From Chloroflexota bacterium (GTDB lineage: Bacteria > Chloroflexota > Limnocylindria > Limnocylindrales > CSP1-4), in assembly GCA_003158295.1 (NCBI GenBank), contig PMIP01000093.1:7630-71629 (forward strand): 64,000 nucleotides of DNA, written 5' to 3'. Each line of letters begins with the position of its first letter. The first letter of the stretch is position 1. Both the position numbers and the translations under genes were made by a program. The notes below the pieces were generated by a model. It was not told the DNA's origin. It saw nothing but the letters and a program-made list of their open reading frames with translations, and ran no database searches. This document shows, piece after piece, positions 1 to 64,000 of the stretch.

Positions 1-390
1 GCGACGGGCCAGGTGATACGCCCGCGCCATCTTCAGCGCACTTTCGATGGCTTCGGATCCGCCGCTGACGGGGTAGATTGCCGGGTCGTCGAGCGGAAGG
101 TATCGCCCCACGGCCCGCACGTAGGTCTCGAGTGGTTCGCTGGTGAAAGTGGTGCCGTGCACGTAAGTGAAGTCGCGCGCCTGCTTCTCGGCGGCATCCA
201 CGATCGACTGGCGCCCGTGACCCACGTTGACGACGACGGCCCCGCCGGCGGCATCGAGGTAGGCCCTGCCGTCCGCGTCCCAGATGGTGCAGCCTTCGGC
301 ACGGACGGCCCTCGGCAGATCGCGGCCCAGCACTCTCTGGAAGACGCGTCCGGTTGACCCGCCGGCTCCTGCAGGCTCGGTGGCGCTCAT
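1..390 (-). CDS. Class-III PLP-dependent aminotransferase, N-terminal part only (gene runs off the left edge)
   Basis: My own reverse-complement translation from ATG at 390: MSATEPAGAGGSTGRVFQRVLGRDLPRAVRAEGCTIWDADGRAYLDAAGGAVVVNVGHGRQSIVDAAEKQARDFTYVHGTTFTSEPLE...PVSGGSEAIESALKMARAYH. This is the typical N-terminal layout of the acetylornithine/omega-aminotransferase family. It is absent from the ORF track because there is no stop in the window. ATGA overlap with the stop of the upstream sigma gene (387-390). Confidence 0.8.
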   Translation of the reverse strand, partial: MSATEPAGAGGSTGRVFQRVLGRDLPRAVRAEGCTIWDADGRAYLDAAGGAVVVNVGHGRQSIVDAAEKQARDFTYVHGTTFTSEPLETYVRAVGRYLPLDDPAIYPVSGGSEAIESALKMARAYHLARR

Positions 391-1232
391 GCCCGGATTG
401 TAGGGGGAGCCGCGAGAGTCACCGCCGGCGCGTGTTCGGCCGAGAGTTCTTCGCGGATTCTGCCCGCAATCTCATCTTCCACGACCGAGTCGGGATCGCG
501 CAGTTCACCCATCGTGGCTTTCACCCCGACCAAGCTCGCGTACAGCGGAGGACAGGTCGGGCAGCCCGCCAGATGTCCCTCTACCAGCCCCTTCGTCCGA
601 TCGTCGAGTTCGCCGTCCAGGTACGCCGACACGTGGCGGCGGGCCTGCCAGCAGCGGATCGGCTGAGCCAAGCTGGCTCTCCGGCGGGCATCGTCTGATG
701 CGAGGGCACTCACGAGCATCATCCTTCCCCGGCGGAGGCGCTGCTTCGCCGCCGGCAGGCCGATCTCCATCGCGTCGGCGATCTCGCTGGCAGTCCAGCC
801 GATGGCGTCGTGGAGGATCACCGGGACACGGTAGATGACCGGCAACCGAGCCAGGGCATCCTGGAGCTCGTCTCGCAGCTCGGCCCGCTCGAGCACTCGC
901 TCCGGCTGAACCGAGTACGAGTCGTCCCGCCAGTCTTCCTCGACGGCCTCGACATCGAGCTCGTCGTGGTGGCGGCGGGAGCGGTCGATGATCCGATTGA
1001 CGAGACTGCGCCGTAGCCAGGCCGGCAGTGCCGACGAGTCCCGGAGCTGATCTCGCCGGCGCCAGGCCCCGACGATCGTCTCCTGGGCACAGTCCTCCGC
1101 CTGGTCGGAATCGGTGACCAGGCGGGTTGCCAGGCGGACGAGCCATGGGAGCTCGGCCGCGAGCCGGGCCGCGAAAGCGTCGCCCTCATCGGCCCGGTCC
1201 GCAGTGTCGATCGTCGCGTGTGGATCGGTCAT
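387..1232 (-). CDS. ECF sigma-70 family sigma factor with fused C-terminal zf-HC2 (ZAS) anti-sigma domain
   Basis: 281 aa. Region 2 (DCAQETIVGAWRRRDQL...LPAWLRRSLVNRIIDRSRR) and region 4 HTH (WTASEIADAMEIGLPAAKQRLRRGR) are followed in the same ORF by C-x25-HLAGCPTC (H-x3-C-x2-C). Confidence 0.85.
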   Translation of the reverse strand: MTDPHATIDTADRADEGDAFAARLAAELPWLVRLATRLVTDSDQAEDCAQETIVGAWRRRDQLRDSSALPAWLRRSLVNRIIDRSRRHHDELDVEAVEEDWRDDSYSVQPERVLERAELRDELQDALARLPVIYRVPVILHDAIGWTASEIADAMEIGLPAAKQRLRRGRMMLVSALASDDARRRASLAQPIRCWQARRHVSAYLDGELDDRTKGLVEGHLAGCPTCPPLYASLVGVKATMGELRDPDSVVEDEIAGRIREELSAEHAPAVTLAAPPTIRA

Positions 1233-1236
1233 CGAC

Positions 1237-1449
1237 TCATCGGCGTGACGGCAGCGTCGAGACCCGGAGAATCGCGTAGAGCGGGCAGAAGCCGACGACG
1301 CCGGTCACGAGCAGGATCGCTCCGACGAACCCCGCAAGATAGAGCCACGGCGCGGCGACGGAACCAGTGGCGACGAGAGCGAAGAGGGCGACGGCCAGGA
1401 CGATCCGGACGACGCGGTCGATAGGATGCTCGTTGATCTGCAGTTTCAC
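1237..1449 (-). CDS. DUF2892 (YgaP-type) small membrane protein
   Basis: 70 aa with a GTG start preceded by GGAGA. Two hydrophobic helices and the C-terminal GFCPLYAIL motif typical of this family, which often accompanies rhodanese/ArsR genes. Confidence 0.7.
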   Translation of the reverse strand: MKLQINEHPIDRVVRIVLAVALFALVATGSVAAPWLYLAGFVGAILLVTGVVGFCPLYAILRVSTLPSRR

Positions 1450-1610
1450 GGGGTCTTCTCCTTGATTCGCGGCCGACGATCGGCCGCTCTACTCCAAGGA
1501 CGAGATGGCGCTCGAAAAGGATACCGAACCTCTCAGGCAGCCGGCCCCAACGGTCTGGATCGCACCTCGTCGTCCGATCTTCGATCGCGCCGAACTGCTA
1601 CGCTCGGACC

Positions 1611-2222
1611 ATGGTGGGCTCCGACTACTGGTCTCGCTACTACGCCGTGACCGTCGACCGTCCAGCGTGGGAGACGGTGAAGCTGGCGCTCCAGCTATTC
1701 GCCGCAGACGATGCCGAACACCCGCGCAAGCGTTTCGCCGTAGACCTTGGCTGCGGGGCGGGCCGAGACGCGCGAGAGCTCCTGCGAGCAGGCTGGAGCG
1801 TTCTGGCGATAGATCGAGAGGCCGGTGCGATCGAGACGCTCCGGGCCGCCACATCGCCGCAGCTCCGTCTGGCTCTCAAGACCCGAGTGGCCAACCTTGC
1901 CACTGTAGACGTACCGGCGTGCGATCTCGTCAACGCCAGCCTCTGCCTTCCCTTCCTCGCTCCCGAGCCGTTCTGGCGGACATGGGAGCGAGTACTCGCA
2001 GCGCTGGCCGTCGGCGGGCGAGTCGCGGCGATGCTGTTCGGAGACCGCGACGGCTCGGCCTCGGATCCCACGATGACGTGCCCGTCGCCCCAGACGATCC
2101 GCGCGAGCCTCGCCTCGTTCGAGATCGAACACTGGGTCGATCGCGAAGAGGAGACTCAGACCGCGCTCGGGGAGCCGCACCACTTCCACCTGGTCGAGCT
2201 GGTCGCCCGCCGGGTGAAGTAG
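1611..2222 (+). CDS. Class I SAM-dependent methyltransferase (TehB/thiopurine-MT-like)
   Basis: 203 aa. Motif I is VDLGCGAGRDARELLRAGWSVLAIDRE, followed by post-I acidic and later motifs. Preferred over the overlapping Arg-rich shadow ORF 1505..2323. Confidence 0.8.
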   Translation: MVGSDYWSRYYAVTVDRPAWETVKLALQLFAADDAEHPRKRFAVDLGCGAGRDARELLRAGWSVLAIDREAGAIETLRAATSPQLRLALKTRVANLATVDVPACDLVNASLCLPFLAPEPFWRTWERVLAALAVGGRVAAMLFGDRDGSASDPTMTCPSPQTIRASLASFEIEHWVDREEETQTALGEPHHFHLVELVARRVK

Positions 2223-2355
2223 CGTCGGACCATCCTTCCCGGCATTTCCACGACCGGGCCAGGACCGGGCGCCCCGGAATATCTAAGCAGTCTACTCAGG
2301 GCCAAAGGGCTGGCACGACGTGACATGCGGAAGGGGACATATGCAGGCAGGTCAT

Positions 2356-2376
2356 CTATTCATATACCACGAATAG
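2356..2376. promoter_or_regulatory. Candidate ArsR-type operator: perfect 6-9-6 inverted repeat CTATTC-ATATACCAC-GAATAG
   Basis: Read directly. It lies in the only AT-rich patch of the 260-bp gap upstream of arsR (GTG 2483). Confidence 0.35.
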
Positions 2377-2482
2377 CTCCCAAGCCCGGAGTCGCCCAAT
2401 GTCGAACCCCTTCCAGGTCTCGCGCGAACACAGCCATGTCTTCCGGCTCGTGTCGACCGCGCCCACAGGCGAGCGCTGAGCC

Positions 2483-2890
2483 GTGTTGCGACCCGAGGAC
2501 GGCATCTACGGCCTTCAGGCCTCGCTCCTCAAGACGATGGCCAGCCCCCGCCGCCTCGAACTGATCCATCTCCTGAGCGAAACCGGCCCGATTGAGGTCA
2601 GGAAGATCGCCGAGCATTTCGGCGATCGCCAGCCGGCGATCTCGCAGCATCTCGCCGCGCTGCGCAGCGTCGGCCTGGTGGAAGCCGTTCGCGACGGGCG
2701 AGAAGTCCGCTATCGACTCGCCGACCCCGAGATCGTGGCCGCTTGCAGCCTGATGCGCCAAGTTCTGATTCGACGGATCGCTCGGCTAGGCGATGTGGCT
2801 GCTGCGTACACCAGCCGATCCGAAGGGACAGAAGGTCAGGTGGGAACGATCGGGCGAGACCCTGTCACGAGCGCATTCCCGCCGAGCTGA
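2483..2890 (+). CDS. ArsR/SmtB family transcriptional regulator
   Basis: 135 aa. LLKTMASPRRLELIHLL...VRKIAEHFGDRQPAISQHLAALRSVGLVEAVRDGREVRYRL is the canonical ArsR wHTH. Single Cys (AACSL). Confidence 0.9.
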   Translation: MLRPEDGIYGLQASLLKTMASPRRLELIHLLSETGPIEVRKIAEHFGDRQPAISQHLAALRSVGLVEAVRDGREVRYRLADPEIVAACSLMRQVLIRRIARLGDVAAAYTSRSEGTEGQVGTIGRDPVTSAFPPS

Positions 2891-2944
2891 GCCCGGTCAC
2901 AACACCCTCGCGAATCAGCCACCTGCAGTAATCGGAGATCAGAG

Positions 2945-3208
2945 ATGAGCGCCCTCAACGTAACCGAGCTCGAAGCCGTCACCGCCGCCGAGATCATCGA
3001 CGCCCGGGGAGCGGCCTGCCCCGGTCCCCTCCTCGACGCCAAGAAGGGGATGGGCAAGATCGCAATCGGCGACGTGATCGAGGTCTGGTCCAGCGATCCG
3101 GCGACGAAGTCCGATATCGGCGCGTGGGCCGGCAAGGTGGGCCACGAGTTCCTCGGCGTCATCGAGGACGACGGCTACGACCGGGTCTTCATTCGACGCG
3201 GCAAGTAG
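2945..3208 (+). CDS. tusA: TusA/SirA-family sulfur carrier protein
   Basis: 87 aa. Active-site Cys-Pro-x-Pro in IDARGAACPGPLL. GGAG RBS 7 nt upstream of the ATG. Confidence 0.85.
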   Translation: MSALNVTELEAVTAAEIIDARGAACPGPLLDAKKGMGKIAIGDVIEVWSSDPATKSDIGAWAGKVGHEFLGVIEDDGYDRVFIRRGK

Positions 3209-3279
3209 CGCGACCGGCGCCGAGCGAGGCAGCGAGACCCTCGCTCGACCGTGCAACGCATCGCAGGAGCACCCGATTG

Positions 3280-3723
3280 ATGACCGCGCTCGCCGCCGCC
3301 CCGGTTGACACCAAGGCGCGGACCGCCGCACCGCGGATTCTCGTCTTCTCGACCAACAACATCTCCGATCCGGGCATCGACCTGGCCGGCAGCGCCCACC
3401 TGCACTACTCGCCCGGAGTGAGGGTCATCAGCCTGCCCTGCACGAGCGGCATTCGGCCGTCGTGGATCCTTCATGCCGTTCAGCAGGGATTCGATGGGGT
3501 CTTCATCGCGTCCGACGGAGACGAATGCGCCTACCTGCCGGATTGCGCCAAGAGGGCGTCGCGCATCGTGGCGGAAGCCCAGACCCTTCTCAAGGCGAAC
3601 GGCTTCGAGGGCCAACGGCTGAAGATGGCGGCCATCTGCTCGGTCTGCGCCGAGAACTTCGCCAAGCACATGACGCAATTCTCGGAGGCGCTCGCCGCGC
3701 TGCCGAGGCCCGGAGCCAACTGA
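3280..3723 (+). CDS. MvhD/FlpD-like (methyl-viologen-reducing hydrogenase delta subunit family) protein
   Basis: Internal ATG of track ORF 3124..3723, with AGGAG upstream. PRILVFSTNNISDPGIDLAG...VRVISLPCTSGIRPSWILHAVQQGFDGVFIASDGDECAYLPDCAKRA matches the family layout. Its stop overlaps the next start (TGATG). Confidence 0.75.
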   Translation: MTALAAAPVDTKARTAAPRILVFSTNNISDPGIDLAGSAHLHYSPGVRVISLPCTSGIRPSWILHAVQQGFDGVFIASDGDECAYLPDCAKRASRIVAEAQTLLKANGFEGQRLKMAAICSVCAENFAKHMTQFSEALAALPRPGAN

Positions 3724-6431
3724 TGACCGATTACGACGCCCTCGTCGTCGGCAGCGGCATCGCCGGCATGGAATCCGCCCTCAAGTTGGGCGACATGGGC
3801 TACAAAGTCTTGCTCGTGGAGAAGGAGGCCAGCGTCGGCGGTCGGATGATCCTGCTCAGCAAGGTCTTCCCCACCCTGGACTGCGCCAGCTGCATCTCTA
3901 CGCCGAAGATGGCCGCCTCGATTCACCATCCGAACGTGACCGCCCTGACCTACACCGAGGTCGACGGCATCTCGCGGGACGGCGACGGCACATTCAAGGC
4001 CACGATCCGCCGGAAGCCGCGCTTCGTGGACGAGGCGGCCTGCACCGGCTGCCAGCTGTGCGAGACGGCCTGCACCGTCGCCGTGCCGGACCAGTTCAAC
4101 GCCGACATGGTCGCGCGCCGGGCCGCGTACATCGCCTTCCCGCAGGCCGTGCCGAAGAAGGCCGTTCTCGAGCGCGCCGGCACCTCGCCGTGTACGTACA
4201 CCTGTCCTGCCGGGATCAAGGCACACGGCTACGTATCGCTCATCCGCAGCGGCGAGTACGAGAAGGCATTCCAGCTCGTTCTGGAAGCGACGCCGCTGGT
4301 CGGCACGCTCGGCCGAGCCTGCTACGCACCTTGCGAGGGCGAATGCACGCGCGGCTCGCTAGAGGGGACACTCCCGATTCGGCGCCTCAAGCGCTTCGCC
4401 GCCGACCGGCACTACCAGGCGATCGATGGGCCCGGCGTTGAGGTCGCGCCGGCCAACGGCAAGGGAGTTGCCGTTGTCGGTTCCGGGCCGGCCGGCCTGA
4501 CCGCCGCCTGGCAGCTCGCCCGCCGGGGTTACCGCGTCAAGATCTTCGAGGCCGCCCCGGTTGCGGGCGGTTTCCTGCGCCTGGCCATTCCCGCGTATCG
4601 TCTGCCGGCCGAGGTCGTGGATCAGGACATCTCCAACGTAACCGGTATCGGCGTCGAGATCGCAACGGACTCGCCTGTCACGGATCTCGAGGCGCTGCGC
4701 CGCGACGGCTTCGATGCTGTGCTCGTGGCGACCGGGACGCCGCTCTCGACCAGCCTGAACGTCCCGGGCGAGAAGCTCGACGGCGTCGTGAGCGGTCTGC
4801 AATTCCTGCGCGCCACCAGGCTCGGCTCCGCGGCTGACCTGACCGGCAAGCGCGTCGTGGTCGTGGGCGGCGGCAACGTCGCCATGGACGCCGCGCGGAC
4901 CGCCGTACGCATGGGCGCCACGGAGACCACGATCGCCTACCGCCGCGGGCGCCAGGAGATGCCGGCCCACAAGACCGAGGTCGACGACGCAGAGCGCGAT
5001 GGCGTCCGTTTCTCGTTCCTGATGGCACCGGTCGAGGTCGTTGACGACGGCTCCGGCAAGGTCACGGGACTGCGGTGCCAGCGCATGGCCCTCGGCAAGC
5101 CGGACGCGTCGGGTCGCAGGCGCCCCGAGCCTATCAAGGGCAGCGAGTTCGTCCTCCCCTGCGACACCGTTCTGGTCGCGATCGGGATGGCGCCCGAAGG
5201 ATCCGCCTTCGGCGGGCGCTGCGCCTCGAACGCAAACGGCACCCTCGTCGCGGATCCGGCAACTCTCCAGACGGGAGTCCCTCACGTGTTCGCAGCTGGC
5301 GACGTCACGACAGGCGCCTCGGACATCACGCGGGCCGTCGGCCAGGGGCGTCGGGCCGCGCACATGATCGACCGCTGGCTGAGGGGCGAGCCTCTCGCCG
5401 GGTTCGAGATGGACGAGGCCCTGCCGGTCGTGGACAAGACGAAGGTTCTGACCCGCCAGGTCGGCTACACGCACAGCACCGCGCCCGAATCCGCGTCCGG
5501 TTCGACCGTCAAGCGGGACTTCGCCGAGATCGAGGCGCCCATGACCGAAGCCGAAGCGCTTGCGGGCTCAAGCGACTGCCTCGACTGCGGCGTCTGCTCC
5601 GAGTGCCAGGAATGCGTTACGGCATGCCCGTCGGATGCGATCCACCTCGACATGCGCGAGCAGATCGAAGAAGTGAGCGTCGGGGCGGTGGTCGTCGCTA
5701 CGGGCTACAAGCTCTTCGCCGCCGACGCCAAGCCCGAGTACGGCTTCGGCCGCTACAAGAACGTGATCACGGGCATGCAGATGGACCGTCTCCTCGCCCC
5801 GACGCGGCCGTACAACACGGTCCTTCGCCCGGGCGACGGCAAGGTTCCCGAGCGGATTGCCTTCATCCTTTGCACCGGCTCACGCGACGAGACTGTCGGC
5901 AACCCTCTCTGCTCGCGGTTCTGCTGCATGTACTCCATCAAGCAGAACCAGCTGATCATGGGAGCTCTGCCGCTGGCCGAAGTCACGGTCCACTACATGG
6001 ACATCCGGGCGCCGGGCAAGCGTTACGACGAGTTCTACGAAAGCGCCAAATCGATGGGCGCCACGTACGTCAAGGGCCGCGTCGCGAAGATCACCGAGAA
6101 GGACGACGGCAACCTGATCCTGCGCTACGAGGACATCGAACACGGCGGGGCGCTCGTCCAGGCCGAGTACGACATGGTCGTCCTGGCAGTGGGCGTCCAG
6201 CCGAACCGGGAGGTCGACCGCCTGTTCAGCGGCGACGATCTCGCGCTCGACGTCTACGACTACGTAGCCGAGCCCAACGAGGACATGGACCCAGGCCGGA
6301 CCAGCATCCCGGGCGTCTTCGTCGCTGGCGCGGCATCAGGTGCCAAGGACATCACGGACTCGATCCTGCACGCCGGAGCGGCCGCAGCTCAAGTGGCAGC
6401 TCACCTGGAGAGCCTGAAGGTGCCGGCATGA
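3723..6431 (+). CDS. hdrA: HdrA-like flavoprotein with an inserted NfnB/GltD-like NAD(P)H:FAD oxidoreductase module
   Basis: Internal ATG of track ORF 3462..6431, 902 aa.
- HdrA parts: DALVVGSGIAGMESAL, CTGCQLCETAC, CLDCGVCSECQECVTACP, CSRFCCMYSIKQ, IPGVFVAGAASG.
- Residues ~153-560 match the GltD/NfnB small-subunit pattern: SPCTYTCPAG...GRACYAPCEGECTRG, VAVVGSGPAGL, RVVVVGGGNVAMD, VFAAGDV. Confidence 0.85.
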   Translation: MTDYDALVVGSGIAGMESALKLGDMGYKVLLVEKEASVGGRMILLSKVFPTLDCASCISTPKMAASIHHPNVTALTYTEVDGISRDGDGTFKATIRRKPRFVDEAACTGCQLCETACTVAVPDQFNADMVARRAAYIAFPQAVPKKAVLERAGTSPCTYTCPAGIKAHGYVSLIRSGEYEKAFQLVLEATPLVGTLGRACYAPCEGECTRGSLEGTLPIRRLKRFAADRHYQAIDGPGVEVAPANGKGVAVVGSGPAGLTAAWQLARRGYRVKIFEAAPVAGGFLRLAIPAYRLPAEVVDQDISNVTGIGVEIATDSPVTDLEALRRDGFDAVLVATGTPLSTSLNVPGEKLDGVVSGLQFLRATRLGSAADLTGKRVVVVGGGNVAMDAARTAVRMGATETTIAYRRGRQEMPAHKTEVDDAERDGVRFSFLMAPVEVVDDGSGKVTGLRCQRMALGKPDASGRRRPEPIKGSEFVLPCDTVLVAIGMAPEGSAFGGRCASNANGTLVADPATLQTGVPHVFAAGDVTTGASDITRAVGQGRRAAHMIDRWLRGEPLAGFEMDEALPVVDKTKVLTRQVGYTHSTAPESASGSTVKRDFAEIEAPMTEAEALAGSSDCLDCGVCSECQECVTACPSDAIHLDMREQIEEVSVGAVVVATGYKLFAADAKPEYGFGRYKNVITGMQMDRLLAPTRPYNTVLRPGDGKVPERIAFILCTGSRDETVGNPLCSRFCCMYSIKQNQLIMGALPLAEVTVHYMDIRAPGKRYDEFYESAKSMGATYVKGRVAKITEKDDGNLILRYEDIEHGGALVQAEYDMVVLAVGVQPNREVDRLFSGDDLALDVYDYVAEPNEDMDPGRTSIPGVFVAGAASGAKDITDSILHAGAAAAQVAAHLESLKVPA

Positions 6432-8170
6432 GTAAGCAGCCAGCAAGCGAGCGGCGGCTCGGCGTCTACGTCTGCCACTGCGGTGGAAACATCTCCGACT
6501 ATGTAGACGTGCAAGCCGTCGTCGACGCCGTGAAAGACGAGCCCGGCGTGGTCGTGGCGAAACACACCATGTTCGCCTGCTCGGATGCGGGCCAGCAGGA
6601 GATGGAAGAGGACATCGCCGCCAACGATCTGGACGGTCTGGTCGTGGCCTCGTGCTCGCCCAAGCTCCACGTCGTGACGTTCCGGGGCGTGGCCAAGCGG
6701 TCCGGCATGAACCCCTACGAGTACAACCAGGCCAACATCCGCGAGCAATGCTCCTGGACCCACACGGATGACCCGGCCGGTGCCACGAGCAAGGCCATCG
6801 GCCTGGTCCGGGGCGTCATAGCGCGCACCCGTCTTTCCGAAGCGCTCGAGCCGCTCGTCGTCGAGACTACGCAGAAAGCGCTCATCATCGGCGGTGGGGT
6901 CGCTGGTCTGAGAGCAGCCATCGGCCTGGCGGACATCGGGCTCGGCGTATTCCTTGTGGAGCGCGAGGCCGAGCTGGGTGGTTGGGTTGGACGGTTCGGT
7001 CCGATCTACCCGCACGAACGCAATGGCCACGAGCTGATCTCCAGCCTGATCGAGGAGGCCAGGAAGCGGCCGGCGATCAAGATCTTCACCGGAGCCGAAA
7101 TCGTCAGCAAGACCGGCAGCTTCGGCAACTACGCGGTGGGCGTCCGAGTCGCGACCGAACCGCCCCAGACGATTCAGATTGAAGTCGGCTCGATCATCGT
7201 CGCCACCGGCTTCGACTCGTATCGACCGGCCGACGGGGAGTTCGGCAGCGGCATGGACGGCGTCGCCACCCTGCCCGAGTTCAAGGAGTTGATCGATGCC
7301 GCCGCGGGAGCGGGCCTGCGCTATCGGGGCAAACCGGTCCGGAGCCTGGCCTACATCTACTGCGTCGGGAGCCGCCAGCCCGACGGCAACGAGTACTGCT
7401 CGCGCTTCTGCTGCACCGCGACGGCGCATGCCTCGATCCGCGTCGCCGAACTGGACCCGAATGTCCGCCAGTACCACCTGTATCGCGACATCCGGACCTA
7501 CGGTGCATTTGAGCTGCTGTATACCCAGGCGCGCAAAGACGGGGCGATCTACGTCAAGTTCCCCGACGACGCGCCGCCGGTCGTGGCCGCTGACAAGTCC
7601 GGTGGGCTGACCGTCACCGTCCGAGACCTGCTCTCCGGTGACGAAGAGCTGGAGATCCCGGTCGATTTGGTGGTCCAGGTGACCGGCATGGTGCCTCGGG
7701 CGAACACGGACCTCGTCGGCCTCCTCAAGCTGCCACTGGGCAAAGACGGTTTCTTCAACGAGATCCACCCGAAGCTGCGGCCGGTGGAGACCATGGTCGA
7801 CGGTGTGCTCATCGCCGGGGCATGCCAGGGACCCAAGAGCTCGGCCGAGAGCGTGGCTTCGGGTCTGGCTGCGGTCACGCAGAGCGCGTCCGTACTCAAG
7901 AAGGGTTCGGCCGAGCTGGATCCACTCGTCGCCACGGTCGATCCGGACGCTTGCACGTGGTGCGGCAAATGTCTCGACGCGTGCCCATACGGCGCCATCG
8001 AGCAGCTTTCGCTCAACGGCCGCGAGGTCGCGACGATAAGCGTGGCCGGCTGCAAGGGCTGCGGCGGATGCGTCCCGGTGTGCCCAGAGAACGCCATCGA
8101 CCTGCGCGGCTACACCGACGCCCAGATCACGGCGATGATCGACGGCCTGCTCCAGGAGGCCATCGCATGA
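6428..8170 (+). CDS. hdrA: HdrA-like flavoprotein, full-length type (N-terminal 4-Cys domain, FAD domain, C-terminal 2x[4Fe-4S] ferredoxin domain)
   Basis: Internal ATG of track ORF 5075..8170, with ATGA overlap on the previous stop. Motifs: VYVCHCGGNISD...FACSD...ASCSPK, ALIIGGGVAGLRAA, CSRFCCTATAH, CTWCGKCLDACP and CKGCGGCVPVCP. Confidence 0.9.
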   Translation: MSKQPASERRLGVYVCHCGGNISDYVDVQAVVDAVKDEPGVVVAKHTMFACSDAGQQEMEEDIAANDLDGLVVASCSPKLHVVTFRGVAKRSGMNPYEYNQANIREQCSWTHTDDPAGATSKAIGLVRGVIARTRLSEALEPLVVETTQKALIIGGGVAGLRAAIGLADIGLGVFLVEREAELGGWVGRFGPIYPHERNGHELISSLIEEARKRPAIKIFTGAEIVSKTGSFGNYAVGVRVATEPPQTIQIEVGSIIVATGFDSYRPADGEFGSGMDGVATLPEFKELIDAAAGAGLRYRGKPVRSLAYIYCVGSRQPDGNEYCSRFCCTATAHASIRVAELDPNVRQYHLYRDIRTYGAFELLYTQARKDGAIYVKFPDDAPPVVAADKSGGLTVTVRDLLSGDEELEIPVDLVVQVTGMVPRANTDLVGLLKLPLGKDGFFNEIHPKLRPVETMVDGVLIAGACQGPKSSAESVASGLAAVTQSASVLKKGSAELDPLVATVDPDACTWCGKCLDACPYGAIEQLSLNGREVATISVAGCKGCGGCVPVCPENAIDLRGYTDAQITAMIDGLLQEAIA

Positions 8171-8418
8171 CCGCAGTCAAACGGGAGATCAGGGAGATCG
8201 TCCGCGAGGAGCCGTTTATGCGGGGCCGGATCCTTGCAGCCCTCGCCGAAGGGCCCCACACAGTCCCGGAGATCGCCGAAGCTATCGGTCGGCCGGCCAA
8301 TGAGGCGATGTACTGGGTCATGGGGATGCGCCGCTACGGCTGGGTCCGTGAAGTCAAGGAAGCCGCGGTGGATGGCTACTTTCGATACCAGGCAGTAGCC
8401 AGGGAGCAGCGGTCATGA
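8167..8418 (+). CDS. Small (83 aa) winged-helix-like protein embedded in the hdr/qmo-like operon
   Basis: ATGA overlaps at both ends (8167-8170 and 8415-8418). RGRILAALAEGPHTVPEIAEAIGRPANEAMYWVMGMRRYGWV looks like an HTH plus wing. Confidence 0.65.
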   Translation: MTAVKREIREIVREEPFMRGRILAALAEGPHTVPEIAEAIGRPANEAMYWVMGMRRYGWVREVKEAAVDGYFRYQAVAREQRS

Positions 8419-9554
8419 CGACTCGCGTCGACCGAAACCTCTACCCCGAACTGCAGCGCTACGGCGCCACAGACATCTCGGCCTGCTTCAACTGCGGAGT
8501 CTGCACCGCGATCTGCCCTCTTTCCGTCGACGGAGCGTCGTTCCCGCGGCGGATGTCGCGCTACGCCCAGCTGGGGATGCGAGAGAAGCTCCTCTCCAGC
8601 CCCGAACTGTGGTCGTGCTACGGCTGCTCAGAGTGCACGGATTCATGCCCGACCCAGGCCGACCCGGCCTCGTTCATGGCCGCGGCTCGCCGCTACGCCG
8701 TAGCCAGCTACGACCGGACCCATCTGGCCCATTACCTGGCCACCTCGAAGGTCTTCGCCCTCGTCTTCGTGACAGCCCTGGTCGGGTTGCTGGCGGCGTT
8801 CATGTACTCCGTCCACAAACCCGTCGACGGCTCGACGCTGGCCTTCTTCGACTTCGTTCCCTCCGATGCGATCCACAACATGGGCATCGCCGTCATGGCG
8901 ATCATGGGAGCGGCCGCCCTGATCGGGCTCCTGGAGATGGTCCGGCGTGTCTTGCGCGGCCCCGCCACGGGCGCGGCGAAGGCCACGGTTCGTAAGACGG
9001 CGGACGCAGCCTGGAACGCCGCGGCCGTGGAGTCGTTGGCCCAGACCCGCTTCCGCCAAGACTGCGCCGACGCCACCGAGACCCGGCCGTGGTATTCCCA
9101 GCGCTGGTTCATCCACTTCGCCACGATGTGGGGCTTCCTGGGCCTGCTCGGCGCCACGATGCTCGACTACGGGCTGGAGTTGGCGGGCCTGAAGGCGACC
9201 GGAACGCCGGTGCCGATCTGGTATCCGGTCCGAGTGCTCGGCACGCTGGCCGGCGCCGCGCTGATCTACGGCACAACGGTCCTCATCGTCCGCAGGCTGC
9301 GCCGCAGCGACCGTTCGAGCCTACACTCGACAACGTCCGACTGGACGTTCCTGTCGATGCTGTGGATCGCCGGCGTGACCGGCTTCATCCTGGAGCTCGG
9401 GCTCTATCTTCCCAGCGCGCCGTCATGGGGTTATCCGATGTTCCTGGTCCACGTCGCGGTAGCGATGGCCCTCGTGCTGTTGGTCCCGTTCGGCAAATTC
9501 GCGCACGTCCTGTACCGTCCGGTCGCGCTCTTCGCCATCCGGTTGCGGGGCTAG
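8415..9554 (+). CDS. QmoC-like subunit: HdrC-like 2x[4Fe-4S] domain fused to an HdrE/NarI-like six-helix cytochrome b domain
   Basis: 379 aa. CFNCGVCTAICP and CYGCSECTDSCP are followed by six hydrophobic helices with conserved His (IHNMG, IHFATMWG, LVHVAV, FAHVLY). Confidence 0.8.
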   Translation: MTTRVDRNLYPELQRYGATDISACFNCGVCTAICPLSVDGASFPRRMSRYAQLGMREKLLSSPELWSCYGCSECTDSCPTQADPASFMAAARRYAVASYDRTHLAHYLATSKVFALVFVTALVGLLAAFMYSVHKPVDGSTLAFFDFVPSDAIHNMGIAVMAIMGAAALIGLLEMVRRVLRGPATGAAKATVRKTADAAWNAAAVESLAQTRFRQDCADATETRPWYSQRWFIHFATMWGFLGLLGATMLDYGLELAGLKATGTPVPIWYPVRVLGTLAGAALIYGTTVLIVRRLRRSDRSSLHSTTSDWTFLSMLWIAGVTGFILELGLYLPSAPSWGYPMFLVHVAVAMALVLLVPFGKFAHVLYRPVALFAIRLRG

Positions 9555-9564
9555 GAGGCTGATC

Positions 9565-10146
9565 ATGGCGAGCAAGCGAAGGAACGGAGGCCCGGGTTCG
9601 CGTTCGGCCGCGCCGGTCAGCCGAGGCAGGGCCGCGCCGGTCAGCCGAGGCAGGGCCGCGCCGGCCGCCACGGACCGGAACAGGCTCTACCTGGCTATCG
9701 CCGGCGGTGCCTTGGCCTTGCTGGCCGCGTTCGCGATCGCTTTCGTCGCGCTCGCCGGCGGCGGTTCCAAGGCCGCGCCCAGCCTGTCCACCGGCCAGAC
9801 GATCGTCCAGGGCCAGGGGGGCCAATGGACCAACGTCACGCCGGACCGGCTGGCCCAGATGATTCAAAGCAAGGACTTCACGCTGGTGAACGTCAAGACG
9901 CCCTACATCGGCGAGATCGATGGCACCGACCTCTACATCCCGTACGACCAGCTCACCGCCCGCGCCTCGGAGCTGCCTTCCACCAAGTCGGCCAAGATCC
10001 TGGTCTACTGCCGCAGCGGGGCGGAGAGCGCCCAGGCCGCGCAAACGCTCCTGAACCTCGGCTACACCAACCTCTGGAACCTCGATGGCGGCATGAATGC
10101 CTGGCAGGCGTCCGGGCGGACCCTGGTCCAGAAGAACCGCCAGTAG
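9565..10146 (+). CDS. Membrane-anchored rhodanese-domain sulfurtransferase
   Basis: 193 aa. AGGAGG RBS. One TM helix (LYLAIAGGALALLAAFAIAFVAL). Rhodanese active-site loop YCRSGAES and GGMNAW. Confidence 0.85.
   Translation: MASKRRNGGPGSRSAAPVSRGRAAPVSRGRAAPAATDRNRLYLAIAGGALALLAAFAIAFVALAGGGSKAAPSLSTGQTIVQGQGGQWTNVTPDRLAQMIQSKDFTLVNVKTPYIGEIDGTDLYIPYDQLTARASELPSTKSAKILVYCRSGAESAQAAQTLLNLGYTNLWNLDGGMNAWQASGRTLVQKNRQ
9607..9664 (+). repeat. 24-nt tandem direct repeat (2.4 copies) inside the rhodanese gene
   Basis: gccgcgccggtcagccgaggcagg occurs exactly twice (9607-9630 and 9631-9654), plus 10 nt of a third copy. It encodes AAPVSRGR-AAPVSRGR-AAP in the cytoplasmic tail. Confidence 0.95.
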
Positions 10147-10290
10147 AGCGCCGACGGCGGCTCCAGCCCGGCCTCGAGAGTGATCGCAGGGCCGCCCGAA
10201 GCCTTTCTACCTGTCCATTTGACACGCGGCCACGCGGTCTCGGAACCAGGAGCCGCTCAAGCCAGCCATATCTCTAGAGGAGCACCATTC

Positions 10291-10686
10291 GTGAAGATCG
10301 CAATCGCTACCGATGACGGACGTACTGTCAGCCACCACTTCGGACGGGCCGCCTACTACTCAGTCCTGACCGTCGAAGACGGCGCCGTGGTCGCACGCGA
10401 GATGCGTCCCAAGTTCTCGCCTCACGGGTCCGGCATTGAGGTCCATGAGGAGCGCGAGGCGGGCCCGCACGGAGTGGGCCCTGCCTCGGATGCCCGCCAC
10501 GATCAGATGGCGGCGGCCATTGCCGACTGCTCCGCGGTCATCTGCGGCGGGATGGGCAAGGGTGCATACGATAGGCTCGCGGCCAACGGCATCAGGCCCG
10601 TCGTGACCGACCTCCAGGACGTCGACGAGGCCGCCATCGAATGCGCGACCGGACGCATCGTCGATCACGCGGAGCGGCTGCACTGA
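10291..10686 (+). CDS. NifX/NifB-type (dinitrogenase FeMo-cofactor biosynthesis domain family) protein
   Basis: GTG start with GAGGAG RBS, internal to track ORF 10180..10686. VKIAIATDDGRTVSHHFGRAAYYSVL...AVICGGMGKGAYDRLAANGIRPV is the family pattern. Confidence 0.7.
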   Translation: MKIAIATDDGRTVSHHFGRAAYYSVLTVEDGAVVAREMRPKFSPHGSGIEVHEEREAGPHGVGPASDARHDQMAAAIADCSAVICGGMGKGAYDRLAANGIRPVVTDLQDVDEAAIECATGRIVDHAERLH

Positions 10687-10750
10687 TCGTTGTCTCATAG
10701 ACCGAGCCGTTGGGCCTTCCTGCGGCTCCGAATAGGTGGAGGACGCCGTC

Positions 10751-11041
10751 ATGCTACATATCGTGGTTATGAGGCATAACGCTGAGAGCTTGGCCTTCCG
10801 CTCCGAGGAGCACCAGAAGAACGAGCGAACCGCGTTCACACGGCTGCAGGCACTGGGCAAGGATCACGACGCCCGCCTCGAGGGCGCGTGGGTCAACACC
10901 GGCGCGCACACTACGTTCGCCCTGGTCGACGCGCCCAGTGCTCACGTGGTGAACAAGCTCCTCGAATTGTCCGGGATCGTCGCGTGGGAAGACGCGACCG
11001 TCTACGCCGTCACGCCCGTGGAAACGCCGGAGACGCAGTAG
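10751..11041 (+). CDS. Small hypothetical protein (DUF3303-like by eye)
   Basis: GGAGGA sits 7 nt upstream of ATG 10751. The track start GTG 10736 would overlap this RBS. MLHIVVMRH...WVNTGAHTTFALVDAPSAHVVNKLL...VYAVTPV. Family assignment is tentative. Confidence 0.5.
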   Translation: MLHIVVMRHNAESLAFRSEEHQKNERTAFTRLQALGKDHDARLEGAWVNTGAHTTFALVDAPSAHVVNKLLELSGIVAWEDATVYAVTPVETPETQ

Positions 11042-11248
11042 GCCGCCACGGCCCACTGATCCGACCACCAGCTCCCGACCTCCTTGGTAGCGGATCGTGC
11101 ATTTGCGCAATGGCTCTTGCGCTGCTCCGAGGAACCCGAGGCGAGCGGGGCCAGCTCCATGATGATCGGGGCGACATTCGTTGGCCGGATCCCGGACTCT
11201 TGACGCACCTGTCGTTGGGGTGTACGTGGGGGTCCAGGAGGGTTGACG

Positions 11249-11752
11249 ATGCAGAACTTGCCCCGAGTGTCCCACGAGCACCACGACCGACTGTTGCTCT
11301 ACGTCGACCAGCTGAACTCGCTCGCCGACCGCCTGAGCAGCGACTCCCTGGACACGACCAGGCTCATCGAGGGACTGCCGGAACTACGGGAGCTTCACGA
11401 CGGCCTGACGAACATGCTCATTCCGCACATGGAGGCCGTCGAGGCGGCCGTCTATCCCACCCTCGAACGGCTCCTGGCCGACCGTCAGACGACGGCCCCC
11501 ATGGCCCGCGAGCATGTCGAGATTCGTCGGCTCGTGGGGGCGATCGGCGAGTTCGCCGAGCACCCTCAGGCCCACGCCGACCGGGGCGCCGTGCTGGCGC
11601 TGCGCCGCGTCCTCCTGCGGCTCTACGCTCTGCTCAAGGCGCATCTCTCGGAAGAAGAGCTGTACATCCCCATCCTGGAGGACAACTTGACGCCCGCGCA
11701 GGAGGCGGCGCTCGCGCGGGCGCTCGACCACGTGGCGGCGGAAAGGCTGTAG
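11249..11752 (+). CDS. Hemerythrin/HHE cation-binding domain protein
   Basis: AGGAGGG sits 6 nt upstream of ATG 11249 (the track start is TTG 11243). His/Glu-rich four-helix pattern: HEHHDRLL...IPHMEAVE...REHVEIRR...LKAHLSEEE. Confidence 0.75.
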   Translation: MQNLPRVSHEHHDRLLLYVDQLNSLADRLSSDSLDTTRLIEGLPELRELHDGLTNMLIPHMEAVEAAVYPTLERLLADRQTTAPMAREHVEIRRLVGAIGEFAEHPQAHADRGAVLALRRVLLRLYALLKAHLSEEELYIPILEDNLTPAQEAALARALDHVAAERL

Positions 11753-11785
11753 CTTCGAAGCTCGAGTACCACCGCCGACCTGAAG

Positions 11786-12268
11786 TCAGTAAACCCAGGG
11801 CAGAAGCCGCTTGGTGTGGCTGCGGTAGTTGTCGTAGTCAGCGAACTGGTCGGTCAGCCAGATCTCCTCACGCCGCGACTTTAGGTTGAAGAAGGCGGCG
11901 AGGACGAGGGCGCCGAGAAGGGCGAGCGGCGAAGCTGTCCACAGGCCCCAGCCCGCGGCGCCCAGGATCAGGCCGCCGTAGATGGGGTGGCGAACCAGAC
12001 TGTACGCACCCGACTCGACCAGGCGAGCCCCCGCCAGCGGCCTCGGGAACGGCGTCAGGTTCTCCCGGAGGTCGAACAGGCCTCGCAGTGCCAGGATGGC
12101 CCCACAGCCGATGAGCAGCAGGCCGGCCGTCATTCCGACTGGGAGCGCCGACCCGCCCCAGGCGGGACCTACTCTCCCGGCAAGGGCGATGCCGGCAAAG
12201 AGGACCAGCTGGATCAGGAACCACCCCTGGCCCCGGCTGCCCAGGTCCGGGAGCCGCGACGCCCTCAC
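11786..12268 (-). CDS. Isoprenylcysteine carboxyl methyltransferase (ICMT/PEMT-like) family membrane methyltransferase
   Basis: 160 aa, multi-TM. LVESGAYSLVRHPIYGG...EE..L...F..Y..Y is the family signature. Confidence 0.75.
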   Translation of the reverse strand: MRASRLPDLGSRGQGWFLIQLVLFAGIALAGRVGPAWGGSALPVGMTAGLLLIGCGAILALRGLFDLRENLTPFPRPLAGARLVESGAYSLVRHPIYGGLILGAAGWGLWTASPLALLGALVLAAFFNLKSRREEIWLTDQFADYDNYRSHTKRLLPWVY

Positions 12269-12271
12269 CGC

Positions 12272-12781
12272 CTAGCCCGCAAGGTTTGGCTGTCGCTGTC
12301 CCAGGGCATCCGGATCGGCGTGAGGTCCCGTAACGACGACCTCGCCCTCGATCGGAGCCGCGCCGCCGAGGATGCGGAATCGGTGATGAATCTCGACTGT
12401 GCCCGCCGAGAGCATCGCCGCCACTGAGCAGTACCTGGTGGCCGAGAGCTCGATCGCCCGTCGTACCGCGGACTCGTCGATGGCTGGACCCTCCACGATG
12501 TGGATCACGTCTGCGCTCGTGTAGATGGCCGGCTGGCGGTCGTCGCGCTGGTTCGCTGTGACCGAGACCTCGTAACGGGTCACGACTTGCCGCTTCTTCT
12601 GGAGGATCGACATCACGTCCATGCCGGTGCAACCGACCTGGCCGACGAGCAGCATCTCCACGGGGCGCGGGCCGGCGTTGCCGTCGGCGTCGTCCAGCAC
12701 GATCTCGTGGCCGGATCCGGTCCGAACGGTGAAGCGCATGCCGGGCCCGTCGAAGCGGGCTACGGACGACTTGACGATCAC
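12272..12781 (-). CDS. OsmC/Ohr family peroxiredoxin-like protein
   Basis: 169 aa. Both family cysteines are in context (LVGQVGCTGMDV and ELSATRYCSV). GTGA overlap with the upstream methyltransferase stop. Confidence 0.8.
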   Translation of the reverse strand: MIVKSSVARFDGPGMRFTVRTGSGHEIVLDDADGNAGPRPVEMLLVGQVGCTGMDVMSILQKKRQVVTRYEVSVTANQRDDRQPAIYTSADVIHIVEGPAIDESAVRRAIELSATRYCSVAAMLSAGTVEIHHRFRILGGAAPIEGEVVVTGPHADPDALGQRQPNLAG

Positions 12782-13404
12782 TGGGGATTCTCCTTGGAAA
12801 CGGGACGGCGGACGATCAGAAGCGAGTCGATTGGGCCTCGGCCCGGAGGCGGAACACGGCGGACGACTTCCGCTCGCTCGACTTCGAGCGACGGATCGGC
12901 TACCAGGAGGTCGGCTGCGATCTCGTCCGCGGTGAACAGCCTCTGGGGATCGGGTCCACCCTCACCTTCCGTGGCGTTCAGGCGGTCATGGCCGATCACG
13001 AGCAGCCGGCCGCCCGGGGCCACGGCGGCCGCCGCTCCGGCGTAGATGGGCCGGCGTTCGTCCGGCGGCACGTGCAGGTAGACGATGGCTACGAGGTCGA
13101 ACGACCGGGCCGGGGGAGTCCAGTCGAACAGGTTGCGCTCCAGCCACTCGACCGAGACACCGGCGGCATCCGCTTTCGCCCGTCCGTTGGCAAGCCCGAC
13201 CGGCGACCAGTCCACGGCGGTTGTGCGCCACCCCTGCGCGGCCAGCCAGACGGCGTTTGTGCCGCTTCCGGCGGCCAGCTCGAGAGCGGTGCCGCGCGAC
13301 AGGCCGGAGGCGCCCAGTACGAGCGTCGGATTCGGTCCCTCGCCCTCGAAATCGCCCGCCTGGTGTCGAGTGTCCCACTGGATTCGGCGCTCGTCGGCTA
13401 CCAC
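12778..13404 (-). CDS. Class I SAM-dependent methyltransferase (TehB/TPMT-like)
   Basis: 208 aa. ALELAAGSGTNAVWLAAQGWRTTAVDWS (motif I) and later LLVIGH. Confidence 0.8.
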   Translation of the reverse strand: MVADERRIQWDTRHQAGDFEGEGPNPTLVLGASGLSRGTALELAAGSGTNAVWLAAQGWRTTAVDWSPVGLANGRAKADAAGVSVEWLERNLFDWTPPARSFDLVAIVYLHVPPDERRPIYAGAAAAVAPGGRLLVIGHDRLNATEGEGGPDPQRLFTADEIAADLLVADPSLEVERAEVVRRVPPPGRGPIDSLLIVRRPVSKENPQ

Positions 13405-13407
13405 GAT

Positions 13408-13746
13408 CTACTCCCTCTCCAGCGGCCGATTGGTTCGAGCCCAGGCATCCGTTCCGCCACGGACCGAGGCCGCGCCCTCGAATCCCGACGTCAACAGGAA
13501 ATCCGTCGCGGCAAGGCTCCGACTGCCGCTCTCGCAGATGATGAGGATTCGCTTGTCTCGGGGGAGGTCGGCGGCTTGCCGAGCGAACTGGCTCAGAGGG
13601 ACGTTGAGCGCGCCGGGGACGCGACCCCGTCGATACTCCCAGGCCTCACGGACATCCACCAGGCGAACTCCGCCGTCGCGCAGGAATTCGTCGAGCTCTT
13701 CGACGCTTATCTCGGGCGTGGCCCGGCGAGAGAACGACTGCACCAT
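13408..13746 (-). CDS. Single-domain rhodanese sulfurtransferase
   Basis: Internal ATG of track ORF 13408..13956. LVDVREAWEYRRGRVPGALNVPL...ILIICESGSRSLAA...GGTDAW. Confidence 0.85.
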   Translation of the reverse strand: MVQSFSRRATPEISVEELDEFLRDGGVRLVDVREAWEYRRGRVPGALNVPLSQFARQAADLPRDKRILIICESGSRSLAATDFLLTSGFEGAASVRGGTDAWARTNRPLERE

Positions 13747-13786
13747 CTGCTCTAGCTCCGTACGGGGTTTACGTGCTTCCTTCTTC

Positions 13787-14071
13787 TCAGTTGGCGAGCA
13801 GGCCGAGCGCGCTGTCGATCCGAGCCTGGTCGAAACCCACGATCGGGCTACCGTCGACCTCGATGACCGGCACGCCCATCTGCCCGGTCCGGCGCACCAG
13901 ATTTCGCGCGGCCGCCGGGTCGCGGCTGACATCCACGTCGCGGAACGGAACCCCACGGGTGCGGAGATACGTCTTGGCGCGCATGCACCAGACGCACGTG
14001 GGCGACGAGTAGACGATGACGCGATGCGTCCCGCCCGTGGAAGTGGCCTTATGCGAGAGGTAGCTACCCAT
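13787..14071 (-). CDS. Glutaredoxin-like (NrdH/YruB-type) protein
   Basis: Internal ATG of track ORF 13787..14230. VIVYSSPTCVWCMRAKTYL (CxxC) ...GVPVIEVDG. Confidence 0.8.
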   Translation of the reverse strand: MGSYLSHKATSTGGTHRVIVYSSPTCVWCMRAKTYLRTRGVPFRDVDVSRDPAAARNLVRRTGQMGVPVIEVDGSPIVGFDQARIDSALGLLAN

Positions 14072-14475
14072 CAGTCCGACTCCAGAGATGCGATTACCCG
14101 GCCGAGACGCTCTCGAGCCTCCGCGGCCACATTCTTGACTTCGATCGATTCGGCGATCCCGACGACCGCCAGGGGATCCATGGCCTCGACGATGGTGTCC
14201 ACGCCTTCCTGACGCAGGACTACGTTGCATGGCAGCAGCACGCCGACCGACGGCTCCGCTTCGAGCGCCCGGTGCGCCAGAACAGGATTGCAGGCGCCCA
14301 GGATCAGGTAGGGCGCCCCGTCAACGCCGAGCTTCGCCTTCATCGTCGCTGCGACGTCGATCTCGGTCAGGACCCCAAAGCCCTCGGCCTGGAGGGCAGC
14401 CTCTACCCGCGGTCGTGCCGCAGAAACGGGGCCGCCCAGTCGAATCCCGAGCGTGTAGCCGGAAGCATTGGTCAT
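14071..14475 (-). CDS. DUF302 domain protein
   Basis: Internal ATG of track ORF 14071..14568. FGVLTEIDVAATMKAKLG...YLILGACNPVLAHRAL...GVLLPCNVVL matches the family pattern. Confidence 0.75.
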   Translation of the reverse strand: MTNASGYTLGIRLGGPVSAARPRVEAALQAEGFGVLTEIDVAATMKAKLGVDGAPYLILGACNPVLAHRALEAEPSVGVLLPCNVVLRQEGVDTIVEAMDPLAVVGIAESIEVKNVAAEARERLGRVIASLESD

Positions 14476-14682
14476 GATCGGCTCGACCCGGCGGCAGCAC
14501 CGACTGGCCGCGCGAGATTGGACGACCAGCTTCTCGCCGGCCGCTTGAGATCTGTGAGAACCCTGCATACCTCGGCAAGGAGCCTGTTTCGCTCCGGGTC
14601 CCGATTCGCCTTATCTTTCATCGGTGCCTCTTGCGCGCCTCACCAGCAAGGTCGCTTGCCTGGCACACTAACACTTATTGCG

Positions 14683-14696
14683 TACTTGCGCAAGTA
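14683..14696. promoter_or_regulatory. 14-bp perfect palindrome TACTTGCGCAAGTA in the divergent DUF302/TauE control region
   Basis: Read directly. It is flanked at a distance by an 8-bp inverted pair, CCTTATCT (14609-14616) and AGATAAGG (14699-14706). Confidence 0.35.
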
Positions 14697-14737
14697 ACAG
14701 ATAAGGACCAGACCTTGTCGATCCGAACCCCCGGCCG

Positions 14738-15580
14738 ATGACCCCGCAGGCCGACTTCGGCATATTCGCCGTCAGCGTGTGCGCCGGCCTGATCGGATCG
14801 CTGGCCGGAGTTGGGGGAGGGATTCTCGTGATCCCCGCCCTGACCTTCGTGTTCGGCGTGGACATCCACCTCGCCGTCGGCGCCAGCATCGTGTCCGTGA
14901 TCGCGACGAGTTCCGGGGCCGCGGCGGCGTACGTCCGGGACCGCATGACCGATATGAGAATCGGCATGTTCCTGGAGCTGGCAACCACCACGGGGGCGGT
15001 GACGGGAGCGTTGCTGGCCGCCGTGGTGGCGCCGGCGTTCCTGTACGTCCTTCTGGGTGTGGTCTTGCTCGGCTCGGCTGCCATGCACGCAGGACGGCTG
15101 AACGAGGAGACGCCGCCGGCAGAACCGCCGTCGCGGATTGCCGCGGCGATGAAACTGAGCTCGTCCTATCCGGACCACCGGCTTGGCCGCGAGGTTCCCT
15201 ACACCGCTCGGCGCGTGCCGCTCGGCTTCGCGCTGATGTGGATAGCCGGGGTCGTGTCGGGGCTGCTTGGCATCGGATCGGGTGTTCTCAAAGTACTCGC
15301 CATGGACGGAGCGATGCGTCTGCCGATGAAGGTCAGCTCGGCCACGAGCAACTTCATGATCGGGGTCACGGCCGCGGCCTCGGCCGGGATCTACCTGGGG
15401 CGCGGCGACGTCGATCCGCAGATCGCGGCGCCGGTTGCGCTCGGCGTGCTGGCTGGAGCGCTGATTGGGGCTCGGCTGCTCAACCGGGTATCGAACCGCG
15501 CGGTTCGGCTGGTCTTCCTGCCTGTGCTCGTGGCCGTGGGTATCGAGACCATTGGCCGCGGATTGGGGTTCGGACTATGA
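14738..15580 (+). CDS. TauE/SafE (DUF81) family sulfite/organosulfur anion exporter
   Basis: 280 aa, about 8 TM. Gly-rich repeats GSLAGVGGGILVIP and GLLGIGSGVL. Confidence 0.8.
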   Translation: MTPQADFGIFAVSVCAGLIGSLAGVGGGILVIPALTFVFGVDIHLAVGASIVSVIATSSGAAAAYVRDRMTDMRIGMFLELATTTGAVTGALLAAVVAPAFLYVLLGVVLLGSAAMHAGRLNEETPPAEPPSRIAAAMKLSSSYPDHRLGREVPYTARRVPLGFALMWIAGVVSGLLGIGSGVLKVLAMDGAMRLPMKVSSATSNFMIGVTAAASAGIYLGRGDVDPQIAAPVALGVLAGALIGARLLNRVSNRAVRLVFLPVLVAVGIETIGRGLGFGL

Positions 15581-15939
15581 GCCCGCAGCGCTTTCGCCTG
15601 ATGGTGAGCCTGGTCCTGGCGGTGGGCGTGGGCGTAAGCGCCACCCTCATCGGCGCGGGCTTCGTTGCGGCCCTGGCAGTCGGCTGGCAGGGGTCGCTTG
15701 TCGGGGTGACCACGACGGCGAGCGCGCCGACCACCGACTTCGGCGGGCTGACCTCCCGCTTGGGAATCCTGGAGCCGCTCGCCATCGCCCAGCTCGGACT
15801 TCTGACGCTGCTGGCCACGCCCGTAGTGCGAGTGGCGGCGTCGGTGGTCGCGTTCGCGTCCGAGGGCGACCGCCTCTACACCGCGATCACGGCAGTCGTG
15901 CTGGCGATTCTGCTGGCGAGCATATTCCTGCTGCGCTAG
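15577..15939 (+). CDS. DUF1634 membrane protein (usual TauE partner)
   Basis: Internal ATG of shadow ORF 14779..15939, with ATGA overlap on the tauE stop. Three hydrophobic helices and TPVVRVAASVVAF. Confidence 0.65.
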   Translation: MSPQRFRLMVSLVLAVGVGVSATLIGAGFVAALAVGWQGSLVGVTTTASAPTTDFGGLTSRLGILEPLAIAQLGLLTLLATPVVRVAASVVAFASEGDRLYTAITAVVLAILLASIFLLR

Positions 15940-15996
15940 AGCGACGCCCTGTTGCCCGGCGGCACGCCCACCGGACCCGGGCAGGTCGAAGCTCGC

Positions 15997-16527
15997 CTAG
16001 ATGAAGAGCGTGGAGTCGGCCTCGGTCATGAGCTGGAGCGCCGTGGCTGCCCCGACGGGTTCTTCCATGCCATCGAGCAGGTCTTCGCGCCGCAGGCCGA
16101 ACATGTCCATGGTCATCTGGCACGGATAGAACTTGACCCCGAGAGCCATGGACATCTCGAGCAGATCCTTGGGCTTGGAGACGTTGTACTTCTTGGCGAG
16201 CTGGAACATCATCCACGGCCCCATGCCCATGAAGTTCATCTTGCTCAAGGGTCGGTGGCTGACGCCGGGCCGCTTCATGAAGGACATCATCTTCTGCATC
16301 CAGTTCTGGCCGGTGATGCGCTTCTTGTCCTTCACGAAGGTCTGAAGGCCCCAGAAGGTGACGAAGACCGAGGTCTCCATCTCCATGGCCGCGGCGGTGG
16401 AGGTCAGGATCATCGTCGCCCAGGTCTTCTCCAGCTCGCCGCTGTAGTCGATGATGACTAACTTCTTGGTCTTGATGGCGCCTTCGGACGAGGTCTGGAT
16501 CACGGGGGCGGTTGCGACGGCGGACAT
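15997..16527 (-). CDS. DsrE/DsrF-like (DrsE_2) family protein
   Basis: Internal ATG of track ORF 15997..16776, with AAAGGAAC RBS. KLVIIDYSGELEKTWATMILTSTAAAMEMETSVFVTFWGL...VKFYPCQMTMDMFG. Confidence 0.75.
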   Translation of the reverse strand: MSAVATAPVIQTSSEGAIKTKKLVIIDYSGELEKTWATMILTSTAAAMEMETSVFVTFWGLQTFVKDKKRITGQNWMQKMMSFMKRPGVSHRPLSKMNFMGMGPWMMFQLAKKYNVSKPKDLLEMSMALGVKFYPCQMTMDMFGLRREDLLDGMEEPVGAATALQLMTEADSTLFI

Positions 16528-16586
16528 TGGATCGTTCCTTTCGCGGCCAGCGGATCGCCTGCCTCGGCGTCCCCGCGGAGGCGCTG

Positions 16587-16823
16587 CTACTTGTGTCGAA
16601 ACACGAAGCGGTACTTGCCATCGGCCGAGTCGGACTCGACGAGAGCGTTGCCGGTCGAACCGGCCCATGCCGCGAAGTCCTTGACCGAGCCGGGATCCGT
16701 AGCGACGACCTCGATCAGCTCCCCGGAGGCGACGGTCCTGATCGCCTGGGTCGCCTTGAGAATCGGCAGCGGGCACGATAGGCCGGTTGCGTCGACCTTG
16801 AGCTTGATGTCGAGATTGCCCAC
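16587..16823 (-). CDS. tusA: TusA/SirA-family sulfur carrier protein
   Basis: 78 aa. VDATGLSCPLPILK (Cys-Pro-x-Pro) and ATDPGSVKDFAAWA. Confidence 0.85.
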   Translation of the reverse strand: MGNLDIKLKVDATGLSCPLPILKATQAIRTVASGELIEVVATDPGSVKDFAAWAGSTGNALVESDSADGKYRFVFRHK

Positions 16824-16887
16824 GCGATCTGCTCCTTGCTGGTTCGTGGCCGATCCGCTTCGCTCTCTCAGCGGTTGGATCGGCTGG

Positions 16888-17301
16888 CTAGATGAATACG
16901 ATCTGGCCCTCGCCGGCGTTGATGTAGAAGGCGGCCACGCCTTCGATACCGTTCACCAGGGGATCGAGATCCGACTGCTTGAGCTTCAGGAGATCCATCG
17001 ATGCCGAGCAGGCCTGGATGTCTACCTCGCCGAGCTCCTTGGCCATGCGCAGCGCGTCGGCCCAATGGGCCTGGCCTGTCCTTGCGGCAGCGTCGAACGC
17101 GAGCTTGCCGGCCTCTCCGGCCTCGGGCGCAAGGCCGTGATCGGCCGCGATCCGGTCGGCCCGGAACGCGTTCAGACCCCAGTACTGCAGGAAGATCTTC
17201 ACCGGCTTGCCGAGGGCGGCCGCACCGGCGACGAGGGTCGCGGCGGCCTGGAGCTTATCGTCCGTGCCGGAGAAGAGCACCAGGGAGATCGTTTCGTCCA
17301 T
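16888..17301 (-). CDS. DsrE/DsrF-like (DrsE_2) family protein
   Basis: 137 aa. ISLVLFSGTDDKLQAAATLVAGAAALGKPVKIFLQYWGL...VDIQACSASMDLL. Confidence 0.75.
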   Translation of the reverse strand: MDETISLVLFSGTDDKLQAAATLVAGAAALGKPVKIFLQYWGLNAFRADRIAADHGLAPEAGEAGKLAFDAAARTGQAHWADALRMAKELGEVDIQACSASMDLLKLKQSDLDPLVNGIEGVAAFYINAGEGQIVFI

Positions 17302-17309
17302 GGTTGGCC

Positions 17310-17690
17310 TCAGCTGATTGTCTGGTTGGCGGCGGCCGCGGACGCACGTCCTGCGAGCACTTCGGCCGGGGTTCGCGTGGCTGCCTGGGAGATTCGCGAG
17401 AGCCTGCGCACGAGCACGCCGCGCATCGTTTCGCAGGCGCAGATGATCTCGGGGTCGCTCAGGCGGTAGTGGACCTCACGGCCCACCCGCTCTGATTCGA
17501 CGACGCCCGCCGACCGCATCAACGCCAGGTGCTGGGAGACGTTGGGCTGGCTGATCCCAAGCTCTTCAGCCAGCCTGCTTACCTCGTGCGGACCCTCGGC
17601 CAGAAGGTGGATGATCTCGAGCCTCTTGGGGTTTGCGAGCGTCTTGAGCACTTCCGCTTGGAGTCGGTACACCTCGTCCATGCCAGGCAT
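17310..17690 (-). CDS. ArsR/SmtB family transcriptional regulator (paralog of 2483..2890)
   Basis: 126 aa. LKTLANPKRLEIIHLL...VSRLAEELGISQPNVSQHLALMRSAGVVESERVGREVHYRL. CxC pair (IICACE). Confidence 0.9.
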   Translation of the reverse strand: MPGMDEVYRLQAEVLKTLANPKRLEIIHLLAEGPHEVSRLAEELGISQPNVSQHLALMRSAGVVESERVGREVHYRLSDPEIICACETMRGVLVRRLSRISQAATRTPAEVLAGRASAAAANQTIS

Positions 17691-17699
17691 TCTTGGTCA

Positions 17700-17717
17700 T
17701 ATGCGCAGGTGCGCATA
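17700..17717. promoter_or_regulatory. Candidate operator: perfect 8-2-8 palindrome TATGCGCA-GG-TGCGCATA
   Basis: Read directly. It lies 10 nt upstream of the arsR start codon at 17690. Confidence 0.45.
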
Positions 17718-17857
17718 GGTACAGGGGTCCCCAGCTTGCGGGCCGAATGGCACGCCGACCGGCATGAGCATGCATCTACGGACCGCTTGACCCGGCACTA
17801 CGGGCGCGAACTGGCCGTGGCGCCTGACGAATGACTACAGGCCTGCACCCGCTCGGC

Positions 17858-18958
17858 TCAGCAGATGCGGGGCAGCTGCTCCCCCACGAGCATGTCCACG
17901 ATCCGCTGCGAGCCCACGATCGTGCGCATCGCGACCATTCCCGGATGGTCCGCCACGACGCGGCCGATCTCCACGGCCTCCACTCCCTGAGGGACGGCGC
18001 GCATGGCCGCCAGAACGGCCTCGGCCGAGGAGGCGGGCACGACGGCCACGAGCTTGCCCTCGTTGGCGACGTGGAGCGGATCCAGGCCGAGCATCTCGCA
18101 GGCGGCGCGAACGGGTCCGGGGATCGGGATAGTCTCCTCGCGAAGGTCTATGCCTACACCGGAGGCGGTCGCGATCTCATTGAGCGCCGACGCCAGGCCG
18201 CCCCGCGTCGGGTCGCGCAGGACGCGCACCTCCGGGCAGGCTGCCACGATCGCGGCCACAAGCCCGTTCAGCGGTTGGGTGTCCGAGGCGATCTCCACCT
18301 CGAAGTCGAGCCCCTCGCGAACGCTCATGATCGCGACGCCGTGCAGGCCGATCGGGCCGGACAGGATGAGGGCGTCCCCGACTGAGGCGCGATCGGCCCC
18401 CACGGTCACTCCAGTGGCAACCAGCCCGATGCCGGCGGTGTTGACGAAGAGCCCGTCCGCCGCCCCACGACCGACCACCTTGGTGTCGCCGGTGACGATT
18501 CGAACCCCCGCCCGAACGGCGGCCCGAGCGACCGACTCGGTCACCTTCTGCAGCTCCTCCATCGGCAGTCCTTCTTCGATCACGTAGGCAAGCGAGAGCG
18601 CCAGCGGCTGGGCGCCCATCATTGCCAGGTCGTTGACGGTGCCGTTGACCGCCAGCTCCCCGATGTCGCCGCCGGGGAACTCGAGCGGGCTGACGACGAA
18701 CGAATCGGTCGTGAAGGCGAGGCGCTGGCCGGCGACCTCCACTACGGCCGCATCGTTCAATGGACCGCCTGGGGCGGCGGCGGCCAGGGCCGGTCCGATC
18801 ACGTCGCGCATCAGCGCCGCCGAGAGTTGGCCGCCCGACCCATGGCCGAGCAGGACCCGAGCCAGTTCGGGGATCGGGGCCGGGCAGACCAGGTTCGCCG
18901 GATCCGGGGCATCCGCAGGCGACCCGAAGGGATCCGCCACTGGCCGTCGCTCGCTCAC
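17858..18958 (-). CDS. hypE: [NiFe]-hydrogenase maturation protein HypE
   Basis: AIR-synthase-like fold motifs and the C-terminal ...GEQLPRIC. I place the start at GTG 18958, which makes a GTGA overlap with the hypD stop. The track ORF extends to 19039. Confidence 0.9.
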
Positions 18959-20091
18959 CGCCCGCTCCGAGTCAGCTCGTAGAGCGGCACCGCCCTGGGA
19001 GTGGCGAGTCCTCGCCCCGCGGCGTGGTAGGCCGAGCACACGCCCTCGCTGGAAACCATCGGCGCCCCCAGGGGCTTCTGCGGGGAGCAGAGCACCCCGT
19101 AGGCCGTGCAGTCGAGCGGCGTCTTGGTGCCCTGCAGGATCGCCCCGGCGATGCAGGCCGGATGCTCGGCCGTGGTGATCGTGCCAACGTCGAAGCGTGC
19201 CTCAGCATCGAAACCGGCGAACTCCGGACGCAGGTGGTAGCCCGATGCCGGGATCATGCCGATGCCGCGCCACTTGCGGTCACCGATCTCGAAGACCCGG
19301 AAGACCGTCTCCTGGGCCTCGCGGTTGCCTTCTCGCTTCACGGCCCTGGCGTACTGGTTCTCGACGACCGCGCGGCCCTCCTCGAGCTGGCGGATCGCCA
19401 TCAGGACGCCCTCCAGCAGGTCCAGCGGCTCGAAGCCGGTGACCACGATGGGGACGTGGTAGCGCTCGGCGATCGGCTCGTACTCGGTCCAGCCCATGAC
19501 CGCGCAGACGTGGCCCGCGGCCAGAAACGCCTGCACCTGACAGGTCGGCGACTCGAGGATCGCGCTCATCGCCGGCGGCACGAGCACGTGGCTGACCAGG
19601 ACGGAGAAGTTGCCCAGGCCCAGGCGCGCCGCCTGCCAGACCGCCATCGCGTTGGCGGGAGCGGTCGTCTCGAAACCGATGGCGAAGAAGACGACCTGGC
19701 GTTCGGGGTTGGCCGCCGCGATGCGAACCGCGTCCAGAGGCGAGTAGACGATCCGCACGTCGGCGCCGCGGGCCTTCAGGCTCAGCAGGTCCGTCGTCGA
19801 TCCGGGCACCCGCAGCATGTCGCCGTAGCTCGTGAAGATGACGTCCGGCCGGGCGGCGATCGCCAGCGCCTTGTCGATCTGTTCGAGGGGCGTGACGCAG
19901 ACCGGGCAGCCGGGCCCGTGGATCATCCTCACCCCGGCCGGCAGTGCCTCGTCGATCCCCTGCTTGACCAGAGTGTGGGTCTGACCGCCGCAGACCTCCA
20001 TCAGTGCCCACGGCCGGGTGGTGACGCGGTGGATCTCGTCGACCAGCTTGCGGGCCAGCTGTGCGTCCCGGTACTCGTCGATGTACTTCAT
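18955..20091 (-). CDS. hypD: [NiFe]-hydrogenase maturation protein HypD
   Basis: 378 aa. MKYIDEYRD..., [20 protein letters not shown] and the C-terminal Cys cluster. Confidence 0.95.
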
Positions 20092-20420
20092 GCGGCCCCC
20101 GAACCGACGCCCGGAGGCGCGCCCGAGCCGCCCACCGCCGCCACGCCCGACGCCGTCTCACCGGGGCCCATGGCGCCGAGCTCCTGCGCCATCCCTTCGG
20201 CATCGATCGCCCGAATCATCTCCAGCGTTCGCAGCGCCTCTTCCTCGTCCACGTGGCTGATTGCGAAGCCGACGTGCACGATGACGTAGTCGCCCAGGGA
20301 GACCTCAGGCTCGTAGGCGAGGCAGGCTTCCTTCCGCACGCCCCCAAAGTCGACGATGGCCATCCGCAACGGACCATCGTCGCGGATCTCGACCACCTTG
20401 CCGGGGATGCCTAGGCACAT
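20088..20420 (-). CDS. hypC: [NiFe]-hydrogenase maturation chaperone HypC (with a Gly/Ala-rich C-terminal extension)
   Basis: Begins with the [12 protein letters not shown] signature. 110 aa, versus the usual 75-90. Confidence 0.9.
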
Positions 20421-20477
20421 TAGAAGCTCTCCTTGCCGGTTCCGCGGCCGCCGGGCCGCATCCCGAGATTGCGCACG

Positions 20478-22886
20478 CTACGTGGCTCCGGCCAGGCGAG
20501 CGGCTGCCACCGCGGCTTGACCGTAGCTGATCCCGCCGTCGTTCGCCGGGACCTTCTGGTTGGTATGGACCTCGAAGCCGTCGCCGGTCAGGCGCCGGAC
20601 GAGGGTCGTCGCGAGCCACTGATTCTGGAAGACGCCGCCGGAGAGCGCCACGGCACGCAGGCCCGTGGCCGTGCGCACCTCGCCGCACAGCTGGCGGGTG
20701 ACGGCTGCGACGGTCTCCTGGAAGCGGGCCGCCAGGCGTTCCACCGGCACGCCTTCGGCACGACCCTCCAGCAGCGACCGGAGGGTCGGCCGCGGGTCGT
20801 AGACGAGGAGGCCTTCCTGCTCAACAATCTCGTATGGAAGCGGCCGGCGGCTCCCCTCCTCCGCGAGCAGCTCCAGCTCCACGGCCGCTTGGGCTTCGTA
20901 CTCGGCGACGTCGCGAATACCCAGCAGGCTGGCCGCGGCGTCGAAGAGGCGGCCGGCCGACGAAGCCACCGGGGCATTGAGCCCGCGAGCGAGCTGGACT
21001 CGAACGACCTCGACCTCGCGAGGGTCCAGCCGATCCAGAAACGCCCGGGTCAGCTCCGGGTCGATCCAGTCGGCGACCCTGCCCTCGGGCTCGAAGGCCT
21101 CGGCCGAAAGCAGGTATCCGAGCGCCATCCGATACGGCTTCTTGATCGCCAGCGCCCCGCCCGGCATGGCCGCCCGACCGAACCGAGCCACCCGCCGGTA
21201 AGTGGCGAGAGTAGCCACGAGCACCTCGCCGCCCCAGAAGGTGCCGTCGTCGCCCATTCCCAGGCCGTCGAATGCGACGCCGATGAACTCGCCGGTCAGC
21301 CCCGCCTCGGCCGCCGCGGAGGCGACGTGGGCGTGGTGATGCTGCACGCCGATGCGCCGGTTCTCGGGGAAGTTGCGGACTGCGAACTGGGTCGAGAGGT
21401 AGGCCGGATGGAGGTCGTGGGCGACCCATCGCGGCTCGATGTCGAGCAGACGCCGCAGGTGAGCCAGGTTCCCTTCGAAGGCCCTGTGCGTGAGCAAGTC
21501 CTCGAGATCGCCGGTGTGCGGAGCGACGTAGGCGCGCCGGCCGCGAGCCAGTGTGAACGTGTGCTTGAGTTCCGCGCCGACCGCGAGGATCGGCTCCGGC
21601 GTGGCGATCGGCAGGTCGAGAGGCTCCGGCGCGTAGCCGCGGCCGCGGCGGATCAGACTCTCGCGCCCGTCCACGACCCGCGTCACCGAGTCGTCGTAGC
21701 GAGCCCGGATCTCGCGGTCGTGGGACAGGAACGAGTCGGCAATCCCCGACAGCCGCTCCAGGGCCTCGGCGTCGTCCGTGGCCAGCGGTTCGTCGGCTAG
21801 GTTGCCGCTCGTCAGGACGATGGGCCGGCCCAGGCCTTCGAGCAGGAGGTGATGCAGGGGCGCGTACGGCAGGAAGAGGCCTACGCGGCGAGTCAGGGCG
21901 GCCGCGCGCTGCGGCTCGGCGCTGACCACGCCGTCGGCGAGTTGCGGCCCACCGCCCCGCTTGCCATCGCACGGCGACGGCGCGCCGTCCCGACGCCGCT
22001 CCACGAGGACGATCGGCCGCGCGGGCGAGGCCAGCAGCGCCTCCTCCTCCGGCGACAGGTCGGCCTGGAGCCTCGCGGCATCGATATCCCGCACCATCAC
22101 CGCGAAGGGCTTGGCCCATCGATGCTTGCGGTCTCGGAGCCGGGCCACGGCAACCGGATCAGTGGCGTCGCAAGCCAGGTGGTAGCCGCCCAACCCCTTG
22201 ACCGCGACGATTCGCCCCTCCCGCAGGTCGGCGAGGGCGGCCTGCAGCGCCTCTTCCCGGACTGCCGCCGGGGCGGCGTCGCTCGGCCTCCGGTAGCTCA
22301 GCTGCGGACCGCAGTCCGGGCACGCCACGGGCTCGGCGTGGAAGCGGCGGTTGGCGGGGTCGCGGTACTCTGCCTCGCACGCGGCGCAGAGCGGGAACTC
22401 GCGCATGCTCGTGCGGGCCCGGTCGTACGGCAGGTCCTCGATGATCGTGGCTCGTGGACCGCAATTGGTGCAGTTGGTGAACGGGTAGCGATAACGACGG
22501 TCGGCCGGGTCGGTCAGCTCGCGCAGGCAGTCGTCGCAGGTGGCGATGTCGGGCGGGAAGAGGCGCTCGGTCGAGGCAACGGCCTCGCTCTCTTCGATCT
22601 CGAAACCCGAGCCGGAGGCGATCTCGCGCTCTACCGGCCGAACCCGGACCTCCTCGACGCGTGCCCGCGGAGGGGCGTCCGATGCGAGTCGACCGGCGAA
22701 GGCCTCGACCGCATCCTGCGCACCGGCGATCTCGATCTCGACCTGGCCGGCTCGATTGACGACCGTGCCGTCGAGTCCGAGCTCAGTGGCGAGACGCCAG
22801 ACGAACGGCCGGAACCCGACGCCCTGGACCACGCCATGGACTTCGATCGCCCGAACGACCCGCTCGCTGTTCGGCGTGAGTCTCAC
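20478..22886 (-). CDS. hypF: Carbamoyltransferase HypF
   Basis: 802 aa. Acylphosphatase domain (VHGVVQGVGFRPFV), two zinc fingers (CDDCLRE...CTNCGPR and CAACEAEY...CPDCGP), plus YrdC-like and Kae1-like regions. Confidence 0.95.
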   Translation of the reverse strand: MRLTPNSERVVRAIEVHGVVQGVGFRPFVWRLATELGLDGTVVNRAGQVEIEIAGAQDAVEAFAGRLASDAPPRARVEEVRVRPVEREIASGSGFEIEESEAVASTERLFPPDIATCDDCLRELTDPADRRYRYPFTNCTNCGPRATIIEDLPYDRARTSMREFPLCAACEAEYRDPANRRFHAEPVACPDCGPQLSYRRPSDAAPAAVREEALQAALADLREGRIVAVKGLGGYHLACDATDPVAVARLRDRKHRWAKPFAVMVRDIDAARLQADLSPEEEALLASPARPIVLVERRRDGAPSPCDGKRGGGPQLADGVVSAEPQRAAALTRRVGLFLPYAPLHHLLLEGLGRPIVLTSGNLADEPLATDDAEALERLSGIADSFLSHDREIRARYDDSVTRVVDGRESLIRRGRGYAPEPLDLPIATPEPILAVGAELKHTFTLARGRRAYVAPHTGDLEDLLTHRAFEGNLAHLRRLLDIEPRWVAHDLHPAYLSTQFAVRNFPENRRIGVQHHHAHVASAAAEAGLTGEFIGVAFDGLGMGDDGTFWGGEVLVATLATYRRVARFGRAAMPGGALAIKKPYRMALGYLLSAEAFEPEGRVADWIDPELTRAFLDRLDPREVEVVRVQLARGLNAPVASSAGRLFDAAASLLGIRDVAEYEAQAAVELELLAEEGSRRPLPYEIVEQEGLLVYDPRPTLRSLLEGRAEGVPVERLAARFQETVAAVTRQLCGEVRTATGLRAVALSGGVFQNQWLATTLVRRLTGDGFEVHTNQKVPANDGGISYGQAAVAAARLAGAT

Positions 22887-23221
22887 GGGACCGCCTCCAG
22901 CAGCTCGACGTCGATCTGCTCGTTGGCGAAGTCCGGGAGGGTCTCGGCGCCACAGCTTGGGCAGGGCGGCGCGAATTCCAAGGATCCGAACTCGGCGTCG
23001 CAGGTCGGGCAGTAGTGACCGAAGGGAACGCGGCGGATCTCGAGGCTCGCGACCGAGGCGGCCTCCTCCGGCATCTCGGCGACCAGATGGACTCGCATCC
23101 CGGCCTCGAATTCGGCCGGGTCGTGGTGACCGCCGCGCACGATCAGACGAACTTGCCCCACGCGCAGGCCGCTTCCGCGCAGCAGCTTCGCCACGCCTCG
23201 CGCCAGACCTGCTTCGTGCAT
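22883..23221 (-). CDS. hypA: Hydrogenase nickel-insertion protein HypA
   Basis: 112 aa. MHE start and two CxxC pairs (CPTC...CPSC). GGAGG RBS. ATGA overlap with the hypF start. Confidence 0.85.
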   Translation of the reverse strand: MHEAGLARGVAKLLRGSGLRVGQVRLIVRGGHHDPAEFEAGMRVHLVAEMPEEAASVASLEIRRVPFGHYCPTCDAEFGSLEFAPPCPSCGAETLPDFANEQIDVELLEAVP

Positions 23222-23453
23222 TCGATCGAACCTCCGCTGGGGGACGTCCCGAAGCCGGGCTCGACCTCCCGCCGAGCGTGCGGACCTGCCGTTCGCCCGG
23301 CTCTATCTCACATCATCTCGCTGCAGTATCCGCCTGCCGAGCGGCCCGCACCTCGTGCCGAAGGTCCCGACTAGGTCCTGAGTGCGGGTAGGCGGTGCCA
23401 CCTTCCCTGGGTGCTCGACATGAAGTCGTCAGCTCGATCCTACAATCGCGGCT

Positions 23454-24422
23454 ATGACCTCGACGGAAGGCCCCGGATCGTCTCGGGAAAGCCGTCCTCG
23501 CCTCGCGCGGGCGACCGTGGGCGCTGGGATTCGGGCCTTTCGCCTGGACGACGAGCCCGCCCTTCGGCGCGTCATGACCGCCGCCCTCGAGGTCGACGCC
23601 TATCCCGGCTTCAGCTCCTGGGACCTGGACGGCGAGGCGGTCTCGATCGTCGGCGCACCCGACGATGTGGTGGTCGCGGTCGAGGATGACGCCGTGTGCG
23701 GCTACGTCAGCCCGGGCCACGATGATCTCACCGTCCATCCCGAATACCGGCGACGCGGCCACGGACGGCGGCTCTTCGCCGCCGGCCTGGAGCTGGCGGC
23801 GCGGGAGGGCTTGAGCGAAATCCGCCTCTACGTGCCATTGAGTGGCGCCGGCCAGGCGTTTGCTAGGGCGATGGGAATGTCGTATCGCTCCAGCATGTGG
23901 CGCCTGGACCTTGCGCCGGAAGCAGCCGTCCCCGAGCCGGTATTCCCCGTCGAGGTGGCCAGCCGCGCTTTCGGTGACTGGCTGTCGCTGCCACGATTCC
24001 TCGATCTGCTCAACGCCACCTTCGCCAGCCATCCCAGTCCCGTGTCTTGGACCCTTGGCGAAATCCAGCATGCGCACGACCAGCCCGATTTCGACCCGAC
24101 AACGATCTTGCTTGTCTCACCTGTCGGCCGACCTGATGATCCGATCGCCTTCGTTCGGACCGCGCTTGCGCCGCCCGGGAACGGTGAGGCGGCGCCGGTC
24201 GGCGACGTCCGGCTGATCGGAGTGGCGCCGCAATGGCGAGGCCGCGGGTTGGGCCGCGAACTCCTGCGTTGGGGCGTGGCGCAGCTGCGGGCCCGCGGCG
24301 CCAGCAGAATCCAGCTGAGCGTCGAGGCGGAGAACGACCTGGCGCTGGGGCTCTACCGCCGGGCCGGATTCGAACCGCTCGTTGAGTGGCCTCACTGGAG
24401 TAGGCCCGTCCGGATCCCGTAG
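23454..24422 (+). CDS. Tandem-GNAT acetyltransferase, mycothiol synthase (MshD)-like
   Basis: 322 aa with two GNAT cores (HPEYRRRGHGRRLFAAGLE and APQWRGRGLGRELLRWGV). This is the MshD architecture, but orthology is not verified. Confidence 0.6.
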   Translation: MTSTEGPGSSRESRPRLARATVGAGIRAFRLDDEPALRRVMTAALEVDAYPGFSSWDLDGEAVSIVGAPDDVVVAVEDDAVCGYVSPGHDDLTVHPEYRRRGHGRRLFAAGLELAAREGLSEIRLYVPLSGAGQAFARAMGMSYRSSMWRLDLAPEAAVPEPVFPVEVASRAFGDWLSLPRFLDLLNATFASHPSPVSWTLGEIQHAHDQPDFDPTTILLVSPVGRPDDPIAFVRTALAPPGNGEAAPVGDVRLIGVAPQWRGRGLGRELLRWGVAQLRARGASRIQLSVEAENDLALGLYRRAGFEPLVEWPHWSRPVRIP

Positions 24423-24426
24423 CTCC

Positions 24427-25653
24427 TCAGCAGACGAGCGGCGAATCCTCCAGGCCCACGCCCGTCAGAGCGTGCTTGCAGCGAGGGCACCGGCCCGCCA
24501 CCAGCCGCCACTCGGTGACCGCGTAGTCCGCGCGGGCTATCAGCCTCTCGCCGCAACGGGCGCAGGACGTGGTGGCCGCCTCGACCTCGGGCGCATTGCC
24601 GACGTAGACGTGCCGCAGCCCAACCTCACGCCCGATCGCCGCGGCCTTGACCAGCGTCGCCGCCGGCGTCTCCCGGAGCTCGCTGAGCCGATACGCCGGT
24701 TGGAAGCGGGTCAGGTGCCAGGGAGTCTCGGGGCCGACCGCCGTGGCGATCCACTCGGCCATGGCTCGCAGCTCCCGCGCGTTGTCGTTCAGGCCCGGGA
24801 TCAACAGTGTCGTCAGCTCCAGCCAGATGCCGCGCCGCCGCATCTCGAGCACTGCCTCGCGAACGGGCTCCCAGCGGGCGCCGCAGACCCGTCGGTAGAA
24901 GTGGTCGTTGGCGGCCTTGAGGTCCACATTCGCGGCGTCCAGGTAGGGCGCCACCAGTTCGATCGCCTCGGGAGTCTCGTAGCCGTTCGTGACGAACACG
25001 TTTCGGAGGCCGGCGGCCTGAGCCCGGACCATCGAGTCGAACGCAAACTCGATGAAGACCGTAGGCTCGACATACGTGTAGGCGACGCTTCGAGCGCCCG
25101 CCGCAACAGCCTCCTCGACCACCTGCTCCGGGGCGACCTGCCGACTCTCCGGGACCACGCCCTCCCGGTGGGCCTGGGATATGGCCCAGTTCTGGCAGAA
25201 CGCGCAGTGGAAGTTGCATCCCGCGGTGGCGACGGAGAACGCGGTGCTGCCCGGCAGGAAATGGTAGAAAGGCTTCTTCTCGATCGGCTCCACCTTCGAC
25301 GCCACGACCTGGCCGTACACGAGCGTATACAGCCAGCCGCCGCGGTTCTGGCGGACGCCGCAGATCCCGATTCGACCGGGCCTGAGCACGCATCGGTGGG
25401 CGCATGCCACGCAGCGAACGCTGCTCGGAGCGAGCGGGTCATCGTAGGGCTCGTCCAGGAGCGCCCGGCGGATGTTGGGCTCCGACTCGCCGGCAGGCCC
25501 CAGATCACCGGCACGCAGTCCCTCCGGCGGCTCCTCGCCGGGGAAGTGGGCACGGATCGGATCGGGCCGGGCCGCGTCGGGGTCGAAGGTAACGGCCGGA
25601 GCCTTGGTGAAGGTTTCGCGACTGCCCGGCCGGTCCGATTCGTCTCCCATCAA
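24427..25653 (-). CDS. AmmeMemoRadiSam-system-type radical SAM enzyme (PFL-activase-like)
   Basis: 408 aa. CNFHCAFCQNW (CxxxCxxC), an upstream CVACAHRC...GICGVR cluster and C-terminal CARCG...CPRC. Confidence 0.8.
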   Translation of the reverse strand: MMGDESDRPGSRETFTKAPAVTFDPDAARPDPIRAHFPGEEPPEGLRAGDLGPAGESEPNIRRALLDEPYDDPLAPSSVRCVACAHRCVLRPGRIGICGVRQNRGGWLYTLVYGQVVASKVEPIEKKPFYHFLPGSTAFSVATAGCNFHCAFCQNWAISQAHREGVVPESRQVAPEQVVEEAVAAGARSVAYTYVEPTVFIEFAFDSMVRAQAAGLRNVFVTNGYETPEAIELVAPYLDAANVDLKAANDHFYRRVCGARWEPVREAVLEMRRRGIWLELTTLLIPGLNDNARELRAMAEWIATAVGPETPWHLTRFQPAYRLSELRETPAATLVKAAAIGREVGLRHVYVGNAPEVEAATTSCARCGERLIARADYAVTEWRLVAGRCPRCKHALTGVGLEDSPLVC

Positions 25654-25824
25654 AGCCCCCCGTTTCTTGGTGGCAGGGCCTACTGGGATCGCCCTAGTCC
25701 GCTTGCAGTATGTCGTCAGAGTGCCGTTGCCGCGGACCTCGCGAGCCCACCCAATAGTTCCAGCGGAGGCAGGGTCCTTCGGCCCTTGCCCGGAGCCGCG
25801 CGGCGCGCGACTCTACGGCCAACA

Positions 25825-25842
25825 AGTCCCGCGCGCGGGACT
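25825..25842. promoter_or_regulatory. 18-bp perfect palindrome AGTCCCGCGCGCGGGACT upstream of the oxidoreductase operon
   Basis: Read directly. It lies 65 nt upstream of ATG 25907, in the divergent gap with the radical SAM gene. Confidence 0.4.
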
Positions 25843-25906
25843 GCCACGGACCGAGAGGTCCGCGGCTCGTTCGGCCACGGGTTCCGCACCCGAAAGCGAA
25901 TAGCGA

Positions 25907-26179
25907 ATGGCGATCAGTCCAATTGCCATGGCCACCCGGCAGCCCCTGCCGTGGACGCCGCTCGTTGTCGCCGTGGATCACTGCAAGGGCTGCGAGCTCT
26001 GCGTCGCCGTGTGCCCAAAGACAGTCCTCGCCCTGGACCGAAGCCGGGTCAACCTCCTCGGCTACCACCCCGTCGTGTTGACCGACGCCACTGCCTGCAC
26101 CAGCTGCGCCCTGTGCGCGAGGGTCTGCCCCGATGCCGTCTTCACCGTCTGGGCCGCGCCTCGAGAGGAGCACCGGTAG
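25907..26179 (+). CDS. 2-oxoacid:ferredoxin oxidoreductase delta subunit (2x[4Fe-4S] ferredoxin)
   Basis: 90 aa. CKGCELCVAVCP and CTSCALCARVCP. Confidence 0.85.
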   Translation: MAISPIAMATRQPLPWTPLVVAVDHCKGCELCVAVCPKTVLALDRSRVNLLGYHPVVLTDATACTSCALCARVCPDAVFTVWAAPREEHR

Positions 26180-26229
26180 TGACGCGGCGGCAGGAGATCG
26201 AGATCCGCCCCCGCCGGACGGAGGCAGAA

Positions 26230-27405
26230 ATGGAAACGGGCCGTCGAGCTCGTGTGCTCATGAAGGGCAACGAGGCTATCGCCGAGGCGGCGATACAGGC
26301 GGGCTGCGACGCCTACTTCGGTTACCCGATCACGCCTCAAGCCGAGCTGCTGGAGTGGATGGCTCGACGGATGCCCGAGCTGGGGCGTGTCTTCGTACAG
26401 GCCGAGAGCGAGCTGGGCGCCATCAACATGGCCCTGGGCGCGGCGGCCACCGGCGCCCGGGTGATGGTTTCGTCGTCGAGCCCGGGCATCAGCTTGATGG
26501 CCGAGGCGATGAGCTACATGGCCGGCTCCGGCACGCCGGTGGTGCTCGTCAACGTCATGCGCGCCGGCCCCGGCCTGGGCGGCATCGGCCCGTCACAGAG
26601 CGATTACTTCCAGGCTACGAAGGGTCACGGCCACGGCGACTACCGCGTGCCGGTCCTGGCTCCGGACTCGATCGGCGAGGCGATGGATCTGATGGCAACC
26701 GCCTTCGAGCTGGCGGAGCGCTATCGGACGCCGGTCATGCTCGTCGCCGACGGGATCCTCGGCCAGGCGATGGAACCCGTCGAGCTTCGGTTCCGAACGC
26801 CCGAGCGTCAGGCGTTCGACTGGGCGCTGACCGGCGCGGCCGGCCGCCCGGCTAGGATCATCAAGTCGATCGATCTGGACCCGGAGGTCCTGGAGCGTCG
26901 CAATCTCGCCCTCCAGCACAAGTACCGCGAGATTGCCCGCCACGAGACCCGCTGGGAGGGCTGGCGACTCGGGGACGCCGAATTCGCGATCGTCGCCTAT
27001 GGCACGGCCGCCCGAGTCGCTCGCAGCGCGATAGCCAGAGCTCGTGACAATGGCATGAAGGTTGGGCTCTTCCGCCCGATCACGCTGTGGCCCTTCCCAG
27101 AGCGCGAGCTGGCCCGCATGAGCCGGCAGCTGCACGGGATCCTGACGGTGGAACTCTCGTCAGGACAGATGATCGAGGACGTCCGACTGGCGGTCGAAGG
27201 CCGCTGTCCGGTGGCTTTCCACGGGCGGATGGGCGGCCTGGTGCCAACGCCGGACGAAGTGCTCGGCGCCCTGAAGGCCCTGCGCGGCAGGGTGGAACGA
27301 ACTCGAGCCGCAAGCGGACACTCCCCGGCGGCACACGACCGTGGAACCCCATCGACGAACGGGGCCGGCCTCGACGCCGGCGCGCGACCAGGCGGCCGAG
27401 GATGA
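26230..27405 (+). CDS. 2-oxoacid:ferredoxin oxidoreductase alpha subunit
   Basis: Tail of shadow ORF 24382..27405. ATG 26230 has GGAGG 8 nt upstream. [30 protein letters not shown]...[19 protein letters not shown] at 26179 is an alternative start. Confidence 0.85.
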
Positions 27406-28238
27406 CGCTGGACGCCCGCTCCTCCGGCGCGCTTCGGGGCGCGGCTGCGGCCCGGCTCGTCTACCGCAAGCCTGACGTGCTCGTCGACCGCGCCACTCAC
27501 TACTGCCCCGGCTGCGGCCACGGCGTGATCCACCGCCTCCTGGCCGAGGTCCTGACCGACCTGGACCTGCCGGCCCACACCATCGCCGTCGCCCCGGTCG
27601 GTTGCGCGGTGTTCATCTACGACTACCTCGACGTTGATTTCGTCGAGGCACCGCACGGCCGCGCCCCGGCCGTGGCCACGGGTATCCGGCGTCTCAGACC
27701 GGAGGCCTTTGTCCTCACCTACCAGGGCGACGGGGACCTTGCCGCCATCGGCACGGCGGAGATCGTCCACGCCGCGGCCCGTGGCGAGCGCATCACGGCG
27801 ATCTTCGTCAACAACGGCATCTACGGCATGACCGGCGGTCAGATGGCCCCGACGACGCTCCTCGGACAGCGGACCACCTCTTCGCCGAGCGGCCGTGACG
27901 CGGGGCTCATGGGGTACCCGATCCGGATAACCGAGATGCTGGCCCAGCTGCCGGGCGTCACCTACGCGGCCCGCGGCAGCGTTGCCGATGCGGGGTCTAT
28001 CGGAAGGCTCAAGGCGATGATCGCGCGAGCCTGCCGGGTCCAGATCGAGGGCGGCGGATTCGCCATCGTCGAGGTCCTCTCCAATTGCCCGGTCGGCTGG
28101 GGCATGACGCCGCAGGAATCGCTCGAGCACCTCAAGGGCCCCGTGGTGGAGGCCTATCCGCTGGGCGTCATCGTGGATCGCTCGGCCCCATCGACGGCCC
28201 GTCCGGCAGCGGCCGCCCCCACCAAGCCGGAGGCCTGA
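27402..28238 (+). CDS. 2-oxoacid:ferredoxin oxidoreductase beta subunit (TPP-binding)
   Basis: ATGA overlap with the alpha stop. [18 protein letters not shown] and [11 protein letters not shown]. Confidence 0.9.
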
Positions 28239-28239
28239 G

Positions 28240-28794
28240 ATGGAGCGCTCTGTCGTGTTCGCCGGTTTCGGCGGCCAGGGCCTTCTCTTCACCGGCCAGG
28301 TTCTCGCCCGGGCCGCAATCAGGGACGGCCTGGAGGTCTTCTGGATTCCCTCGTACGGCCCCGAGATGCGCGGCGGCACGGCCTCATGCACGGTGATCGT
28401 CGGCGATGAGCCGATCGGCTCGCCGGTTGTGGACGAGTTCGACGCCGCGGTGGTCATGAACCTGCCGTCGCTTCGCAAGTTCGCTCCGCTGGTCGCCCCC
28501 GGTGGGCTGGTGATCGTCAACAGTTCGCTTCTGGGCGATCTCGGATGCGGCCGGAGCGATGTCGATGAGATGCGGCTGCCGTGCACCGAGCTGGCGGCTC
28601 AAGGCGGCGACGACAAGCTCGTCAGCGTCGTCGCGCTGGGTGCCCTGGTCGCCCATCTCGGCTGGGTCACACGCGAATCGATCGACTCCGCCCTGCGCGA
28701 GATGGCGGGCCGCAAGCGGCCGGAGGTGGTCGACGCGGACCTCGGCGCCTTCGCGGCCGGTCTCCAGGCCGGAGCTGTAGGGCAGGCCGCATAG
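28240..28794 (+). CDS. 2-oxoacid:ferredoxin oxidoreductase gamma subunit
   Basis: 184 aa. [22 protein letters not shown]...[13 protein letters not shown]. Confidence 0.9.
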
Positions 28795-28876
28795 GCGGCG
28801 TCCCCGGAGCCTGCGGCGGCGACGGCGATTCGGAGGGGACGGCCACGGTAGACTGCGGGCGCACCGCCGGGGAACC

Positions 28877-29863
28877 ATGCGCGGGCGGCTAGCAGAGGAT
28901 TCCCATATGGTCGACGCCGCCCTTCGGTTCGTGCCGGTCCCAATCGCGCGCTTCTGCGCCACGGCCGCGAAGACCGCTCAGCGGCGCGACGTCCGGCGCG
29001 GCGTCCTCGCCCTTGCGGTCCTGACGGCTGTCGCCGTCTACGTGTACTACCTGCGCAACGTCTACGAGGGTGACGCCTACGGCTACTGGCAGAGCATCCG
29101 CTGGGAGAACCTCTACCAGAACGCGACCGCATCCGGCGCGGCGCCCCAGGGCTACCTCTACTCCCCAGCCTTCGACCAGGCCCTGTGGCCGCTGCTCTCC
29201 CTGCCCTGGCTGGCCTTCCACGCGATCTGGCTCGGGCTGTTGACGGCCCTCCTGGCCTGGATGGCGCGTCCTTGGCTGGCGTGCCTGGTCTTCGCGACCT
29301 TCCTCGTGCCCGGCATCGACCTGCTGGCGGTCCCCAGGCACTACCTCTCGAGCGGCAATATCTTCCTGCCCATGGCCCTCGCCGTTGTGGCCGGGTTCCG
29401 CTGGCCGTGGACGTACTCGTTCCTGCTGCTCACGAAGGTCACACCGGGTGTCGGCCTGCTGTGGTTCCTGGTCCGTCGGGAGTGGCGCAATCTCTTCATC
29501 GCGCTCGCGGCAACCACCGCGGTCGTTGTTGTGTCATTCTCGTTCTCATCCAATCTCTGGTTCGACTGGGTCAACGTTCTGAAGAGCAACGCCGGCTACT
29601 CCGAGCCGTCGTTCGCCATCCACGTTCTGCCGCTCCTGCCCCGCCTGGTGATCGCCTCGCTGATGACGGTGGTGGCGGCTCGATACGACGCCCGATGGGT
29701 CGTTCCGATCGCGGCCATGATCGCCCTGCCGTACATCACCGACACCGCTCTGATCATGTTTGTGGGAGTGGTGCCCCTCCTCCGCCACGACGCCTGGACC
29801 GAGGATCGGACGCGCCGCTCTGAGGGCGCGACGCAGACAGCTCTGGCGCTACCCAAAGCGTAG
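28877..29863 (+). CDS. Polytopic membrane protein, GT87/DUF2029-like glycosyltransferase (tentative)
   Basis: 328 aa, about 9 TM. YLYSPAFDQALWPL and LLLTKVTPGVGLLWFLVRREW resemble DUF2029 mannosyltransferase-like proteins. The start could instead be ATG 28907. Confidence 0.5.
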   Translation: MRGRLAEDSHMVDAALRFVPVPIARFCATAAKTAQRRDVRRGVLALAVLTAVAVYVYYLRNVYEGDAYGYWQSIRWENLYQNATASGAAPQGYLYSPAFDQALWPLLSLPWLAFHAIWLGLLTALLAWMARPWLACLVFATFLVPGIDLLAVPRHYLSSGNIFLPMALAVVAGFRWPWTYSFLLLTKVTPGVGLLWFLVRREWRNLFIALAATTAVVVVSFSFSSNLWFDWVNVLKSNAGYSEPSFAIHVLPLLPRLVIASLMTVVAARYDARWVVPIAAMIALPYITDTALIMFVGVVPLLRHDAWTEDRTRRSEGATQTALALPKA

Positions 29864-29881
29864 GCCTCTCCGGGACAGAAT

Positions 29882-29915
29882 CAGAACCGGGGCCCCTTAC
29901 GCGGCCCCGGTTCTG
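29882..29915. terminator. GC-rich hairpin between convergent genes (13-bp stem, 8-nt loop), no clear U-tract
   Basis: CAGAACCGGGGCC-ccttacgc-GGCCCCGGTTCTG, read directly. It lies 19 nt after the GT87-like stop and 23 nt after the PFOR-beta stop. Confidence 0.55.
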
Positions 29916-29937
29916 CAGTGACGGCTGTGGATCTGCT

Positions 29938-31641
29938 CTAGGAATGCGGTCCGGCGCGGAGAACGCCGGCCATCTCCTGCAGGGTTTGCCAGTTGAGGAG
30001 GCGGTCATCCTGGGAGGTCAGCAGCTCGGCGGAGGGATTGCCCTCCTTGTCGAAGTGCTGGGCGAAACGCCCTTCGGTCCGGGCGAAGGAAACGAAGTCG
30101 AACGTGGAGCCGTCCGGGCTCTTGGTCCAGTCTTCCTTCACGGCCGGGTTGCCCTGCAGAGAGAGACGCTCGGCGGTCGAGCGCCCGCGCCGCGGGTCGT
30201 AGGTGAAGAGAGGGAATGCCCGCGACTCGACGGCCAGCTTGGCCTGCCTGGTGCCCATGTCGTCGGCAATGCCGTGCTCGGGCATGCAGGGTGCGTAGGC
30301 GATTACAACTGCCGGACCCGGGTACTCGTTGGCCTCCATGACCGCCTTGTAGAGGTGGTTTATGGTGCAGGCCGCGACCTGGGCGATATACGCGTCGCCG
30401 TGGGCTACCAGTATCCGACCGAGTTCCTTGCGCTTCTCGGACTTGCCATGCTGGGCCTTGCCGTAGGCGGCGAGCTTGGAGACTTGCGCCGTGAACGAAG
30501 CCGTCGATGCCTGGCCGCCGGTGTTCGAATATACGCCCGTGTCCAGGACGAGGACCTTGACGTCCATCCCCGAGGCGACCAGTCGCGACAGCGACTGGAA
30601 GCCGATGTCGTACATGGCGCCGTCGCCGCCGAAGACCCACAGCCGCCGCTCGGGGTGGCCGTCCTGGTCCCAGCGGAGCCGGATGCCCATGGCGTCGGCC
30701 GGGCCGTTCTCGAAGAGCGAATTGGTCCACGGAACCGTGAACGGGTTGTACGGGTAGGTGCTGCCGAGAACGCTGTTGCAGCCGGTCTCGGCGACGATGC
30801 CCATGCCCTGGGGTCCGTAGGTCTGGAGCGTGGCGGCGACGACCATCCGGATCAGCGTGCCTTCGCCGCAGCCCGAGCAGGAGCCGGCGCCACCGACGTA
30901 GCCGAAGGCGTGTTCGCCGAGCATCAGGTCGGCCAGGACCTTCTCGTTGCGGTATTCGACCGGCGTTGGGGGCAGGGACTTGTAGAAGGCTATGTCGCGG
31001 CGGAAGCGGTCGAGCGTGGACTCGCCGCTCGCTTCGGCGTCGACCTTCTCTACCATCGTCAGGGCGTTGTGGTCGAGCGCTGCGCAGACTTCCACGCACT
31101 CGGCGCAGCCCTTGCAGTGATACGGGTCGATGAAGAGACCGAAGTCGGCGCCTTCGAGACCCTTCTTGGCGGGCACCTCGGCGTACTTGGTGGTGTGGAC
31201 GAAGTGGGACCTGGCCGTCTCAGTGGCGAGACCCGCGTTCGGACTGCTCGCGGCGAAGCCGTCGATGGCCTTGGCCAGCGATCCCTTGGGCTGGGCAGTC
31301 GCCATGATGGCGGTGTCCGGGCAGGCGCTCACGCAGGCCATGCAGCCGACGCATTTCTCGGCGTCGAACTGCGGGATGAGCGGCGACAGGGCGCTGAAGT
31401 CGCGTACTCCCGCGGTGGCCGGAGCGATGAGGCTCCGTCCCACGCCCATGTCGGCCGGCAGATCGACATCCGCGATGCCCCGACGATAGGCATCGATGAC
31501 GTTCGTGTTGAAGTCGTCGATGTACGCCTTGACGTTGAGGGTCTGGGGCGCGATCAGTCCCGGTCCGGCCCCGAGCTTGGAGATGTCGACCATGGGTGCC
31601 GGGCTGTGGCCGTTGTTCTTTGTGGCAATCGTCTCGGTCAT
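29938..31641 (-). CDS. Pyruvate/2-oxoacid:ferredoxin oxidoreductase, C-terminal half (ferredoxin domain V + TPP-binding domain VI)
   Basis: 567 aa. CVGCMACVSACP, CKGCAECVEVC, GGAGSCSGCGEG, GGDGAMYDIGFQSL and TGVYSNTGGQ. Confidence 0.9.
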   Translation of the reverse strand: MTETIATKNNGHSPAPMVDISKLGAGPGLIAPQTLNVKAYIDDFNTNVIDAYRRGIADVDLPADMGVGRSLIAPATAGVRDFSALSPLIPQFDAEKCVGCMACVSACPDTAIMATAQPKGSLAKAIDGFAASSPNAGLATETARSHFVHTTKYAEVPAKKGLEGADFGLFIDPYHCKGCAECVEVCAALDHNALTMVEKVDAEASGESTLDRFRRDIAFYKSLPPTPVEYRNEKVLADLMLGEHAFGYVGGAGSCSGCGEGTLIRMVVAATLQTYGPQGMGIVAETGCNSVLGSTYPYNPFTVPWTNSLFENGPADAMGIRLRWDQDGHPERRLWVFGGDGAMYDIGFQSLSRLVASGMDVKVLVLDTGVYSNTGGQASTASFTAQVSKLAAYGKAQHGKSEKRKELGRILVAHGDAYIAQVAACTINHLYKAVMEANEYPGPAVVIAYAPCMPEHGIADDMGTRQAKLAVESRAFPLFTYDPRRGRSTAERLSLQGNPAVKEDWTKSPDGSTFDFVSFARTEGRFAQHFDKEGNPSAELLTSQDDRLLNWQTLQEMAGVLRAGPHS

Positions 31642-31660
31642 CGCTCGCTCAGTCTTCGGG

Positions 31661-32056
31661 TTACTTCAGCCACGACCGCACGAGGTCGCTGGCGGAAATG
31701 ATTCCGATCGGGGTGGACGCTCCGTCTGTTACGACGAGGCGGTGGACACGGCGCCCGTCCATGACCTTCGCGGCCTCTTCGAGAGTGGCCGTCATGGAGA
31801 TGGTGAGGGCCGGCGTGGTCATGATCTGCCCGACGGGCAGGCCGGGCCAGTTCTGGACGAACTCTTGGTTGGCTCGGGCTCGAACCAGGTCGGTCTGGCT
31901 CAGGACGCCCACCAGAGCTCCGCCCGCATCCAGGACCGGAAGACCGGTGATCTTCTGGGTGTCGAGGATCTTGGCGGCCTCCGCGAGGGAGGCCGTCTCG
32001 GCGATGGAGATCGGGTTGGCAGTCATGACCTCGCCAACGGTTCGAGCATGATTCAT
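31661..32056 (-). CDS. CBS-pair domain protein
   Basis: 131 aa with two CBS motifs (VMTANPISIAETASLAEAAKIL...GLPVLD and IMTTPALTISMTATLEEAAKVM...RLVVTD). ATGA overlap with the upstream PFOR gene stop. Confidence 0.9.
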   Translation of the reverse strand: MNHARTVGEVMTANPISIAETASLAEAAKILDTQKITGLPVLDAGGALVGVLSQTDLVRARANQEFVQNWPGLPVGQIMTTPALTISMTATLEEAAKVMDGRRVHRLVVTDGASTPIGIISASDLVRSWLK

Positions 32057-34404
32057 CGAGCAGCCTCGACCGCGGGCGTTGCGGCGAGTGCCGCGGTGAC
32101 GTCGATCACGCCGTCATACGCACCCTGGATGACAGCCAGGTTGGCATCGACGACGGCGGTGCCGCGCTTGCCGAAGAAACGGGTCAGGTTGCCCCGGACC
32201 GCCTCCATCAGAGCCGGCCGGTCGAGACCGGCGCGTTCGGCGAAAGGCGAGACCCGCAGGAAGACACCGACGAGCGCCACGCCCTGCATCCGGATCTCGA
32301 GATCCGGGCGAGGTGCGTGCTTCATGGCGAGCGACGCGGTGTCCAGGGCCAGAAGCCGGATCTTGCGAGCCAGCATCTCCGCTCGCGTTGCAGGCGGGAG
32401 TGCGGCCCAGATTTCTTTCGGATCCGTCAGCGGAGTCGGCACGAAGACCGTGCCCCCGTCAACGAGACCCGCCAGAGGGTTGCCGTGCTTGAACGAGTTG
32501 GTGTCGAAGAGCGGCACGAAGTCCACTTCCGTCAGCTCGTTGTGGAGCCGGATCGGTTCCTCCGCGATCGTCAGGAAATAGGTCGTCGGGAGACCCTTCT
32601 TCTCCGAGCCGTAGCGCGGATAGGCCTGGACGTAGAGGTTGAACAGCTCGCCCACGGTCGTCGCCACAAGCTTGTTTGTGGTGACGCTGCCGAAGCCGCC
32701 GACCGAATGGCCTCGCAGGCTGTAGGCGCCCTTGGGACGGACGTTGATGCCGCTCATCGTCAGAGCCTGAGGGTGTTTGATGCCGAGCACAGCGTGGCGG
32801 TGCTCCTTCATGGCCTTCTCGTCCGTCATCATGTCGAAGACGGCGCCGAGGTCGCCCGGCTGGATGTCGCGGGAGCCGAGGCCACCCGCAACTGACACGA
32901 CACGGGGCAGGTGGGCGCCGTCCATCGCCGCGTCGGCTAGGGCGGACTTGAGCTCACGAGTCAGCGGATTGTCGGCGGCCGCGGGATCGTCCGTGCGCTC
33001 CACCACAGCCACTACCTTGGCGTGGGCGAGCGCCCTGGCGAGCTGGGTGGCCGGGAACGGCCGGAAACAGGTGACGGTGATGCAGCCGACCTTGCGACCC
33101 TCGGCGCGGAGCGAATCCACGACCGCGAGGGCCGTATCGGCCATCGTCCCCATCGATACGAGGATGTAGTCGGCATCTTCGGTTCGGTAGGGAGCGATCA
33201 TGCCGTATGGGCGGCCGGTGAGCGCCGTCCACTCGGCCATGGCGCGTTCGACGATCTCGGGCAGGCGGTCGTACCAGGCCCGCATGCCGATGCGGCCCTT
33301 CATGTACGAGTCCTGGTTCTGGACCGGACCCGAGAGCAGGGCATCGTTGGGGTCGAACAGGTTGCGGACCGTCTTGCGGGGATCGCCCACGAAACGGCGG
33401 AGCAGGTCGTCTTCGGGGAGAAGGACGTTCTCGATCGTGTGCGTGGTCAGGAAGCCATCCTGGGCCACGAACCACGGCGTCTCGCCGTCTTCGGCGACGC
33501 GCCGAGCGATAGCGGTGAGGTCCGCCGCCTCCTGGCAGTTGCGGGCGAAGAACTGGCCCCAGCCCGTGTCGGCGACACCCATCATGTCGTCGTGGCCGGC
33601 ATGGATGTTGAGGGCCTGCCAGGTGAGGGCGCGAGCCCCGACATGGAAGACCGCCGGCAGACGCTTGCCGGCGATGGTGTACAGAACCTCCTTCATGAGG
33701 ATGAGGCCCTGGGCGGATGTGAAGTTCGTGACCCGGCCGCCGGCAAGGGCAAAGCCCTCGGCGGCAGATGCGGAGGAGTGCTCCGACTCCGGCTCGATGA
33801 ACTTCAGGTGCGTTCCCCACAGGTTGGGTGTGCCGTTGGCAACGGCAACCTGGTAGACCGCCGCCATGGTCGTCGAGGGCGTGATCGGGTAGGCGCAAGC
33901 GCCGTCGCTGATCCTCGTCTCGACGTAGGCGATGGCCTCCGAGCCGTCGATGATGGCTGGGATGCCTGGGAATTCTGGAGTCGGCTTGTTCGTCACGATG
34001 GTCGGTTCACTCAATGCGCGCAACTGGCGGGCCAGTGCGCTTCCATCCAGATGCTTAAGCAAGGTGCCGCCAATCCCGCTGGCGACCGCCTCGCGCTGCT
34101 CGTCCGCATGCCAGTAGGAGGCGAGCACGGCGATCCGCTCCGCGGGAACCAGATCGCGCAGTGCCGCCGCCATCGGCCGCCAGCCTCCCGCGACGTCGGC
34201 ATCGAGCAACACCACATCCGGCCGGGCAGACGCGGCCTCGCGCGCCGCGGATTCACACGACGCCTGAGCGACGATGAAGCCATGGCGCGAGAGGTGATCG
34301 CACAGTGCCTCGGTGGCAGCGCGGTGCTGACTGACGATGAGCAGTCGGCGCGGAGGTATCTGGGAGTCGGCGAGCATGCGGTAAGGGTGCGCCGAGGTCT
34401 CCAC
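32053..34404 (-). CDS. Receiver-like (CheY-fold) domain fused to the pyruvate:ferredoxin oxidoreductase N-terminal half (domains I-II-III)
   Basis: 783 aa with a GTG start.
- Residues ~17-135: RRLLIVSQHRAATEAL...DVVLLDADVAGG...RIAVLASY...GTLLKHL.
- Then the PFOR part: IDGSEAIAYVE...CAYPITPSTTMA, the domain III GHSVGGFGSVTTNK, and YGSEKKGLPTTY. Confidence 0.85.
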   Translation of the reverse strand: METSAHPYRMLADSQIPPRRLLIVSQHRAATEALCDHLSRHGFIVAQASCESAAREAASARPDVVLLDADVAGGWRPMAAALRDLVPAERIAVLASYWHADEQREAVASGIGGTLLKHLDGSALARQLRALSEPTIVTNKPTPEFPGIPAIIDGSEAIAYVETRISDGACAYPITPSTTMAAVYQVAVANGTPNLWGTHLKFIEPESEHSSASAAEGFALAGGRVTNFTSAQGLILMKEVLYTIAGKRLPAVFHVGARALTWQALNIHAGHDDMMGVADTGWGQFFARNCQEAADLTAIARRVAEDGETPWFVAQDGFLTTHTIENVLLPEDDLLRRFVGDPRKTVRNLFDPNDALLSGPVQNQDSYMKGRIGMRAWYDRLPEIVERAMAEWTALTGRPYGMIAPYRTEDADYILVSMGTMADTALAVVDSLRAEGRKVGCITVTCFRPFPATQLARALAHAKVVAVVERTDDPAAADNPLTRELKSALADAAMDGAHLPRVVSVAGGLGSRDIQPGDLGAVFDMMTDEKAMKEHRHAVLGIKHPQALTMSGINVRPKGAYSLRGHSVGGFGSVTTNKLVATTVGELFNLYVQAYPRYGSEKKGLPTTYFLTIAEEPIRLHNELTEVDFVPLFDTNSFKHGNPLAGLVDGGTVFVPTPLTDPKEIWAALPPATRAEMLARKIRLLALDTASLAMKHAPRPDLEIRMQGVALVGVFLRVSPFAERAGLDRPALMEAVRGNLTRFFGKRGTAVVDANLAVIQGAYDGVIDVTAALAATPAVEAAR

Positions 34405-34435
34405 CGCCCCTAGCGACAGGGCTCCCTAAGACCGG

Positions 34436-34449
34436 GGGCCATATGGCCC
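34436..34449. promoter_or_regulatory. 14-bp perfect palindrome GGGCCATATGGCCC upstream of the REC-PFOR gene
   Basis: Read directly. It lies 32-45 nt upstream of the GTG at 34404. Confidence 0.35.
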
Positions 34450-34657
34450 GCACGAGCACAATCGAGGATGGGGCGCACCTGCCCGAATTGGCAGGTCATC
34501 TTCCCCCGCCAGGGTAGTCTCGGCGGGCCGGAGTGGCGGCCTCCGGCGGACCCCTCCGGCCGCCCCGGGACGCACTACGGACGGGGACTACATGCCCTCG
34601 GCGGAGGGCCATTCGGCACTGCGCAGAGCCCTCGTGCGCCCCCAGACTCTGCCTCGT

Positions 34658-34699
34658 GACGAACGCCGGAGGGGACGCCCGGCGTTCGTCCTTTTTTTG
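34658..34699 (+). terminator. Canonical intrinsic terminator oriented on the + strand (12-bp stem, 9-nt loop, T7 tract)
   Basis: GACGAACGCCGG-aggggacgc-CCGGCGTTCGTC followed by CTTTTTTTG, read directly. Both flanking genes are on the minus strand. Confidence 0.6.
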
Positions 34700-34806
34700 T
34701 GCCGGGAACTGCGGTCGCCGTTAGCCGGCCGGCTGAGGTTCCGTGGTGATCTACGGGCGGCGGATTGCGCGGGCCAGCGCGGGCCAGCGCGTACCCTCCC
34801 GCGACC

Positions 34807-36078
34807 TTACAGCTCGTGGTACTTGCGGGCGTAGGAAGTCAGCTCCTCGCGGAAGTCCGGGTGGGCAATGGCGATGAGCCGTTTCGCGCGCTCGCGGAAC
34901 CCCTGGCCGAACAGCTCGGCCACGCCGTACTCGGTCACAACCGTGCGGACACTCGAACGGGTCACGGTAACGCCGGCTCCGTCATACATCTCCCAGGTGA
35001 TGCGCGAGACCTTCCCGTCGGCCGTGGTGGACGGCAGGGCGATGATCGCCTTCCCCTCCGGCGCAAGTGACGCCCCTCGCACGAAGTCCATCTGCCCGCC
35101 GACGCCGCTGTACATCTTGTGGCCCAGGGAATCGGCGCAGACCTGGCCTGTGAGGTCCACCTCGATCGCGGAGTTGACCGCGATCATGCGCCGCTGTTTT
35201 CGGATCGTGGCTGTGTCGTTCGTGTAGTCAACGCCGCGCAGTTCGAGCATGGGGTTGCCGTCGACCCACTTGTACAGACGCGGCGTCCCCATCATGAACG
35301 CGGCCACCACCTTGTGCGGGTCGAGGGTCTTGGCGCTGCAGTCCACAACCCCCTTCTCCACCAGCTCAACCAGTGGATCGGTGAACATCTCGGTGTGAAC
35401 GCCGAGGTGCTTCTTGCCTTCGAGGCACAGGCCGACAGCCGTCGGGATCGCGCCGATCCCCATCTGGAGCGTAGCCTCATCTGGAATCAGGTCTGCGACG
35501 TACTCGCCGATCCGGCGCTCCACGTCGCTGATCTCCCCCGGGTTGTACTCGTAGGGCGCCTGATCGACCTCGACTGCCAGGTCGATATCGTTGATGTGGA
35601 CGTGGCTGTCGCCGCAGGTGCGCGGCATCGACGGGTTGAGCTGAGCGATGACGGTCTTTGCGCAGCGGATCGCGGTCTGCATCGCTTCCACGGACGTTCC
35701 GAGCGAGCAGAAGCCATGTTCGTCGGGAGGCGTCATGTTGGCGAAGACGGCGTCGAGCGGCAGGAGGCCGCTCTCCATCAACAGCGGGACGTCCGACAGC
35801 TGGACCGGGATAAACTCCGCGCGTCCGTCGTTGATGGCCGCCCGGGCATTCGGTCCGATGAAGAGCGCCCTGTGAAAGAGGTGGCCCTCCATTTCGGGGG
35901 CAAGGTGAGGGTGCGGCCCCTCGCAGTGCAGATGGGCGACCTTGACGTCTTCCAGCTTCGGAGCCCTGCGGCACAGGGCGTCCAGGAGTGCGGACGGCGT
36001 GGCGGCCGCGCAGTGGACGTAGATCTGCTGGCCCGACTCGATGCCCGAGACTGCCTCATCGGCGCTGACGATACGCAT
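34807..36078 (-). CDS. Acetyl-CoA hydrolase/transferase family protein (4-hydroxybutyrate/succinyl-CoA:acetate CoA-transferase-like)
   Basis: 423 aa. The family pattern runs throughout: GIGAIP, EMFTD, VNSAIEVDLTGQVCADS...YSGVGGQMDF and VVTEYG. Confidence 0.85.
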   Translation of the reverse strand: MRIVSADEAVSGIESGQQIYVHCAAATPSALLDALCRRAPKLEDVKVAHLHCEGPHPHLAPEMEGHLFHRALFIGPNARAAINDGRAEFIPVQLSDVPLLMESGLLPLDAVFANMTPPDEHGFCSLGTSVEAMQTAIRCAKTVIAQLNPSMPRTCGDSHVHINDIDLAVEVDQAPYEYNPGEISDVERRIGEYVADLIPDEATLQMGIGAIPTAVGLCLEGKKHLGVHTEMFTDPLVELVEKGVVDCSAKTLDPHKVVAAFMMGTPRLYKWVDGNPMLELRGVDYTNDTATIRKQRRMIAVNSAIEVDLTGQVCADSLGHKMYSGVGGQMDFVRGASLAPEGKAIIALPSTTADGKVSRITWEMYDGAGVTVTRSSVRTVVTEYGVAELFGQGFRERAKRLIAIAHPDFREELTSYARKYHEL

Positions 36079-36166
36079 GCGCCCAATCTATGCAGTCCGG
36101 ATAGGGGCGCGAGGGCCGAACGGCAGCATTTCGGGCGCGCCGGCGCTGGGAGACAACGCCGATCGG

Positions 36167-37438
36167 CTAGAGCCCGTAGTTCTTGCGGGCGTAGGAGGTC
36201 AGCTCGTCGCGAAAGTCGGGATGAGCGATCGCAATCAGGCGCTTGGCGCGCTCGCGGAAGCCCTGTCCGAACAGCTCGGCGACGCCGTACTCGGTGACGA
36301 CCGTTCGGACGTGGGCGCGAGTCGTGGTCACCCCGGCCCCCTCCTTGAGGGCGGCGGTGATCCGCGAGAACTTGCCGCCAGCGGCAGTCGAAGGCAGAGC
36401 GATGATCGATCGCCCCTCCTCCGCGAGGGCCGCCCCCCGGATGAAGTCCACCTGCCCACCGACACCGCTGTACATCCGGCTCCCGATCGAGTCCGCGCTG
36501 ACCTGGCCGGTGAGGTCGATCTCGATGGCCGAATTGATGGCGGTCATGCGGCGCTGCCGACGGATCACCGAGGTGTCGTTCGTGTAGTCCACCTGGCGCA
36601 TCTCGACCATCGGGTTGTTGTCCACGAACTTGTAGAGGCGCTTCGTGCCCATCATGAAGGTCACGACGATCTTGCCGCAGTCGACCGTCTTGCGCTCGCA
36701 GGTCACGATCCCGCGCTCGACGAGATCGACGAGGACGTCGGTGAACATCTCGGTGTGGATACCGAGATTCTTCTTGTCGTTGAGATAGAGGCATACCGCG
36801 CTCGGGATGGCGCCAATGCCCATCTGCAGGGTGGCTTCGTCCTGGACCAGGCCGGCGACGTACTCGCCGATGCGCCGCTCTACTTCGCCGATCACAGGGT
36901 TCGCATGCTCGTAGGGCGGCATATCCACTTCGACGCCGAGATCGATCTTGTCCACGTGCACGAAGGAGTCGCCCAGAGTGCGGGGCATCGACTTGTTGAT
37001 CTGGGCAATGAGCGTCCTGGCGTTCCGGATGGCGGCGATCACCGTATCGACGGATGTGCCCAGTGAACAGAAGCCGTGCTCGTCCGGCGGGCTGACATTG
37101 AGGAAGGCAGCATCCACGGGTTGAATCTGCTGGTCGAAGAGCAAAGGAATCTCGGACAGGAAGACGGGAATGTACTCGGCGCGGCCGTCGTTGATGGCCC
37201 GGCGGGCGTTCGGACCGATGAACAGGGCCTTGTGGCAGAAGTGGCCCTCCATCTCCGGGGCGAGATGCGGATGCGGCCCCTCGCAGTGCATGTGAATCAG
37301 GTTCACGTCCTGGAGTTCCGGCGCTCGCCTCACCAGCGCCTCGAGGAGTATCTCCGGGACCGCCGCCGCTCCCTGCATGAAGACCTGCTGACCTGACTTG
37401 ATCCCTGAGACCGCCTCTTCGGCGCTGGCGATACGCAT
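36167..37438 (-). CDS. Acetyl-CoA hydrolase/transferase family protein, tandem paralog
   Basis: Internal ATG of track ORF 36167..37504. 423 aa, colinear with the 34807..36078 product. The last ~45 residues are nearly identical. Confidence 0.85.
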   Translation of the reverse strand: MRIASAEEAVSGIKSGQQVFMQGAAAVPEILLEALVRRAPELQDVNLIHMHCEGPHPHLAPEMEGHFCHKALFIGPNARRAINDGRAEYIPVFLSEIPLLFDQQIQPVDAAFLNVSPPDEHGFCSLGTSVDTVIAAIRNARTLIAQINKSMPRTLGDSFVHVDKIDLGVEVDMPPYEHANPVIGEVERRIGEYVAGLVQDEATLQMGIGAIPSAVCLYLNDKKNLGIHTEMFTDVLVDLVERGIVTCERKTVDCGKIVVTFMMGTKRLYKFVDNNPMVEMRQVDYTNDTSVIRRQRRMTAINSAIEIDLTGQVSADSIGSRMYSGVGGQVDFIRGAALAEEGRSIIALPSTAAGGKFSRITAALKEGAGVTTTRAHVRTVVTEYGVAELFGQGFRERAKRLIAIAHPDFRDELTSYARKNYGL

Positions 37439-37830
37439 GACGGGCAGTGTACGGGGCGCGCGACCTTGCGGGAGGGCCGAACGCAACGGTCGAGGATGCC
37501 GCACGGCCCGGATCGCGGCGCCGTTGCTACTGCATGGCTGCTCTCGCCCCTCAGATAGTCACCCGGGGACTAGTATCCAGGTCGCCGTGTCTCAGAAGGA
37601 CGCCAGTGACGAGGAAGGGAAGACCGCTGAGCCTTGCTCGCGCTCGAACGATCGCCGTCGGCTGTCTGCGAGGCGCACCTCCTCTTCGGTCGCTTCTTTC
37701 GGCGTCGGACAGTAGTCGTCGCAGACTATGTGAACGAGGGCGCAGCGACCGCGGCCATGACTCACCGACCGTCCGATCAGCGCCGAAGGCGCGCAAACCG
37801 CCAGATCGTGGAGAGAGCCGCTCCGGCCGG

Positions 37831-38502
37831 TTACGCGCCGCCCTTCATGCGATGGCGGGCTACGAAGGCGGCGGCCTGGGCGCGCCGCTCGAGGTTCAGC
37901 TTGGACAGGATTGAGCTGACGTAGTTCTTGACCGTCTTGTCCGACAGGAAGACGTCGGAGGCGATCTCCTTGTTCGTCTTGCCCTCGGCGACCAGCAGCA
38001 GGATCTTCTGCTCCTGCTGGGTCAGCTGCGCCATCTCGTCGGTGTAGGTGCCCGTGGCGATGCGGCGAACCCGATCCAGCACCTTCTCGGTCACCGCCGG
38101 GTCCAGCAGCGACTCGCCACGGCCGACCGATTCGAGGGCGCTGACGAGATCGCGGCCGCGGATCTGCTTGAGCAGGTAACCAGAGGCTCCGGCGATGATC
38201 GCGGAGAGAACGGCTTCCTCGTCCGGGTAGCTGGTGAGAATGACGACCCGAGTCCGGGGGAACTCGGCGCGGATCTCGCGACAGGCCTCTATGCCGGACC
38301 CGTCGGGCAGACGCACGTCCATGACGATGATGTCCGGCTCGAACTTGCGAGCCATCTCCACGGCTTCGGCGGCCGTACCGGCCTCGGCCACGACCTGGAA
38401 GTGCTCGCGTCGCTCGAGGAGTGAAACCAGGCCCTGGCGAACGACCTCGTGATCGTCCACCACGAGCAACCGCAGCGGGCGTGCTTCGGTCTGGTCGGTC
38501 AT
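37831..38502 (-). CDS. NarL/LuxR-family response regulator, DevR/DosR-like
   Basis: 223 aa. LLVVDDHEVVRQGL, MDVRLPDGSGIEACREI, LTSYPDEEAVLSAIIAGASGYLLK and the C-terminal TNKEIASDVFLSDKTVKNYVSSILSKL. Close in pattern to my memory of M. tuberculosis DevR. Confidence 0.85.
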   Translation of the reverse strand: MTDQTEARPLRLLVVDDHEVVRQGLVSLLERREHFQVVAEAGTAAEAVEMARKFEPDIIVMDVRLPDGSGIEACREIRAEFPRTRVVILTSYPDEEAVLSAIIAGASGYLLKQIRGRDLVSALESVGRGESLLDPAVTEKVLDRVRRIATGTYTDEMAQLTQQEQKILLLVAEGKTNKEIASDVFLSDKTVKNYVSSILSKLNLERRAQAAAFVARHRMKGGA

Positions 38503-40070
38503 TCTTCGCCTCGATCCGTGGCTTCCCCGCCCGGCAGGTCGCGACGGGTCACCTCCACGATGATACGCGTACCGCGGCCGGGGTGGCTGTCCACCTCCAG
38601 GCTGCCACCGATGGACGCGACTCGGGCCCGCATGTTCACGAGGCCCTGGTGGCCGGCGCTGCGGGGCACTTCCGCGTCGAAGCCGACGCCGTTGTCGCTC
38701 ACGACCATCTTGACGTGGCCACGACGCGACTCGACCTCGACGGTTCCGCGCGTCCCCTTGGAGTGGCGGGCGATGTTGCTGAGAGCTTCTCTGGCGATCG
38801 AGAGCAGCTGGCCCGTCACGTCTGGCGGCAGGTCCAGGTCTTCGACCGCGGAGGTATCCAGGTCGATGTCGACCATGCTGTTGACGCGGAACTCGTCGGC
38901 GAGAGCCGCCAGTCCACCCACGAGCCCCGCTTGCTCTAGCAGCTCGGGCCGCAGGCCGAAGATGAAGTTGCGGATGTCTCGAATCGACTGGTCAAGCGAG
39001 TCGATGGCCCGTTCGACCCGAGCCTTGGCCACCTCGGGCTCGTCCTCCATCAGGTCCGGGACGTCTTCGAGCGAGAGCCCGACGGCGTAGATGCTCTGGA
39101 TGATGCCGTCGTGCAGGTCGCGGCCGATGCGCTCACGCTCGTCGACGATCGCCAGACGCTGAACCTGCTCGTGAAGCCGGGCGTTCTCGATGGCGATGCC
39201 GGCATGCAGGGCGAACATCTCGACGAGCCGCTCATCGTCCGCGGTGAAGTCGCCGGACGGCTGCTTGTTGGTGAGGTAGAGGCGGCCGATCGAGCGTCCC
39301 TTGACCCCGATCGGGACCCCGAGCAGGGTATGCATCGGCGGGTGGTTGGACGGCGTGCCGTTGCGACGGGGGTCGGTGGCGATGTCGTGGATGCGGACCG
39401 GATGGCTCTGTCGGGCAATCACACCCAGGAGCCCGAGCCCGCGCGGCGGGGCGCCGATCCGCTCCCGTTCGGCTCGGGTGATGCCGCTGGTGATGAAGCG
39501 CTCTATTCCGCCCTCCTGGTCCACGATCCCCAAGGCCGCGTACTGGGCGTGGGCCAGCTCGCGCACCCGGTCCGTGATCAGCTGGAGTACACGGTCCAGG
39601 TCGAGGACGCCGGCGATGCCGCGGGTGGCGCTGTCGAGCGCGGCGAGCTCCCTGGAAGCCTGGCCTGCTCGAGCACGGGACCATGCCGACCCAATGACGA
39701 TCTCCAAACCACGAGCGCACTCGTCGACGGAGACGACCGCGTTCGATGCGGCGTCCAGCTGCAGCGTCCCCAGGACACGGTCGCCGAACCGGAGCTCGTA
39801 CGTTCGGAGACCGGCCGTCTCGGCGCCCTGGTCGACCAGGCTGCCGGCCCGCAGCTCGACCTCCGCGACGGGCGCGGCGTTGAGGTGGAGGTGGCCGCCG
39901 CGAAGCCCGGAGCTTGCGATCACGCTCCCGAAAGCGCTCTCGAGGCGCCCGTAGGAGTCGGGGCTCGCCTCGGCGTGCCAGCTCTCCAACGCCTCGGCCA
40001 CATCCCTCAGGCCGAGCAGGCCGGTCGCACCCGGGGTCGCGTTCGGGGTCGAATTGGCGGCGGTCATCAT
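38499..40070 (-). CDS. GAF-domain sensor histidine kinase (HisKA_3/HATPase), DevS/DosT-like
   Basis: Internal ATG (40070 or 40067) of track ORF 38499..40175. GAF motif LLGVIARQSHPVRIHDIATDPRR...HPPMHTLLGVPI...GRLYLTNK, H-box ERERIGRDLHDGIIQ, and N/G boxes. ATGA overlap with the regulator. Confidence 0.85.
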   Translation of the reverse strand: MMTAANSTPNATPGATGLLGLRDVAEALESWHAEASPDSYGRLESAFGSVIASSGLRGGHLHLNAAPVAEVELRAGSLVDQGAETAGLRTYELRFGDRVLGTLQLDAASNAVVSVDECARGLEIVIGSAWSRARAGQASRELAALDSATRGIAGVLDLDRVLQLITDRVRELAHAQYAALGIVDQEGGIERFITSGITRAERERIGAPPRGLGLLGVIARQSHPVRIHDIATDPRRNGTPSNHPPMHTLLGVPIGVKGRSIGRLYLTNKQPSGDFTADDERLVEMFALHAGIAIENARLHEQVQRLAIVDERERIGRDLHDGIIQSIYAVGLSLEDVPDLMEDEPEVAKARVERAIDSLDQSIRDIRNFIFGLRPELLEQAGLVGGLAALADEFRVNSMVDIDLDTSAVEDLDLPPDVTGQLLSIAREALSNIARHSKGTRGTVEVESRRGHVKMVVSDNGVGFDAEVPRSAGHQGLVNMRARVASIGGSLEVDSHPGRGTRIIVEVTRRDLPGGEATDRGEE

Positions 40071-40231
40071 CGGCAGCCTAGCAGGAGGCCCGATTGGGCG
40101 TCGCGCACAGCGGGGACCTTTGTGCCCGCGGGAACGGGCCGGAGGTCCCTTGGCCCTCCCCAGGGGCGCGCCCACGATCGCCCAACACGGAGAACGGCAG
40201 CCAGTCGGCTCCCAGCGCGGCGCGAGAACGT

Positions 40232-40678
40232 ATGCCTCAACTCGAAATCATCCTGTTCGCGACCGACGGATCACCCGCATCGGAGCCGGCCAGCGAGCAG
40301 GCGATCGACCTGGCCACCCAGGTTCAGGCGCGCCTCCTGATCGTCAGCGTCCTGGCGACCTCGTCGCGCACGTCTGAGGCCTCGGCGGGTCCGGCGACGG
40401 CCGACTCACGCGATTCCCTCACCGCCAAGGCCCAGGCGATCGTGCAGCGGGCCAAGGCCGCCGGAGTCGACGCCACGTTCCTGGTTTGGGAGGGCGACGC
40501 GGGCGATGCGATCGTTGCCGCGGCGGACGCGGAGAACGCCGATCTGATCGTCGTCGGATCGCACGGCCGCAGCGGTGTCAGCCGCTTCCTGATCGGCAGT
40601 GTCTCGGACTATGTGGTCCGCCACGCCCACTGCCCGGTCATGGTCATTCGCGGCAAGCCGGAGGCGGTTCGGCGGTAG
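40232..40678 (+). CDS. Universal stress protein (UspA family)
   Basis: Internal ATG of track ORF 40094..40678. ILFATDGSPAS...DLIVVGSHGRSGVSRFLIGSVSDYVVRHAHCPVMVI. Confidence 0.9.
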   Translation: MPQLEIILFATDGSPASEPASEQAIDLATQVQARLLIVSVLATSSRTSEASAGPATADSRDSLTAKAQAIVQRAKAAGVDATFLVWEGDAGDAIVAAADAENADLIVVGSHGRSGVSRFLIGSVSDYVVRHAHCPVMVIRGKPEAVRR

Positions 40679-40742
40679 AGGGTAGCGTTACACTAGGACC
40701 CGCGGCTCTCATCCTGCGCCATCGAAAAGAGGAGGATTTTCG

Positions 40743-41432
40743 ATGCCGTTCGGACTTCGCGGCAACGGACAGGCCGCGGCAGACGCGGACGCGATCGTGG
40801 CGCGGCTCCTGGAGGCTCTTCCGCCCGACCACGGCGCCATCCGCGCCGGCGCCGGCGTGTGGAGAGCCGCCGATACCAAGCGGCTCCTTGGCCGGGATGA
40901 TCGGGTGTTCACGGCCCTCTTGCGCGTGGTCCAGACCAGCCACGGCGGAGGGCTTCTGCGCTTCTTCCTGCCGGCAACGAAGCCCTCCCTGACCGAGTGG
41001 AACGGGCGGCACGGTTGGCACGAGAGCTGGCCGTCCAAGCCCAATTCGATTGCCATCGCTTCGGACTGGCTGGGCAACCTGATCCTTCTGGACCCGAGCC
41101 GAGCCCCGAGCGGAAAGCGCCGAGTCGCCCTCCTGGATCTCGCTACGGGGGCGTACGACCTGTTCGGCGATCTCGCCGAGTTCCTCGACTCGCTGCCCGA
41201 CAACTCGGAGAGACTCCTGTTCAAGCGGAGATTCGACGAGTACCTGGCGGCGGGCGGGAGACGCCCCAACATCACGGAATGCGTCGAATACGCTATCGCG
41301 CCTTTGGTCGGCGACGGCAAGGAGAACCTGCGCACGATGAGGATCTTGGGCCTGGAGGACGCGGTCGCCATTGCGGGGCAGCGACGCGACAAGTACGGAG
41401 CCATTCCTCCGGGCCTGCGGCCACCCGGATAG
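40743..41432 (+). CDS. Hypothetical protein, DUF1851/Tdi1-like or SMI1/KNR4-like immunity-type fold (tentative)
   Basis: 229 aa with a strong GAGGAGG RBS 9 nt upstream. FASDWLGN-type segment (IAIASDWLGNLILLD) and C-terminal ECVEYAIAPLVGDGKENLRTMRILGLEDAVAIAGQ. Family assignment is from memory only. Confidence 0.45.
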   Translation: MPFGLRGNGQAAADADAIVARLLEALPPDHGAIRAGAGVWRAADTKRLLGRDDRVFTALLRVVQTSHGGGLLRFFLPATKPSLTEWNGRHGWHESWPSKPNSIAIASDWLGNLILLDPSRAPSGKRRVALLDLATGAYDLFGDLAEFLDSLPDNSERLLFKRRFDEYLAAGGRRPNITECVEYAIAPLVGDGKENLRTMRILGLEDAVAIAGQRRDKYGAIPPGLRPPG

Positions 41433-41456
41433 CCGCTTTCTGGGGATGCCGCTCCC

Positions 41457-42296
41457 CTACTTCGTGTACGCCCCGTCGGGATCCAGCTCTTCGCGGATCA
41501 GGCGCAGCTCTTCGGCAGAGGGCTCAGGCGTCGTGGGCAGCGGGTCGGCCACTTTCGGCTGCCAGCCCATCGTGTCGCGGATCTGTTCGAGCGTGGCGCC
41601 GGGGTGGATCGAGTCCAGTCGCATCTCGCCGGCCTCGTCGAAGTGGTAGATGCCCAGGTCCGTCACGACCACCGAGGGCCCGGACCCGAGCCAGCCTTCC
41701 TCGCGCCGCGTTCGGGCCGCCGACTCCGCCCCGCCGAGGTTGCCCGGCGAGGTCCGGAAGTCGATCCGGTCCACGAAAGAGCGCTTCGACTGGCGCATGA
41801 TCACGAATACCTGGCGGGCGTTTATGGCGATCTCGCATGCCCCGCCCGAGCCCGGGAGTCGCGTCTTGGGGTGCTCGTAGTCGCCGATGACCGTGCTGTT
41901 GATGTTGCCGAAGCGGTCGATCTGGGCCGCGCCGAGGAAGCCGACGTCCACCAGCCCGCCCTGCAAGTAGAAGCTGAACAGCTCGAACATCGAGACGGCA
42001 GCCGTCGCGCCGGTGACGATGGTCGGGTCGCCGATCGATAGCGGCAAGCGGGCCGGCTTCGCGCCGAAGGCGCCCGACTCGTAGACGAGCTCGAGCTCAG
42101 GGGCGACGGTGAGCCGGGCCAGGTTGACGGCGATGTTCGGCAGGCCGACCCCAACGAAGCAGACTCGCTGGCCGGCCAGCTCGCGAGCCGCGGCCACGAT
42201 CATCATCTCGGACCTGGTGAAGCCGGAGGGAGCGGCGCCGGTGGCGGCCGGGGTCGATCCGCCGGCGGCCGGTACATCGCGGCGGGGCTCGCTCAT
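41457..42296 (-). CDS. CoA-transferase subunit B (glutaconate/3-oxoacid CoA-transferase family)
   Basis: Internal ATG of track ORF 41457..42683, with ATGA overlap on the subunit A stop. VCFVGVGLPN...ESG and GGACEIA. Confidence 0.8.
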   Translation of the reverse strand: MSEPRRDVPAAGGSTPAATGAAPSGFTRSEMMIVAAARELAGQRVCFVGVGLPNIAVNLARLTVAPELELVYESGAFGAKPARLPLSIGDPTIVTGATAAVSMFELFSFYLQGGLVDVGFLGAAQIDRFGNINSTVIGDYEHPKTRLPGSGGACEIAINARQVFVIMRQSKRSFVDRIDFRTSPGNLGGAESAARTRREEGWLGSGPSVVVTDLGIYHFDEAGEMRLDSIHPGATLEQIRDTMGWQPKVADPLPTTPEPSAEELRLIREELDPDGAYTK

Positions 42297-43210
42297 TCGT
42301 AGAGCCCATAGTCGACCGAACCCGATGGCGCCGAGCCCGACGGCCGCAGCTCGGCCGCCCTTTCGGTTCCGAGCTTCTCCATGTACTCCGCCCGACCGCC
42401 GACGCCGTAGACCCATTCGTCCAGCCAGGCGGCGGTGGATGCCGCGTCGCGGCTGATGGCTTCCCAATCGCGGTAGAAACGGTTGTCGCGGTCGTAAGCA
42501 CCCTGAACGTACGACGGATGTGCGCCCCAGGGCTCCACCACAACCGCATCCACGATCAGGCCGGGGATCACGGTGCGGTTCGGATCGGCGCGGATGACGG
42601 CCTCGTCGACCAGCGTCTCGACGACAACGATCACTCGCTCCGCGGCGAACGCGGCCTCTTTCTGGCAGCCGAGCAGGCCCCACATCTGGGTGTTGCCGTT
42701 CGCGTCCGCCCGCTGGGCGTGGACGACGGTCACGTCCGGCTTGAGGGGCGGGACGGCATACACCGTTTCGTCGCCGAACGGGGAGCGAACGGGCCGGATC
42801 AGCGGGTTGACCTTCGGCAGGTCCGTTTCGAAATACGAGCGCAGCGGGAAGAAGGGCAGGTTCGAGGCGCCGGCCGTATACCGGCCCACCATTCCGAAGT
42901 GGCTGTACTCCTCCAGCTCCAGCGGCGCCGGATCCGCGTCTTCGACACGACGCCGAATGGCATGCAGTCCGCCCACGCCGGGATTGCCGAGCCAGCTGAA
43001 GACGAGCTTTCGAGCCGTGCCGGCCGCCACCATCTGGTCGTAGATAAGGTCCGGTGTGAGGCGCGCCAGGGCAAGGTCGCGCTTGCGCTGGCGGATGATC
43101 TCGTGCCCGGCAGCGAAGCAGATCAGGTGCGTGAAACCCTCGATGGCGACGACGTCACCGTCGTGGACGAGGGCGGCGACGGCGTCGCGCATCGACGCGA
43201 CCTTACCCAT
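42293..43210 (-). CDS. CoA-transferase subunit A (glutaconate/3-oxoacid CoA-transferase family)
   Basis: 305 aa. DAVAALVHDGDVVAIEGF and the family pattern thereafter. Confidence 0.8.
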   Translation of the reverse strand: MGKVASMRDAVAALVHDGDVVAIEGFTHLICFAAGHEIIRQRKRDLALARLTPDLIYDQMVAAGTARKLVFSWLGNPGVGGLHAIRRRVEDADPAPLELEEYSHFGMVGRYTAGASNLPFFPLRSYFETDLPKVNPLIRPVRSPFGDETVYAVPPLKPDVTVVHAQRADANGNTQMWGLLGCQKEAAFAAERVIVVVETLVDEAVIRADPNRTVIPGLIVDAVVVEPWGAHPSYVQGAYDRDNRFYRDWEAISRDAASTAAWLDEWVYGVGGRAEYMEKLGTERAAELRPSGSAPSGSVDYGLYE

Positions 43211-43279
43211 CGGCGCTCACCTCGCGATCACCTGCGGCTCAACTGGACCATCATGGCACGCGCCTCGCCCCCGGGTCCG

Positions 43280-44632
43280 TCAGGCCTTGGCCGCAACCTC
43301 AGCGACCGCCTCGCCGAACAGCTCGAGGCCCACGGCCGCCTCGGCCTCCGTCAGCACCAGCGGCGGCGCAATCCGGATGACCGAGTGGCCGCATTCGAGC
43401 GTCAGGAGGCCGCGCTGGAAAGCCGCCCATTCGACCGCGGCCGAATGCTCATGGGTATCGAATTCGACGCCGATCATCAGGCCGATCCCGCGCACGTCGG
43501 TGATCACCGACGGGAACTGCGCCTGCAGCCGGCGCAGTCCGGCCATGAGCTCGGCTCCGCGCGCCACCGCGTTGGCCATCAGCCCGCCCTCGAGGAGCTT
43601 GATCGTCGCGAGCGAGGCCGCGCACGCGACTGGGTTGCCGCCGTACGTGGTGCCGTGGGCGCCGGGCCCCCATTTGGTCATGAGCGAGTCGCGGGCGATG
43701 AACGCGCCCAAGGTCATGCCGCTGGCGATCCCCTTGGCGGTGGCGAGGATGTCGGGCTCCACGTCCCAGTTCTGGATGGCCCACATCTTGCCCGTGCGGC
43801 CGGCGCCGCATTGAACCTCGTCGGCGATGAGCAGGATGCCGTGCTCGTCGCAGATCCGGCGCAGCCCCTGCATGAAGCCGTCCTCGGGGACGACGTAGCC
43901 GCCCTCGCCCTGGATCGGTTCGACGACTATGGCCGCAACTTCGGTGGGCGGCACCTCCCGGTCGAACAGCACTTCGTCGAACCACTTCAGATCCGCCACG
44001 TGGCCGAACGGTGCGTGGAAGACGCCGGGCAGCATCGGCCCGAAGCCGGCGTGGTACTTGGCCTTGGACGCGGTGAGCGACACGGATCCGTACGTCCGGC
44101 CGTGGAATGCGCCCAGGAACGACACGAGGTACTGCCGCCCGGTCGCGTAGCGGGCGAGCTTGACGGCGCCTTCGACGGCCTCCGTGCCTGAGTTGGTGAG
44201 GAATACCCGGGGCTTCTCCTTCATTGGCGCAATGCGGGCCAGCTCGGCGCACATTTCGGCGTAGATCGGAAGGTAGAAGTCGGCGCTGTAGTGGATCAGC
44301 TTCCCGGCCTGCTCCTGGATTGCCCGGACGACCTCCGGGTGGCTGTGGCCCGTGGAGGTGACGGCGATGCCGGCGTTGAAGTCGAGCAAGAGGTTGCCGT
44401 CGATGTCCTCGATGGTGCAGCCGTGGCCCCGCACCGGAACGACGGGATACGCCCGCGGCAGGCTGGGCGAAGTCCACTGCCTGTCGAACTCGATGTGCGC
44501 GCGCGCCCTGGGGCCGGGCAGCTCGGTCACGACGTGGGGAACGGCGGAGGCCTGGACGAGCTTGCCGGGAGCCTGGGTCACGGTGCACCTCGACTGGGCT
44601 TGGCGCCGCGGCCGAACGGGCACAGCGGCCAC
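43280..44632 (-). CDS. Class-III aminotransferase, 4-aminobutyrate aminotransferase (GabT)-like
   Basis: TELPGPRA..., NSGTEAVEGAVKLAR, LIADEVQCGAGRTGK and TAKGIASG (PLP Lys). The start may be GTG 44581 rather than 44632. Confidence 0.85.
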   Translation of the reverse strand: MAAVPVRPRRQAQSRCTVTQAPGKLVQASAVPHVVTELPGPRARAHIEFDRQWTSPSLPRAYPVVPVRGHGCTIEDIDGNLLLDFNAGIAVTSTGHSHPEVVRAIQEQAGKLIHYSADFYLPIYAEMCAELARIAPMKEKPRVFLTNSGTEAVEGAVKLARYATGRQYLVSFLGAFHGRTYGSVSLTASKAKYHAGFGPMLPGVFHAPFGHVADLKWFDEVLFDREVPPTEVAAIVVEPIQGEGGYVVPEDGFMQGLRRICDEHGILLIADEVQCGAGRTGKMWAIQNWDVEPDILATAKGIASGMTLGAFIARDSLMTKWGPGAHGTTYGGNPVACAASLATIKLLEGGLMANAVARGAELMAGLRRLQAQFPSVITDVRGIGLMIGVEFDTHEHSAAVEWAAFQRGLLTLECGHSVIRIAPPLVLTEAEAAVGLELFGEAVAEVAAKA

Positions 44633-44706
44633 GCGAACGGATAGCCTTTATGCAGTGTGGATAGTGTCCAAGTATAGCGGAGAAGTGGCTGCCGGCACCG
44701 AACGCT

Positions 44707-45852
44707 CTACTGCGAGTAAGGGATCCCCGAAGCTGGAGGCTCACCTGTCGTCGCGCCTGGCGCCCCGTCGGGCGCGAGCCACACGATGGTCGCTAGGGCG
44801 CCGGCCGATCGATCGGACGCGGCCGTCCAGGACGCGGTGAGTGTCAGCTTCCACAGCCCGATCGCGACAGGCTCGATCTTTGTCGTGCAGGTTACCGGCA
44901 GCGGCTTCCTGAGAGTCGGGTACCCGGAGAGCGAGGTGACGGTAGTCGTGGCGGAAGTGCCGGGATCGCTCGGGAAGCACGCTAGGGCCGGGTCGTTGGC
45001 GCGGACCTGGGCGAGGCCGATCGCGGCTATCCGCGGCCCGTCGGCCGGGTTCAGCACCGGAACTGGCGGGTCGTATTGGATGCTCGCGACGAGGGCCTCG
45101 ACCTGGGTACGCATCTCGTCTGCACCCGGGTTCTTGATCGAGGCTTCTAGCATGTAGAGGCCGTACATCTCGCCCGGCACAGAAAGCGTCCAGCCGAGCG
45201 TGATGTCCGCGTCGGAAGCCACAGTTCTCTCGCCGCCGGAGATGGCAGGCAGGCCGCCGACTGTGACGTACTTCGCACCGGGGCTGAGCCCGTTCGGATC
45301 AGTCGGATCGATCGGGCCGAGACCCGGCGGTCCGCGCTGCCGCGACAACTCGACCACGACCTGACCCGGACCGACCTTGATGTCGGTCCCGCATTGGACG
45401 CCCGAGATGAACTGGTCGCTCGGTCCCGGCGTGATCGCTGCACAGGTCGCGAGACCCGACCCCGTTCCGAGGAAGTAGAGAATCGTGACGTAGTGCTCGT
45501 TCAGTCCCGAAACCGACGCCTTCCAGGAGGCCGGGTAGTCGAACGCGAGACCGTCGCGATCGAAGTGAGCGAGGGATGTGGCCGGCTGCGCGGACGGGGC
45601 GGCCGAGGTCTGTTTGGCGGACGGCCCACCGCCGCTTGATCCCCCGTTCGGTTGAAGGACAAGCGCCAGCGGGACGAGGGCGATGACAACGATGAAGGCG
45701 ACCGCTGCGAATCCAAGACGCCAGTCGAACCGAACCGCCCGGCGCCCGCGGATCGAAACCCCTTCAGCGATCCTGTCGGCCAGCTCTGGCGAAGGCTGTG
45801 CAGTGTCCAAGGTGGCGTGCAGCGCCTGCGACAGGCGCTCTTCCTGGTTCAT
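44707..45852 (-). CDS. Single-pass membrane protein, probable anti-sigma factor of the upstream ECF sigma
   Basis: 381 aa. Short cytoplasmic N-terminus, one TM (LGFAAVAFIVVIALVPLALVL) and a large extracytoplasmic domain. ATGA overlap with the sigma gene stop. Confidence 0.6.
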   Translation of the reverse strand: MNQEERLSQALHATLDTAQPSPELADRIAEGVSIRGRRAVRFDWRLGFAAVAFIVVIALVPLALVLQPNGGSSGGGPSAKQTSAAPSAQPATSLAHFDRDGLAFDYPASWKASVSGLNEHYVTILYFLGTGSGLATCAAITPGPSDQFISGVQCGTDIKVGPGQVVVELSRQRGPPGLGPIDPTDPNGLSPGAKYVTVGGLPAISGGERTVASDADITLGWTLSVPGEMYGLYMLEASIKNPGADEMRTQVEALVASIQYDPPVPVLNPADGPRIAAIGLAQVRANDPALACFPSDPGTSATTTVTSLSGYPTLRKPLPVTCTTKIEPVAIGLWKLTLTASWTAASDRSAGALATIVWLAPDGAPGATTGEPPASGIPYSQ

Positions 45853-46367
45853 AGCTCCTGCCTCATATGGGATCGAAGGCGGCCGAGCGCCCGATGCAGC
45901 CGCGACTTGGCCGTCCCCAGTGGGATGCCGAGTGCCACCGCGACGTCGGACACCTCGAGGTCCGCGAAGAATCGAAGGGAGAGAACGGCCCGATCGTCGG
46001 GCGGCAGCAGGTCGAAGGCCCGCATCAACTCGATCCTGTCGGTGGGATGTACGGAGGGTTCGAACCCGGGCATTTCGGCCGCCAGATCGAGGCCTATCTC
46101 GCGCACACGGTTTCTCCGCCTCGCTTGATCGAGCGCCGATCGAACCGTCAGCCGTCGAAACCAGGCCGGCCAGCGGTCGACCTCACGCAAGCTGCCGATG
46201 TCTCGCCAGGCTCGAAGGAAGGCTTCCTGTACCGCGTCCTCCGCCTCCTGCGGTGACCGCGCGATCGAGAGGGCAAGGCGGTAGGCCGCCGGGGTCTCGG
46301 CATGGACGAGCGTCGCGAACGCGACCGCGTCTCCCGATCTGGCGGCGAGAACCAGGTTTCCTGCGAT
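45849..46367 (-). CDS. ECF sigma-70 family sigma factor (start codon unresolved)
   Basis: The track ORF 45849..46190 begins at a TTG inside region 2. My upstream in-frame translation continues ...AIAGNLVLAARSGDAVAFATLVHAETPAAYRLALSIARSPQEAEDAVQEAFLRAWRDIGSL up to an in-frame TAG at 46407-46409. There is no ATG/GTG/TTG in that stretch. The 5' end given here is the ATC codon at 46367. Confidence 0.6.
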   Translation of the reverse strand: MAGNLVLAARSGDAVAFATLVHAETPAAYRLALSIARSPQEAEDAVQEAFLRAWRDIGSLREVDRWPAWFRRLTVRSALDQARRRNRVREIGLDLAAEMPGFEPSVHPTDRIELMRAFDLLPPDDRAVLSLRFFADLEVSDVAVALGIPLGTAKSRLHRALGRLRSHMRQEL

Positions 46368-46496
46368 GGCCGTCGTGCTGCCCGTCGCCTTCCCCCGGCT
46401 CGCGGACTATCTACCGGCCGGTCCCTCCGGCACGGCGCCTATCTACTATGGCGCGCCACTGTATCGATTCGTTCCCTCGCGGCCTAGATCGCCGGA

Positions 46497-46880
46497 TCAG
46501 GCTCCCGGCTCGGTTTCGTGGGCTGCGTCCGCTTCGGCCTTGGTCTCGTGGATCGTGCCTGGGGCGTGCTCGGGCGGGGCGTAGATCGTGTACAGACGCA
46601 GATCCGTTGTGCCGGTATTGACGAAGTTGTGTCGGGTCCCGGCGGGAACCTGGACGAGCCGGTCGACGGAGACGGCGCTCTTCTCTCCGTCCAGGATCGC
46701 CTGACCTTCGCCCTGGACGAAGACCAGCACCTGGTCCACGTCGGGGTGGACCTCACTGCCGATCTCGCCGCCCGGTGGGATGCTCATCACCACGACCTGG
46801 GTCTTGGGTCCGGTTGCCAGGACCTCGCGGAAGTAGGTGTTTGCCTTGGCCAGCTTGACGATGTCCTGGTTGAACGCCAT
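46497..46880 (-). CDS. Cupin domain protein
   Basis: 127 aa with a GGAGAG RBS. GGEIGSEVHPDVDQVLVFVQGEG...VPAGTRHNFVN. Confidence 0.8.
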   Translation of the reverse strand: MAFNQDIVKLAKANTYFREVLATGPKTQVVVMSIPPGGEIGSEVHPDVDQVLVFVQGEGQAILDGEKSAVSVDRLVQVPAGTRHNFVNTGTTDLRLYTIYAPPEHAPGTIHETKAEADAAHETEPGA

Positions 46881-46916
46881 GTCTCGCCTCTCCTTGGGTA
46901 CTGTCCGCTCGGCCGA

Positions 46917-48497
46917 TCAGTCGACCAGGGTCTGGGATTGCTCGCGCATGAACTGCTGGACGTAGTAGAGACCGCCGGATGCCTTGCCGGTGGTGCCGGA
47001 GCCCTTCCAGCCGCCGAAGGGCTGGATTCCGGGCCACGCGCCCGTGGTGGCGCCGGCGCGTCGGTTGATGTAGATGACGCCGGCCTCGATCGCCTCCTCG
47101 AAGCGGGTGATCTCCTCGCGATCCTCACTGAAGAAACCGGCCGTGAGGCCGTAGATCGTGTCGTTGGCACGCTCGAAGGCTTCGTCGAGCGACTCGAAGG
47201 GAGCCACGGCAACCAACGGAACGAACAGCTCATCCGACCAGATGCGGTGCTCGGGCGGGAGGTCGACGACGATCGTCGGGCTCACGTACAGGTTGCTGGG
47301 GTAGGCCGGGCCGCTCAGCCACTCGCCGCCAAAGAGGATCCGTCCGTCGCGACGGGCTTCGGCGACGGCTGCCTCGTACTTGGCAAGGGCCCCGGCGTTC
47401 ACCAGCGGCCCGAGCCAGTTGCGGCGGTCTGTTGGGTCGCCGATCGTGATCGCCTTCGTCTTGGCCACGAGTTGATCGAGGAACGCGTCAAAGACCGGGG
47501 CCTGAACGTAGACCCGGCTGCAGGCCGAGCACTTCTGGCCGCCATACCCGAAGGCCGATCGCATCACGCCCTCGGCCGCTTCTTCGAGGTCCGCTCGCGC
47601 GCTGACGATGGCCGGGTTCTTGCCGCCCATCTCGACGATGACCGGCTTGGGATAGCGCCGGCTGAACTCCTTGAAGACGTGGTTGAAGCCGATCTCGAAC
47701 GAGCCGGTGAAGAGCAGGCCGTCGATCCCCGCGTTCTCCTGCAGCTCGGCGCCGACGACCGCGCCGGGCCCGCTGACCATGTTGAAGACGCCGCGCGGGA
47801 GGCCGGCCAGGTCGGCGATCTCGGCCAGCTTGACGCCGCACAGCGGGGCATCGCTGGATGGCTTGTAGACGACCGTGTTGCCTGCGGCAAGGGCCCCGCC
47901 GGCCGGTCCACCGGAGAGCGCCATCGGGAAGTTGAACGGGCTGATGACCGCCCAAACGCCGTGCGGCTTCAGCACCGATCGGGTGTGCACAGTCGCGTCA
48001 CCGAGGTTCCCCATGGGGCGGTCGAAGCCGTCGTTGGCCTCGATCTGGTCGCAGTAGTAGCGGATCAGGTCCGCCGTCTCCTCGACGTCGCCGAGCGCCT
48101 CGAGGCGGTTCTTGCCGACCTCGATGGCCATCAGCGCCGCCAGCTCCATCTGGCGCTCGCTGATCATCTCGGCCATGCGCCGCATGACACCGATACGCTC
48201 CCGCCACGGCATCCGGGCCCAGCCCGGGGCGGCGGCGCGGGCCGCCGCCACGGCGTCCAGCACGTCCTGGCGCGTCCCCTTTGCGAAGCGGCCTACCAGC
48301 GACCCATCGATCGGTGAGAGTTTCTCGAAGGTCTCCTCCGAATTCCGCCACTCGCCGTTGATGAAGATGCCGTGGCTGCCGCCCAGCTCGCCCCGCGCGA
48401 CCGACAGACCGGCGTCGTAGGAGGCGTGCAGCTTCTCGTTGTCGTTGCGCAGCGTGGCGTAGGTGATCTTGAGCCGGGGCTCAGACGTCGCGGCCAT
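46917..48497 (-). CDS. Aldehyde dehydrogenase family, L-glutamate gamma-semialdehyde (1-pyrroline-5-carboxylate) dehydrogenase-like
   Basis: 526 aa. ISPFNFP, VEMGGKNP (catalytic Glu), GQKCSACSR (catalytic Cys), and C-terminal GWKGSGTTGKASGG, typical of the PruA/RocA type. Confidence 0.8.
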   Translation of the reverse strand: MAATSEPRLKITYATLRNDNEKLHASYDAGLSVARGELGGSHGIFINGEWRNSEETFEKLSPIDGSLVGRFAKGTRQDVLDAVAAARAAAPGWARMPWRERIGVMRRMAEMISERQMELAALMAIEVGKNRLEALGDVEETADLIRYYCDQIEANDGFDRPMGNLGDATVHTRSVLKPHGVWAVISPFNFPMALSGGPAGGALAAGNTVVYKPSSDAPLCGVKLAEIADLAGLPRGVFNMVSGPGAVVGAELQENAGIDGLLFTGSFEIGFNHVFKEFSRRYPKPVIVEMGGKNPAIVSARADLEEAAEGVMRSAFGYGGQKCSACSRVYVQAPVFDAFLDQLVAKTKAITIGDPTDRRNWLGPLVNAGALAKYEAAVAEARRDGRILFGGEWLSGPAYPSNLYVSPTIVVDLPPEHRIWSDELFVPLVAVAPFESLDEAFERANDTIYGLTAGFFSEDREEITRFEEAIEAGVIYINRRAGATTGAWPGIQPFGGWKGSGTTGKASGGLYYVQQFMREQSQTLVD

Positions 48498-48867
48498 CCG
48501 AACGCCCTCCTGGTGCCATGCACCTCAACTTGGCTGCACCGCCTCGAGCCGCGCGCTCGCAGCTGGGCGCAGCCGCACTTGCCTCCAGTCTACCCGCCGC
48601 TCTCAAAGTCGCTCTGCGAAGGGGAAGCGGGGCCACGCCGGAGCCGCCCGAGAGCCGGCGGCGAAGTCTCCTCCGTGCCACGGCCGAGTCGGCCGCGCGG
48701 GCGCGGCCTCCGCCACACAGCGGGCCACGAGCGATCCCCCGGCCGGGTATCCTTCACCGGAACCGCGCCGCGTCCCGTATCGGTTCCCCGCCACCCGGGA
48801 GGCAACCCGAACCCGGGAGTCTCGACATAGTCCGCCTGGCGTCGCCGGGCCGTCTCCGGAGATATGG

Positions 48868-49773
48868 ATGAGCGACTCCAGACCGATTCACTGCGTAGTC
48901 CTGGTGAAGCAGGTCCCCGATACGCACAACATCACCGGCGAGGTGATGACCAAAGACGGCACCATGAATCGCGGCGCTCTGCCGGCCATCTTCAACCCGG
49001 AAGATCTCAACGCCCTCGAGATGGCCCTCCAGATCAAGGACCGCCACGGCGGCACCGTCACCGTCATCACCATGGGACCGCCAAAGGCGGCCAATATCCT
49101 GCGCGAGTCGCTCTTTCGCGGCGCCGACAAGGTCGTTCTGCTGACCGACCGCAAGTTCGCCGGCGCGGACACGCTGGCGACCTCCTACGCCCTCCAGTGC
49201 GCGGTTCAGAAGCTCGGCCGGTTCGATCTCGTCCTGTGCGGACGCCAGGCCATCGACGGCGACACCGCCCAGGTCGGCCCGCAGACGGCCGAGAAGCTCG
49301 GCATCCCTCAGATCACCTACGCCGAGTCCATCATCGAGATCGCGGACGGGAAGGTCACCGCCCAGCGCGCCTTCGATTCCGGCACGGAGATCGTCCGCTG
49401 CCAGATGCCCTGCCTGCTCACCGTGGTGGGCACCGCCAACACGCCGCGCCCGGCCTCGGTGCGCCGCCGGATGGAGCACAAGCTCGCCGCCGCCCCGGGC
49501 GAGTACACCGCGCTTCGGGCGCAGTGGCCCGAGTTCGAGACCGACGCCGCCCTCGACGAGTACCTCACCAGGCACGACCTCAAGATCCCCGTCTGGACGG
49601 CCGAGGACGTCGGCGCGACGGAGGGGAGCATCGGACTGGCCGGCTCTCCGACACAGGTCCACAAGATCAACTTCGTGGTCCTGGAGAGTACCGAGAGCAA
49701 GACCATCTCGCCCACGCCCGAGGCGATCGCGGCAATGGTGGCCGAGCTGGTCCATGAATACATCGTCGGGTAG
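48868..49773 (+). CDS. etfB: Electron transfer flavoprotein beta subunit (FixA-like)
   Basis: Internal ATG of track ORF 48463..49773. VLVKQVPDT, NPEDLNALEMAL and CGRQAIDGDTAQVGPQTAEKLGIPQ. Confidence 0.9.
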   Translation: MSDSRPIHCVVLVKQVPDTHNITGEVMTKDGTMNRGALPAIFNPEDLNALEMALQIKDRHGGTVTVITMGPPKAANILRESLFRGADKVVLLTDRKFAGADTLATSYALQCAVQKLGRFDLVLCGRQAIDGDTAQVGPQTAEKLGIPQITYAESIIEIADGKVTAQRAFDSGTEIVRCQMPCLLTVVGTANTPRPASVRRRMEHKLAAAPGEYTALRAQWPEFETDAALDEYLTRHDLKIPVWTAEDVGATEGSIGLAGSPTQVHKINFVVLESTESKTISPTPEAIAAMVAELVHEYIVG

Positions 49774-49780
49774 GCGCGAG

Positions 49781-50821
49781 ATGACCGAGCGAAAGAGCAT
49801 CTGGGTATTCATCGAGCATACCGACGGCCAGATCGCCGACGTGTGCCTGGAGCTGACCGGCAAGGCCCGCGAGCTGGCGGACCAGCTGGGTTACGACGTC
49901 GTCGGTCTGCTGTGCGGCCACAACGTGGAGTCTCTTGCCCAGGAGGTCATCCACCACGGCGCCGACCGCGTCCTGCTGGCGGACGATCCCGAGCTGGCCG
50001 TCTACCGCACCCTCCCCTACGCGAGAGTGGCGATCGACGAGGCTCGCAGGCGCAAGCCGGAGATCTTCCTGATCGGCGGAACCCCCAACGGCCGCGACTT
50101 CGCGCCGCGGGTGGCCAGCGCCCTGCGCTGCGGCCTGACCGCCGACTGCACCGATCTCCAGATCGGCGACTACTACGTCAAGAAGGAAGACAAGACCTAC
50201 AAGAACCTCCTCTATCAGATCCGGCCCGCCTTCGGCGGCAATCTGATCGCCACGATCGTCAACCCGAACACGCGGCCCCAGATGGCCACGGTCCGGGAAG
50301 GGGTCATGCGCAAGCCGGCCGCCGACGCCGGCCGAACGGGCACCGTCGAGGCCGTTACTCCGTCGTTCGAGCCGGGCGACTTCGCCCTGGAAGTCCTGAG
50401 CCGCCAGGTCCGCAAGTCGACCGTCAAGCTCAAAGACGCGCCGGTGATCGTCTCCGGCGGCGCCGGAATCTCGAGCGCCGAGGAGTTCGCGCTCCTGCAG
50501 GACCTGGCCAACCTGCTCGGCGGCGAGGTCGGCGCTTCGCGCGCAGCCGTCGACGCCGGGATGATCGATCGAGCCCACCAGGTAGGCCAGACCGGCACGA
50601 CCGTTAGGCCGCGCCTATACATCGCGGCCGGCATCTCCGGGGCCATCCAGCACCGGGCCGGGATGGACCAGTCGAGCAAGATCATCGCCATCAACACCGA
50701 CCCCAACGCCCCGATGTTCCAGATCGCGCACTACCGGATAGTGGGTGACGCGGGAGAGGTGCTGCCCTTGATCATCAAGACCCTGCGTGAGCGCTCAATG
50801 GAACAGCGAGACCCCGAATGA
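49781..50821 (+). CDS. etfA: Electron transfer flavoprotein alpha subunit (FixB-like)
   Basis: Internal ATG of track ORF 49754..50821. IVSGGAGI, YIAAGISGAIQHRAGM and IIAINTDPNAPMFQIAHYRIVGD. Confidence 0.9.
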   Translation: MTERKSIWVFIEHTDGQIADVCLELTGKARELADQLGYDVVGLLCGHNVESLAQEVIHHGADRVLLADDPELAVYRTLPYARVAIDEARRRKPEIFLIGGTPNGRDFAPRVASALRCGLTADCTDLQIGDYYVKKEDKTYKNLLYQIRPAFGGNLIATIVNPNTRPQMATVREGVMRKPAADAGRTGTVEAVTPSFEPGDFALEVLSRQVRKSTVKLKDAPVIVSGGAGISSAEEFALLQDLANLLGGEVGASRAAVDAGMIDRAHQVGQTGTTVRPRLYIAAGISGAIQHRAGMDQSSKIIAINTDPNAPMFQIAHYRIVGDAGEVLPLIIKTLRERSMEQRDPE

Positions 50822-52539
50822 GCGAGAACTTCTTCCTCGACAACCCGGACCTGCAGTTCCGCCTGGCCCAGCTCGATCTCCGCGAGGCACTTGAGCTGAA
50901 GGAGAAGGGCTACTCCGAGACCGAGCTGTACGCGGCCGCGCCGCGCAACTACGCCGACGCGAAGGAGAACTACCGGATCGTTCTCGAGGTCCTGGGCGAG
51001 GTCTGCGCCGAGAGGGTCGCTCCCCGAGCCGCCGAGGCGGACGAAGAAGGCGCCCATTTCGAAGACGGCGAGGTTACCTACGCCGCGCCGACACTGGAGG
51101 CCATCGAGGCTCTGCGCCAGGCCGAGCTCTTCGGGGCCATGCTGCCGCGCCAGTTCGGCGGCCTGAACCTGCCCGAATCGATCTACCAGATGATGGTCGA
51201 GGTCGTCGCCCGGGCCGAGAGCGGCCTGATGACCGTCTACGGTCTGCAGGAGATCGCCTCCTGCCTGGAGGAGTACGGCGACGAGGAGACGAAGGCGCGG
51301 ATTCTGCCGAAGTTCTCGCGAGGCGAGGTCTCCGGGGCGATGGTCCTGACCGAGGCGGATGCCGGCTCGGACCTGGGGGCCGTGGCGACCAAGGCGACCC
51401 TGGACGAGGCCACGGGCCAGTGGCACCTCAACGGCGTCAAGCGCTTCATCACCAACGGCCTCGCCGACGTGTCGCTGGTCCTGGCTCGCAGCGAGGAGGG
51501 CTCCAGCGACGCCCGCGGCCTATCGATGTTCGTGGTGGAGAAGGACGAGACCGTCAAGATCCGCCGCATCGAGAACAAGCTGGGCATCCATTCCTCGCCC
51601 ACCTGCGAGATCCAGTACAACAACACCCCGGCCATCCTCCTGGGCAAGCGTCGCTTTGGGCTGATGCGCTACTCGATGAATCTCATGAACGGGGCCCGCC
51701 TGGCGGTGGGCGCCCAGGCGATGGGCATCGCCGAGGCCGCTTACCGAGAGGCGGATCGCTACTCCAAGGAGCGCATCCAGTTCGGCAAGCCGATCCGATC
51801 CCTCCCGGCCGTGAGCCGGCTACTGCTCGCCATGAAGGTCGACCTCGAGGCCTCCCGGGCGCTGCTCGCCGAGACCGCAAGCTGGGTGGACCTGTGGAAG
51901 GTCCACGAGAAGGCGATCGGTGAGGGCACGGCTCCCAACCTGGACGCGTTGCGGGCCCGCCACAAGCAGTGCCAGACCCTGGCGGAGACGCTGACCCCGA
52001 TGGTGAAGTACTGCGCCACCGAGATGGGCAACCGCGTCTGCTATCAGGCCATGCAAGTCCACGGCGGCGTGGGCTACATGCGCGAGTTCAACATCGAGCG
52101 GCTCTTCCGCGACGTTCGAATCACCAACATCTACGAGGGCACGAGCCAGCTGCAGGTGGTCGCGGCCATCGGCAAGCTGCTCAACCACTCCCTGGACCCG
52201 CTCCTGGCCGAGTGGCAGGCAGCCGAGTATCCGGCCGACATGGCCGCCGAGAAGGCGATCCTCGTGGAGCTGACGGAGCTCTTCGGCAAGGCCGTCGATG
52301 CGCTCAAGGCCCAGCCCGAGCGCGACCGCGTCGACTACTACGCCTGCGACCTGGTCGACATGGCGGTCTGGTTGAGCTGCGCCTGGCTGCTGCTGCGCGA
52401 CACCAACGTCCTGGAGGCCAAGAAGCCGGTCGCCAGGGTCTATGTGGCGTCGATCGCCGCACGGGTTCGCGCGGCCGGGCAGGTCGTCTTGGCCTCCGAT
52501 CCGGTTCCGCTCGAGGCGATCCCCGCGCTGCTCGGGTAG
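50818..52539 (+). CDS. Long-form acyl-CoA dehydrogenase
   Basis: 573 aa with ATGA overlap on the etfA stop. GAMVLTEADAGSD, KRFITNG, RLAVGAQAMGIAE and QVHGGVGYMREF...RITNIYEGTSQ. Confidence 0.85.
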   Translation: MSENFFLDNPDLQFRLAQLDLREALELKEKGYSETELYAAAPRNYADAKENYRIVLEVLGEVCAERVAPRAAEADEEGAHFEDGEVTYAAPTLEAIEALRQAELFGAMLPRQFGGLNLPESIYQMMVEVVARAESGLMTVYGLQEIASCLEEYGDEETKARILPKFSRGEVSGAMVLTEADAGSDLGAVATKATLDEATGQWHLNGVKRFITNGLADVSLVLARSEEGSSDARGLSMFVVEKDETVKIRRIENKLGIHSSPTCEIQYNNTPAILLGKRRFGLMRYSMNLMNGARLAVGAQAMGIAEAAYREADRYSKERIQFGKPIRSLPAVSRLLLAMKVDLEASRALLAETASWVDLWKVHEKAIGEGTAPNLDALRARHKQCQTLAETLTPMVKYCATEMGNRVCYQAMQVHGGVGYMREFNIERLFRDVRITNIYEGTSQLQVVAAIGKLLNHSLDPLLAEWQAAEYPADMAAEKAILVELTELFGKAVDALKAQPERDRVDYYACDLVDMAVWLSCAWLLLRDTNVLEAKKPVARVYVASIAARVRAAGQVVLASDPVPLEAIPALLG

Positions 52540-52625
52540 CCGAGCGCGCCGTTCGGCGCCACGCCCATCGTAGAAACTCGCGACCACCAGGCCCGCCGGC
52601 CCGGCGGTCGCGTACTTGCGAGCCG

Positions 52626-53597
52626 TCAGGGCTGCGTCAGCGTCAAAGCGCCATCGGGAAGACTGCCGGTCGAGGAGAAGAGCTCTATCCGTGCCTCCAC
52701 CCACCACTGAACCCTGCGGATCGCAGTCGCGCCGGTCGCGCCTGTGGGAGCAGACCCGGGCCCGAAACTGCCGCTGACTTCGATCGGCAACGTGCAGTCC
52801 GCACCCGCGCTGCAAAGCGACTCCCACTCTGTTTGAGCCGGGGTTTGCCCGTCGCGGAGCTGTGGAGTAGAGCCCACGGTAACGACGGTCGACAAGGGGT
52901 AGTCGGGCGTAAACCCCGCGAATACGCGAGCGACCGCCGGGTAGACGGCCGGCTCCGCCACGAGGGCCTTCGGAGCGTGAAGGTAGGCCAGCCCGCCCGC
53001 AGTGGCAGGATCAAGAGGCACTTTCAGGTCGCCGACGGCCCGGGCGGAGACCATCCTGGGCTTGCCGTCGAAGCGCTGCGACACATCCTCCGTGAGCGTT
53101 GCCTCGATCGTCCCGGCGTCCTTTACGCACTCGTCCGGGGCACCGGCGGTGATTATGTCCAACGTCGCGTCGACGTCGATTGCTCGTGTCTCTCCAGCGA
53201 CTGGGAAGCCCCAACGGAACACGAGCGCATAGGAGCGGTTGCAGCCCTTCCAGCATGCTTCGCCAGGCCACGTATGGCCTTCGCCGTATCCCGGACCGGG
53301 AATCACGAGGGGAGCTGTGCCTCCGGTGACATCGACGATGGAGACCCAGGGTCGCTCGAAACGGTTGCCGCCTTCTTCGATCCAGCTGAAGTCCAGCCTC
53401 GCCTCAATCTGGCGGTCGACATGGGGAATGTCCACCTTGATCACGCGGGCAGCCGCCGGTGAGTCAGCGCTGAGGACGACCTTCCCGGACCATTTCACGT
53501 CCGTTGGATGCGAGCAGCCAGGCCCACAACCAGCAGCGACGACCGGAACAAACGCCAGCGCCGAAATGTATGCGAGCAATCCCCTCCTGATCCCCAT
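52626..53597 (-). CDS. Hypothetical lipoprotein
   Basis: Internal ATG of track ORF 52626..53723. Signal peptide plus lipobox: MGIRRGLLAYISALAFVPVVAAGC. No family recognised. Confidence 0.55.
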   Translation of the reverse strand: MGIRRGLLAYISALAFVPVVAAGCGPGCSHPTDVKWSGKVVLSADSPAAARVIKVDIPHVDRQIEARLDFSWIEEGGNRFERPWVSIVDVTGGTAPLVIPGPGYGEGHTWPGEACWKGCNRSYALVFRWGFPVAGETRAIDVDATLDIITAGAPDECVKDAGTIEATLTEDVSQRFDGKPRMVSARAVGDLKVPLDPATAGGLAYLHAPKALVAEPAVYPAVARVFAGFTPDYPLSTVVTVGSTPQLRDGQTPAQTEWESLCSAGADCTLPIEVSGSFGPGSAPTGATGATAIRRVQWWVEARIELFSSTGSLPDGALTLTQP

Positions 53598-53817
53598 GGA
53601 CCAAGGATAACGACGTTTCCCGCCCAATTGTGGCGGACGCGATTGTCTGCGCCACGCACAACCTCTCCGGGGTTGGCAACGATTCGGATGGCGGTATTCG
53701 GCCGTGACCGCCATTTCTACCAATTCGACTCTGGGAGCAGGCGCCGGCCGTCGGGCGGGGTCGGCTCGTCTGGCCAGCAGTACTTGCTTTGGTGCCTCCG
53801 GCCCAGGCGCGGCGGGG

Positions 53818-54414
53818 CTACGGAGTGACGACGACGGTCACCTCGAAGAGTCCCGCGCCGCCGGTGCACTGCAGTGCCTCGCCGCAGCTTGTCCGGCTCG
53901 CGGAGATGAGGGCGCTTCCTCGCGCAAGGGCCTTGAAGGTTGCCGTGACGGTGCCGCAGCCGGCGCCTGGAACGCATTTGACCGCGCCCGCGACCGAGTA
54001 GACGGGTCGGCCGATCATGGTCAGGACCGACGGGTCAGGGCTGTCGTGGACGGTCCAGTAGATGTTGTGCAGGACGAGCTTGACCGTCGCACCGACGGAC
54101 ACGGTGAGCATTCGACCGCTATCGGCCTCGCCGAGTTCCGTCGTGCTTGTCGGACCAGCCGGCGGGGCGGGAGCCGTACTGCCTGTGGCGGCCGGTGCCG
54201 GGCTGCGGGTGCCGGCGGGTGCCGGGCTGCTCGTCGGGGTCGAGGTGCCGGCGGTCGCATTCGATCCCGTGGCCAACGAGGTGAGTCCGGGCGACGTGAG
54301 CTCGGGGGCGCTGGAGGGCGATGCGCCCACGCCGACGCAGGCAGCTGCCACGAGTGCCGTGCAGGCAGCGGTCGCCAGCATCCGGGCGATGACGATTTGA
54401 CGATTGTGGATCAT
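53818..54414 (-). CDS. Hypothetical secreted/lipoprotein with a Pro/Thr/Ser/Ala-rich linker and a small Cys-containing beta-rich C-terminal domain
   Basis: 198 aa. Lipobox-like LVAAAC. Low-complexity linker residues ~30-95. C-terminal domain with four Cys. Confidence 0.55.
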   Translation of the reverse strand: MIHNRQIVIARMLATAACTALVAAACVGVGASPSSAPELTSPGLTSLATGSNATAGTSTPTSSPAPAGTRSPAPAATGSTAPAPPAGPTSTTELGEADSGRMLTVSVGATVKLVLHNIYWTVHDSPDPSVLTMIGRPVYSVAGAVKCVPGAGCGTVTATFKALARGSALISASRTSCGEALQCTGGAGLFEVTVVVTP

Positions 54415-54517
54415 GCCGAGGCCTCGTGATGCGATCGAGCCTCAGACGTTGGCCGACGCCGCTGAGTTTCCCGAGGGCGGCGGCCTTCGGTGACCGCCGC
54501 CCTCGAGGAGCTACTCA

Positions 54518-56341
54518 TCAGCGGCCGGGCTCGCCAATCGCAGCGGCGTTGACGAGGCCGGCGCCGAATGCGTCGGCGTCGGAGATGGCCCGGCCACCGT
54601 TGTGGCAGTAGCCGGTCGTGCAGGCGATCTCGGTGAGGTCGCCCGCCGACGTGTCGGTCGCGCTCAACGGCTGAGTCGTGTTGCCACGGACGTGCTGAGC
54701 GCTGGCCTTGAGCGTGGCCTCGATGGCCTGCGGCTTGTGGCGCAGCGAGGGGTTGCGGCTGGCGATCAGGGCCGCGACCGCCGAAGCGTGCGGCGTCGCC
54801 ATCGACGTGCCCTGAATCGTGCTGTAGCAGTCATTGGGGTAGAACTTGGGTCCAAGTGCCGGCGAGTTTGCGAGCACTCCCGAACCCGTCCAGCACGGGA
54901 TCTCGAGCGCCCAGTCGGAAGTGACGCTGAAGTCCTCATAGGCGGTCGTGGCGTCGGCAGTCGTGTAGGGGAAGCCGGGCGTTCCGCCTCTGTCGTAGCG
55001 AGGGATGTTGAACTTACGTGCGCCGCCCGGCGCCGCCACGTCCACGCGCGGACCGTAGTTGCTGTAGTAGGCGAGCTGGTTCTCTCGCCCCACACCGGTC
55101 GGCTGATGGAGATCGCTGGTCGGTTTGCAGGTGGCGCTGCCGAGTGCGCCGGTTCCGTCGGGCGTGTCGCCGATCGTGCCCGCAGGGCAGGAAGCCGACG
55201 GAGCAGCGACGACGTTGTTCGTTGCCGAAACCATGACGACGCCGGGAATGCCACCCGGAGTCTCGTAGAGCCCGTAGAGGTCGAGCAATGGATCACCAGG
55301 AACGGTCTCACTCCCGTGGCTCAGAACGCGACCGCCCGCACCGATCCGGACGTGCTCGTTGCCGGCGGCGGCGACGATGAGCGTGCCCTTGCGAAGCGCA
55401 TAGGCAACGGTCTGGACGTACTGCTTGTAGACGAGCGCGTCGTCGGGATTCGCGAGGTCGAGGTAGCCACCGAACGAGATGCTGACGACGTCGATGCCGT
55501 GATTGGCGGCGTAGGTGAAGGCTGCCAGGATCTCGGAGTCGTAGGCGTAGCCGCACCACTGCGAGATCTTCAGCGCCACGAGCTTGACGTTCGGCGCGAT
55601 TCCATTGATGCCCTGGCCGTCGAGTGCGGCGGCGATGTTGCCACCGATCCAGGAGCCGTGGCCGTTCCAGTCAGTCGTTGCAGGGCCACCGTAGAGCGCC
55701 GCCCAGTCCGCGTCAGTCTTGGCCAGATCGGTCCCCGCGTACACCTGCTCGCAGATGGTCGGGCTGCCCTCCAGGCCGGTGAAGTCCTCGACATGAACGA
55801 CCTGGGAGGCAAGCTCCGCGTGCGTGAAGTCGAGGCCTGTGTCGGCGACGCCGACCGTCACTGCCGGACTGCCGGTCGATGTCTTCCAGGCCGCCGGCGC
55901 TCCGATCCGGTTGACGTTCCACATCAGACCCGGCAGCGACATTGCCGGATCCGGAGTGACCTTGGAGTGGCCGCCCCCGCCCGGGCCGTGCGGCGTCAAT
56001 TTCGGAGGCGCGACGGCGCCGCCTTCAGGTGGCGTCAGCTGCTCCATGTGGTCGGGCGCGACGCCCGACGCATGGGCATCGCTCGAGAGGCCGCGCAGGT
56101 TGCTCCCGCCTGTGACTACGAACGTGTTTATGTCGGGCAGCTCGTTGATGATTCGGCCACCCGCCGCTGAGATGTCCGCCCTCAGACCGCTGAAGTCCTG
56201 GTCGCTCTTGGCGACAAGGATCCAGCGGTTGCCACCAGCGTGGGTTGGGCCTGCGGCGGCGGCCGATGGGGCCGCGGCCGCGGCGCTCACGATCAACACG
56301 GCGGCCGATGCCATGGCCAGCCAGGGATGTATCCGTGCCAT
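54518..56341 (-). CDS. S8 family (subtilisin-like) serine peptidase, secreted
   Basis: ATG 56341 with GGAGGA 6 nt upstream and a signal peptide. Catalytic triad contexts VGVADTGLD, WNGHGSWIGG and GTSMATPHASA. Confidence 0.9.
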   Translation of the reverse strand: MARIHPWLAMASAAVLIVSAAAAAPSAAAAGPTHAGGNRWILVAKSDQDFSGLRADISAAGGRIINELPDINTFVVTGGSNLRGLSSDAHASGVAPDHMEQLTPPEGGAVAPPKLTPHGPGGGGHSKVTPDPAMSLPGLMWNVNRIGAPAAWKTSTGSPAVTVGVADTGLDFTHAELASQVVHVEDFTGLEGSPTICEQVYAGTDLAKTDADWAALYGGPATTDWNGHGSWIGGNIAAALDGQGINGIAPNVKLVALKISQWCGYAYDSEILAAFTYAANHGIDVVSISFGGYLDLANPDDALVYKQYVQTVAYALRKGTLIVAAAGNEHVRIGAGGRVLSHGSETVPGDPLLDLYGLYETPGGIPGVVMVSATNNVVAAPSASCPAGTIGDTPDGTGALGSATCKPTSDLHQPTGVGRENQLAYYSNYGPRVDVAAPGGARKFNIPRYDRGGTPGFPYTTADATTAYEDFSVTSDWALEIPCWTGSGVLANSPALGPKFYPNDCYSTIQGTSMATPHASAVAALIASRNPSLRHKPQAIEATLKASAQHVRGNTTQPLSATDTSAGDLTEIACTTGYCHNGGRAISDADAFGAGLVNAAAIGEPGR

Positions 56342-56734
56342 ATCGTCTCCTCCGGGCACAAACGTCCCTACGACAACGCGCGGTGCGGTCTCGCCAGTGG
56401 CTCGGCGCGGTCAAGGCGACCTGTGTGAAGACCACGCGTCACTGCCCACCGCTTGACGGCTCATGGTAGTAACTTGGATACAGCCCCGGCAGCAGGTAAG
56501 GCGGCGTATTCAACCCCCACCTACCTTGAAGTAGGCAGAGGTGCAGCTTCGGTCAGCGGCAGCGGTGACCAGAGACGGCGGCTCCGCGCGGCGCCGACGG
56601 CCGCAACGCCCATCCACACGTTCCATGTACGGAACGGTTCCCCACTACTCTGGCGTAACGAGTCAGGCCCGCCGGAGTTAGGAACAGGTGGAGACGGCCG
56701 GAGCCGAGGAATCGACGGAGGACCGACGGAACCC

Positions 56735-57655
56735 ATGAGATTGACCGAGAAGCCGGCAGCCCGAGCAGCCGAACAGGATTCGACCTCCTCGCCGGCGCCG
56801 CGAGCCCAGGCCGTCGCCGTTGCCAAGCCGCGAGTCGGCCGTCGCCTCGCCCGCCCTGCCGACGACTGTGAGAGTAGCGGCCTGCTCAACGGCAAGAAGG
56901 CCCTCGTCTTTGGCGTCGCCAACGACCACTCGATCGCCTGGGGGATCGCCAAGGCGTTGCACGAGCAGGGCGCGAAGGTCGGCTTCAGCTCGATGGCTTC
57001 GCTGATCAAACGCCGAGTTCGGCCGCTTGCGGCTTCGATCGGCTCCACTTTCGTGGAAGGCTGCGACGTCCGCGACGACGACGAGATCCGGCGCGTCTTC
57101 GAGCGCTGGCATGCCCGAGAGGGCAATCTGGACATCCTCGTCCATGCCGTCGCATACGCCGAGAAGGAAGACCTCGCCGGCCACTTCGCCGACACCAGCC
57201 GGGACGGCTTCCACACCGCCTTCGACATCAGCGTCTACTCGCTGATCGCAATGGCGCGGGAGGCCCGCCCCTACATGGCGCCGGGCTCCTCCATCATCAC
57301 CCTCACTTACTACGGTGCCGAGAAGGTCGTGCCTCACTACAACATCATGGGCGTGGCCAAAGCGGCCCTCGAGGCGTCGACGAGGTATCTGGCGGCCGAC
57401 CTGGGCCCCAGCGGAATCCGAATCAACGCCATCAGCGCCGGGCCGGTTCGAACCCTATCCGCGCACGGAATCGCCGGCTTCAAGCTCATGTACGGCGCGT
57501 TCGCGGACGTGACCCCGCTGCGCACGCACATCACCATCGAGGACGTAGCCGGCACGGCCGTCTATCTGGCCAGCGATCTCTCCGGCAAGACCACGGGCGA
57601 GACGATCTACGTCGACGGCGGCTTCAACATCCTGGGGTTGCCGGTCGCCGAATAG
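56735..57655 (+). CDS. fabI: Enoyl-[acyl-carrier-protein] reductase (NADH), FabI; N-terminal boundary uncertain
   Basis: LLNGKKALVFGVANDHSIAWGIAKAL, ...YYGAEKVVPHYNIMGVAKAALEA (Tyr/Lys), NAISAGPVRT. The nearest canonical start (ATG 56735) gives a ~50-aa extension. Confidence 0.85.
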   Translation: MRLTEKPAARAAEQDSTSSPAPRAQAVAVAKPRVGRRLARPADDCESSGLLNGKKALVFGVANDHSIAWGIAKALHEQGAKVGFSSMASLIKRRVRPLAASIGSTFVEGCDVRDDDEIRRVFERWHAREGNLDILVHAVAYAEKEDLAGHFADTSRDGFHTAFDISVYSLIAMAREARPYMAPGSSIITLTYYGAEKVVPHYNIMGVAKAALEASTRYLAADLGPSGIRINAISAGPVRTLSAHGIAGFKLMYGAFADVTPLRTHITIEDVAGTAVYLASDLSGKTTGETIYVDGGFNILGLPVAE

Positions 57656-57673
57656 TGGTCGGGTGAGCTGTCG

Positions 57674-58102
57674 CTATCTGCCGGTGCGCGGCCCTGCGTC
57701 GGCCGACCGCCGCCCGACGCGCCGGAGACGGATCCACACGATCAGGATGCAGAGCGCGATCAAGGCGCCGACGGCGTCGATGCCCACGTCCACCGGCGAG
57801 GGGTGGCGTCCAGCCGTGAAGGATTGGTGGAGTTCGTCGCTGCCTGCGTAGACGGCGGTCAGCAGCCAGCTCCAGAAGACCGGGCGGCCGATCTGAGCGG
57901 ATGTCAGGGCGCGCCATAGCAGGATGGCCAGCACGCCGAAGACGAACATGTGTCCGGCCTTGCGGACGACAAAGTCAAGCGCATCCGCCTGGGCGAACCT
58001 CAGGTTCGACTGGGCCGAGAAGGCGAAGATGAGGGCGGCCCAGAGCACGACAGGCAGCCACTCCAGGAGAAAGGCGAGGATTGCCGGCTTGAGGGTGCGC
58101 AC
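57674..58102 (-). CDS. VanZ family membrane protein
   Basis: 142 aa, four TM. VRKAGHMFVFGVLA and GSDELHQSF. Confidence 0.75.
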   Translation of the reverse strand: MRTLKPAILAFLLEWLPVVLWAALIFAFSAQSNLRFAQADALDFVVRKAGHMFVFGVLAILLWRALTSAQIGRPVFWSWLLTAVYAGSDELHQSFTAGRHPSPVDVGIDAVGALIALCILIVWIRLRRVGRRSADAGPRTGR

Positions 58103-58147
58103 CAGGGCATGTTAGCGACGCCGCCCTATTCCCGAGTTGGTGCAACC

Positions 58148-58915
58148 TCAGTCGGTGCCGCCCGACAGCTCGAAGTGCATGAGGCGCCACGTGGCGAGAA
58201 CCAGCGCGGCCACGACTACCACGGCCGACAACACGACCGCGGTCTCGGGAGGGAGCCGCGCCGGCTCGCGACCCACCTGGACGAACCAGTCACCCACCCC
58301 GAGCGCGTACTGCCGGATCGAGAGGTTGGCGATGCCGGGCAGCAGTGAGGAGAGCAGCCCCTCCCAGATCAGCGTGTAGCCGATCCCGATGACCAGGGCT
58401 CGCCGCGTGAACATGCTGACTGCCACGAAGACGGCCACGTAGCACAGCCCGCCCACGACCGTCGCGCCCACATACGCCTCGGTTGCGCGCACACCCACCT
58501 CACCGGCCGGAATCACTTCCACCAGCGCCCCCGCCAATATCGCTCCGACAGTGAGCAGAAGCGTCAGCGCCGCCGCGGCCATCGCCTTGGACAGAACCAC
58601 GGCCCACCGCGGCAGGGGCTTGGCCAGCAGGTACAGCGCTGTCCCCTCATCCAACTCGGCGCCGAACGCACCCGTTCCGAAGAGAACCGCGGTGAGCGGC
58701 AGAACGATGGCTATGAGAACGCCATCGAAAACGGAATTGCTGTACCGCTGGACATCGATCCGGTCGAACAGTCGGAAAACCAAGGCGAGAAGCAGCGGCA
58801 GCGCGGCCAGCAGCAGCAGGAGAAGGGTGCGTCTGCGGCCAAGCAGCTGCCTGACGGTGACGCGAAAGATCTCGGGCATTGCCCGGATCGGGCTTCTCGG
58901 CGAACCGTGGATCAT
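58148..58915 (-). CDS. ABC-2 type transporter permease
   Basis: 255 aa, six TM. ATGA overlap with the upstream ATPase stop. Confidence 0.7.
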   Translation of the reverse strand: MIHGSPRSPIRAMPEIFRVTVRQLLGRRRTLLLLLLAALPLLLALVFRLFDRIDVQRYSNSVFDGVLIAIVLPLTAVLFGTGAFGAELDEGTALYLLAKPLPRWAVVLSKAMAAAALTLLLTVGAILAGALVEVIPAGEVGVRATEAYVGATVVGGLCYVAVFVAVSMFTRRALVIGIGYTLIWEGLLSSLLPGIANLSIRQYALGVGDWFVQVGREPARLPPETAVVLSAVVVVAALVLATWRLMHFELSGGTD

Positions 58916-59874
58916 CGATGCACCAGATATTCGAACACGCTTTCGAGCGACTCGTCGGCCGGTGAGACTTCGGTCAAGCGGACGCCGGCGCGCAGGCTGG
59001 CCTCGGCGATGATCCGACGGAAGGCAGAGAGGTGAGCGGTTTGCACCGACACCGCGTTCTGCTGCAGCTCGACTGCGAAGACGGCCGGGTGGGCGATTAG
59101 GACCGTCGCCAGCTTGCGATCGTCACTGGAACGGATCGTGATCATGTGCGGGCGATCGGTCATGAGCGCTCGGATGGCCCGGAAGTCGCCCGAGGCGGCA
59201 AGCCGGCCGGCCACCATCACGAGAATCTCTGTGCCGATCCGCTCCACCTCCTCGAGAATGTGCGAGGAGAAGAGGATCGTCCGGCCCGCGGCCGCCATCT
59301 CGCCCAACAGGTCCATCATGGCCAGCCGCTGGCGAGGGTCCATGCCGTTGAAGGGCTCGTCGAGGAGCAGCACCTGCGGGTCGTGGACCAGTGCGCCCGC
59401 CACCTTGGCTCGCTGTCGCATTCCCTTCGAGTACGTGCCGATGGCACGATCCGCGGCGTCCTGGAGGCCCACCCGCTCGATTGCGACCCGGGAGGCGGCG
59501 TCGGCGTCGCGCATGCCCTGGAGCCGGGCGTTGAAGCGAACGTATTCGAAGCCGGTCAGGAAGCCGTAGACCGATTCGCGCTCGGGAACCAGCCCGATCC
59601 GGCGGTAGACGGAAGGATCACTGCTTGGGCTGAGACCAAGTACGCGGACGGTGCCGGCCGACGGTGCCAGGAAGCCGGCCAGCATGTGGAGCAGGGTCGT
59701 CTTGCCGGCTCCGTTCGGCCCGAGGAGTCCGGTGATCCCCGGTCCGAGGCTGAACGTGATGTCGTTGACGGCAACCACGTTGCCGTACCACCGGGCCACG
59801 TTGACCAGCTCGATCGCCGGAGTCTCCGGAGCGATGTCCACGGGCGGCGAGTCCACTACAGGCGGGGTGGTCAT
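58912..59874 (-). CDS. ABC transporter ATP-binding protein
   Basis: Internal ATG of track ORF 58912..60063. Walker A GPNGAGKTT, signature YSKGMRQR and Walker B LLLDEP. Confidence 0.9.
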   Translation of the reverse strand: MTTPPVVDSPPVDIAPETPAIELVNVARWYGNVVAVNDITFSLGPGITGLLGPNGAGKTTLLHMLAGFLAPSAGTVRVLGLSPSSDPSVYRRIGLVPERESVYGFLTGFEYVRFNARLQGMRDADAASRVAIERVGLQDAADRAIGTYSKGMRQRAKVAGALVHDPQVLLLDEPFNGMDPRQRLAMMDLLGEMAAAGRTILFSSHILEEVERIGTEILVMVAGRLAASGDFRAIRALMTDRPHMITIRSSDDRKLATVLIAHPAVFAVELQQNAVSVQTAHLSAFRRIIAEASLRAGVRLTEVSPADESLESVFEYLVHR

Positions 59875-60796
59875 GCCGCGATCCTCCTGTAGCGCCAGAC
59901 GAGGATCCCGGTGAAGAGCAGCGTGCTGACTAGGCCGGCGAGAACGTAGGCACCGGCGCCGATGCTCGACGGGAAGTCCGCAGGTATTGGAGTTCCGAAG
60001 AACCAATCGTTGGCCCGGGTCAATCCGGTGATCGGTGTTAGCAGGGGGAGAACGTCCACCCACTTGGCTCCCGCTTCATGGCCGATGCCGTAGATCACGA
60101 TCGGCACGAACTCCACGAGCAGGAAGTACGCGAGCACGCCGACAGCGGCGTACGCGCGCCGCGGCGAGTACGAGGAGAGCGCCAGCGCGATCGACGCCAT
60201 GCTCGCGGCGATGAGGAGGTTCGAAGGGATGCTCGGCAGCGCCTTGGGCCATTCGCTCCCGACGGCCTTGAACGCGTCTGTGCCCATGAGGATGTCGCCG
60301 ATGAAGAGCGCGATCACCGGAACCATCAGAACCAGGAAGAGCGCAGTGGCCAGGGACAGGAGCCTGGCCATCGCATAGTCGGACCTGCCCATGGCCCTGG
60401 TGAAGTACAGAGGCAGGACCTGGTAGCGCTGATCCCGGCATACGACTTCGGGCGCCTGGGCGACCAGGAACAGGACTATGAACGTGCCTATCCCTCCGAA
60501 GTAGTTGGCGTAGTTGGGGAGGTCCGCCGGATTCGTGGCGCCCGAGGCGATGGACTTCGAGAGGCTCGCCGAGAAGGCCAGCACGATGACCGCGGGCAGG
60601 GCATACAGGCCGGCCAGGATGAAGGGAGCGGCCTTGGCGCTCACCGGCCGCCCGAAGCCCCAGATCCCTCGCAAGCTATCCACGTACAGAGACCAGGCCG
60701 CGAACCACCGGCCATGACGCTTGCCCTCGTAGTGCCGGTAGCCAAGGTCGTAGATGCTGCCGGCCGGAGAGCTGGCGGCGGAGGGATTGCCGGCGT

Positions 60797-60800
<4 letters not shown>
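59871..60800 (-). CDS. ABC-2 type transporter permease
   Basis: GTG 60800 makes a GTGA overlap with the upstream ATPase stop, internal to track ORF 59871..61118. About six TM. Confidence 0.7.
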
Positions 60801-61717
<917 letters not shown>

Positions 61718-61848
61718 CAGACTGGCTCATGCCCCCTGAGGGAGTCGTGCCAGCATGATACCCGGCCGAGGCGGGGCGCGCTCCGCGTGCTCCTCCAGGC
61801 CGGGGCGGGCAGCCGCGCGACGCGGCGCGCTCGCCCGGCCGCCCGGAC

Positions 61849-63267
61849 GTGCCTCCGCGTGCCCATCGCCCGACCTACACTGGCGCCACGATGGAAGACC
61901 GAAGCGTAGCCCGCCATCTCGGCGGTGCGGAGCTCTGGGCGCGCGTGGACGGTACAGCCGGGTTGCCCGGCCTCGTCCCGCTGCCGATCGAGCAGGAGAC
62001 CCGGACCCCCAACGAGGCCGCGGACGCAGCGCGCCGGCCCCCCGGTCCGGACCTGCCCGCCGTGGCTTTCATCTCCGGCTGGGAGGACGGCGAGCCGTTC
62101 TGCGCGACGATCTGCTCAACCGACGTCGGCGTCGAGTTCTGCCGGGGCTGCTCGGCTGGGCTCGCGGCGCGAGTACTGGCCACGGGGCGTGCCGCGCACG
62201 ACCGCTGCCAGGCGGGCGGCCGGCTCCTGGGTTTTCCGGCACCGCGAGGATCGCGCATCACGGCCGCGATCTTGCGGGTCGGCCCGCCCAAACCTCGAGA
62301 CGCGGCCCTCGTAGCCGACAGGGCGCGAGTGGCACCAGAAGCCCTGCGACGGGCCGCCCGCCAGTCGCCGCCCCCGAACGCTCGGGCGGCGCTCGAGGCG
62401 GCGCGGATACTGCGGGACCCCGCCCTGCTGCTGGAGTGGCAGATCCAGCAGAGGCTGCGTGGCTCCGAGTGGCGGCGAACGGCGACTGCGGCCCTGGCCC
62501 AGATCGTGGCCACGGCCGAGGAGTTCTACGAGCTGTACCGCGACTCTCTGCGGCAGCGCCGCGAGCTCGAGCGCAACCAGCGGCGCCTGGACCGCCTGGC
62601 TCGTCAGATCCTCCGGGCGAGCGAGCTCGAACGGGCACGCATCGCCCACCAGATCCACGACACGGCCGCTCAATCGATGGTGAGCGCCTTCCGATTCCTC
62701 GACGCCGCCCGAGCGCTCGCCAGGCAGCATCCCGGCGAGTCCGTGGAGAGCTATCTGGAGTCCGCCTCGGACCGCCTCGTCGTCGCCATCAAGGAGGTCC
62801 GCACGGTTCTGGCCGACCTGGTCCCGCCGGGGATCGAGGAACTCGGCCTCGCCCATGCCATCAGCACTCGGATGGCGGCGCTGGCGGAAGAATCGGGCAT
62901 GGACATGACCTTCGAAGGCGACCTGCCGCGGCTCGACGATTGGGTGGAGCAGGCGCTCTACGGGATGAGCGTCGAGGCTCTGACGAACGCCGTGAGGCAT
63001 TCACAGGCCCAATCCATTCGTGCCGAGCTCAAGGTCACGCGGGGACGAGCCATCGTTACGGTGCAGGACGACGGCCTGGGGTTCGATCCGGCGGCGGCGG
63101 AGCGCCGGCGAGCCCGCGGCGGCCTGGGTCTGCTAGGCATCAACCGACAGGCGCGCTGGCTCGGCGGGGCCGCTTCGGTCCGGAGCCGGCCCGGCGCAGG
63201 AACCGTGGTCAGAATCTCGATACCGATCGCCCGGCATGTGAGCACACGGGCGGGCCGCGCATCATGA
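61849..63267 (+). CDS. Cytoplasmic sensor histidine kinase (HisKA_3 + HATPase_c) with a Cys-rich N-terminal sensor domain
   Basis: H-box ELERARIAHQIHDTAAQ, N-box EALTNAVRH and G-box GGLGLLG. No TM helix seen. ATG 61891 is an alternative start to GTG 61849. Confidence 0.85.
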   Translation: MPPRAHRPTYTGATMEDRSVARHLGGAELWARVDGTAGLPGLVPLPIEQETRTPNEAADAARRPPGPDLPAVAFISGWEDGEPFCATICSTDVGVEFCRGCSAGLAARVLATGRAAHDRCQAGGRLLGFPAPRGSRITAAILRVGPPKPRDAALVADRARVAPEALRRAARQSPPPNARAALEAARILRDPALLLEWQIQQRLRGSEWRRTATAALAQIVATAEEFYELYRDSLRQRRELERNQRRLDRLARQILRASELERARIAHQIHDTAAQSMVSAFRFLDAARALARQHPGESVESYLESASDRLVVAIKEVRTVLADLVPPGIEELGLAHAISTRMAALAEESGMDMTFEGDLPRLDDWVEQALYGMSVEALTNAVRHSQAQSIRAELKVTRGRAIVTVQDDGLGFDPAAAERRRARGGLGLLGINRQARWLGGAASVRSRPGAGTVVRISIPIARHVSTRAGRAS

Positions 63268-63959
63268 CGGCAGACGGAGGGCAGAGCGTGAACGAGCGCA
63301 CGCGCGTACTCCTCATCGACGATCACGAGATGGCTCGCCGAGGTCTCCGCGCGATGCTCTCCGCGGCCGACTGGATAGAGGTCGTAGGCGAGGGCGATTC
63401 CTGCCAGGCCGGACTGAACCTGGCACAGAGTCTCCAGCCCGACGTGGTGTTGCTCGACATCCGCATGCCCGGGATGGACGGGCTGGCCTGCCTCGAGAGA
63501 ATCAAAGCCGCCAACTCGCGAATCGCCGTCATCATCGTGACCCTGTACGACGACCACCACTACGTGCTGGAGGCGATCCGTCGCGGCGCCTCGGGCTACC
63601 TTCTCAAGGATGCGAGCACAGCGGACGTCATTCAGACCCTCCGTAACGTGGCCGACGGCCAGTTGGCGGTGGAACCGCAGTTGCTGCGCGAGGCCCTGGC
63701 GACACGCGGCCAGCCGGGGCTGCCGGGCGAGTCGGCACGCCAGCGAGCAGAGCAGTACGCCCTCACCCCGCGCGAGCACGACGTTCTCCTCCTCGTCGCC
63801 GAGGGCCTGACGAACAAGGAGATCGGTGGGCGCCTTTCGATCAGCGAGGATACGGTCAAGAAGCACGTCCAGAACATCATCTGGAAGCTGCGGGCCGTGG
63901 ATCGAACACAGGCTGCCATCATGGCCTTCAGGCTCGGCCTTCTCGATCCATCCGCCTGA
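63264..63959 (+). CDS. NarL/LuxR-family response regulator
   Basis: ATGA overlap with the kinase stop; tail of shadow ORF 61755..63959. VLLIDDHEMARRGL, LLDIRMPGMDG and the C-terminal TNKEIGGRLSISEDTVKKHVQNIIWKL. Confidence 0.9.
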   Translation: MTADGGQSVNERTRVLLIDDHEMARRGLRAMLSAADWIEVVGEGDSCQAGLNLAQSLQPDVVLLDIRMPGMDGLACLERIKAANSRIAVIIVTLYDDHHYVLEAIRRGASGYLLKDASTADVIQTLRNVADGQLAVEPQLLREALATRGQPGLPGESARQRAEQYALTPREHDVLLLVAEGLTNKEIGGRLSISEDTVKKHVQNIIWKLRAVDRTQAAIMAFRLGLLDPSA

Positions 63960-64000
63960 GCTGCTCGGCCTCCCGCGCCGACGGGCTCGACGGGTCGTCC

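Follow-up and report, generated by a model that had tools for sequence, protein, structure and literature searches.

A membrane-bound HdrL-HdrA-QmoC operon with a conserved tusA neighbour in a peat Chloroflexota bacterium: a possible link between sulfane sulfur, menaquinone and NADPH

The fusion of HdrA with a GltD module is already known as HdrL (PMC2702500), and HdrA-NfnB fusions are known from ANME-1 (PMC9012536). In Syntrophobacter fumaroxidans, HdrABC/HdrL was made only under sulfidogenic conditions and was abundant only with sulfate (PMC5947623). Qmo-like complexes without Apr or Dsr have been named "type II Qmo"; type II QmoABC was reported with or without Apr and Dsr, and its function was left unassigned in that work (PMC10504309). 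The sHdr-LbpA system, finally, has a TusA/DsrE3 relay (PMC11094781). Our literature search found no published description of the cassette presented here. The first-pass annotation had stated that no characterised complex has this composition; this stands for the cassette as a whole, but the HdrA-GltD fusion and the Apr/Dsr-less Qmo were already known.

The DNA analysed, a 64-kb window, comes from a peat Chloroflexota bacterium of the class Limnocylindria. Nine plus-strand ORFs were confirmed between positions 2483 and 10686, where the first-pass annotation had placed them, encoding, in order, ArsR, TusA, MvhD, HdrL, a second HdrA, a small winged-helix protein, a QmoC-like subunit, a rhodanese and a NifX-like protein. 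Domains were assigned with Pfam and NCBIfam, and the Hdr-type subunits were also compared with PDB chains. The junctions were read from the sequence and likewise agree with the earlier description: the mvhD stop and the hdrL start overlap as TGATG (3721-3725), ATGA overlaps occur at 6428, 8167 and 8415, and an AGGAGG overlapping a TAG precedes the rhodanese ATG at 9565. Start/stop overlaps thus join mvhD-hdrL-hdrA-wHTH-qmoC throughout, with the mvhD start corrected to 3280. The tight spacing claimed for the whole run probably does not extend to the gene for the 131-aa NifX/Nitro_FeMo-Co-domain protein (10291-10686; PF02579, 9e-17). Its start is more likely the GTG at 10291, which has a GAGGAG ribosome-binding site and was also called in contig L001; this leaves a 144-nt gap, so the gene may be a separate transcription unit. 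Among relatives it was seen in Limnocylindria only.

The proposed Qmo-like composition, two HdrA flavoproteins with MvhD and QmoC, was borne out by Pfam and NCBIfam. The mvhD gene (3280-3723) encodes an MvhD/FlpD [2Fe-2S] electron-transfer subunit (PF02662, 2.3e-29). It is followed by hdrL (3723-6431), an HdrA with a GltD/NfnB insert, in which Fer4_20 and Pyr_redox_2 cover residues 154-542, and which scores 485 bits with PRK12771 and 458 bits, in two pieces, with HdrA2. Residues 155-631 match StnC/NfnA-type PDB chains and residues 620-893 match HdrA (5ODC_A). HdrL comprises the HdrA thioredoxin-reductase core and an inserted ferredoxin domain split by a GltD/NfnB-type FAD/NADPH/2x[4Fe-4S] module, and has neither the N-terminal nor the C-terminal HdrA domain. 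The motif AYRRGRQEMPA was seen in the sequence, its YRR site being of the NADPH type; the Pfam, NCBIfam and PDB matches agree with the earlier assignment of an NAD(P)H-type module to one HdrA. The second HdrA (6428-8170, 580 aa; HdrA2, 474 bits; phmmer against 5ODC_A, 2e-117) consists of an N-terminal cluster domain, the FAD core and a C-terminal 2x[4Fe-4S] ferredoxin domain. It had been called full-length, which must be revised: its alignments (8-239 and 244-577) skip 5ODC_A residues ~241-310, and it lacks the inserted ferredoxin domain, which sits in HdrL. The HdrA/HdrL pair has a single such domain; an FAD site and a CxGxR...CSxxCC cluster motif are found in both subunits. The 83-aa winged-helix protein (8167-8418) has no cysteine, gives weak HTH_20/TrmB matches and carries the conserved motif GPxTVPEIA...AMRKYG; its gene is translationally coupled at both ends.

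The QmoC-like membrane subunit (8415-9554) matches NCBIfam qmoC (NF038018, 7e-59), residues 9-372 covering model positions 5-358 of 360 with 200 bits, below the 300-bit equivalog cutoff; the TcuB model reaches just 57 bits. It combines an HdrC-like 2x[4Fe-4S] domain, with two CxxCxxCxxxCP motifs and an N-terminus that matches HdrC chains, with a six-helix domain. The cysteines and four histidines are conserved in the QmoC alignment (A1), and the histidines are predicted to bind two haems b. In HdrABC, the C-terminal ferredoxin domain of HdrA feeds HdrC, and that of the present HdrA complements the HdrC-like N-terminus of QmoC.

As the winged-helix protein has a generic ArsR/TrmB-like fold, these genes could be mere neighbours, for example a DNA-binding regulator and a QmoC with another partner. 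We regard this as highly improbable, in view of the four-base start/stop overlaps from mvhD to qmoC, the complementary domains (HdrA C-terminus with QmoC N-terminus, and one inserted ferredoxin per pair) and an order that is kept across phyla. Conservation was counted in 59 species-level genomes with enough flanking sequence. The winged-helix gene separates hdrA from qmoC (or hdrC) in at least 46 of the 59 loci, and does so in soluble sister cassettes too. Hosts belong to Chloroflexota, Actinomycetota, Bacteroidota, Acidobacteriota, NC10, Desulfobacterota, Spirochaetota and Latescibacteria, with one further contig labelled Heimdallarchaeota; all are uncultured. Recurring as it does in about nine phyla, the gene order goes far beyond what chance would give.

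No Apr, Sat, Dsr or CCG-domain gene, including hdrB, was found within the 64-kb window by precomputed Pfam on called genes, Pfam on the remaining ORFs and tblastn with HdrB, as the first-pass annotation had reported. A search for orthologous loci beside aprBA or sat found none among 160 related loci (80 genome and 80 metagenome). A conventional Qmo that serves AprAB or a Dsr-type enzyme, with the genes for that enzyme at another place in the genome, is nevertheless a reading to be weighed, since QmoC is the best NCBIfam match, the absence of apr, sat and dsr covers the window and the loci, and the sulfate reducers V. moutnovskia and A. degensii have a type II Qmo (PMC10504309). We consider it very unlikely: these genes are absent from both the window and the recurrent neighbour clusters of the 80 genome and 80 metagenome loci, the QmoC score lies under the equivalog cutoff, lineages without known sulfate respiration carry the cassette, and type II was reported without Apr or Dsr (PMC10504309).

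The constant neighbours are sulfur carriers. The window's tusA (2945-3208, 87 aa; PF01206, 5.8e-20) encodes a homologue of E. coli TusA (3LVJ) with a single cysteine, in the CPGP motif; motif and cysteine are invariant in 62 of 62 cassette TusAs. In 58 of the 59 loci a tusA gene lies directly upstream of mvhD-hdrA-hdrA-(wHTH)-qmoC, and 55 have a dsrE-family gene beside the cassette; no other evidence at hand supports a sulfur-carrier link as strongly as this synteny. Subsets of the related loci also carry cysteine-desulfurase-like, YeeE/YedE and CoADR-rhodanese genes. The window has lost its own dsrE through a net deletion of ~334 nt between arsR and tusA, found by blastn of the window against L007, L008, L050, L010 and L015: a scar of ~100 nt (2817-2916) replaces ~434 nt that in these close relatives contain a 121-aa dsrE-family gene (PF02635, 5e-14). 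The same dsrE-less arrangement is found in four independent metagenome contigs (L001-L004). The deletion also changed the C-terminal tail of the ArsR-family regulator (2483-2890; HTH_5, 4e-12; NCBIfam ArsR/SmtB, 79 bits), whose gene has a counterpart upstream in 34 of 59 loci. To judge from this regulator and the sulfur-stress genes around it, expression may be induced by sulfur compounds.

With regard to the earlier statement that the operon opens with tusA and closes with a rhodanese, the first half holds across phyla, whereas the rhodanese gene, like that of the NifX-like protein, is limited to Limnocylindria (13/59 loci). It encodes a membrane-anchored single-domain protein (9565-10146; PF00581, 4e-12; active-site loop CRSGAES). 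As its N-terminus is basic and followed by one hydrophobic segment, a TM helix at residues ~41-65, the rhodanese domain is probably outside the cytoplasm, and with this predicted orientation it would not be the cytoplasmic end of a TusA relay. A second sulfur-trafficking island (13408-17690, mainly minus strand; precomputed Pfam on the identical contig L001, and Pfam matches to DrsE_2 and HTH_5) holds rhodanese, glutaredoxin and DUF302 genes (minus), tauE and DUF1634 (plus) and dsrE2-tusA-dsrE2-arsR (minus). By tblastn, these include paralogues of TusA (37%), ArsR (58%) and DsrE2, and the island provides the DsrE-family carriers missing from the main operon.

These surroundings bear on the possibility of a sulfide or reactive-sulfur detoxification module under ArsR control, neither energy-conserving nor bifurcating, in which persulfide or polysulfide on TusA/DsrE would be reduced with NADPH, in the manner of a SudA/NfnB-type "sulfide dehydrogenase", or oxidised to the quinone pool. 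GltD/NfnB modules have NADPH:polysulfide activity in vitro (P. furiosus SudAB/NfnI), CoADR-rhodaneses of some related loci are persulfide-reductase-like, and the neighbourhood has ArsR regulators, TauE, DUF302, glutaredoxin, OsmC, rhodaneses and DsrE2-TusA-DsrE2. A five-subunit assembly that carries some ten Fe-S clusters and two haems and has two flavin subunits is, however, elaborate for detoxification; the window ArsR has one conserved cysteine in alpha-5 and no BigR/SqrR-type two-cysteine persulfide-sensor pattern, and short cassettes lack the NADPH module. We thus find detoxification quite unlikely.

The core itself varies. A soluble sister cassette, TusA-MvhD-HdrL-HdrA-wHTH-HdrC-HdrB-DsrE2, was identified, and the cores most closely related to the window's MvhD-HdrL-HdrA-wHTH genes regularly have hdrC-hdrB downstream, a finding that the first-pass annotation had named as counting against its reading. 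The reported lack of an hdrBC partner therefore holds for the window but not for these relatives, which nevertheless keep tusA and dsrE2 and are not conventional Hdr; in them, the same core would work with a disulfide-type catalytic module. Since the window's core is closest to the soluble form and its TusA and QmoC to short-HdrA QmoC cassettes, the core was exchanged as a module. In Limnocylindria, short-HdrA and HdrL cores interchange within conserved ArsR-DsrE-TusA and QmoC-Rhd flanks, which points to the carriers and QmoC as the constant functional frame. Short-HdrA cassettes have no NAD(P)H module, yet they have tusA and dsrE.

We give about an even chance to an HdrA complex that resembles "type II Qmo" and connects menaquinone, NADPH and probably ferredoxin with sulfane sulfur on TusA/DsrE. 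Its architecture is well supported: MvhD, HdrL, HdrA and probably the winged-helix protein would form a cytoplasmic flavin/iron-sulfur module on a dihaem QmoC. Electrons would pass, in either direction, between quinone, the haems b, the QmoC clusters and the HdrA C-terminal clusters, and from there through the HdrA/HdrL flavins, the inserted-ferredoxin clusters and the NfnB-type FAD to NADP(H), with MvhD and ferredoxin as possible extra entry or exit points. As the constant genetic partner is tusA (58/59) and a dsrE-family gene (55/59), not AprAB or HdrB, we infer sulfane sulfur, as persulfide or polysulfide on TusA/DsrE, to be the two-electron substrate, either made from sulfide or reduced to sulfide; this chemistry and its direction are likewise conjectural. 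The S0/HS- potential (~-270 mV) lies between those of menaquinone (~-75 mV) and NADP+/ferredoxin (-320 to -450 mV), with which flavin-based bifurcation or confurcation would be compatible. Some observations run against this reading: the window has no adjacent dsrE, its rhodanese is probably across the membrane, TusA and DsrE have one active cysteine each and no cofactor, and no sulfur-active subunit is recognised in QmoC cassettes, which in no subunit have a CCG domain, a redox-active cysteine pair or a recognised sulfur- or disulfide-active site. The last point also favours an NAD(P)H/ferredoxin:menaquinone oxidoreductase without a sulfur substrate, EtfABCX/Fix-like or a membrane-anchored reversed Nfn, with TusA/DsrE serving regulation, Fe-S cluster supply or maturation, or being co-regulated sulfur-stress genes. 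All cofactors for NADPH-quinone(-ferredoxin) transfer are present, and the window's lineage tolerates loss of the adjacent dsrE. We hold this to be unlikely, as short-HdrA cassettes keep tusA and dsrE without an NAD(P)H module, the sister cassette combines the same core with HdrB and DsrE2, and cross-phylum tusA adjacency with an invariant cysteine is hard to square with housekeeping. The operon encodes an uncharacterised membrane electron-transfer complex whose genes neighbour tusA and dsrE in about nine phyla, a pattern suggestive of a so far unstudied connection of sulfur trafficking with quinones and NAD(P)H.

Methanogen MvhAGD-HdrABC (PDB 5ODC), on which flavin-based bifurcation is modelled, has an HdrA of the same architecture and, like the cassette, an MvhD [2Fe-2S] subunit and an HdrC-type dicluster domain. 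In contrast, the cassette has no hydrogenase and no HdrB, its HdrA pair is made asymmetric by an inserted-ferredoxin domain in one partner only, and its high-potential branch terminates in a haem b/quinone subunit. EtfABCX/Fix-type enzymes, which bifurcate from NADH to ferredoxin and menaquinone (PMC10734219), are membrane-associated flavoenzymes coupling NAD(P)H, quinone and ferredoxin and a possible functional analogue, although their protein families are unrelated and they lack a sulfur-carrier linkage. HdrL-MvhD of Desulfobacterium autotrophicum (PMC2702500) resembles the cassette in having mvhD beside the gene of an HdrA that carries a GltD/NfnB NAD(P)H module, S. fumaroxidans (PMC5947623) in an HdrL there combined with HdrABC, and ANME-1 (PMC9012536) in HdrA fused with an NAD(P)H module. 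Those forms are soluble, occur with DsrABC, Fdh or HdrBC and have no reported tusA or dsrE link, whereas the cassette is partnered by the membrane, quinone-linked QmoC and by TusA. The sHdr-LbpA sulfur-oxidising system (PMC11094781) is likewise Hdr-type and fed, genetically and functionally, by TusA/DsrE-family sulfur transferases, but it has HdrB1/B2, HdrC1/C2, a minimal HdrA and LbpA, without QmoC, MvhD or an NfnB module; HdrB and LbpA are both absent from the window. Type II QmoABC of V. moutnovskia and A. degensii (Neukirchen et al. 2023, PMC10504309), compared by description, has HdrA-like QmoAB and a divergent QmoC, and the tusA/dsrE linkage, winged-helix gene and HdrL variant go unmentioned there. 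In type I QmoABC, known from sulfate reducers and Chlorobi, the MvhD module is fused to QmoB, whereas the cassette encodes MvhD on its own. The cassette's flavoproteins also resemble true HdrA more closely and one has the NfnB/GltD module, a winged-helix subunit is added, QmoC scores 200 bits against the 300-bit cutoff, and the linkage is to tusA and dsrE instead of aprBA/sat. Nevertheless, both have two HdrA-like flavoproteins, an MvhD module and a QmoC with 2x[4Fe-4S] and, as predicted for the cassette, two haems b, and type I QmoABC couples the quinone pool with a sulfur enzyme in the cytoplasm, the same kind of link as that proposed here.

This analysis revealed that the nine-gene operon at 2483-10686 (+) represents a widespread and uncharacterised cassette of the Hdr/Qmo family. 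Representatives of its QmoC-like subunit were aligned, and the alignment was used to fetch 80 species-representative genome loci, at least 595 QmoC-family loci having matched. In all 80, QmoC is 36-96% identical to that of the window. The loci were compared by tblastn with the window proteins and by de novo clustering of all ORFs, which gave the consensus order [arsR]-dsrE-family-tusA-mvhD-hdrA (either a short form of about 450 aa or HdrL)-hdrA (long)-wHTH-qmoC-[dsrE-family]. Host labels comprise Chloroflexota, Actinomycetota, Bacteroidota, Acidobacteriota, NC10, Desulfobacterota, Spirochaetota and Latescibacteria, as well as Heimdallarchaeota for one partial contig. Large homology searches and a cluster look-up returned MAG and metagenome proteins only, with no cultured host among them.

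Gene counts were restricted to loci whose upstream flank spans 6.3 kb or more, 59 in all. The first-pass annotation had read the complex as embedded among sulfur-carrier genes, and this reading is strengthened, given that tusA is syntenic in 58 of the 59 loci and a dsrE-family gene in 55. The redox genes are similarly constant, mvhD being found in 57 loci and two or more hdrA genes in 56, followed by wHTH (46 loci) and arsR (34 loci). The rhodanese and the NifX-like protein, which had been counted as part of the same system, are present in the window operon, but the rhodanese was found in Limnocylindria only (13/59). Other additions are sporadic: YeeE/YedE in three loci and a CoADR-rhodanese in three. 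An HdrD-like Fer4+CCG protein and a class-V, cysteine-desulfurase-like aminotransferase precede the cassette in only five Bacteroidota loci (L062, L065, L067, L074 and L080, at about 1000-3600), which hints at cysteine as a possible sulfur source for TusA in these bacteria.

With regard to the operon itself, all nine co-directional ORFs with tiny gaps or overlaps, as originally described, are present. The junctions were read directly: the mvhD stop and the hdrL start overlap in TGATG (3721-3725), ATGA overlaps occur at 6428, 8167 and 8415, and the rhodanese start at 9565 is preceded by TAGGAGGCTGATCATG. All ORFs were assigned with Pfam and NCBIfam profiles. ArsR is the first, followed by TusA (PF01206, 5.8e-20), MvhD (PF02662, 2e-29), HdrL (902 aa, 3723-6431), HdrA (580 aa, 6428-8170), the 83-aa winged-helix protein as the sixth ORF, the QmoC-like protein (8415-9554), the rhodanese and, as the last ORF, a Nitro_FeMo-Co (NifX-like) protein. 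The latter more likely starts at GTG 10291, with a 144-nt gap before it. No promoter or terminator above shuffled expectation was found in 2200-11300, and no riboswitch or other RNA was found inside the operon. Elsewhere in the window, an S8 peptidase gene (54518-56359) is immediately preceded by a c-di-GMP-II riboswitch (56374-56458, -; Rfam RF03169, 68.7 bits, E 1e-11). The G+C content of the window is 66-70%. Identical loci occur on peat-metagenome contigs L001-L004 of up to 411 kb, and named homologues together with the nearest genome (L007, 96% identical) assign the window to Chloroflexota, class Limnocylindria (Ellin6529).

HdrL begins directly with the FAD-binding fold and lacks the HdrA N-terminal domain, according to Pfam, NCBIfam and PDB comparisons. 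Its inserted ferredoxin domain is split by about 480 residues matching NfnB/GltD-type chains, which comprise Fer4_20, FAD and a further Rossmann fold bearing the NADPH-type motif AYRRGRQEMPA. The 3' part of the gene encodes the remaining half of the HdrA core, to residue ~895, and no C-terminal ferredoxin domain. An HdrA core carrying a GltD/NfnB-type FAD/NAD(P)H module, with an adjacent mvhD that here overlaps the hdrL start, corresponds to HdrL with adjacent MvhD as defined previously (PMC2702500). For the 580-aa HdrA, the alignment with HdrA of M. thermolithotrophicus (5ODC_A, 2e-117) takes in the N-terminal domain, the FAD core and the 2x[4Fe-4S] domain at the C-terminus, and skips the inserted ferredoxin domain. 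This second HdrA had been described as full-length, which is not strictly the case, and the HdrL/HdrA pair consequently holds exactly one inserted ferredoxin domain, that of HdrL. Both proteins align to 5ODC_A and have the features expected of HdrA in HdrABC, namely FAD and the CxGxR..CSxxCC [4Fe-4S] motif; the motifs read from the sequence are CTGSRDETVGNPLCSRFCC and CVGSRQPDGNEYCSRFCC.

The QmoC-like protein matches NCBIfam qmoC (NF038018) end to end (7e-59), at 200 bits against an equivalog cutoff of 300. Its two CxxCxxCxxxCP motifs and four histidines are conserved among 40 diverse homologues, and its N-terminus matches HdrC chains. The protein thus shows the layout of canonical QmoC, in which an HdrC-like 2x[4Fe-4S] domain is joined to a dihaem b membrane domain, at a score below the curated cutoff. 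A precomputed PF27541 match pointed to TcuB/CitB. This identity was rejected, as the corresponding NCBIfam scores of 57 and 53 bits (cutoffs 524 and 247) are far below the qmoC score, and no TcuA-like neighbour of the gene was found.

The 83-aa protein was considered as DsrD-like or DsrC-like, but neither a PDB profile search nor Pfam scanning of 41 homologues yielded anything beyond generic ArsR/TrmB winged-helix matches. Its single-sequence AlphaFold model (pLDDT 74, with the wing modelled as a helix) was judged too weak for a fold search. A two-Cys persulfide sensor of the BigR/SqrR type was rejected for the operon ArsR, which has only one conserved cysteine. In the rhodanese, the active loop reads CRSGAES, the first 40 residues include nine Arg/Lys, and there is a single hydrophobic segment; by the positive-inside rule, its domain is probably outward-facing. 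The peptide AAPVSRGR is repeated in tandem near its N-terminus (x2, 9595-9660), and its start is provisional, one gene caller having begun 49 codons further downstream on contig L002. Upstream of the operon, the interval 387-1449 (-) encodes a 281-aa protein that combines an ECF sigma factor with a zf-HC2 anti-sigma domain and, beside it, a 70-aa YgaP-like transmembrane (DUF2892) protein, a domain that often accompanies membrane rhodaneses.

TusA and DsrE together form the standard cytoplasmic sulfur relay. The window TusA has the PF01206 fold, is homologous to 3LVJ and carries its active cysteine in a CPGP motif (residues 25-28), and this cysteine is invariant in 62/62 cassette homologues. 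The DsrE proteins of related loci match PF02635 or PF13686. The window operon itself has lost this gene: positions 2817-2916 take the place of about 434 nt that, in the closest genomes (L007, L008, L050, L010 and L015), encode a 121-aa DsrE between arsR and tusA. A deletion of ~334 nt (compare L007, 4067-4500) took out dsrE and rewrote the C-terminal tail of ArsR at the breakpoint. As the deletion is common to four independent metagenome assemblies, it is a real population variant. Downstream, a second sulfur island (13408-17690) encodes a rhodanese, a glutaredoxin, DUF302, TauE, DUF1634, DsrE2-TusA-DsrE2 and an ArsR, the last being a paralogue 58% identical to the operon ArsR.

We also identified a soluble sister of the cassette, in which hdrC-hdrB takes the place of qmoC. 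In the Thermoleophilia MAG locus L066, a QmoC cassette of the short-HdrA type adjoins tusA-mvhD-hdrL-hdrA-wHTH-hdrC-hdrB-dsrE2 (13986-21142, -), and the CCG domain of its HdrB was confirmed. A metagenome scan with this HdrB, followed by tblastn, recovered the same arrangement on practically all contigs of sufficient length. Soluble cassettes always contain HdrL and often lie beside a short-type QmoC cassette, so that one organism keeps membrane and soluble versions side by side; the two are often convergent in the same genome (L066, L089, L102, L106, L109 and L145).

The redox core of the window resembles the soluble cassette rather than the short-type QmoC cassette. Identities to the soluble and short types, respectively, are 61-72% and 21-37% for MvhD, 59-67% and about 35-51% for HdrA, and 51-65% and about 27-49% for wHTH; HdrL is 60-67% identical to that of soluble cassettes and has no counterpart in the short type. 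This low core identity to the short type extends to other Limnocylindria (L018, L026, L028 and L029), whose ArsR (69-75%), TusA (62-66%), QmoC (56-74%) and rhodanese (70-81%) remain close to those of the window. Within Limnocylindria, the MvhD-HdrA-HdrA-wHTH core (window 3280-8418) is of either the short or the HdrL type, between ArsR-DsrE-TusA and QmoC-Rhd flanks that are orthologous throughout; the core has thus been exchanged as a block and displaced in situ.

The reported absence of Apr, Sat, Dsr and CCG-domain HdrB from the 64 kb was confirmed by Pfam matches of the genes called on identical contigs and by gap scans; no CCG match was obtained on the called genes, and tblastn of the window with an HdrB gave no match. 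The sHdr arrangement hdrC1B1A-hyp-hdrC2B2 with lbpA is likewise absent, the annotated genes of the window including neither a CCG-domain gene nor a lipoate-binding protein. One rival explanation is a conventional Qmo that serves a distantly encoded AprAB. Regular linkage of orthologues to aprBA/sat, or to hdrBC, had been named as the observation that would speak for a conventional Qmo/Hdr: aprBA/sat were not seen among the recurrent neighbours of 160 related loci, and hdrC-hdrB occurs in the sister cassettes, which retain tusA and dsrE2. De novo clustering of all ORFs in the 80 loci gave no recurrent Apr, Sat, Dsr or other large catalytic partner in the flanks.

Past the second sulfur island, the window encodes hypEDCFA, two 2-oxoacid:ferredoxin oxidoreductase clusters, acetyl-CoA transferases and ETF/acyl-CoA dehydrogenase. 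Despite the maturation genes hypE, hypD, hypC, hypF and hypA (17858-23221, -), no [NiFe]-hydrogenase structural gene was found anywhere in the 64 kb. The two separate oxidoreductase gene sets lie with a radical-SAM gene at 24800-34400; the host thus makes reduced ferredoxin, which matters if the complex works with ferredoxin.

Flavin-based electron bifurcation has its standard models in HdrA-based complexes. The cofactor inventory, domain complementarity, translational coupling and conserved synteny can be read from the sequence, and by analogy with HdrABC-MvhAGD, NfnAB and Qmo, the proteins would form one complex in which QmoC ties the quinone pool to the C-terminal clusters and flavins of HdrA, and in which the inserted-ferredoxin/NfnB branch of HdrL would lead to NADP(H) and perhaps ferredoxin. 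The same coupling and synteny speak against the rival in which the encoded proteins do not associate in one complex. With these cofactors, and by its likeness to HdrA and NfnB, such a complex would be a candidate for flavin-based bifurcation, in which one donor reduces a low- and a high-potential acceptor in a coupled manner. As no non-redox partners other than TusA/DsrE are invariant across the QmoC and the HdrBC forms alike, the sulfane sulfur that they carry would be the substrate or product. The weak point of this sulfur reading is that the QmoC-type cassettes contain no recognisable sulfur-active site. This counts for a rival, a sulfur-independent NADPH/ferredoxin:quinone oxidoreductase, whereas the linkage of tusA across phyla counts against that rival. 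A detoxification module without bifurcation is a further rival.

The standard potentials of S0/HS-, menaquinone and NADP+/ferredoxin are compatible with bifurcation or confurcation. It is conceivable, albeit improbable in our estimation, that the cassette represents a widespread unrecognised class of sulfur-carrier-dependent, flavin-based bifurcating complexes. The mid-potential donor would be sulfane sulfur or sulfide bound to TusA/DsrE, and its electrons would go both to menaquinone through QmoC and to NADP+/ferredoxin through the inserted ferredoxin domain or HdrL; running backwards, the carrier-bound sulfur would serve as acceptor in a confurcation. If so, sulfide would yield low-potential reductant without spending proton-motive force, and the HdrB site would take the place of the quinone branch in the soluble sister form. 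In bacteria of many phyla from peat, sediment, lake and bioreactor, the cassette thus connects TusA/DsrE with an HdrA module that is Qmo-type and quinone-coupled, has an exchangeable NADPH module and has a soluble sibling containing HdrBC. The cryptic sulfur cycle may accordingly exchange electrons with the pools of quinone, NAD(P)H and ferredoxin by a route that has been overlooked, in organisms that are not counted among sulfur metabolisers.

In the full-text literature outside subscription, we found no description of a tusA/dsrE-mvhD-hdrA-hdrA-wHTH-qmoC (or hdrCB) cassette. The initial interpretation is partly supported: it gains from the tusA/dsrE synteny and is weakened as regards the rhodanese and NifX genes and a wholly unprecedented composition. 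HdrL is known from Db. autotrophicum (PMC2702500) and from S. fumaroxidans, where HdrABC/HdrL occurs under sulfidogenic conditions only (PMC5947623), and HdrA-NfnB fusions are known from ANME-1 (PMC9012536). In canonical type I QmoABC, the MvhD-like domain is fused to QmoB and the genes are linked to aprBA (and sat); in contrast, mvhD is a separate gene in the window, one HdrA carries a GltD insert and such linkage is absent. Both systems have two HdrA-like proteins, and those of the window both score as HdrA/HdrA2. Type II Qmo, with QmoAB nearer to HdrA than to bacterial QmoAB, its own QmoC cluster and occurrence with or without Apr and Dsr (Neukirchen et al., PMC10504309), is a candidate identity for the window cassette, which agrees with this published description. 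The same authors call for experiments on type II Qmo and do not mention tusA/dsrE (PMC10504309); the cassette provides an experimental handle on its role and on the substrate of HdrL complexes. The HdrABC heterodisulfide reductase has a CCG-domain HdrB, which the window lacks and the sister cassettes possess. Finally, a TusA/DsrE relay feeding an Hdr-type enzyme is established for sHdr only (PMC11094781), which works via HdrB and lipoate proteins, whereas the window combines its sulfur carrier with a QmoC-coupled HdrA module.

Follow-up and report, generated by a model that had tools for sequence, protein, structure and literature searches.

What can a set of sulfur carriers do when no sulfur-converting enzyme stands beside them? 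The window (the whole analysed stretch of 64,000 nucleotides) raises this question with an arsR-dsrE-tusA-dsrE operon and a tauE-DUF1634 pair, both of which, as named in a preliminary description, are upheld by Pfam matches. We propose, with a probability of roughly 0.6, that this island relays sulfane sulfur (sulfur bonded to another sulfur atom) under its own regulation and has lost its original sulfur source, and that its likeliest redox partner is a Qmo-like complex encoded about 6 kb away, with its own TusA and rhodanese. The tauE-DUF1634 pair on the plus strand converges with the carrier operon on the minus strand, in which dsrE176 is the final gene, and hypFCDE lie immediately upstream of arsR. 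The features are as follows:

2483-10146, plus strand: Qmo-like operon of arsR1, tusA1, mvhD, hdrA/gltD fusion, qmoB-like gene, small HTH gene, qmoC-like gene and 144-aa rhodanese (Pfam)
11786-14475, minus strand: DUF302, YruB-type glutaredoxin, 112-aa rhodanese, SAM methyltransferase, OsmC and PEMT/ICMT-type membrane methyltransferase (Pfam, NCBIfam)
14679-14692, no strand: predicted operator 2, TGCGTA-CT-TGCGCA, in the divergent tauE/DUF302 promoter region
14738-15580, plus strand: TauE/SafE (TSUP) membrane transporter (PF01925, 170 bits)
15577-15939, plus strand: DUF1634 small membrane protein (PF07843, 74 bits)
15997-16527, minus strand: DsrE2-like carrier of 176 aa (DsrE176) with YPCQMT and Cys136 (PF13686 DrsE_2, 151 bits)
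16587-16823, minus strand: TusA carrier with CPLP and Cys17 (PF01206, 76 bits)
16888-17301, minus strand: DsrE2-like carrier of 137 aa (DsrE137) with IQACSAS and Cys98 (DrsE_2, 58 bits)
17310-17681, minus strand: ArsR/SmtB-family repressor, ArsR2 (Pfam HTH_5, 62 bits)
17702-17715, no strand: predicted operator 1, TGCGCA-CC-TGCGCA, core of a perfect 8-2-8 palindrome (17700-17717)

The carriers themselves are well defined. Both DsrE proteins exceed the Pfam gathering cut-off of 25 for PF13686 DrsE_2, and TusA, whose Cys-Pro-x-Pro site reads CPLP, exceeds that of 28.6 for PF01206. The conserved cysteine context first noted in both DsrE proteins holds, as Cys136 of DsrE176 and Cys98 of DsrE137 are each kept in 75 of 75 orthologous modules, the former likewise in 24 distant representatives; Cys17 of TusA is kept in 72 of 72 aligned rows. 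The initial reading of a DsrE3/TusA relay was dropped in favour of DsrE2-like carriers: the closest solved structures are 3PNX for DsrE176 (E = 1.5e-20) and 2QS7, Saccharolobus DsrE2B, for DsrE137 (E = 3e-18), and their cysteines align with C136 and C98. On the DsrE2 equivalog model NF047629, whose cut-off is 210 bits, the two proteins reach 79 and 28; they are thus predicted to be DsrE2-like proteins, not DsrE2 equivalogs. From family knowledge, DsrE137, TusA and DsrE176 would each carry sulfur as a cysteine persulfide and then hand it over. The set also travels together: in 80 related loci, dsrE176 is accompanied by tusA in all 80, by dsrE137 in 78 and by arsR in 73.

No catalyst was found in the window or elsewhere in the genome. 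The window holds no SQR, PDO, Sox, Dsr, lipoate-linked sHdr or HdrBC catalyst, as first described, and the genome-wide search for sqr, pdo, sox and shdr found none that accounts for the carriers; this genome is 84.85% complete, and the absence rests mainly on near-complete relatives. Searches of the same genome gave no match for SoxY, DsrC, NIR_SIR or AprA, and no persulfide dioxygenase was found in it, the best MBL-fold candidate being rejected as a YcbL-type glyoxalase II. An sHdr cluster was not found there either: CCG domains occur only in one hdrCBA-mvhDGA operon and a GlcD-like fusion, and the single GCV_H-family gene lies on a contig (C72) without any CCG or hdr-type match. The reported absence of HdrB and HdrC therefore stands for the window but not for the genome, where both are encoded in the hdrCBA-mvhDGA operon on contig C97. 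In Metallosphaera cuprina and Hyphomicrobium denitrificans, sHdr-associated carrier sets combine TusA with DsrE2, DsrE3A, DsrE3B or DsrE3C (PMC11094781). The island resembles them in placing two DsrE-family proteins and TusA near a heterodisulfide-reductase-type complex; however, its carriers are DsrE2-like rather than DsrE3, the nearby complex is of the Qmo type, combining an NAD(P)H module with QmoC in the membrane, and no shdrC1B1AHC2B2 cluster with two HdrB-type (sHdrB1/B2) and two HdrC-type (sHdrC1/C2) subunits, accompanied by LbpA, was found in the window's genome.

Related loci point to the origin of this arrangement. In about 50 of the 80 loci from Limnocylindria, a class of soil bacteria, the operon extends to a further tusA and a gene for a 385-aa flavoprotein that is closest, among solved structures, to human SQOR (E = 4e-31) and, among NCBIfam models, to type III SQR (336 bits), giving the class-typical order arsR-dsrE137-tusA-dsrE176-tusA-sqr. 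The operon MFUM_v2_0219-0221 of Methylacidiphilum fumariolicum SolV likewise encodes type III SQR, TusA and DsrE2, and is upregulated about 1.7-fold in sulfide-adapted cells (PMC10205796). DsrE2-like and TusA carriers are common to all three arrangements, and within the class the ArsR and its operator are identical in kind; in contrast, the window and its genus have, genome-wide, neither sqr nor the additional tusA, and the convergent tauE-DUF1634 follows instead. As to the sqr that marks SQR-TusA-DsrE2 operons, it is present in about 50 of the 80 loci and 43 of 121 class genomes, but no match to it was found in the window's genome or in five close relatives. Three loci (L014, L064 and L082) hold both sqr and tauE-DUF1634, and one congener, G037, retains an sqr relic, frameshifted and split over three frames. 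By this comparison, what had been taken for a carrier design without a catalyst is the surviving front of a class-wide sqr operon, the tusA-sqr tail of which was lost in the window's genus. The remaining four genes and the operator are conserved and under purifying selection; among sqr-less loci, the carriers show dN/dS values of 0.14 (DsrE137), 0.19 (TusA) and 0.21 (DsrE176). The sqr-less form of the operon and its link to the Qmo-like complex are what is new here.

The island is probably under its own control. Operator 1 sits 21 nt upstream of the arsR start and operator 2 45 nt upstream of tauE; the genome would be expected to contain about 0.5 sites of the motif TGCGCA-N2-TGCGCA but contains three, and this island accounts for two of the three. 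Across the 80 related loci and the window, there are 74 operator sites, about 56 before arsR orthologues, where the position is unchanged, and about 14 in the tauE-side promoter. There, the equivalent of operator 2 (TGCGCAAGTACGCA, other strand) lies 40-67 nt before tauE or its positional substitute, a Rhd, a Grx or an unknown gene. A palindromic predicted operator at both its own and its target promoters, conserved in about 70 loci, is thus seen at the level of sequence, and ArsR2 is probably autoregulated. Because the predicted operator stands before arsR and again before tauE, the tauE-DUF1634 exporter is predicted to belong to the carrier operon's regulon. The DUF302-glutaredoxin-rhodanese-methyltransferase-OsmC-PEMT block, which is divergent from tauE, shares operator 2 with it and is syntenic in the sqr-less clade, is probably a further member.

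ArsR2 is an ArsR/SmtB winged-helix protein, scoring 94 bits on NCBIfam HTH_metalloreg (cut-off 55). Its top solved relatives in the PDB include BigR and SqrR, although it misses the BigR equivalog cut-off (63.9 against 155 bits). Like BigR, SqrR, YgaV, sHdrR and SoxR, it combines the winged-helix ArsR fold with a palindromic operator at its own promoter and predicted control of sulfur-handling genes. Unlike them, it does not have the alpha-2 and alpha-5 Cys pair that defines proven persulfide sensors: in the 74 orthologues compared, the only conserved cysteine is Cys83 in helix alpha-5, present in all 74. The alpha-2/3 position is a Cys in 29 of the 74 and a His in the window, whose ArsR2 has a local C-A-C. 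ArsR2 would bind TGCGCA-N2-TGCGCA at its own promoter and at the tauE/DUF302 divergent promoter, and may be released upon persulfidation or bridging of the single invariant C83.

The TauE match is full length (profile positions 1-236 of 237), and the start of DUF1634 overlaps the tauE stop, to which it is translationally coupled. Of the 80 loci, 19-20 have tauE no more than 10 kb from the module; of the 121 class genomes, 19 encode a DUF1634 orthologue, and DsrE176 is present in 17 of these. Since tauE-DUF1634 is absent from two genomes (G082 and G091), the exporter appears dispensable. The preliminary description called the pair a sulfite exporter: the TauE assignment survives and the sulfite role is at most putative, as the searches of the genome turned up no enzyme that forms sulfite (neither NIR_SIR nor PDO nor AprA; only a 210-aa SUOX-fold protein), which leaves "sulfite exporter" as a family name only. 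TauE-DUF1634 would carry some sulfur anion across the membrane.

Which enzyme, then, may act on the carriers? The Qmo-like complex resembles QmoABC of sulfate reducers and Chlorobi in its two HdrA-like flavoproteins and its QmoC-type FeS/heme-b membrane subunit; it differs in the lack of AprAB in the genome, in a separate MvhD, and in an HdrA that has incorporated a GltD-like NAD(P)H module by fusion, and its operon differs in an internal small HTH gene and in tusA, in most genera dsrE too, at the head. It contains no CCG/HdrB domain or AprAB, and no sulfur-reactive catalytic subunit is recognisable in it. We profiled 121 class genomes using Fisher tests uncorrected for kinship. DsrE176 is present in 51 and SQR in 43, all within the 51 (the unpublished genome G101 belongs to both sets, and its removal alters nothing); a QmoC-like protein occurs in 17, every one of them DsrE176-positive, and in all eight DsrE176 genomes without intact sqr. 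This exclusivity argument is weak once kinship is allowed for, because the eight represent only about three lineages (g1, g5 and g27) and the contig of one, G028, stops just past dsrE176. Gene content in other genera points the same way: arsR-dsrE-tusA heads 8 of the 10 Qmo-like operons fetched from them, plus that of L042; the orthologous operons bear a DsrE137-type gene and tusA, and a quick tree places their DsrE proteins closest to the DsrE137 clade of the module. The earlier idea that the two loci form one system is thus supported by association, through co-occurrence and through dsrE-tusA in Qmo-like operons elsewhere; against it, no TGCGCA-type operator was found at the Qmo-like operon, which has its own paralogous ArsR, and the loci are unlinked outside genus g1, G008 and L042.

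We propose the following course for the relay. Without SQR, sulfur would come from outside or from metabolism, that is, from peat polysulfides, cysteine breakdown or the two rhodaneses. Judging from co-occurrence, the redox partner would most likely be the Qmo/Hdr-type membrane complex, which is linked to NAD(P)H and quinone, and our favoured guess is that carrier-bound sulfur is reduced to sulfide. More tentatively, and at well below even odds, the DsrE2/TusA relay may have been rewired after SQR loss to this complex, acting on the TusA/DsrE persulfide. If true, the Qmo-like complex would represent an enzyme of a novel kind: an oxidoreductase of the membrane that uses protein-bound persulfide on TusA/DsrE as its substrate and connects sulfane sulfur with the pools of quinone and pyridine nucleotides, although it has no known sulfur-converting subunit.

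Other readings need to be weighed against this partnership. First, the island may be a stand-alone buffering or detoxification device without a dedicated redox enzyme, in which the carriers absorb persulfide or polysulfide sulfur and discharge it to small thiols, glutaredoxin or the co-regulated methyltransferases, yielding volatile methylated sulfur, while TauE-DUF1634 exports the product. We consider this unlikely, though worth keeping in mind. The operator shared by tauE and the divergent block would fit it, as would the similar dsrE/tusA/rhodanese/tauE sets in the sulfide-stress clusters of two Firmicutes, Bacillus licheniformis and Staphylococcus aureus. The B. licheniformis cluster, yrkD-yrkE(dsrE)-yrkF(rhd)-yrkH(pdo)-yrkI(tusA)-yrkJ(tauE)...sqr-pdo, and the S. 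aureus cst operon give inducible protection against sulfide and sulfane sulfur (PMC9918477). The island shares with them a sulfane-sulfur-responsive repressor (predicted in the island) alongside DsrE, TusA, rhodanese and TauE; however, its regulator is ArsR-type rather than CsoR/CstR-type, and neither the SQR nor the persulfide dioxygenase of such clusters was found in the window's genome, which leaves TauE without an evident supply of sulfite. The Qmo-like complex is missing from 34 of the 51 carrier genomes, which also favors buffering, but all 34 have SQR, and among the 51 the carriers are never found without either SQR or the Qmo-like complex. Moreover, the methyltransferases fit no known sulfide or thiol methyltransferase model in NCBIfam, and the dsrE-tusA of the Qmo-like operons themselves would be left unexplained.

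Second, the Qmo-like complex is not the only candidate redox machine, contrary to the first impression, since HdrABC-MvhADG also correlates with the carriers. The carriers might feed this hydrogenase complex, in which H2 would supply the electrons for HdrB to reduce either a persulfide on a carrier or a disulfide between carriers, the neighbouring hyp genes serving hydrogenase maturation. Indeed, hdrC-hdrB-hdrA-mvhD-mvhG-mvhA-hycI-hypA is present on C97; HdrB is the only CCG-type disulfide-reducing subunit in the genome besides the GlcD-like fusion; its orthologues occur in 11 of 121 genomes, all 11 DsrE176-positive, and in six of the eight sqr-less ones; and hypFCDE adjoin arsR, with hyp genes within 10 kb in 22-29 of the 80 loci. 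This adjacency is lineage-specific, however, and the hdr-mvh operon lies on a separate contig with no adjoining carrier genes. No HdrB was found in G082 or G091, which are sqr-less and Qmo-like-positive, and 40 of the 51 carrier genomes have no HdrB orthologue; we regard this route as rather improbable.

It is far less credible that a conventional catalyst (sqr, pdo or shdr) hides in the unassembled 15% or so of the genome: the incompleteness and the contig break in G028, which shows that a downstream sqr can be hidden, would allow it, but in the window the operon runs into the convergent tauE on the same contig, with no space left for sqr and not even a relic in its place; the identical layout recurs in five close relatives, again without an SQR orthologue; the class sample's sqr-less congeners reach 91-94% completeness; and sqr is seen decaying in G037. 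Equally remote is biosynthetic trafficking, in which an organism unable to reduce sulfate would use the carriers to provide sulfur for tRNA thiolation, molybdenum cofactor or Fe-S clusters; E. coli TusA has such roles, no NIR_SIR-type sulfite reductase was found, and the rhodaneses are similar, by NCBIfam, to the rhodanese domains found in MoeB and MoeZ, but a repressor that is predicted to control itself and a stress-type set of targets (OsmC, glutaredoxin, exporter) is unlike housekeeping, the class-wide operon partner is SQR rather than a biosynthetic enzyme, and the module is absent from 70 of 121 class genomes.

Finally, the ATG at 17690 is probably not the arsR start, because the orthologues begin at MDEVY.

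The gene content given for the sulfur-carrier island in the preliminary description is correct. Genes were called in the source assembly (2.72 Mb, 101 contigs, 84.85% complete; the window lies on contig C31) with a codon-usage model trained on its own genome, and the calls were checked against Pfam:

14738-15580, + strand: TauE (Pfam)
15577-15939, + strand: DUF1634 (Pfam), overlapping the tauE stop
17681-17310, - strand: arsR, for ArsR2 (Pfam), convergent with tauE-DUF1634
17301-16888, - strand: DsrE-like protein of 137 aa, DsrE137 (PF13686), motif IQACSAS
16823-16587, - strand: tusA (Pfam), motif CPLP
16527-15997, - strand: DsrE-like protein of 176 aa, DsrE176 (PF13686), motif YPCQMT
immediately upstream of arsR, same strand (-): hypFCDE
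divergent from tauE: operon of DUF302, glutaredoxin, rhodanese, methyltransferase, OsmC and PEMT/ICMT-type membrane methyltransferase
2483-10146: Qmo-like operon of arsR, tusA, mvhD, hdrA/gltD fusion, qmoB-like, small HTH, qmoC-like and rhodanese

The preliminary description spoke of DsrE3/TusA relays. Considering that both DsrE proteins belong to PF13686, have 3PNX and 2QS7 as nearest solved relatives and score under the NCBIfam DsrE2 cut-off, they are DsrE2-like and not DsrE3; 2QS7 is DsrE2B of Saccharolobus solfataricus (PMC11094781). At 14400-17900, a consensus scan found no sigma-70-like promoter and no terminators above shuffles, but such a scan is uninformative for a high-GC Chloroflexota genome. 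The operon divergent from tauE has the ArsR operator region in common with it; its OsmC gene lies between those of two methyltransferases, a cytosolic SAM enzyme and a membrane protein of the PEMT/ICMT family (11786-13404, - strand). They may carry out sulfide or thiol methylation; neither matched a known model for it (an MddA/MddH-like idea).

The island is an sqr-less form of a known kind of sulfide/sulfane-sulfur operon. A scan with one genome per species found more than 567 related loci, and the neighbouring genes of 80 of them were clustered (79 from Chloroflexota and one from Solirubrobacterales, with a DsrE176 relative at 63-90% identity). Beside dsrE176 stand tusA in 80/80 loci, dsrE137 in 78/80 and arsR in 73/80, and in about 50 of the 80 a second tusA and the gene of a 385-aa flavoprotein follow it. 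This flavoprotein is, by sequence, a sulfide:quinone reductase (SQR): among solved structures it is closest to human SQOR (E 4e-31) and to bacterial SQRs, and its top NCBIfam model is type III SQR at 336 bits, under the selenoprotein-subtype cut-off. The window's closest relatives (L009-L036 and L050) have no tusA-sqr tail; instead, they have a convergent DUF1634-tauE pair, followed by the methyltransferase-OsmC-PEMT block and then the Qmo-like operon. Three loci (L014, L064 and L082) carry both sqr and tauE-DUF1634; thus, the exporter is no replacement for sqr.

The loss of sqr is real and not an assembly gap, because tblastn with five SQR orthologues gave no match in the window's own genome, the window holds no sqr relic, five close relatives of the same layout have no SQR orthologue, and a broken copy persists in the congener G037 (L100:1070-1985). 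That copy is split over three reading frames, lacks its first ~66 codons and looks like the decaying relic of a lost gene; it lies immediately upstream of a methyltransferase orthologous to that at 12778-13404 of the window. Comparison of the loci shows that the module derives from the sqr operon. It also shows that the three carrier genes are under selection and not decaying, as their median pairwise dN/dS is 0.14-0.21 among ten sqr-less loci and the active cysteines of all three carriers are invariant. The region upstream of arsR in many sqr-bearing relatives (L039, L041, L042, L059, L063 and others, at ~1-5 kb of the locus) encodes a [NiFe] large subunit, a hydrogenase small subunit and a fused FeS/NAD-binding protein and has one small unknown gene besides; the set resembles group 3b (sulfhydrogenase-like) hydrogenases.

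A catalyst for the carriers was sought in the whole assembly. Neither SoxY nor DsrC nor any type of NIR_SIR sulfite reductase was found by family searches, and AprA gave nothing above noise. The GCV_H family has one gene, whose contig has no CCG (HdrB-type) match, and the SUOX fold one protein of 210 aa. None of the 18 Pyr_redox_2 matches is an SQR, all being TrxR-, GltD-, lipoamide-dehydrogenase- or HdrA-like; of ten MBL-fold matches, the two that most resemble persulfide dioxygenase were rejected, one being a YcbL-type glyoxalase II and the other B3-lactamase-like. CCG domains are present in an operon elsewhere:

contig C97 (L003:4198-11929), - strand: complete hdrC-hdrB-hdrA-mvhD-mvhG-mvhA-hycI-hypA

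The earlier statement that HdrB and HdrC are missing therefore holds for the window but not for the genome. This operon is not an sHdr cluster but a conventional Hdr linked to Mvh, with a hydrogenase of the group 3c type, [NiFe] with heterodisulfide reductase; it stands in a non-methanogen bacterium where DsrC was not found. The whole absence of NIR_SIR-type sulfite or nitrite reductases from the search of this genome, at 85% completeness, hints at an organism without sulfate assimilation and dependent on reduced sulfur.

Two candidate partners can be considered for the carriers. The first is the Qmo-like complex, which, according to the preliminary description, may form one system with the island. 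In a phylogenetic profile of the two loci, the same 121 genomes of the class were searched with four proteins. DsrE176 orthologues occur in 51/121; SQR orthologues in 43 and QmoC-like orthologues in 17 of the 121, all of them within the 51. No carrier genome of the 51 lacks both SQR and the Qmo-like complex, and the complex is present in 8/8 genomes that have DsrE176 without an intact sqr (G000, the window's own, and G019, G025, G037, G082, G091, G028 and G077; in G028 the contig ends just past dsrE176). Fisher tests of the profile are formally strong, but kin are not independent and the eight sqr-less genomes represent about three lineages. The unpublished G101 is within the 51 and the 43, and the unpublished G092, with a weak DUF1634 match only, was left out of the count; no conclusion depends on either. 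The comparison shows that the carriers co-occur with the Qmo-like complex.

Independently of this count, eight of ten Qmo-like operons fetched from other genera, plus L042, start with arsR-dsrE-tusA-mvhD-hdrA, and a quick tree places their DsrE proteins next to the DsrE137 clade of the module, as its nearest relatives. The Qmo-like operon of the window is without that dsrE, and the DsrE137 gene lies 6 kb away. A separate ArsR paralogue in the Qmo-like operon argues against a single regulon of both loci, as does the search upstream of its arsR in the window and eight orthologous operons, where neither a TGCGCA-type site nor any shared palindrome was found. The preliminary observation is confirmed, and its one-system interpretation has partial support. 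In G058 (L089, contig C32), a DUF1634 orthologue (G058:C32:9868-10221), taken to mark the tauE-DUF1634 pair, is found some 6 kb upstream of the Qmo-like operon; the sqr operon is on another contig and does not adjoin it.

The second candidate, HdrABC-MvhADG, is a serious rival or co-partner and might serve the carriers in place of the Qmo-like complex or in addition to it. It is retained because HdrB is a proven disulfide-reducing subunit, and the Qmo-like complex has none. All 11 of the 121 genomes with HdrB orthologues also carry DsrE176, and HdrB is present in six of the eight sqr-less carrier genomes. In the other two, G082 and G091, the Qmo-like complex accompanies the carriers and HdrB was not detected, which favours the Qmo-like complex.

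The island has a well-defined operator. Upstream of arsR is a perfect 8-2-8 palindrome with the core TGCGCA-CC-TGCGCA, and in the whole genome the pattern TGCG[CT]A-NN-TGCGCA has three matches where ~0.5 are expected; the island holds two of them:

17702-17715: operator 1, before arsR
14679-14692: operator 2, 45 nt before tauE

The third match (C91:149483; L008:4484) follows a TldD/PmbA-like ORF, in sequence of weak coding character, has no sulfur genes near it and is probably due to chance. With one mismatch allowed, the 80 loci and the window contain 74 operator sites, of which ~56 are 2-21 nt before arsR orthologues, ~14 belong to the divergent promoter on the tauE side or precede whichever gene occupies that position, and only a handful are elsewhere. 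This is good comparative evidence that ArsR2 autoregulates and that tauE-DUF1634 belongs to its predicted regulon, which probably includes the operon divergent from tauE.

A single cysteine of ArsR2 is invariant, namely C83 of helix alpha-5 (74/74 orthologues). The position of the second cysteine of BigR/SqrR is Cys in 29/74 and His in the window, and the extra C81 of the window protein is rare among orthologues. As this second position is not conserved, ArsR2 lies outside the group of two-cysteine persulfide sensors, but probably works in a similar way. Some close relatives have a third ArsR paralogue, absent from the window, between tauE and the DUF302/rhodanese operon (L011:11869-12237, L013:14730-15065, L021:16149-16523, L024, L034 and L036); it retains the same alpha-5 cysteine.

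We propose the following mechanism. From what is known of these families, the DsrE2-like proteins and TusA would form a cysteine persulfide relay (PMC11094781), and ArsR2 would be derepressed through modification of its cysteine. The Qmo-like complex may exchange electrons with carrier-bound sulfur, the direction favoured being reduction to sulfide. For TauE, no sulfite source was found in the genome.

The carrier operon as such is already known, as a smaller SQR-TusA-DsrE2 operon with type III SQR has been published for Methylacidiphilum fumariolicum (PMC10205796); the yrk and cst sulfide-stress clusters of Firmicutes (PMC9918477) and sHdr-associated carrier sets (PMC11094781) are the other nearest systems. 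For Dissulfuribacter, a higher abundance of TauE together with a 'co-occurring transmembrane protein' has been reported under thiosulfate disproportionation (PMC13490349), and this may be the same pair as tauE-DUF1634. In the literature searched, on QmoC with TusA, DsrE and HdrA and on sulfide in Limnocylindria, we found the present arrangement nowhere described.

The main interest of the island is a sharper, testable hypothesis for a widespread, unstudied Hdr/Qmo-type complex, namely that its substrate is carrier-bound sulfur. It is also a natural experiment, in which one genus lost its sulfide oxidase and kept carriers, repressor and exporter under selection, and it yields a clean operator and regulon for a regulator of the ArsR type in which the cysteine pair shared by every proven persulfide sensor is missing. 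Uncultured and abundant in peat, soil and freshwater, the Limnocylindria are bacteria whose handling of sulfide and sulfane sulfur matters for the turnover of sulfur and carbon in anoxic soils. Among distant relatives of DsrE176, many are C-terminal domains of proteins of ~800-830 aa (P0158, P0164, P0171-P0178 and others), which may be fusions of a pyridine-nucleotide-disulfide reductase with a rhodanese.

Follow-up and report, generated by a model that had tools for sequence, protein, structure and literature searches.

Receiver domains that stand N-terminal to an enzyme are known from CheB, PleD/WspR and RpfG, in which the receivers are canonical and phosphorylated and the outputs are signalling enzymes. 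The acidic pair that follows β1 in such domains (D12/D13 of CheY) binds Mg2+, and a receiver without this acidic pocket normally cannot carry out Mg2+-dependent phosphotransfer. Pseudo- or atypical receivers, such as KaiA, CikA, FrzS and HP1043, have the CheY fold with incomplete phospho-chemistry and make protein-protein contacts. The literature we searched holds no description of a receiver fused to pyruvate:ferredoxin oxidoreductase (PFOR), in line with the initial annotation of the locus described here, which knew of none.

The locus lies in a 64,000-nucleotide stretch from a Chloroflexota bacterium (hereafter the window). Its minus strand carries three co-directional ORFs, for PFOR domains I-II-III, a CBS-pair protein and PFOR domains V-VI, with the following features in and around them:

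32053..34377, minus strand: REC-PFOR αγ gene (ORF1), 774 aa, with receiver-like domain, linker, and PFOR domains I, II and III
34003..34350, minus strand: degenerate NarL/DevR-family receiver domain, aa 10-125, from profile, alignment, model and Foldseek
33966..34002, minus strand: linker EPTIVTNKPTPEF between receiver and PFOR core, of low model confidence
31661..32056, minus strand: CBS-pair (Bateman module) protein, 131 aa, start overlapping the ORF1 stop
29938..31641, minus strand: PFOR δβ gene (ORF3), 567 aa, with 2x[4Fe-4S] ferredoxin domain V and TPP domain VI
34436..34449, no strand assigned: perfect 14-bp palindrome GGGCCATATGGCCC, candidate operator, 59-72 nt 5' of the start codon
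34807..37504, minus strand: two acetyl-CoA hydrolase/transferase genes in tandem, at 34807-36078 and 36167-37504, immediately 5' of the receiver
37831..38502, minus strand: NarL-type response regulator, REC+GerE, DevR-like by domain content
38499..40175, minus strand: GAF-HisKA_3-HATPase_c histidine kinase, DevS-like by domain content

A separate oxidoreductase of the four-subunit OFOR type adjoins the PFOR region at about 26242-28794.

A mechanical call extends ORF1 to a GTG at 34404, the start that the initial annotation had adopted. Because homologues all begin at ATG 34377 (MLADSQ..., 774 aa) and conservation ends upstream of it, this ATG is almost certainly the true start, and only the other end of the earlier span, at 32053, stands. 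The ORF coordinates bear out the description of a 131-aa CBS-pair gene between the PFOR halves, with an ATGA overlap with ORF1 at 32053-32056 and a 19-nt gap before the δβ gene at 31642-31660. The reading frame from the receiver to the PFOR core is unbroken by any stop or frameshift, and the continuous ORF recurs in 11 species-level metagenome-assembled genomes (MAGs) with 52 distinct N-terminal sequences, so that the N-terminal part is not a separate gene in the window. MAGs and metagenome contigs were the source of data throughout.

Profile searches identified POR_N, PFOR_II and POR (γ) in ORF1 and two Fer4 motifs plus TPP_enzyme_C in ORF3, and the single-chain PFORs 6CIN and 1B0P were the top solved-structure matches of both, which agrees with the earlier view that a monomeric-type PFOR is divided over two ORFs. 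Residues 142-769 of ORF1 align to positions 5-621 of the single-chain enzyme and ORF3 to positions 674-1109, such that the order I, II, III, V, VI is kept but spread over two polypeptides. The two halves score 362 and 221 bits against TIGR02176, far below its equivalog cut-off of 911, which describes a single polypeptide. A motif search recovered the TPP GDG...N motif, three [4Fe-4S] cysteine sets, YPITPS and HVxARA, the last two of which we take, from the D. africanus enzyme, to belong to the pyruvate site. The motifs CVGCMACVSACP, CKGCAECVEVCA, GSCSGCGE, TGCNS, YAPC and GGDG...NTGGQ are present in the δβ gene, where the proximal-cluster cysteines sit in TPP domain VI. The enzyme is a PFOR of the single-chain type divided after domain III and before domain V, where the CBS-pair gene is placed, and its closest relatives suggest pyruvate as the substrate.

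This layout extends well beyond the present genome. The two PFOR genes are adjacent in all 76 scorable loci, 50 of which carry the CBS gene between them, and loci with the two-gene split come from Chloroflexota, Acidobacteria, Deltaproteobacteria, Methylomirabilota, Binatia and others. The split with its CBS gene is old, widespread and not particular to this genome. The CBS protein matches PF00571 twice as two tandem CBS domains (E 3.4e-30), and its PDB sequence matches include the CBS regulatory modules AMPK γ, IMPDH and AcuB, with the plant proteins CBSX2 and CBSX1 ranking high. Given how old and widespread the two-gene layout with the CBS gene is, the protein most likely serves PFOR as an accessory or regulatory subunit.

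The first ~125 residues of ORF1 are a true CheY-like, albeit degenerate, receiver of the NarL/DevR family. The Response_reg (PF00072) match takes in profile positions 2-108 of 111 and yet, with 19.4 bits, falls under the gathering cut-off of 30.2; several homologues have a precomputed PF00072 match. BLASTP aligns the domain with the neighbouring DevR-like regulator at 29% identity over aa 1-126 (E 8e-12), with collinear motifs (LLVVDDH in the regulator for LLIVSQH in the receiver, LTSY for LASY), and the top PDB sequence match is M. tuberculosis DevR (3C3W). An AF2 model shows a (βα)5 fold, with strands and helices from E10-15 through H112-123 and a pLDDT of 83, and the top 50 Foldseek matches in the PDB are all receivers (TM 0.70-0.86, rmsd about 1.7-2.6 Å for nearly all), upholding the receiver-like or pseudo-receiver assignment made initially. 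A flavodoxin-like or B12-binding identity for the N-terminus was considered and rejected, as these 50 matches include no flavodoxins.

Only two of the five receiver catalytic residues are retained, namely the acceptor Asp59 at the end of β3 and Lys108 at the end of β5, both invariant. The acidic-pair positions, D-D in the neighbouring regulator and in M. tuberculosis DevR, are Ser16-Gln17 (Ser-Thr in some relatives), and the alignments agree with the initial annotation on all these positions. It had also placed a serine at the Thr/Ser position at the end of β4; every alignment instead puts Ala86 there, opposite DevR T82, with the next residue, Ser87, alternating between Ser and Ala. The aromatic switch position in β5 is Thr105, where the aligned DevR residue is Tyr. 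Across the 52 distinct sequences, the states of S16, Q17, A86, T105, D59 and K108 are constant or near-constant. Since both acidic Mg2+ ligands, the Thr/Ser residue and the aromatic switch are lost, the receiver probably does not act by phosphorylation.

The nearby two-component genes have the DevS/DevR (DosS/DosR) architecture that had been noted at the outset, with GAF, HisKA_3 and HATPase_c in the kinase and a NarL-type REC+GerE regulator. This pair and the acetyl-CoA hydrolase/transferase genes are syntenic in every receiver-carrying locus with a long enough upstream flank, the regulator being 93-100% identical, and the hydrolase/transferase and receiver genes stay adjacent in relatives both close and distant. 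The palindrome GGGCCATATGGCCC, the sole exact GGGCCN4GGCCC in the window, recurs in almost all of the 17 loci that were aligned, PFOR-less ones among them, and related palindromes lie 5' of distant receiver-only genes; it bears only a loose likeness to the DosR box.

A homologue search recovered single-domain receivers of 127-254 aa at 42-56% identity, and a CoA-transferase gene lies directly upstream in four of the five such loci looked up. The second acidic residue is still present in most of these relatives, and its loss here is therefore derived. The receiver is a member of a family of single-domain receivers whose genes, within DevS/DevR clusters, directly follow that of an acetyl-CoA hydrolase/transferase; in the Limnocylindrales clade, the normally separate gene has been fused to the next one, PFOR αγ.

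The receiver was found in 11 of 80 species loci, all from Chloroflexota/Limnocylindrales MAGs, several of which are named for fen or peatland (SPRUCE) sites, and sister PFORs at 66-72% identity (tblastn) are without it. The initial annotation had raised the distribution of receiver, PFOR and CBS gene as one architecture; the split with its CBS gene occurs in many phyla and is not special, and the clade-specific feature is the receiver fusion only, in peat and fen Limnocylindrales. In a neighbour-joining tree, constructed without support values, the receiver-associated PFORs form one clade with a fused basal member. Nested within this fused clade are unfused forms (L087 and L088/L089) in which the linker, short, variable and of low model confidence, contains a stop and restart; their receiver and PFOR genes are separated by 5 nt or share a 4-nt overlap. 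In L087 the fission comes from a 1-nt deletion, which an assembly error could explain, although a second assembly yields an identical 647-aa product. In other loci PFOR is deleted and the receiver kept, either with the CBS gene (L081-83, L093) or without it (L084-86, L090-92). The fusion has thus been split at least twice, and the PFOR genes have been lost at least twice with the receiver gene staying. Between the L090 and L092 receivers, which have a common deletion junction that we take by parsimony to be one shared deletion, there are 37 synonymous and 6 non-synonymous changes (dN/dS 0.044); values for other pairs are 0.06-0.30 and combine time that preceded PFOR loss with time that followed it. 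These rates indicate that the receiver gene is kept under purifying selection in the absence of PFOR, and its job is therefore not confined to PFOR.

Receiver fissions, PFOR losses and purifying selection together argue that the degenerate receiver is a phosphorylation-independent interaction module in a DevS/DevR-linked acetate module rather than a PFOR-dedicated phospho-switch, an explanation that we consider the best and hold with moderate confidence. On this explanation, the region is a fermentative acetate module governed by a two-component system of the DevS/DevR type in peat Limnocylindrales (Chloroflexota), laid out on the minus strand as kinase, regulator, two acetyl-CoA hydrolase/transferases and the two-gene PFOR, with a translationally coupled CBS-pair gene in the PFOR cut. 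The receiver might dock to the DevS-like kinase, to the receiver of the DevR-like regulator or to the CoA-transferase, partners that we offer as conjecture, and the fusion would merely tether the interaction module to PFOR. Invariant Asp59 and Lys108 could mean residual phospho-chemistry. Retention of the fusion in most lineages and the persistence of translational coupling after fission suggest that the receiver is functionally tied to PFOR in some way, and a reading of it as an independent module underplays this.

Direct control of PFOR by a two-component signal, as proposed in the initial annotation, would make the receiver a working phospho-acceptor in which a DevS-like or other kinase phosphorylates Asp59 and switches PFOR on or off. 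The invariance of Asp59 and Lys108, the constant presence of a DevS/DevR-type pair in the cluster, paralogy with the DevR-like regulator family and the second acidic residue of more distant family members would fit such a role, which is nevertheless improbable: the replacements of the acidic Mg2+ ligands, Thr/Ser and aromatic switch are fixed across the clade, loss of the acidic pocket normally ends Mg2+-dependent phosphotransfer, and the receiver is under selection without PFOR. We also regard as unlikely a neutral fusion, in which loss of a stop codon joined an independent single-domain signalling protein to PFOR with zero functional coupling, for the fused state is basal and retained in most lineages, fission leaves a 5-nt gap or a 4-nt overlap between the genes, and two deletion lineages keep the receiver together with the PFOR-associated CBS gene; separate-gene and PFOR-less forms, a stand-alone state in the wider family and the short, variable, low-confidence linker are the observations that speak for it.

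Receiver domains often dimerise and PFORs are dimers of catalytic units (6CIN, 1B0P), so that the domain might serve oligomerisation or stability of PFOR with no signalling, yet its absence from the sister PFORs and its survival of PFOR deletion make this highly unlikely. An artefact, whether from faulty assembly or calling of the ORF or from an N-terminus of flavodoxin-like or B12-binding type, is scarcely credible when 11 independent species-level MAGs, with 52 distinct sequences, share this ORF, dN/dS is 0.06-0.30 and the structural matches are receivers, even though the Pfam score is under its cut-off and the window matches only metagenome and MAG proteins. Finally, the pseudo-receiver and the CBS-pair protein may both regulate PFOR as subunits of its holoenzyme. 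The receiver, itself unphosphorylated, would bring the DevS-like kinase or phospho-DevR onto the enzyme, so that the hypoxia/redox state of the two-component system directly gates low-potential electron output, and the CBS subunit would adjust activity to an adenylate or other nucleotide ligand. We think this doubtful; if true, it would be the first case of a two-component system coupled post-translationally to a central ferredoxin-reducing enzyme, and a PFOR type of many phyla would gain a regulatory subunit that had gone unrecognised.

Compared with the single-chain PFORs of Moorella thermoacetica (6CIN) and Desulfovibrio africanus (1B0P), the enzyme described here has the same sequence of domains I-II-III then V-VI, the TPP motif and the three [4Fe-4S] cysteine sets, but consists of two polypeptides, with a CBS gene in the cut and an extra N-terminal receiver. 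The PorABCD PFOR of Methanosarcina acetivorans (9BT4) and oxalate oxidoreductase (5C4I), which are weaker matches, are likewise multi-subunit OFORs but have separate α, β, γ and δ modules, whereas here α is fused to γ and δ to β. The AMPK γ, IMPDH, plant CBSX1/2 and AcuB modules also have two CBS domains, in contrast to which the present one is a stand-alone 131-aa protein encoded between PFOR halves. The receiver is collinear from β1 to α5 with that of M. tuberculosis DevR/DosR (3C3W, NarL family), its best PDB sequence match, but is without a DNA-binding domain and has S-Q for D-D, Ala for Thr and Thr for Tyr. Among pseudo-receivers, FrzS is a weak sequence match; unlike these proteins, the domain retains the acceptor Asp and Lys, is attached to a ferredoxin-reducing enzyme and lies in a DevS/DevR cluster. 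As in CheB, PleD/WspR and RpfG, the receiver is N-terminal to an enzyme, but here that enzyme is a central metabolic oxidoreductase and the receiver is degenerate.

Three ORFs running in the same direction on the minus strand of the window encode a two-gene pyruvate:ferredoxin oxidoreductase (PFOR) that carries an N-terminal receiver; we list them here together with neighbouring genes.

32053-34404, minus strand: ORF1, receiver-PFOR alpha-gamma gene, 783 aa as listed
31661-32056, minus strand: ORF2, CBS-pair gene, 131 aa
29938-31641, minus strand: ORF3, PFOR delta-beta gene, 567 aa
34807-37504, minus strand: two tandem acetyl-CoA hydrolase/transferase paralogues
41457-42683: CoA_trans family gene
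26242-28794, plus strand: second 2-oxoacid:ferredoxin oxidoreductase (OFOR), four-subunit type, with separate alpha, beta and gamma subunits
17858-25653, minus strand: hypE-like (AIRS), hypD, hypF and hypA genes and a radical SAM gene

Pfam assigned POR_N (aa 167-389 of the 783-aa listing), PFOR_II and POR/gamma domains to ORF1, two CBS domains to ORF2 (E 3.4e-30), and two 4Fe-4S motifs with TPP_enzyme_C to ORF3. The closest solved structures for ORF1 and ORF3 were the PFORs of Moorella thermoacetica (6CIN) and Desulfovibrio africanus (1B0P), with aa 142-769 of ORF1 corresponding to residues 5-621 of the single-chain enzyme and ORF3 to residues 674-876 and 954-1109. The full-length AF2 model, a prediction, agreed with this match at the fold level; its linker between receiver and PFOR core had a pLDDT below 50, which makes the model unusable for docking the receiver on the core. 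A motif search found the catalytic motifs (YPITPS, HVGARA, GGDG...NTGGQ) and the cysteine motifs (two CxxCxxCxxxC[PA] and the proximal-cluster cysteines) intact. Domains, structure matches and motifs thus confirm the initial annotation that a monomeric-type PFOR is divided into I-II-III and V-VI around a CBS-pair gene, and the ATGA overlap and 19-nt gap it described on either side of that gene follow from the ORF coordinates. All homologues begin with MLAD..., which matches a start at ATG 34377, and the loci compared show no conservation in the 27 nt that separate it from GTG 34404; we therefore take the alpha-gamma protein to be 774 aa long and number receiver residues accordingly.

The N-terminal domain of ORF1 is a degenerate receiver. 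AF2 predicted a clean (beta-alpha)5 topology for residues 1-135, at a pLDDT of 83, and receiver domains made up all 50 of the best 50 Foldseek matches in the PDB (TM 0.70-0.86). A flavodoxin or B12 domain was also considered and rejected, as neither fold occurred among these 50 matches; inspection of the N-terminal sequence by eye found no flavodoxin-type FMN phosphate-loop motif. The Response_reg profile, which had been proposed as a check, was covered almost in full (profile positions 2-108 of 111, at aa 22-126 of the 783-aa listing, or 13-117 in 774-aa numbering), but its score of 19.4 bits fell below the cut-off of 30.2. The top NCBIfam receiver matches were NarL-family models, the sole non-OFOR sequence match in the PDB was Mycobacterium tuberculosis DevR (3C3W), and BLASTP aligned residues 1-126 with the DevR-like regulator 3.4 kb away (29% identity, E 8e-12).

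Alignments agreed on the catalytic positions of the receiver, which retains two of the five canonical residues, Asp59 and Lys108:

Acidic pair: Ser16-Gln17
Phospho-acceptor Asp: Asp59
Conserved Thr/Ser: Ala86; the next residue, Ser87, varies between Ser and Ala
Aromatic switch: Thr105
Conserved Lys: Lys108

The Ser originally assigned to the Thr/Ser position is thus one residue off. A receiver that has lost its acidic Mg2+ pocket is not expected to undergo canonical phosphotransfer, and from these residues we consider it unlikely here. Direct control of PFOR by phosphorylation of the receiver, as the initial annotation proposed, is a possible, minority reading, in favour of which Asp59 and Lys108 are invariant. 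The receiver has a wider family: an exhaustive HMMER search of 1.84 billion representatives recovered 18 proteins with E <= 1e-10, most of them single-domain receivers of 127-254 aa with 42-56% identity. The first acidic residue is absent from all family members and the Thr/Ser position is usually Ala; since most members retain the second acidic residue, Ser-Gln in the clade of the window represents a further, derived loss. An acetyl-CoA hydrolase/transferase gene lay directly upstream in four of the five family loci looked up, preceded in one by a DevR-like regulator.

We found 52 distinct N-terminal sequences in which the receiver is joined to PFOR. Among the matches listed, the receiver occurred in 11 of 80 species-representative genomes, all of them Chloroflexota/Limnocylindrales metagenome-assembled genomes (MAGs), and fen or peatland (SPRUCE) sites gave several of them their names; relatives throughout are MAGs or metagenome contigs. 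Pairwise dN/dS of the receiver domain, by a simple Nei-Gojobori count, was 0.06-0.30. The nearest PFORs without a receiver were 71-76% identical in the protein search and 66-72% in the genome scan (among the matches listed). A neighbour-joining tree built on the catalytic core, like our other trees without support values, grouped the receiver-associated PFORs in one clade whose basal member is fused. Using 13 distant family members as queries, we found no stand-alone receiver gene in receiver-less Limnocylindrales loci, the only match being the DevR receiver. One related genome (L008) has the fused gene twice; the second copy (12112-14248), inverted and partly rearranged, follows about 6 kb downstream, with 88% identity in the receiver part and 70-83% in the core.

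A domain-only search recovered complete receiver-only ORFs of 127-142 aa (77-90% identity) in three classes of context: unfused, PFOR deleted with the CBS gene kept, and both deleted. In the unfused loci the change lies in the linker, with 5 nt separating the receiver ORF from a 647-aa PFOR gene in locus L087 and a 4-nt overlap with a 651-aa PFOR gene in L088 and L089; as these are nested within the fused clade, at least two fissions have occurred. PFOR is deleted with receiver and CBS gene kept in L081-83 and L093, and both PFOR and the CBS gene are deleted in L084-86 and L090-92, these PFOR-less receiver genes falling into two different subclades of the receiver tree. L090 and L092 have one deletion junction in common, and between them we counted 37 synonymous and 6 non-synonymous substitutions (dN/dS 0.044), indicating strong purifying selection on a receiver without PFOR, while L084-86 and L081-83 show 0-2 differences, too few for judging selection (within-lineage polymorphism). 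The leftover CBS genes (dN/dS 0.19) also look selected. One homologous protein, P0141 (135 aa), looks chimeric: its first ~45 residues (MSIKILVCDDHQG...) resemble a canonical receiver whose D-D pair is intact, and beyond them it is identical to the L081-type degenerate receiver. Either recombination or a chimeric assembly could account for it.

Every receiver locus with enough flank has the same order of genes, namely a GAF-HisKA_3 kinase, a NarL-type regulator (93-100% identical across these loci), one or two CoA-transferase genes and the receiver. Some receiver-less Limnocylindrales share the order of kinase, regulator, CoA-transferase and PFOR, and thus the receiver joined a pre-existing cluster. 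The tandem acetyl-CoA hydrolase/transferase pair occurs in the window, L002 and L006, with a single gene in most related loci. The second OFOR and the split PFOR are convergent, and most related loci keep the OFOR in synteny; relatives also have a delta gene upstream, and in L084-86 the gamma gene is its sole remnant. Hydrogenase-maturation genes adjoin the OFOR/PFOR cluster and are also neighbours in L081 and L084.

Upstream of the receiver gene are three conserved or candidate regulatory features:

34436-34449: perfect palindrome GGGCCATATGGCCC, candidate operator, 59-72 nt ahead of the receiver start
34606-34619: GGGCCATTCGGCAC, candidate operator
34603-34700, plus strand: ~95-nt element, antisense or divergent to the receiver-PFOR gene

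The palindrome is kept in nearly all of 17 aligned loci, PFOR-less ones included, and distant family members have GGGCC(G/A)TTCGGCCC in the same place. It is the single exact GGGCCN4GGCCC site in the 64 kb; with one looser relative, GGGTCCTTCGGCCC, at 25772 upstream of the neighbouring OFOR, we rejected a palindrome regulon within the window. The ~95-nt element is almost invariant in 21 loci, begins with GGGCCATTCGGCACTGCGC and closes with a GC-rich hairpin of 13 bp and a T-run (GTGACGAACGCCGG...CCGGCGTTCGTCC TTTTTTT); its orientation relative to the receiver gene is inverted in L084-86. Its consensus fold is a hairpin that hardly varies and contains one compensatory pair, too little for calling it a structured RNA. 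An Rfam scan of the upstream intergenic region gave only a sub-threshold match to sRNA P37. The element may be a conserved small RNA, a terminator on the plus strand or a binding site for a protein.

PFOR determines the amount of low-potential reducing power made from pyruvate, and to our knowledge almost nothing is known of its post-translational control. We suggest that the locus is a DevS/DevR-controlled fermentative module that would convert pyruvate to acetyl-CoA and reduced ferredoxin and then to acetate, with hydrogenase genes nearby. The receiver belongs, in degenerate form, to a family of single-domain receivers associated with the CoA-transferase/DevSR cluster, and in this clade it has become fused to PFOR. 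Most likely it works independently of phosphorylation by docking to the kinase, the regulator or the CoA-transferase, and the fusion would tether this docking function to PFOR. Our comparisons establish the architecture, fold, residue states, distribution, fissions, losses and selection; the absence of phosphorylation, the partners and the role of the CBS protein are inferred from them. The natural series of fusion, fission and loss indicates which proteins to test for interaction with the receiver. Abundant peatland Chloroflexota carry a degenerate DevR-family receiver tied to a DevS/DevR-CoA-transferase-PFOR cluster, and the hydrogenase-maturation genes beside it fit a hypoxia-induced fermentative metabolism yielding acetate and H2 in carbon-rich wetlands.

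The two-gene PFOR type is common, since the genome scan returned at least 600 matched stretches, at least 596 of them encoding a relative. Among the matches listed, the alpha-gamma gene was followed directly by the delta-beta gene in all 76 scorable loci, and 50 of these had a CBS-pair gene between the PFOR genes, so that the CBS gene, whose absence from orthologous loci would have spoken against the proposed arrangement, is present in most of them. Two-gene loci take in Acidobacteria, Caldilineae, Anaerolineales, Deltaproteobacteria, Methylomirabilota, Binatia and Rokubacteria. As the split and the CBS gene extend across many phyla, both are old and widespread, and the receiver alone is clade-specific; L006 has the receiver and lacks the CBS gene. 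In five loci from distant phyla (L041, L050, L063, L065 and L075), a CBS-pair gene lies upstream of the alpha-gamma gene, replacing or adding to one between the PFOR genes. Our literature searches, which covered Limnocylindria PFOR, OFOR domain arrangements and receiver fusions to ferredoxin oxidoreductases, returned nothing relevant, and we found no description of a CBS partner or receiver fusion of PFOR in the literature searched. We propose that the CBS-pair protein is an accessory to this widespread enzyme, and its conservation across numerous phyla of soil and groundwater suggests that a regulatory or protective subunit has been overlooked. Whereas the Moorella and Desulfovibrio enzymes are single-chain PFORs, domains I-II-III and V-VI are here encoded on separate ORFs.
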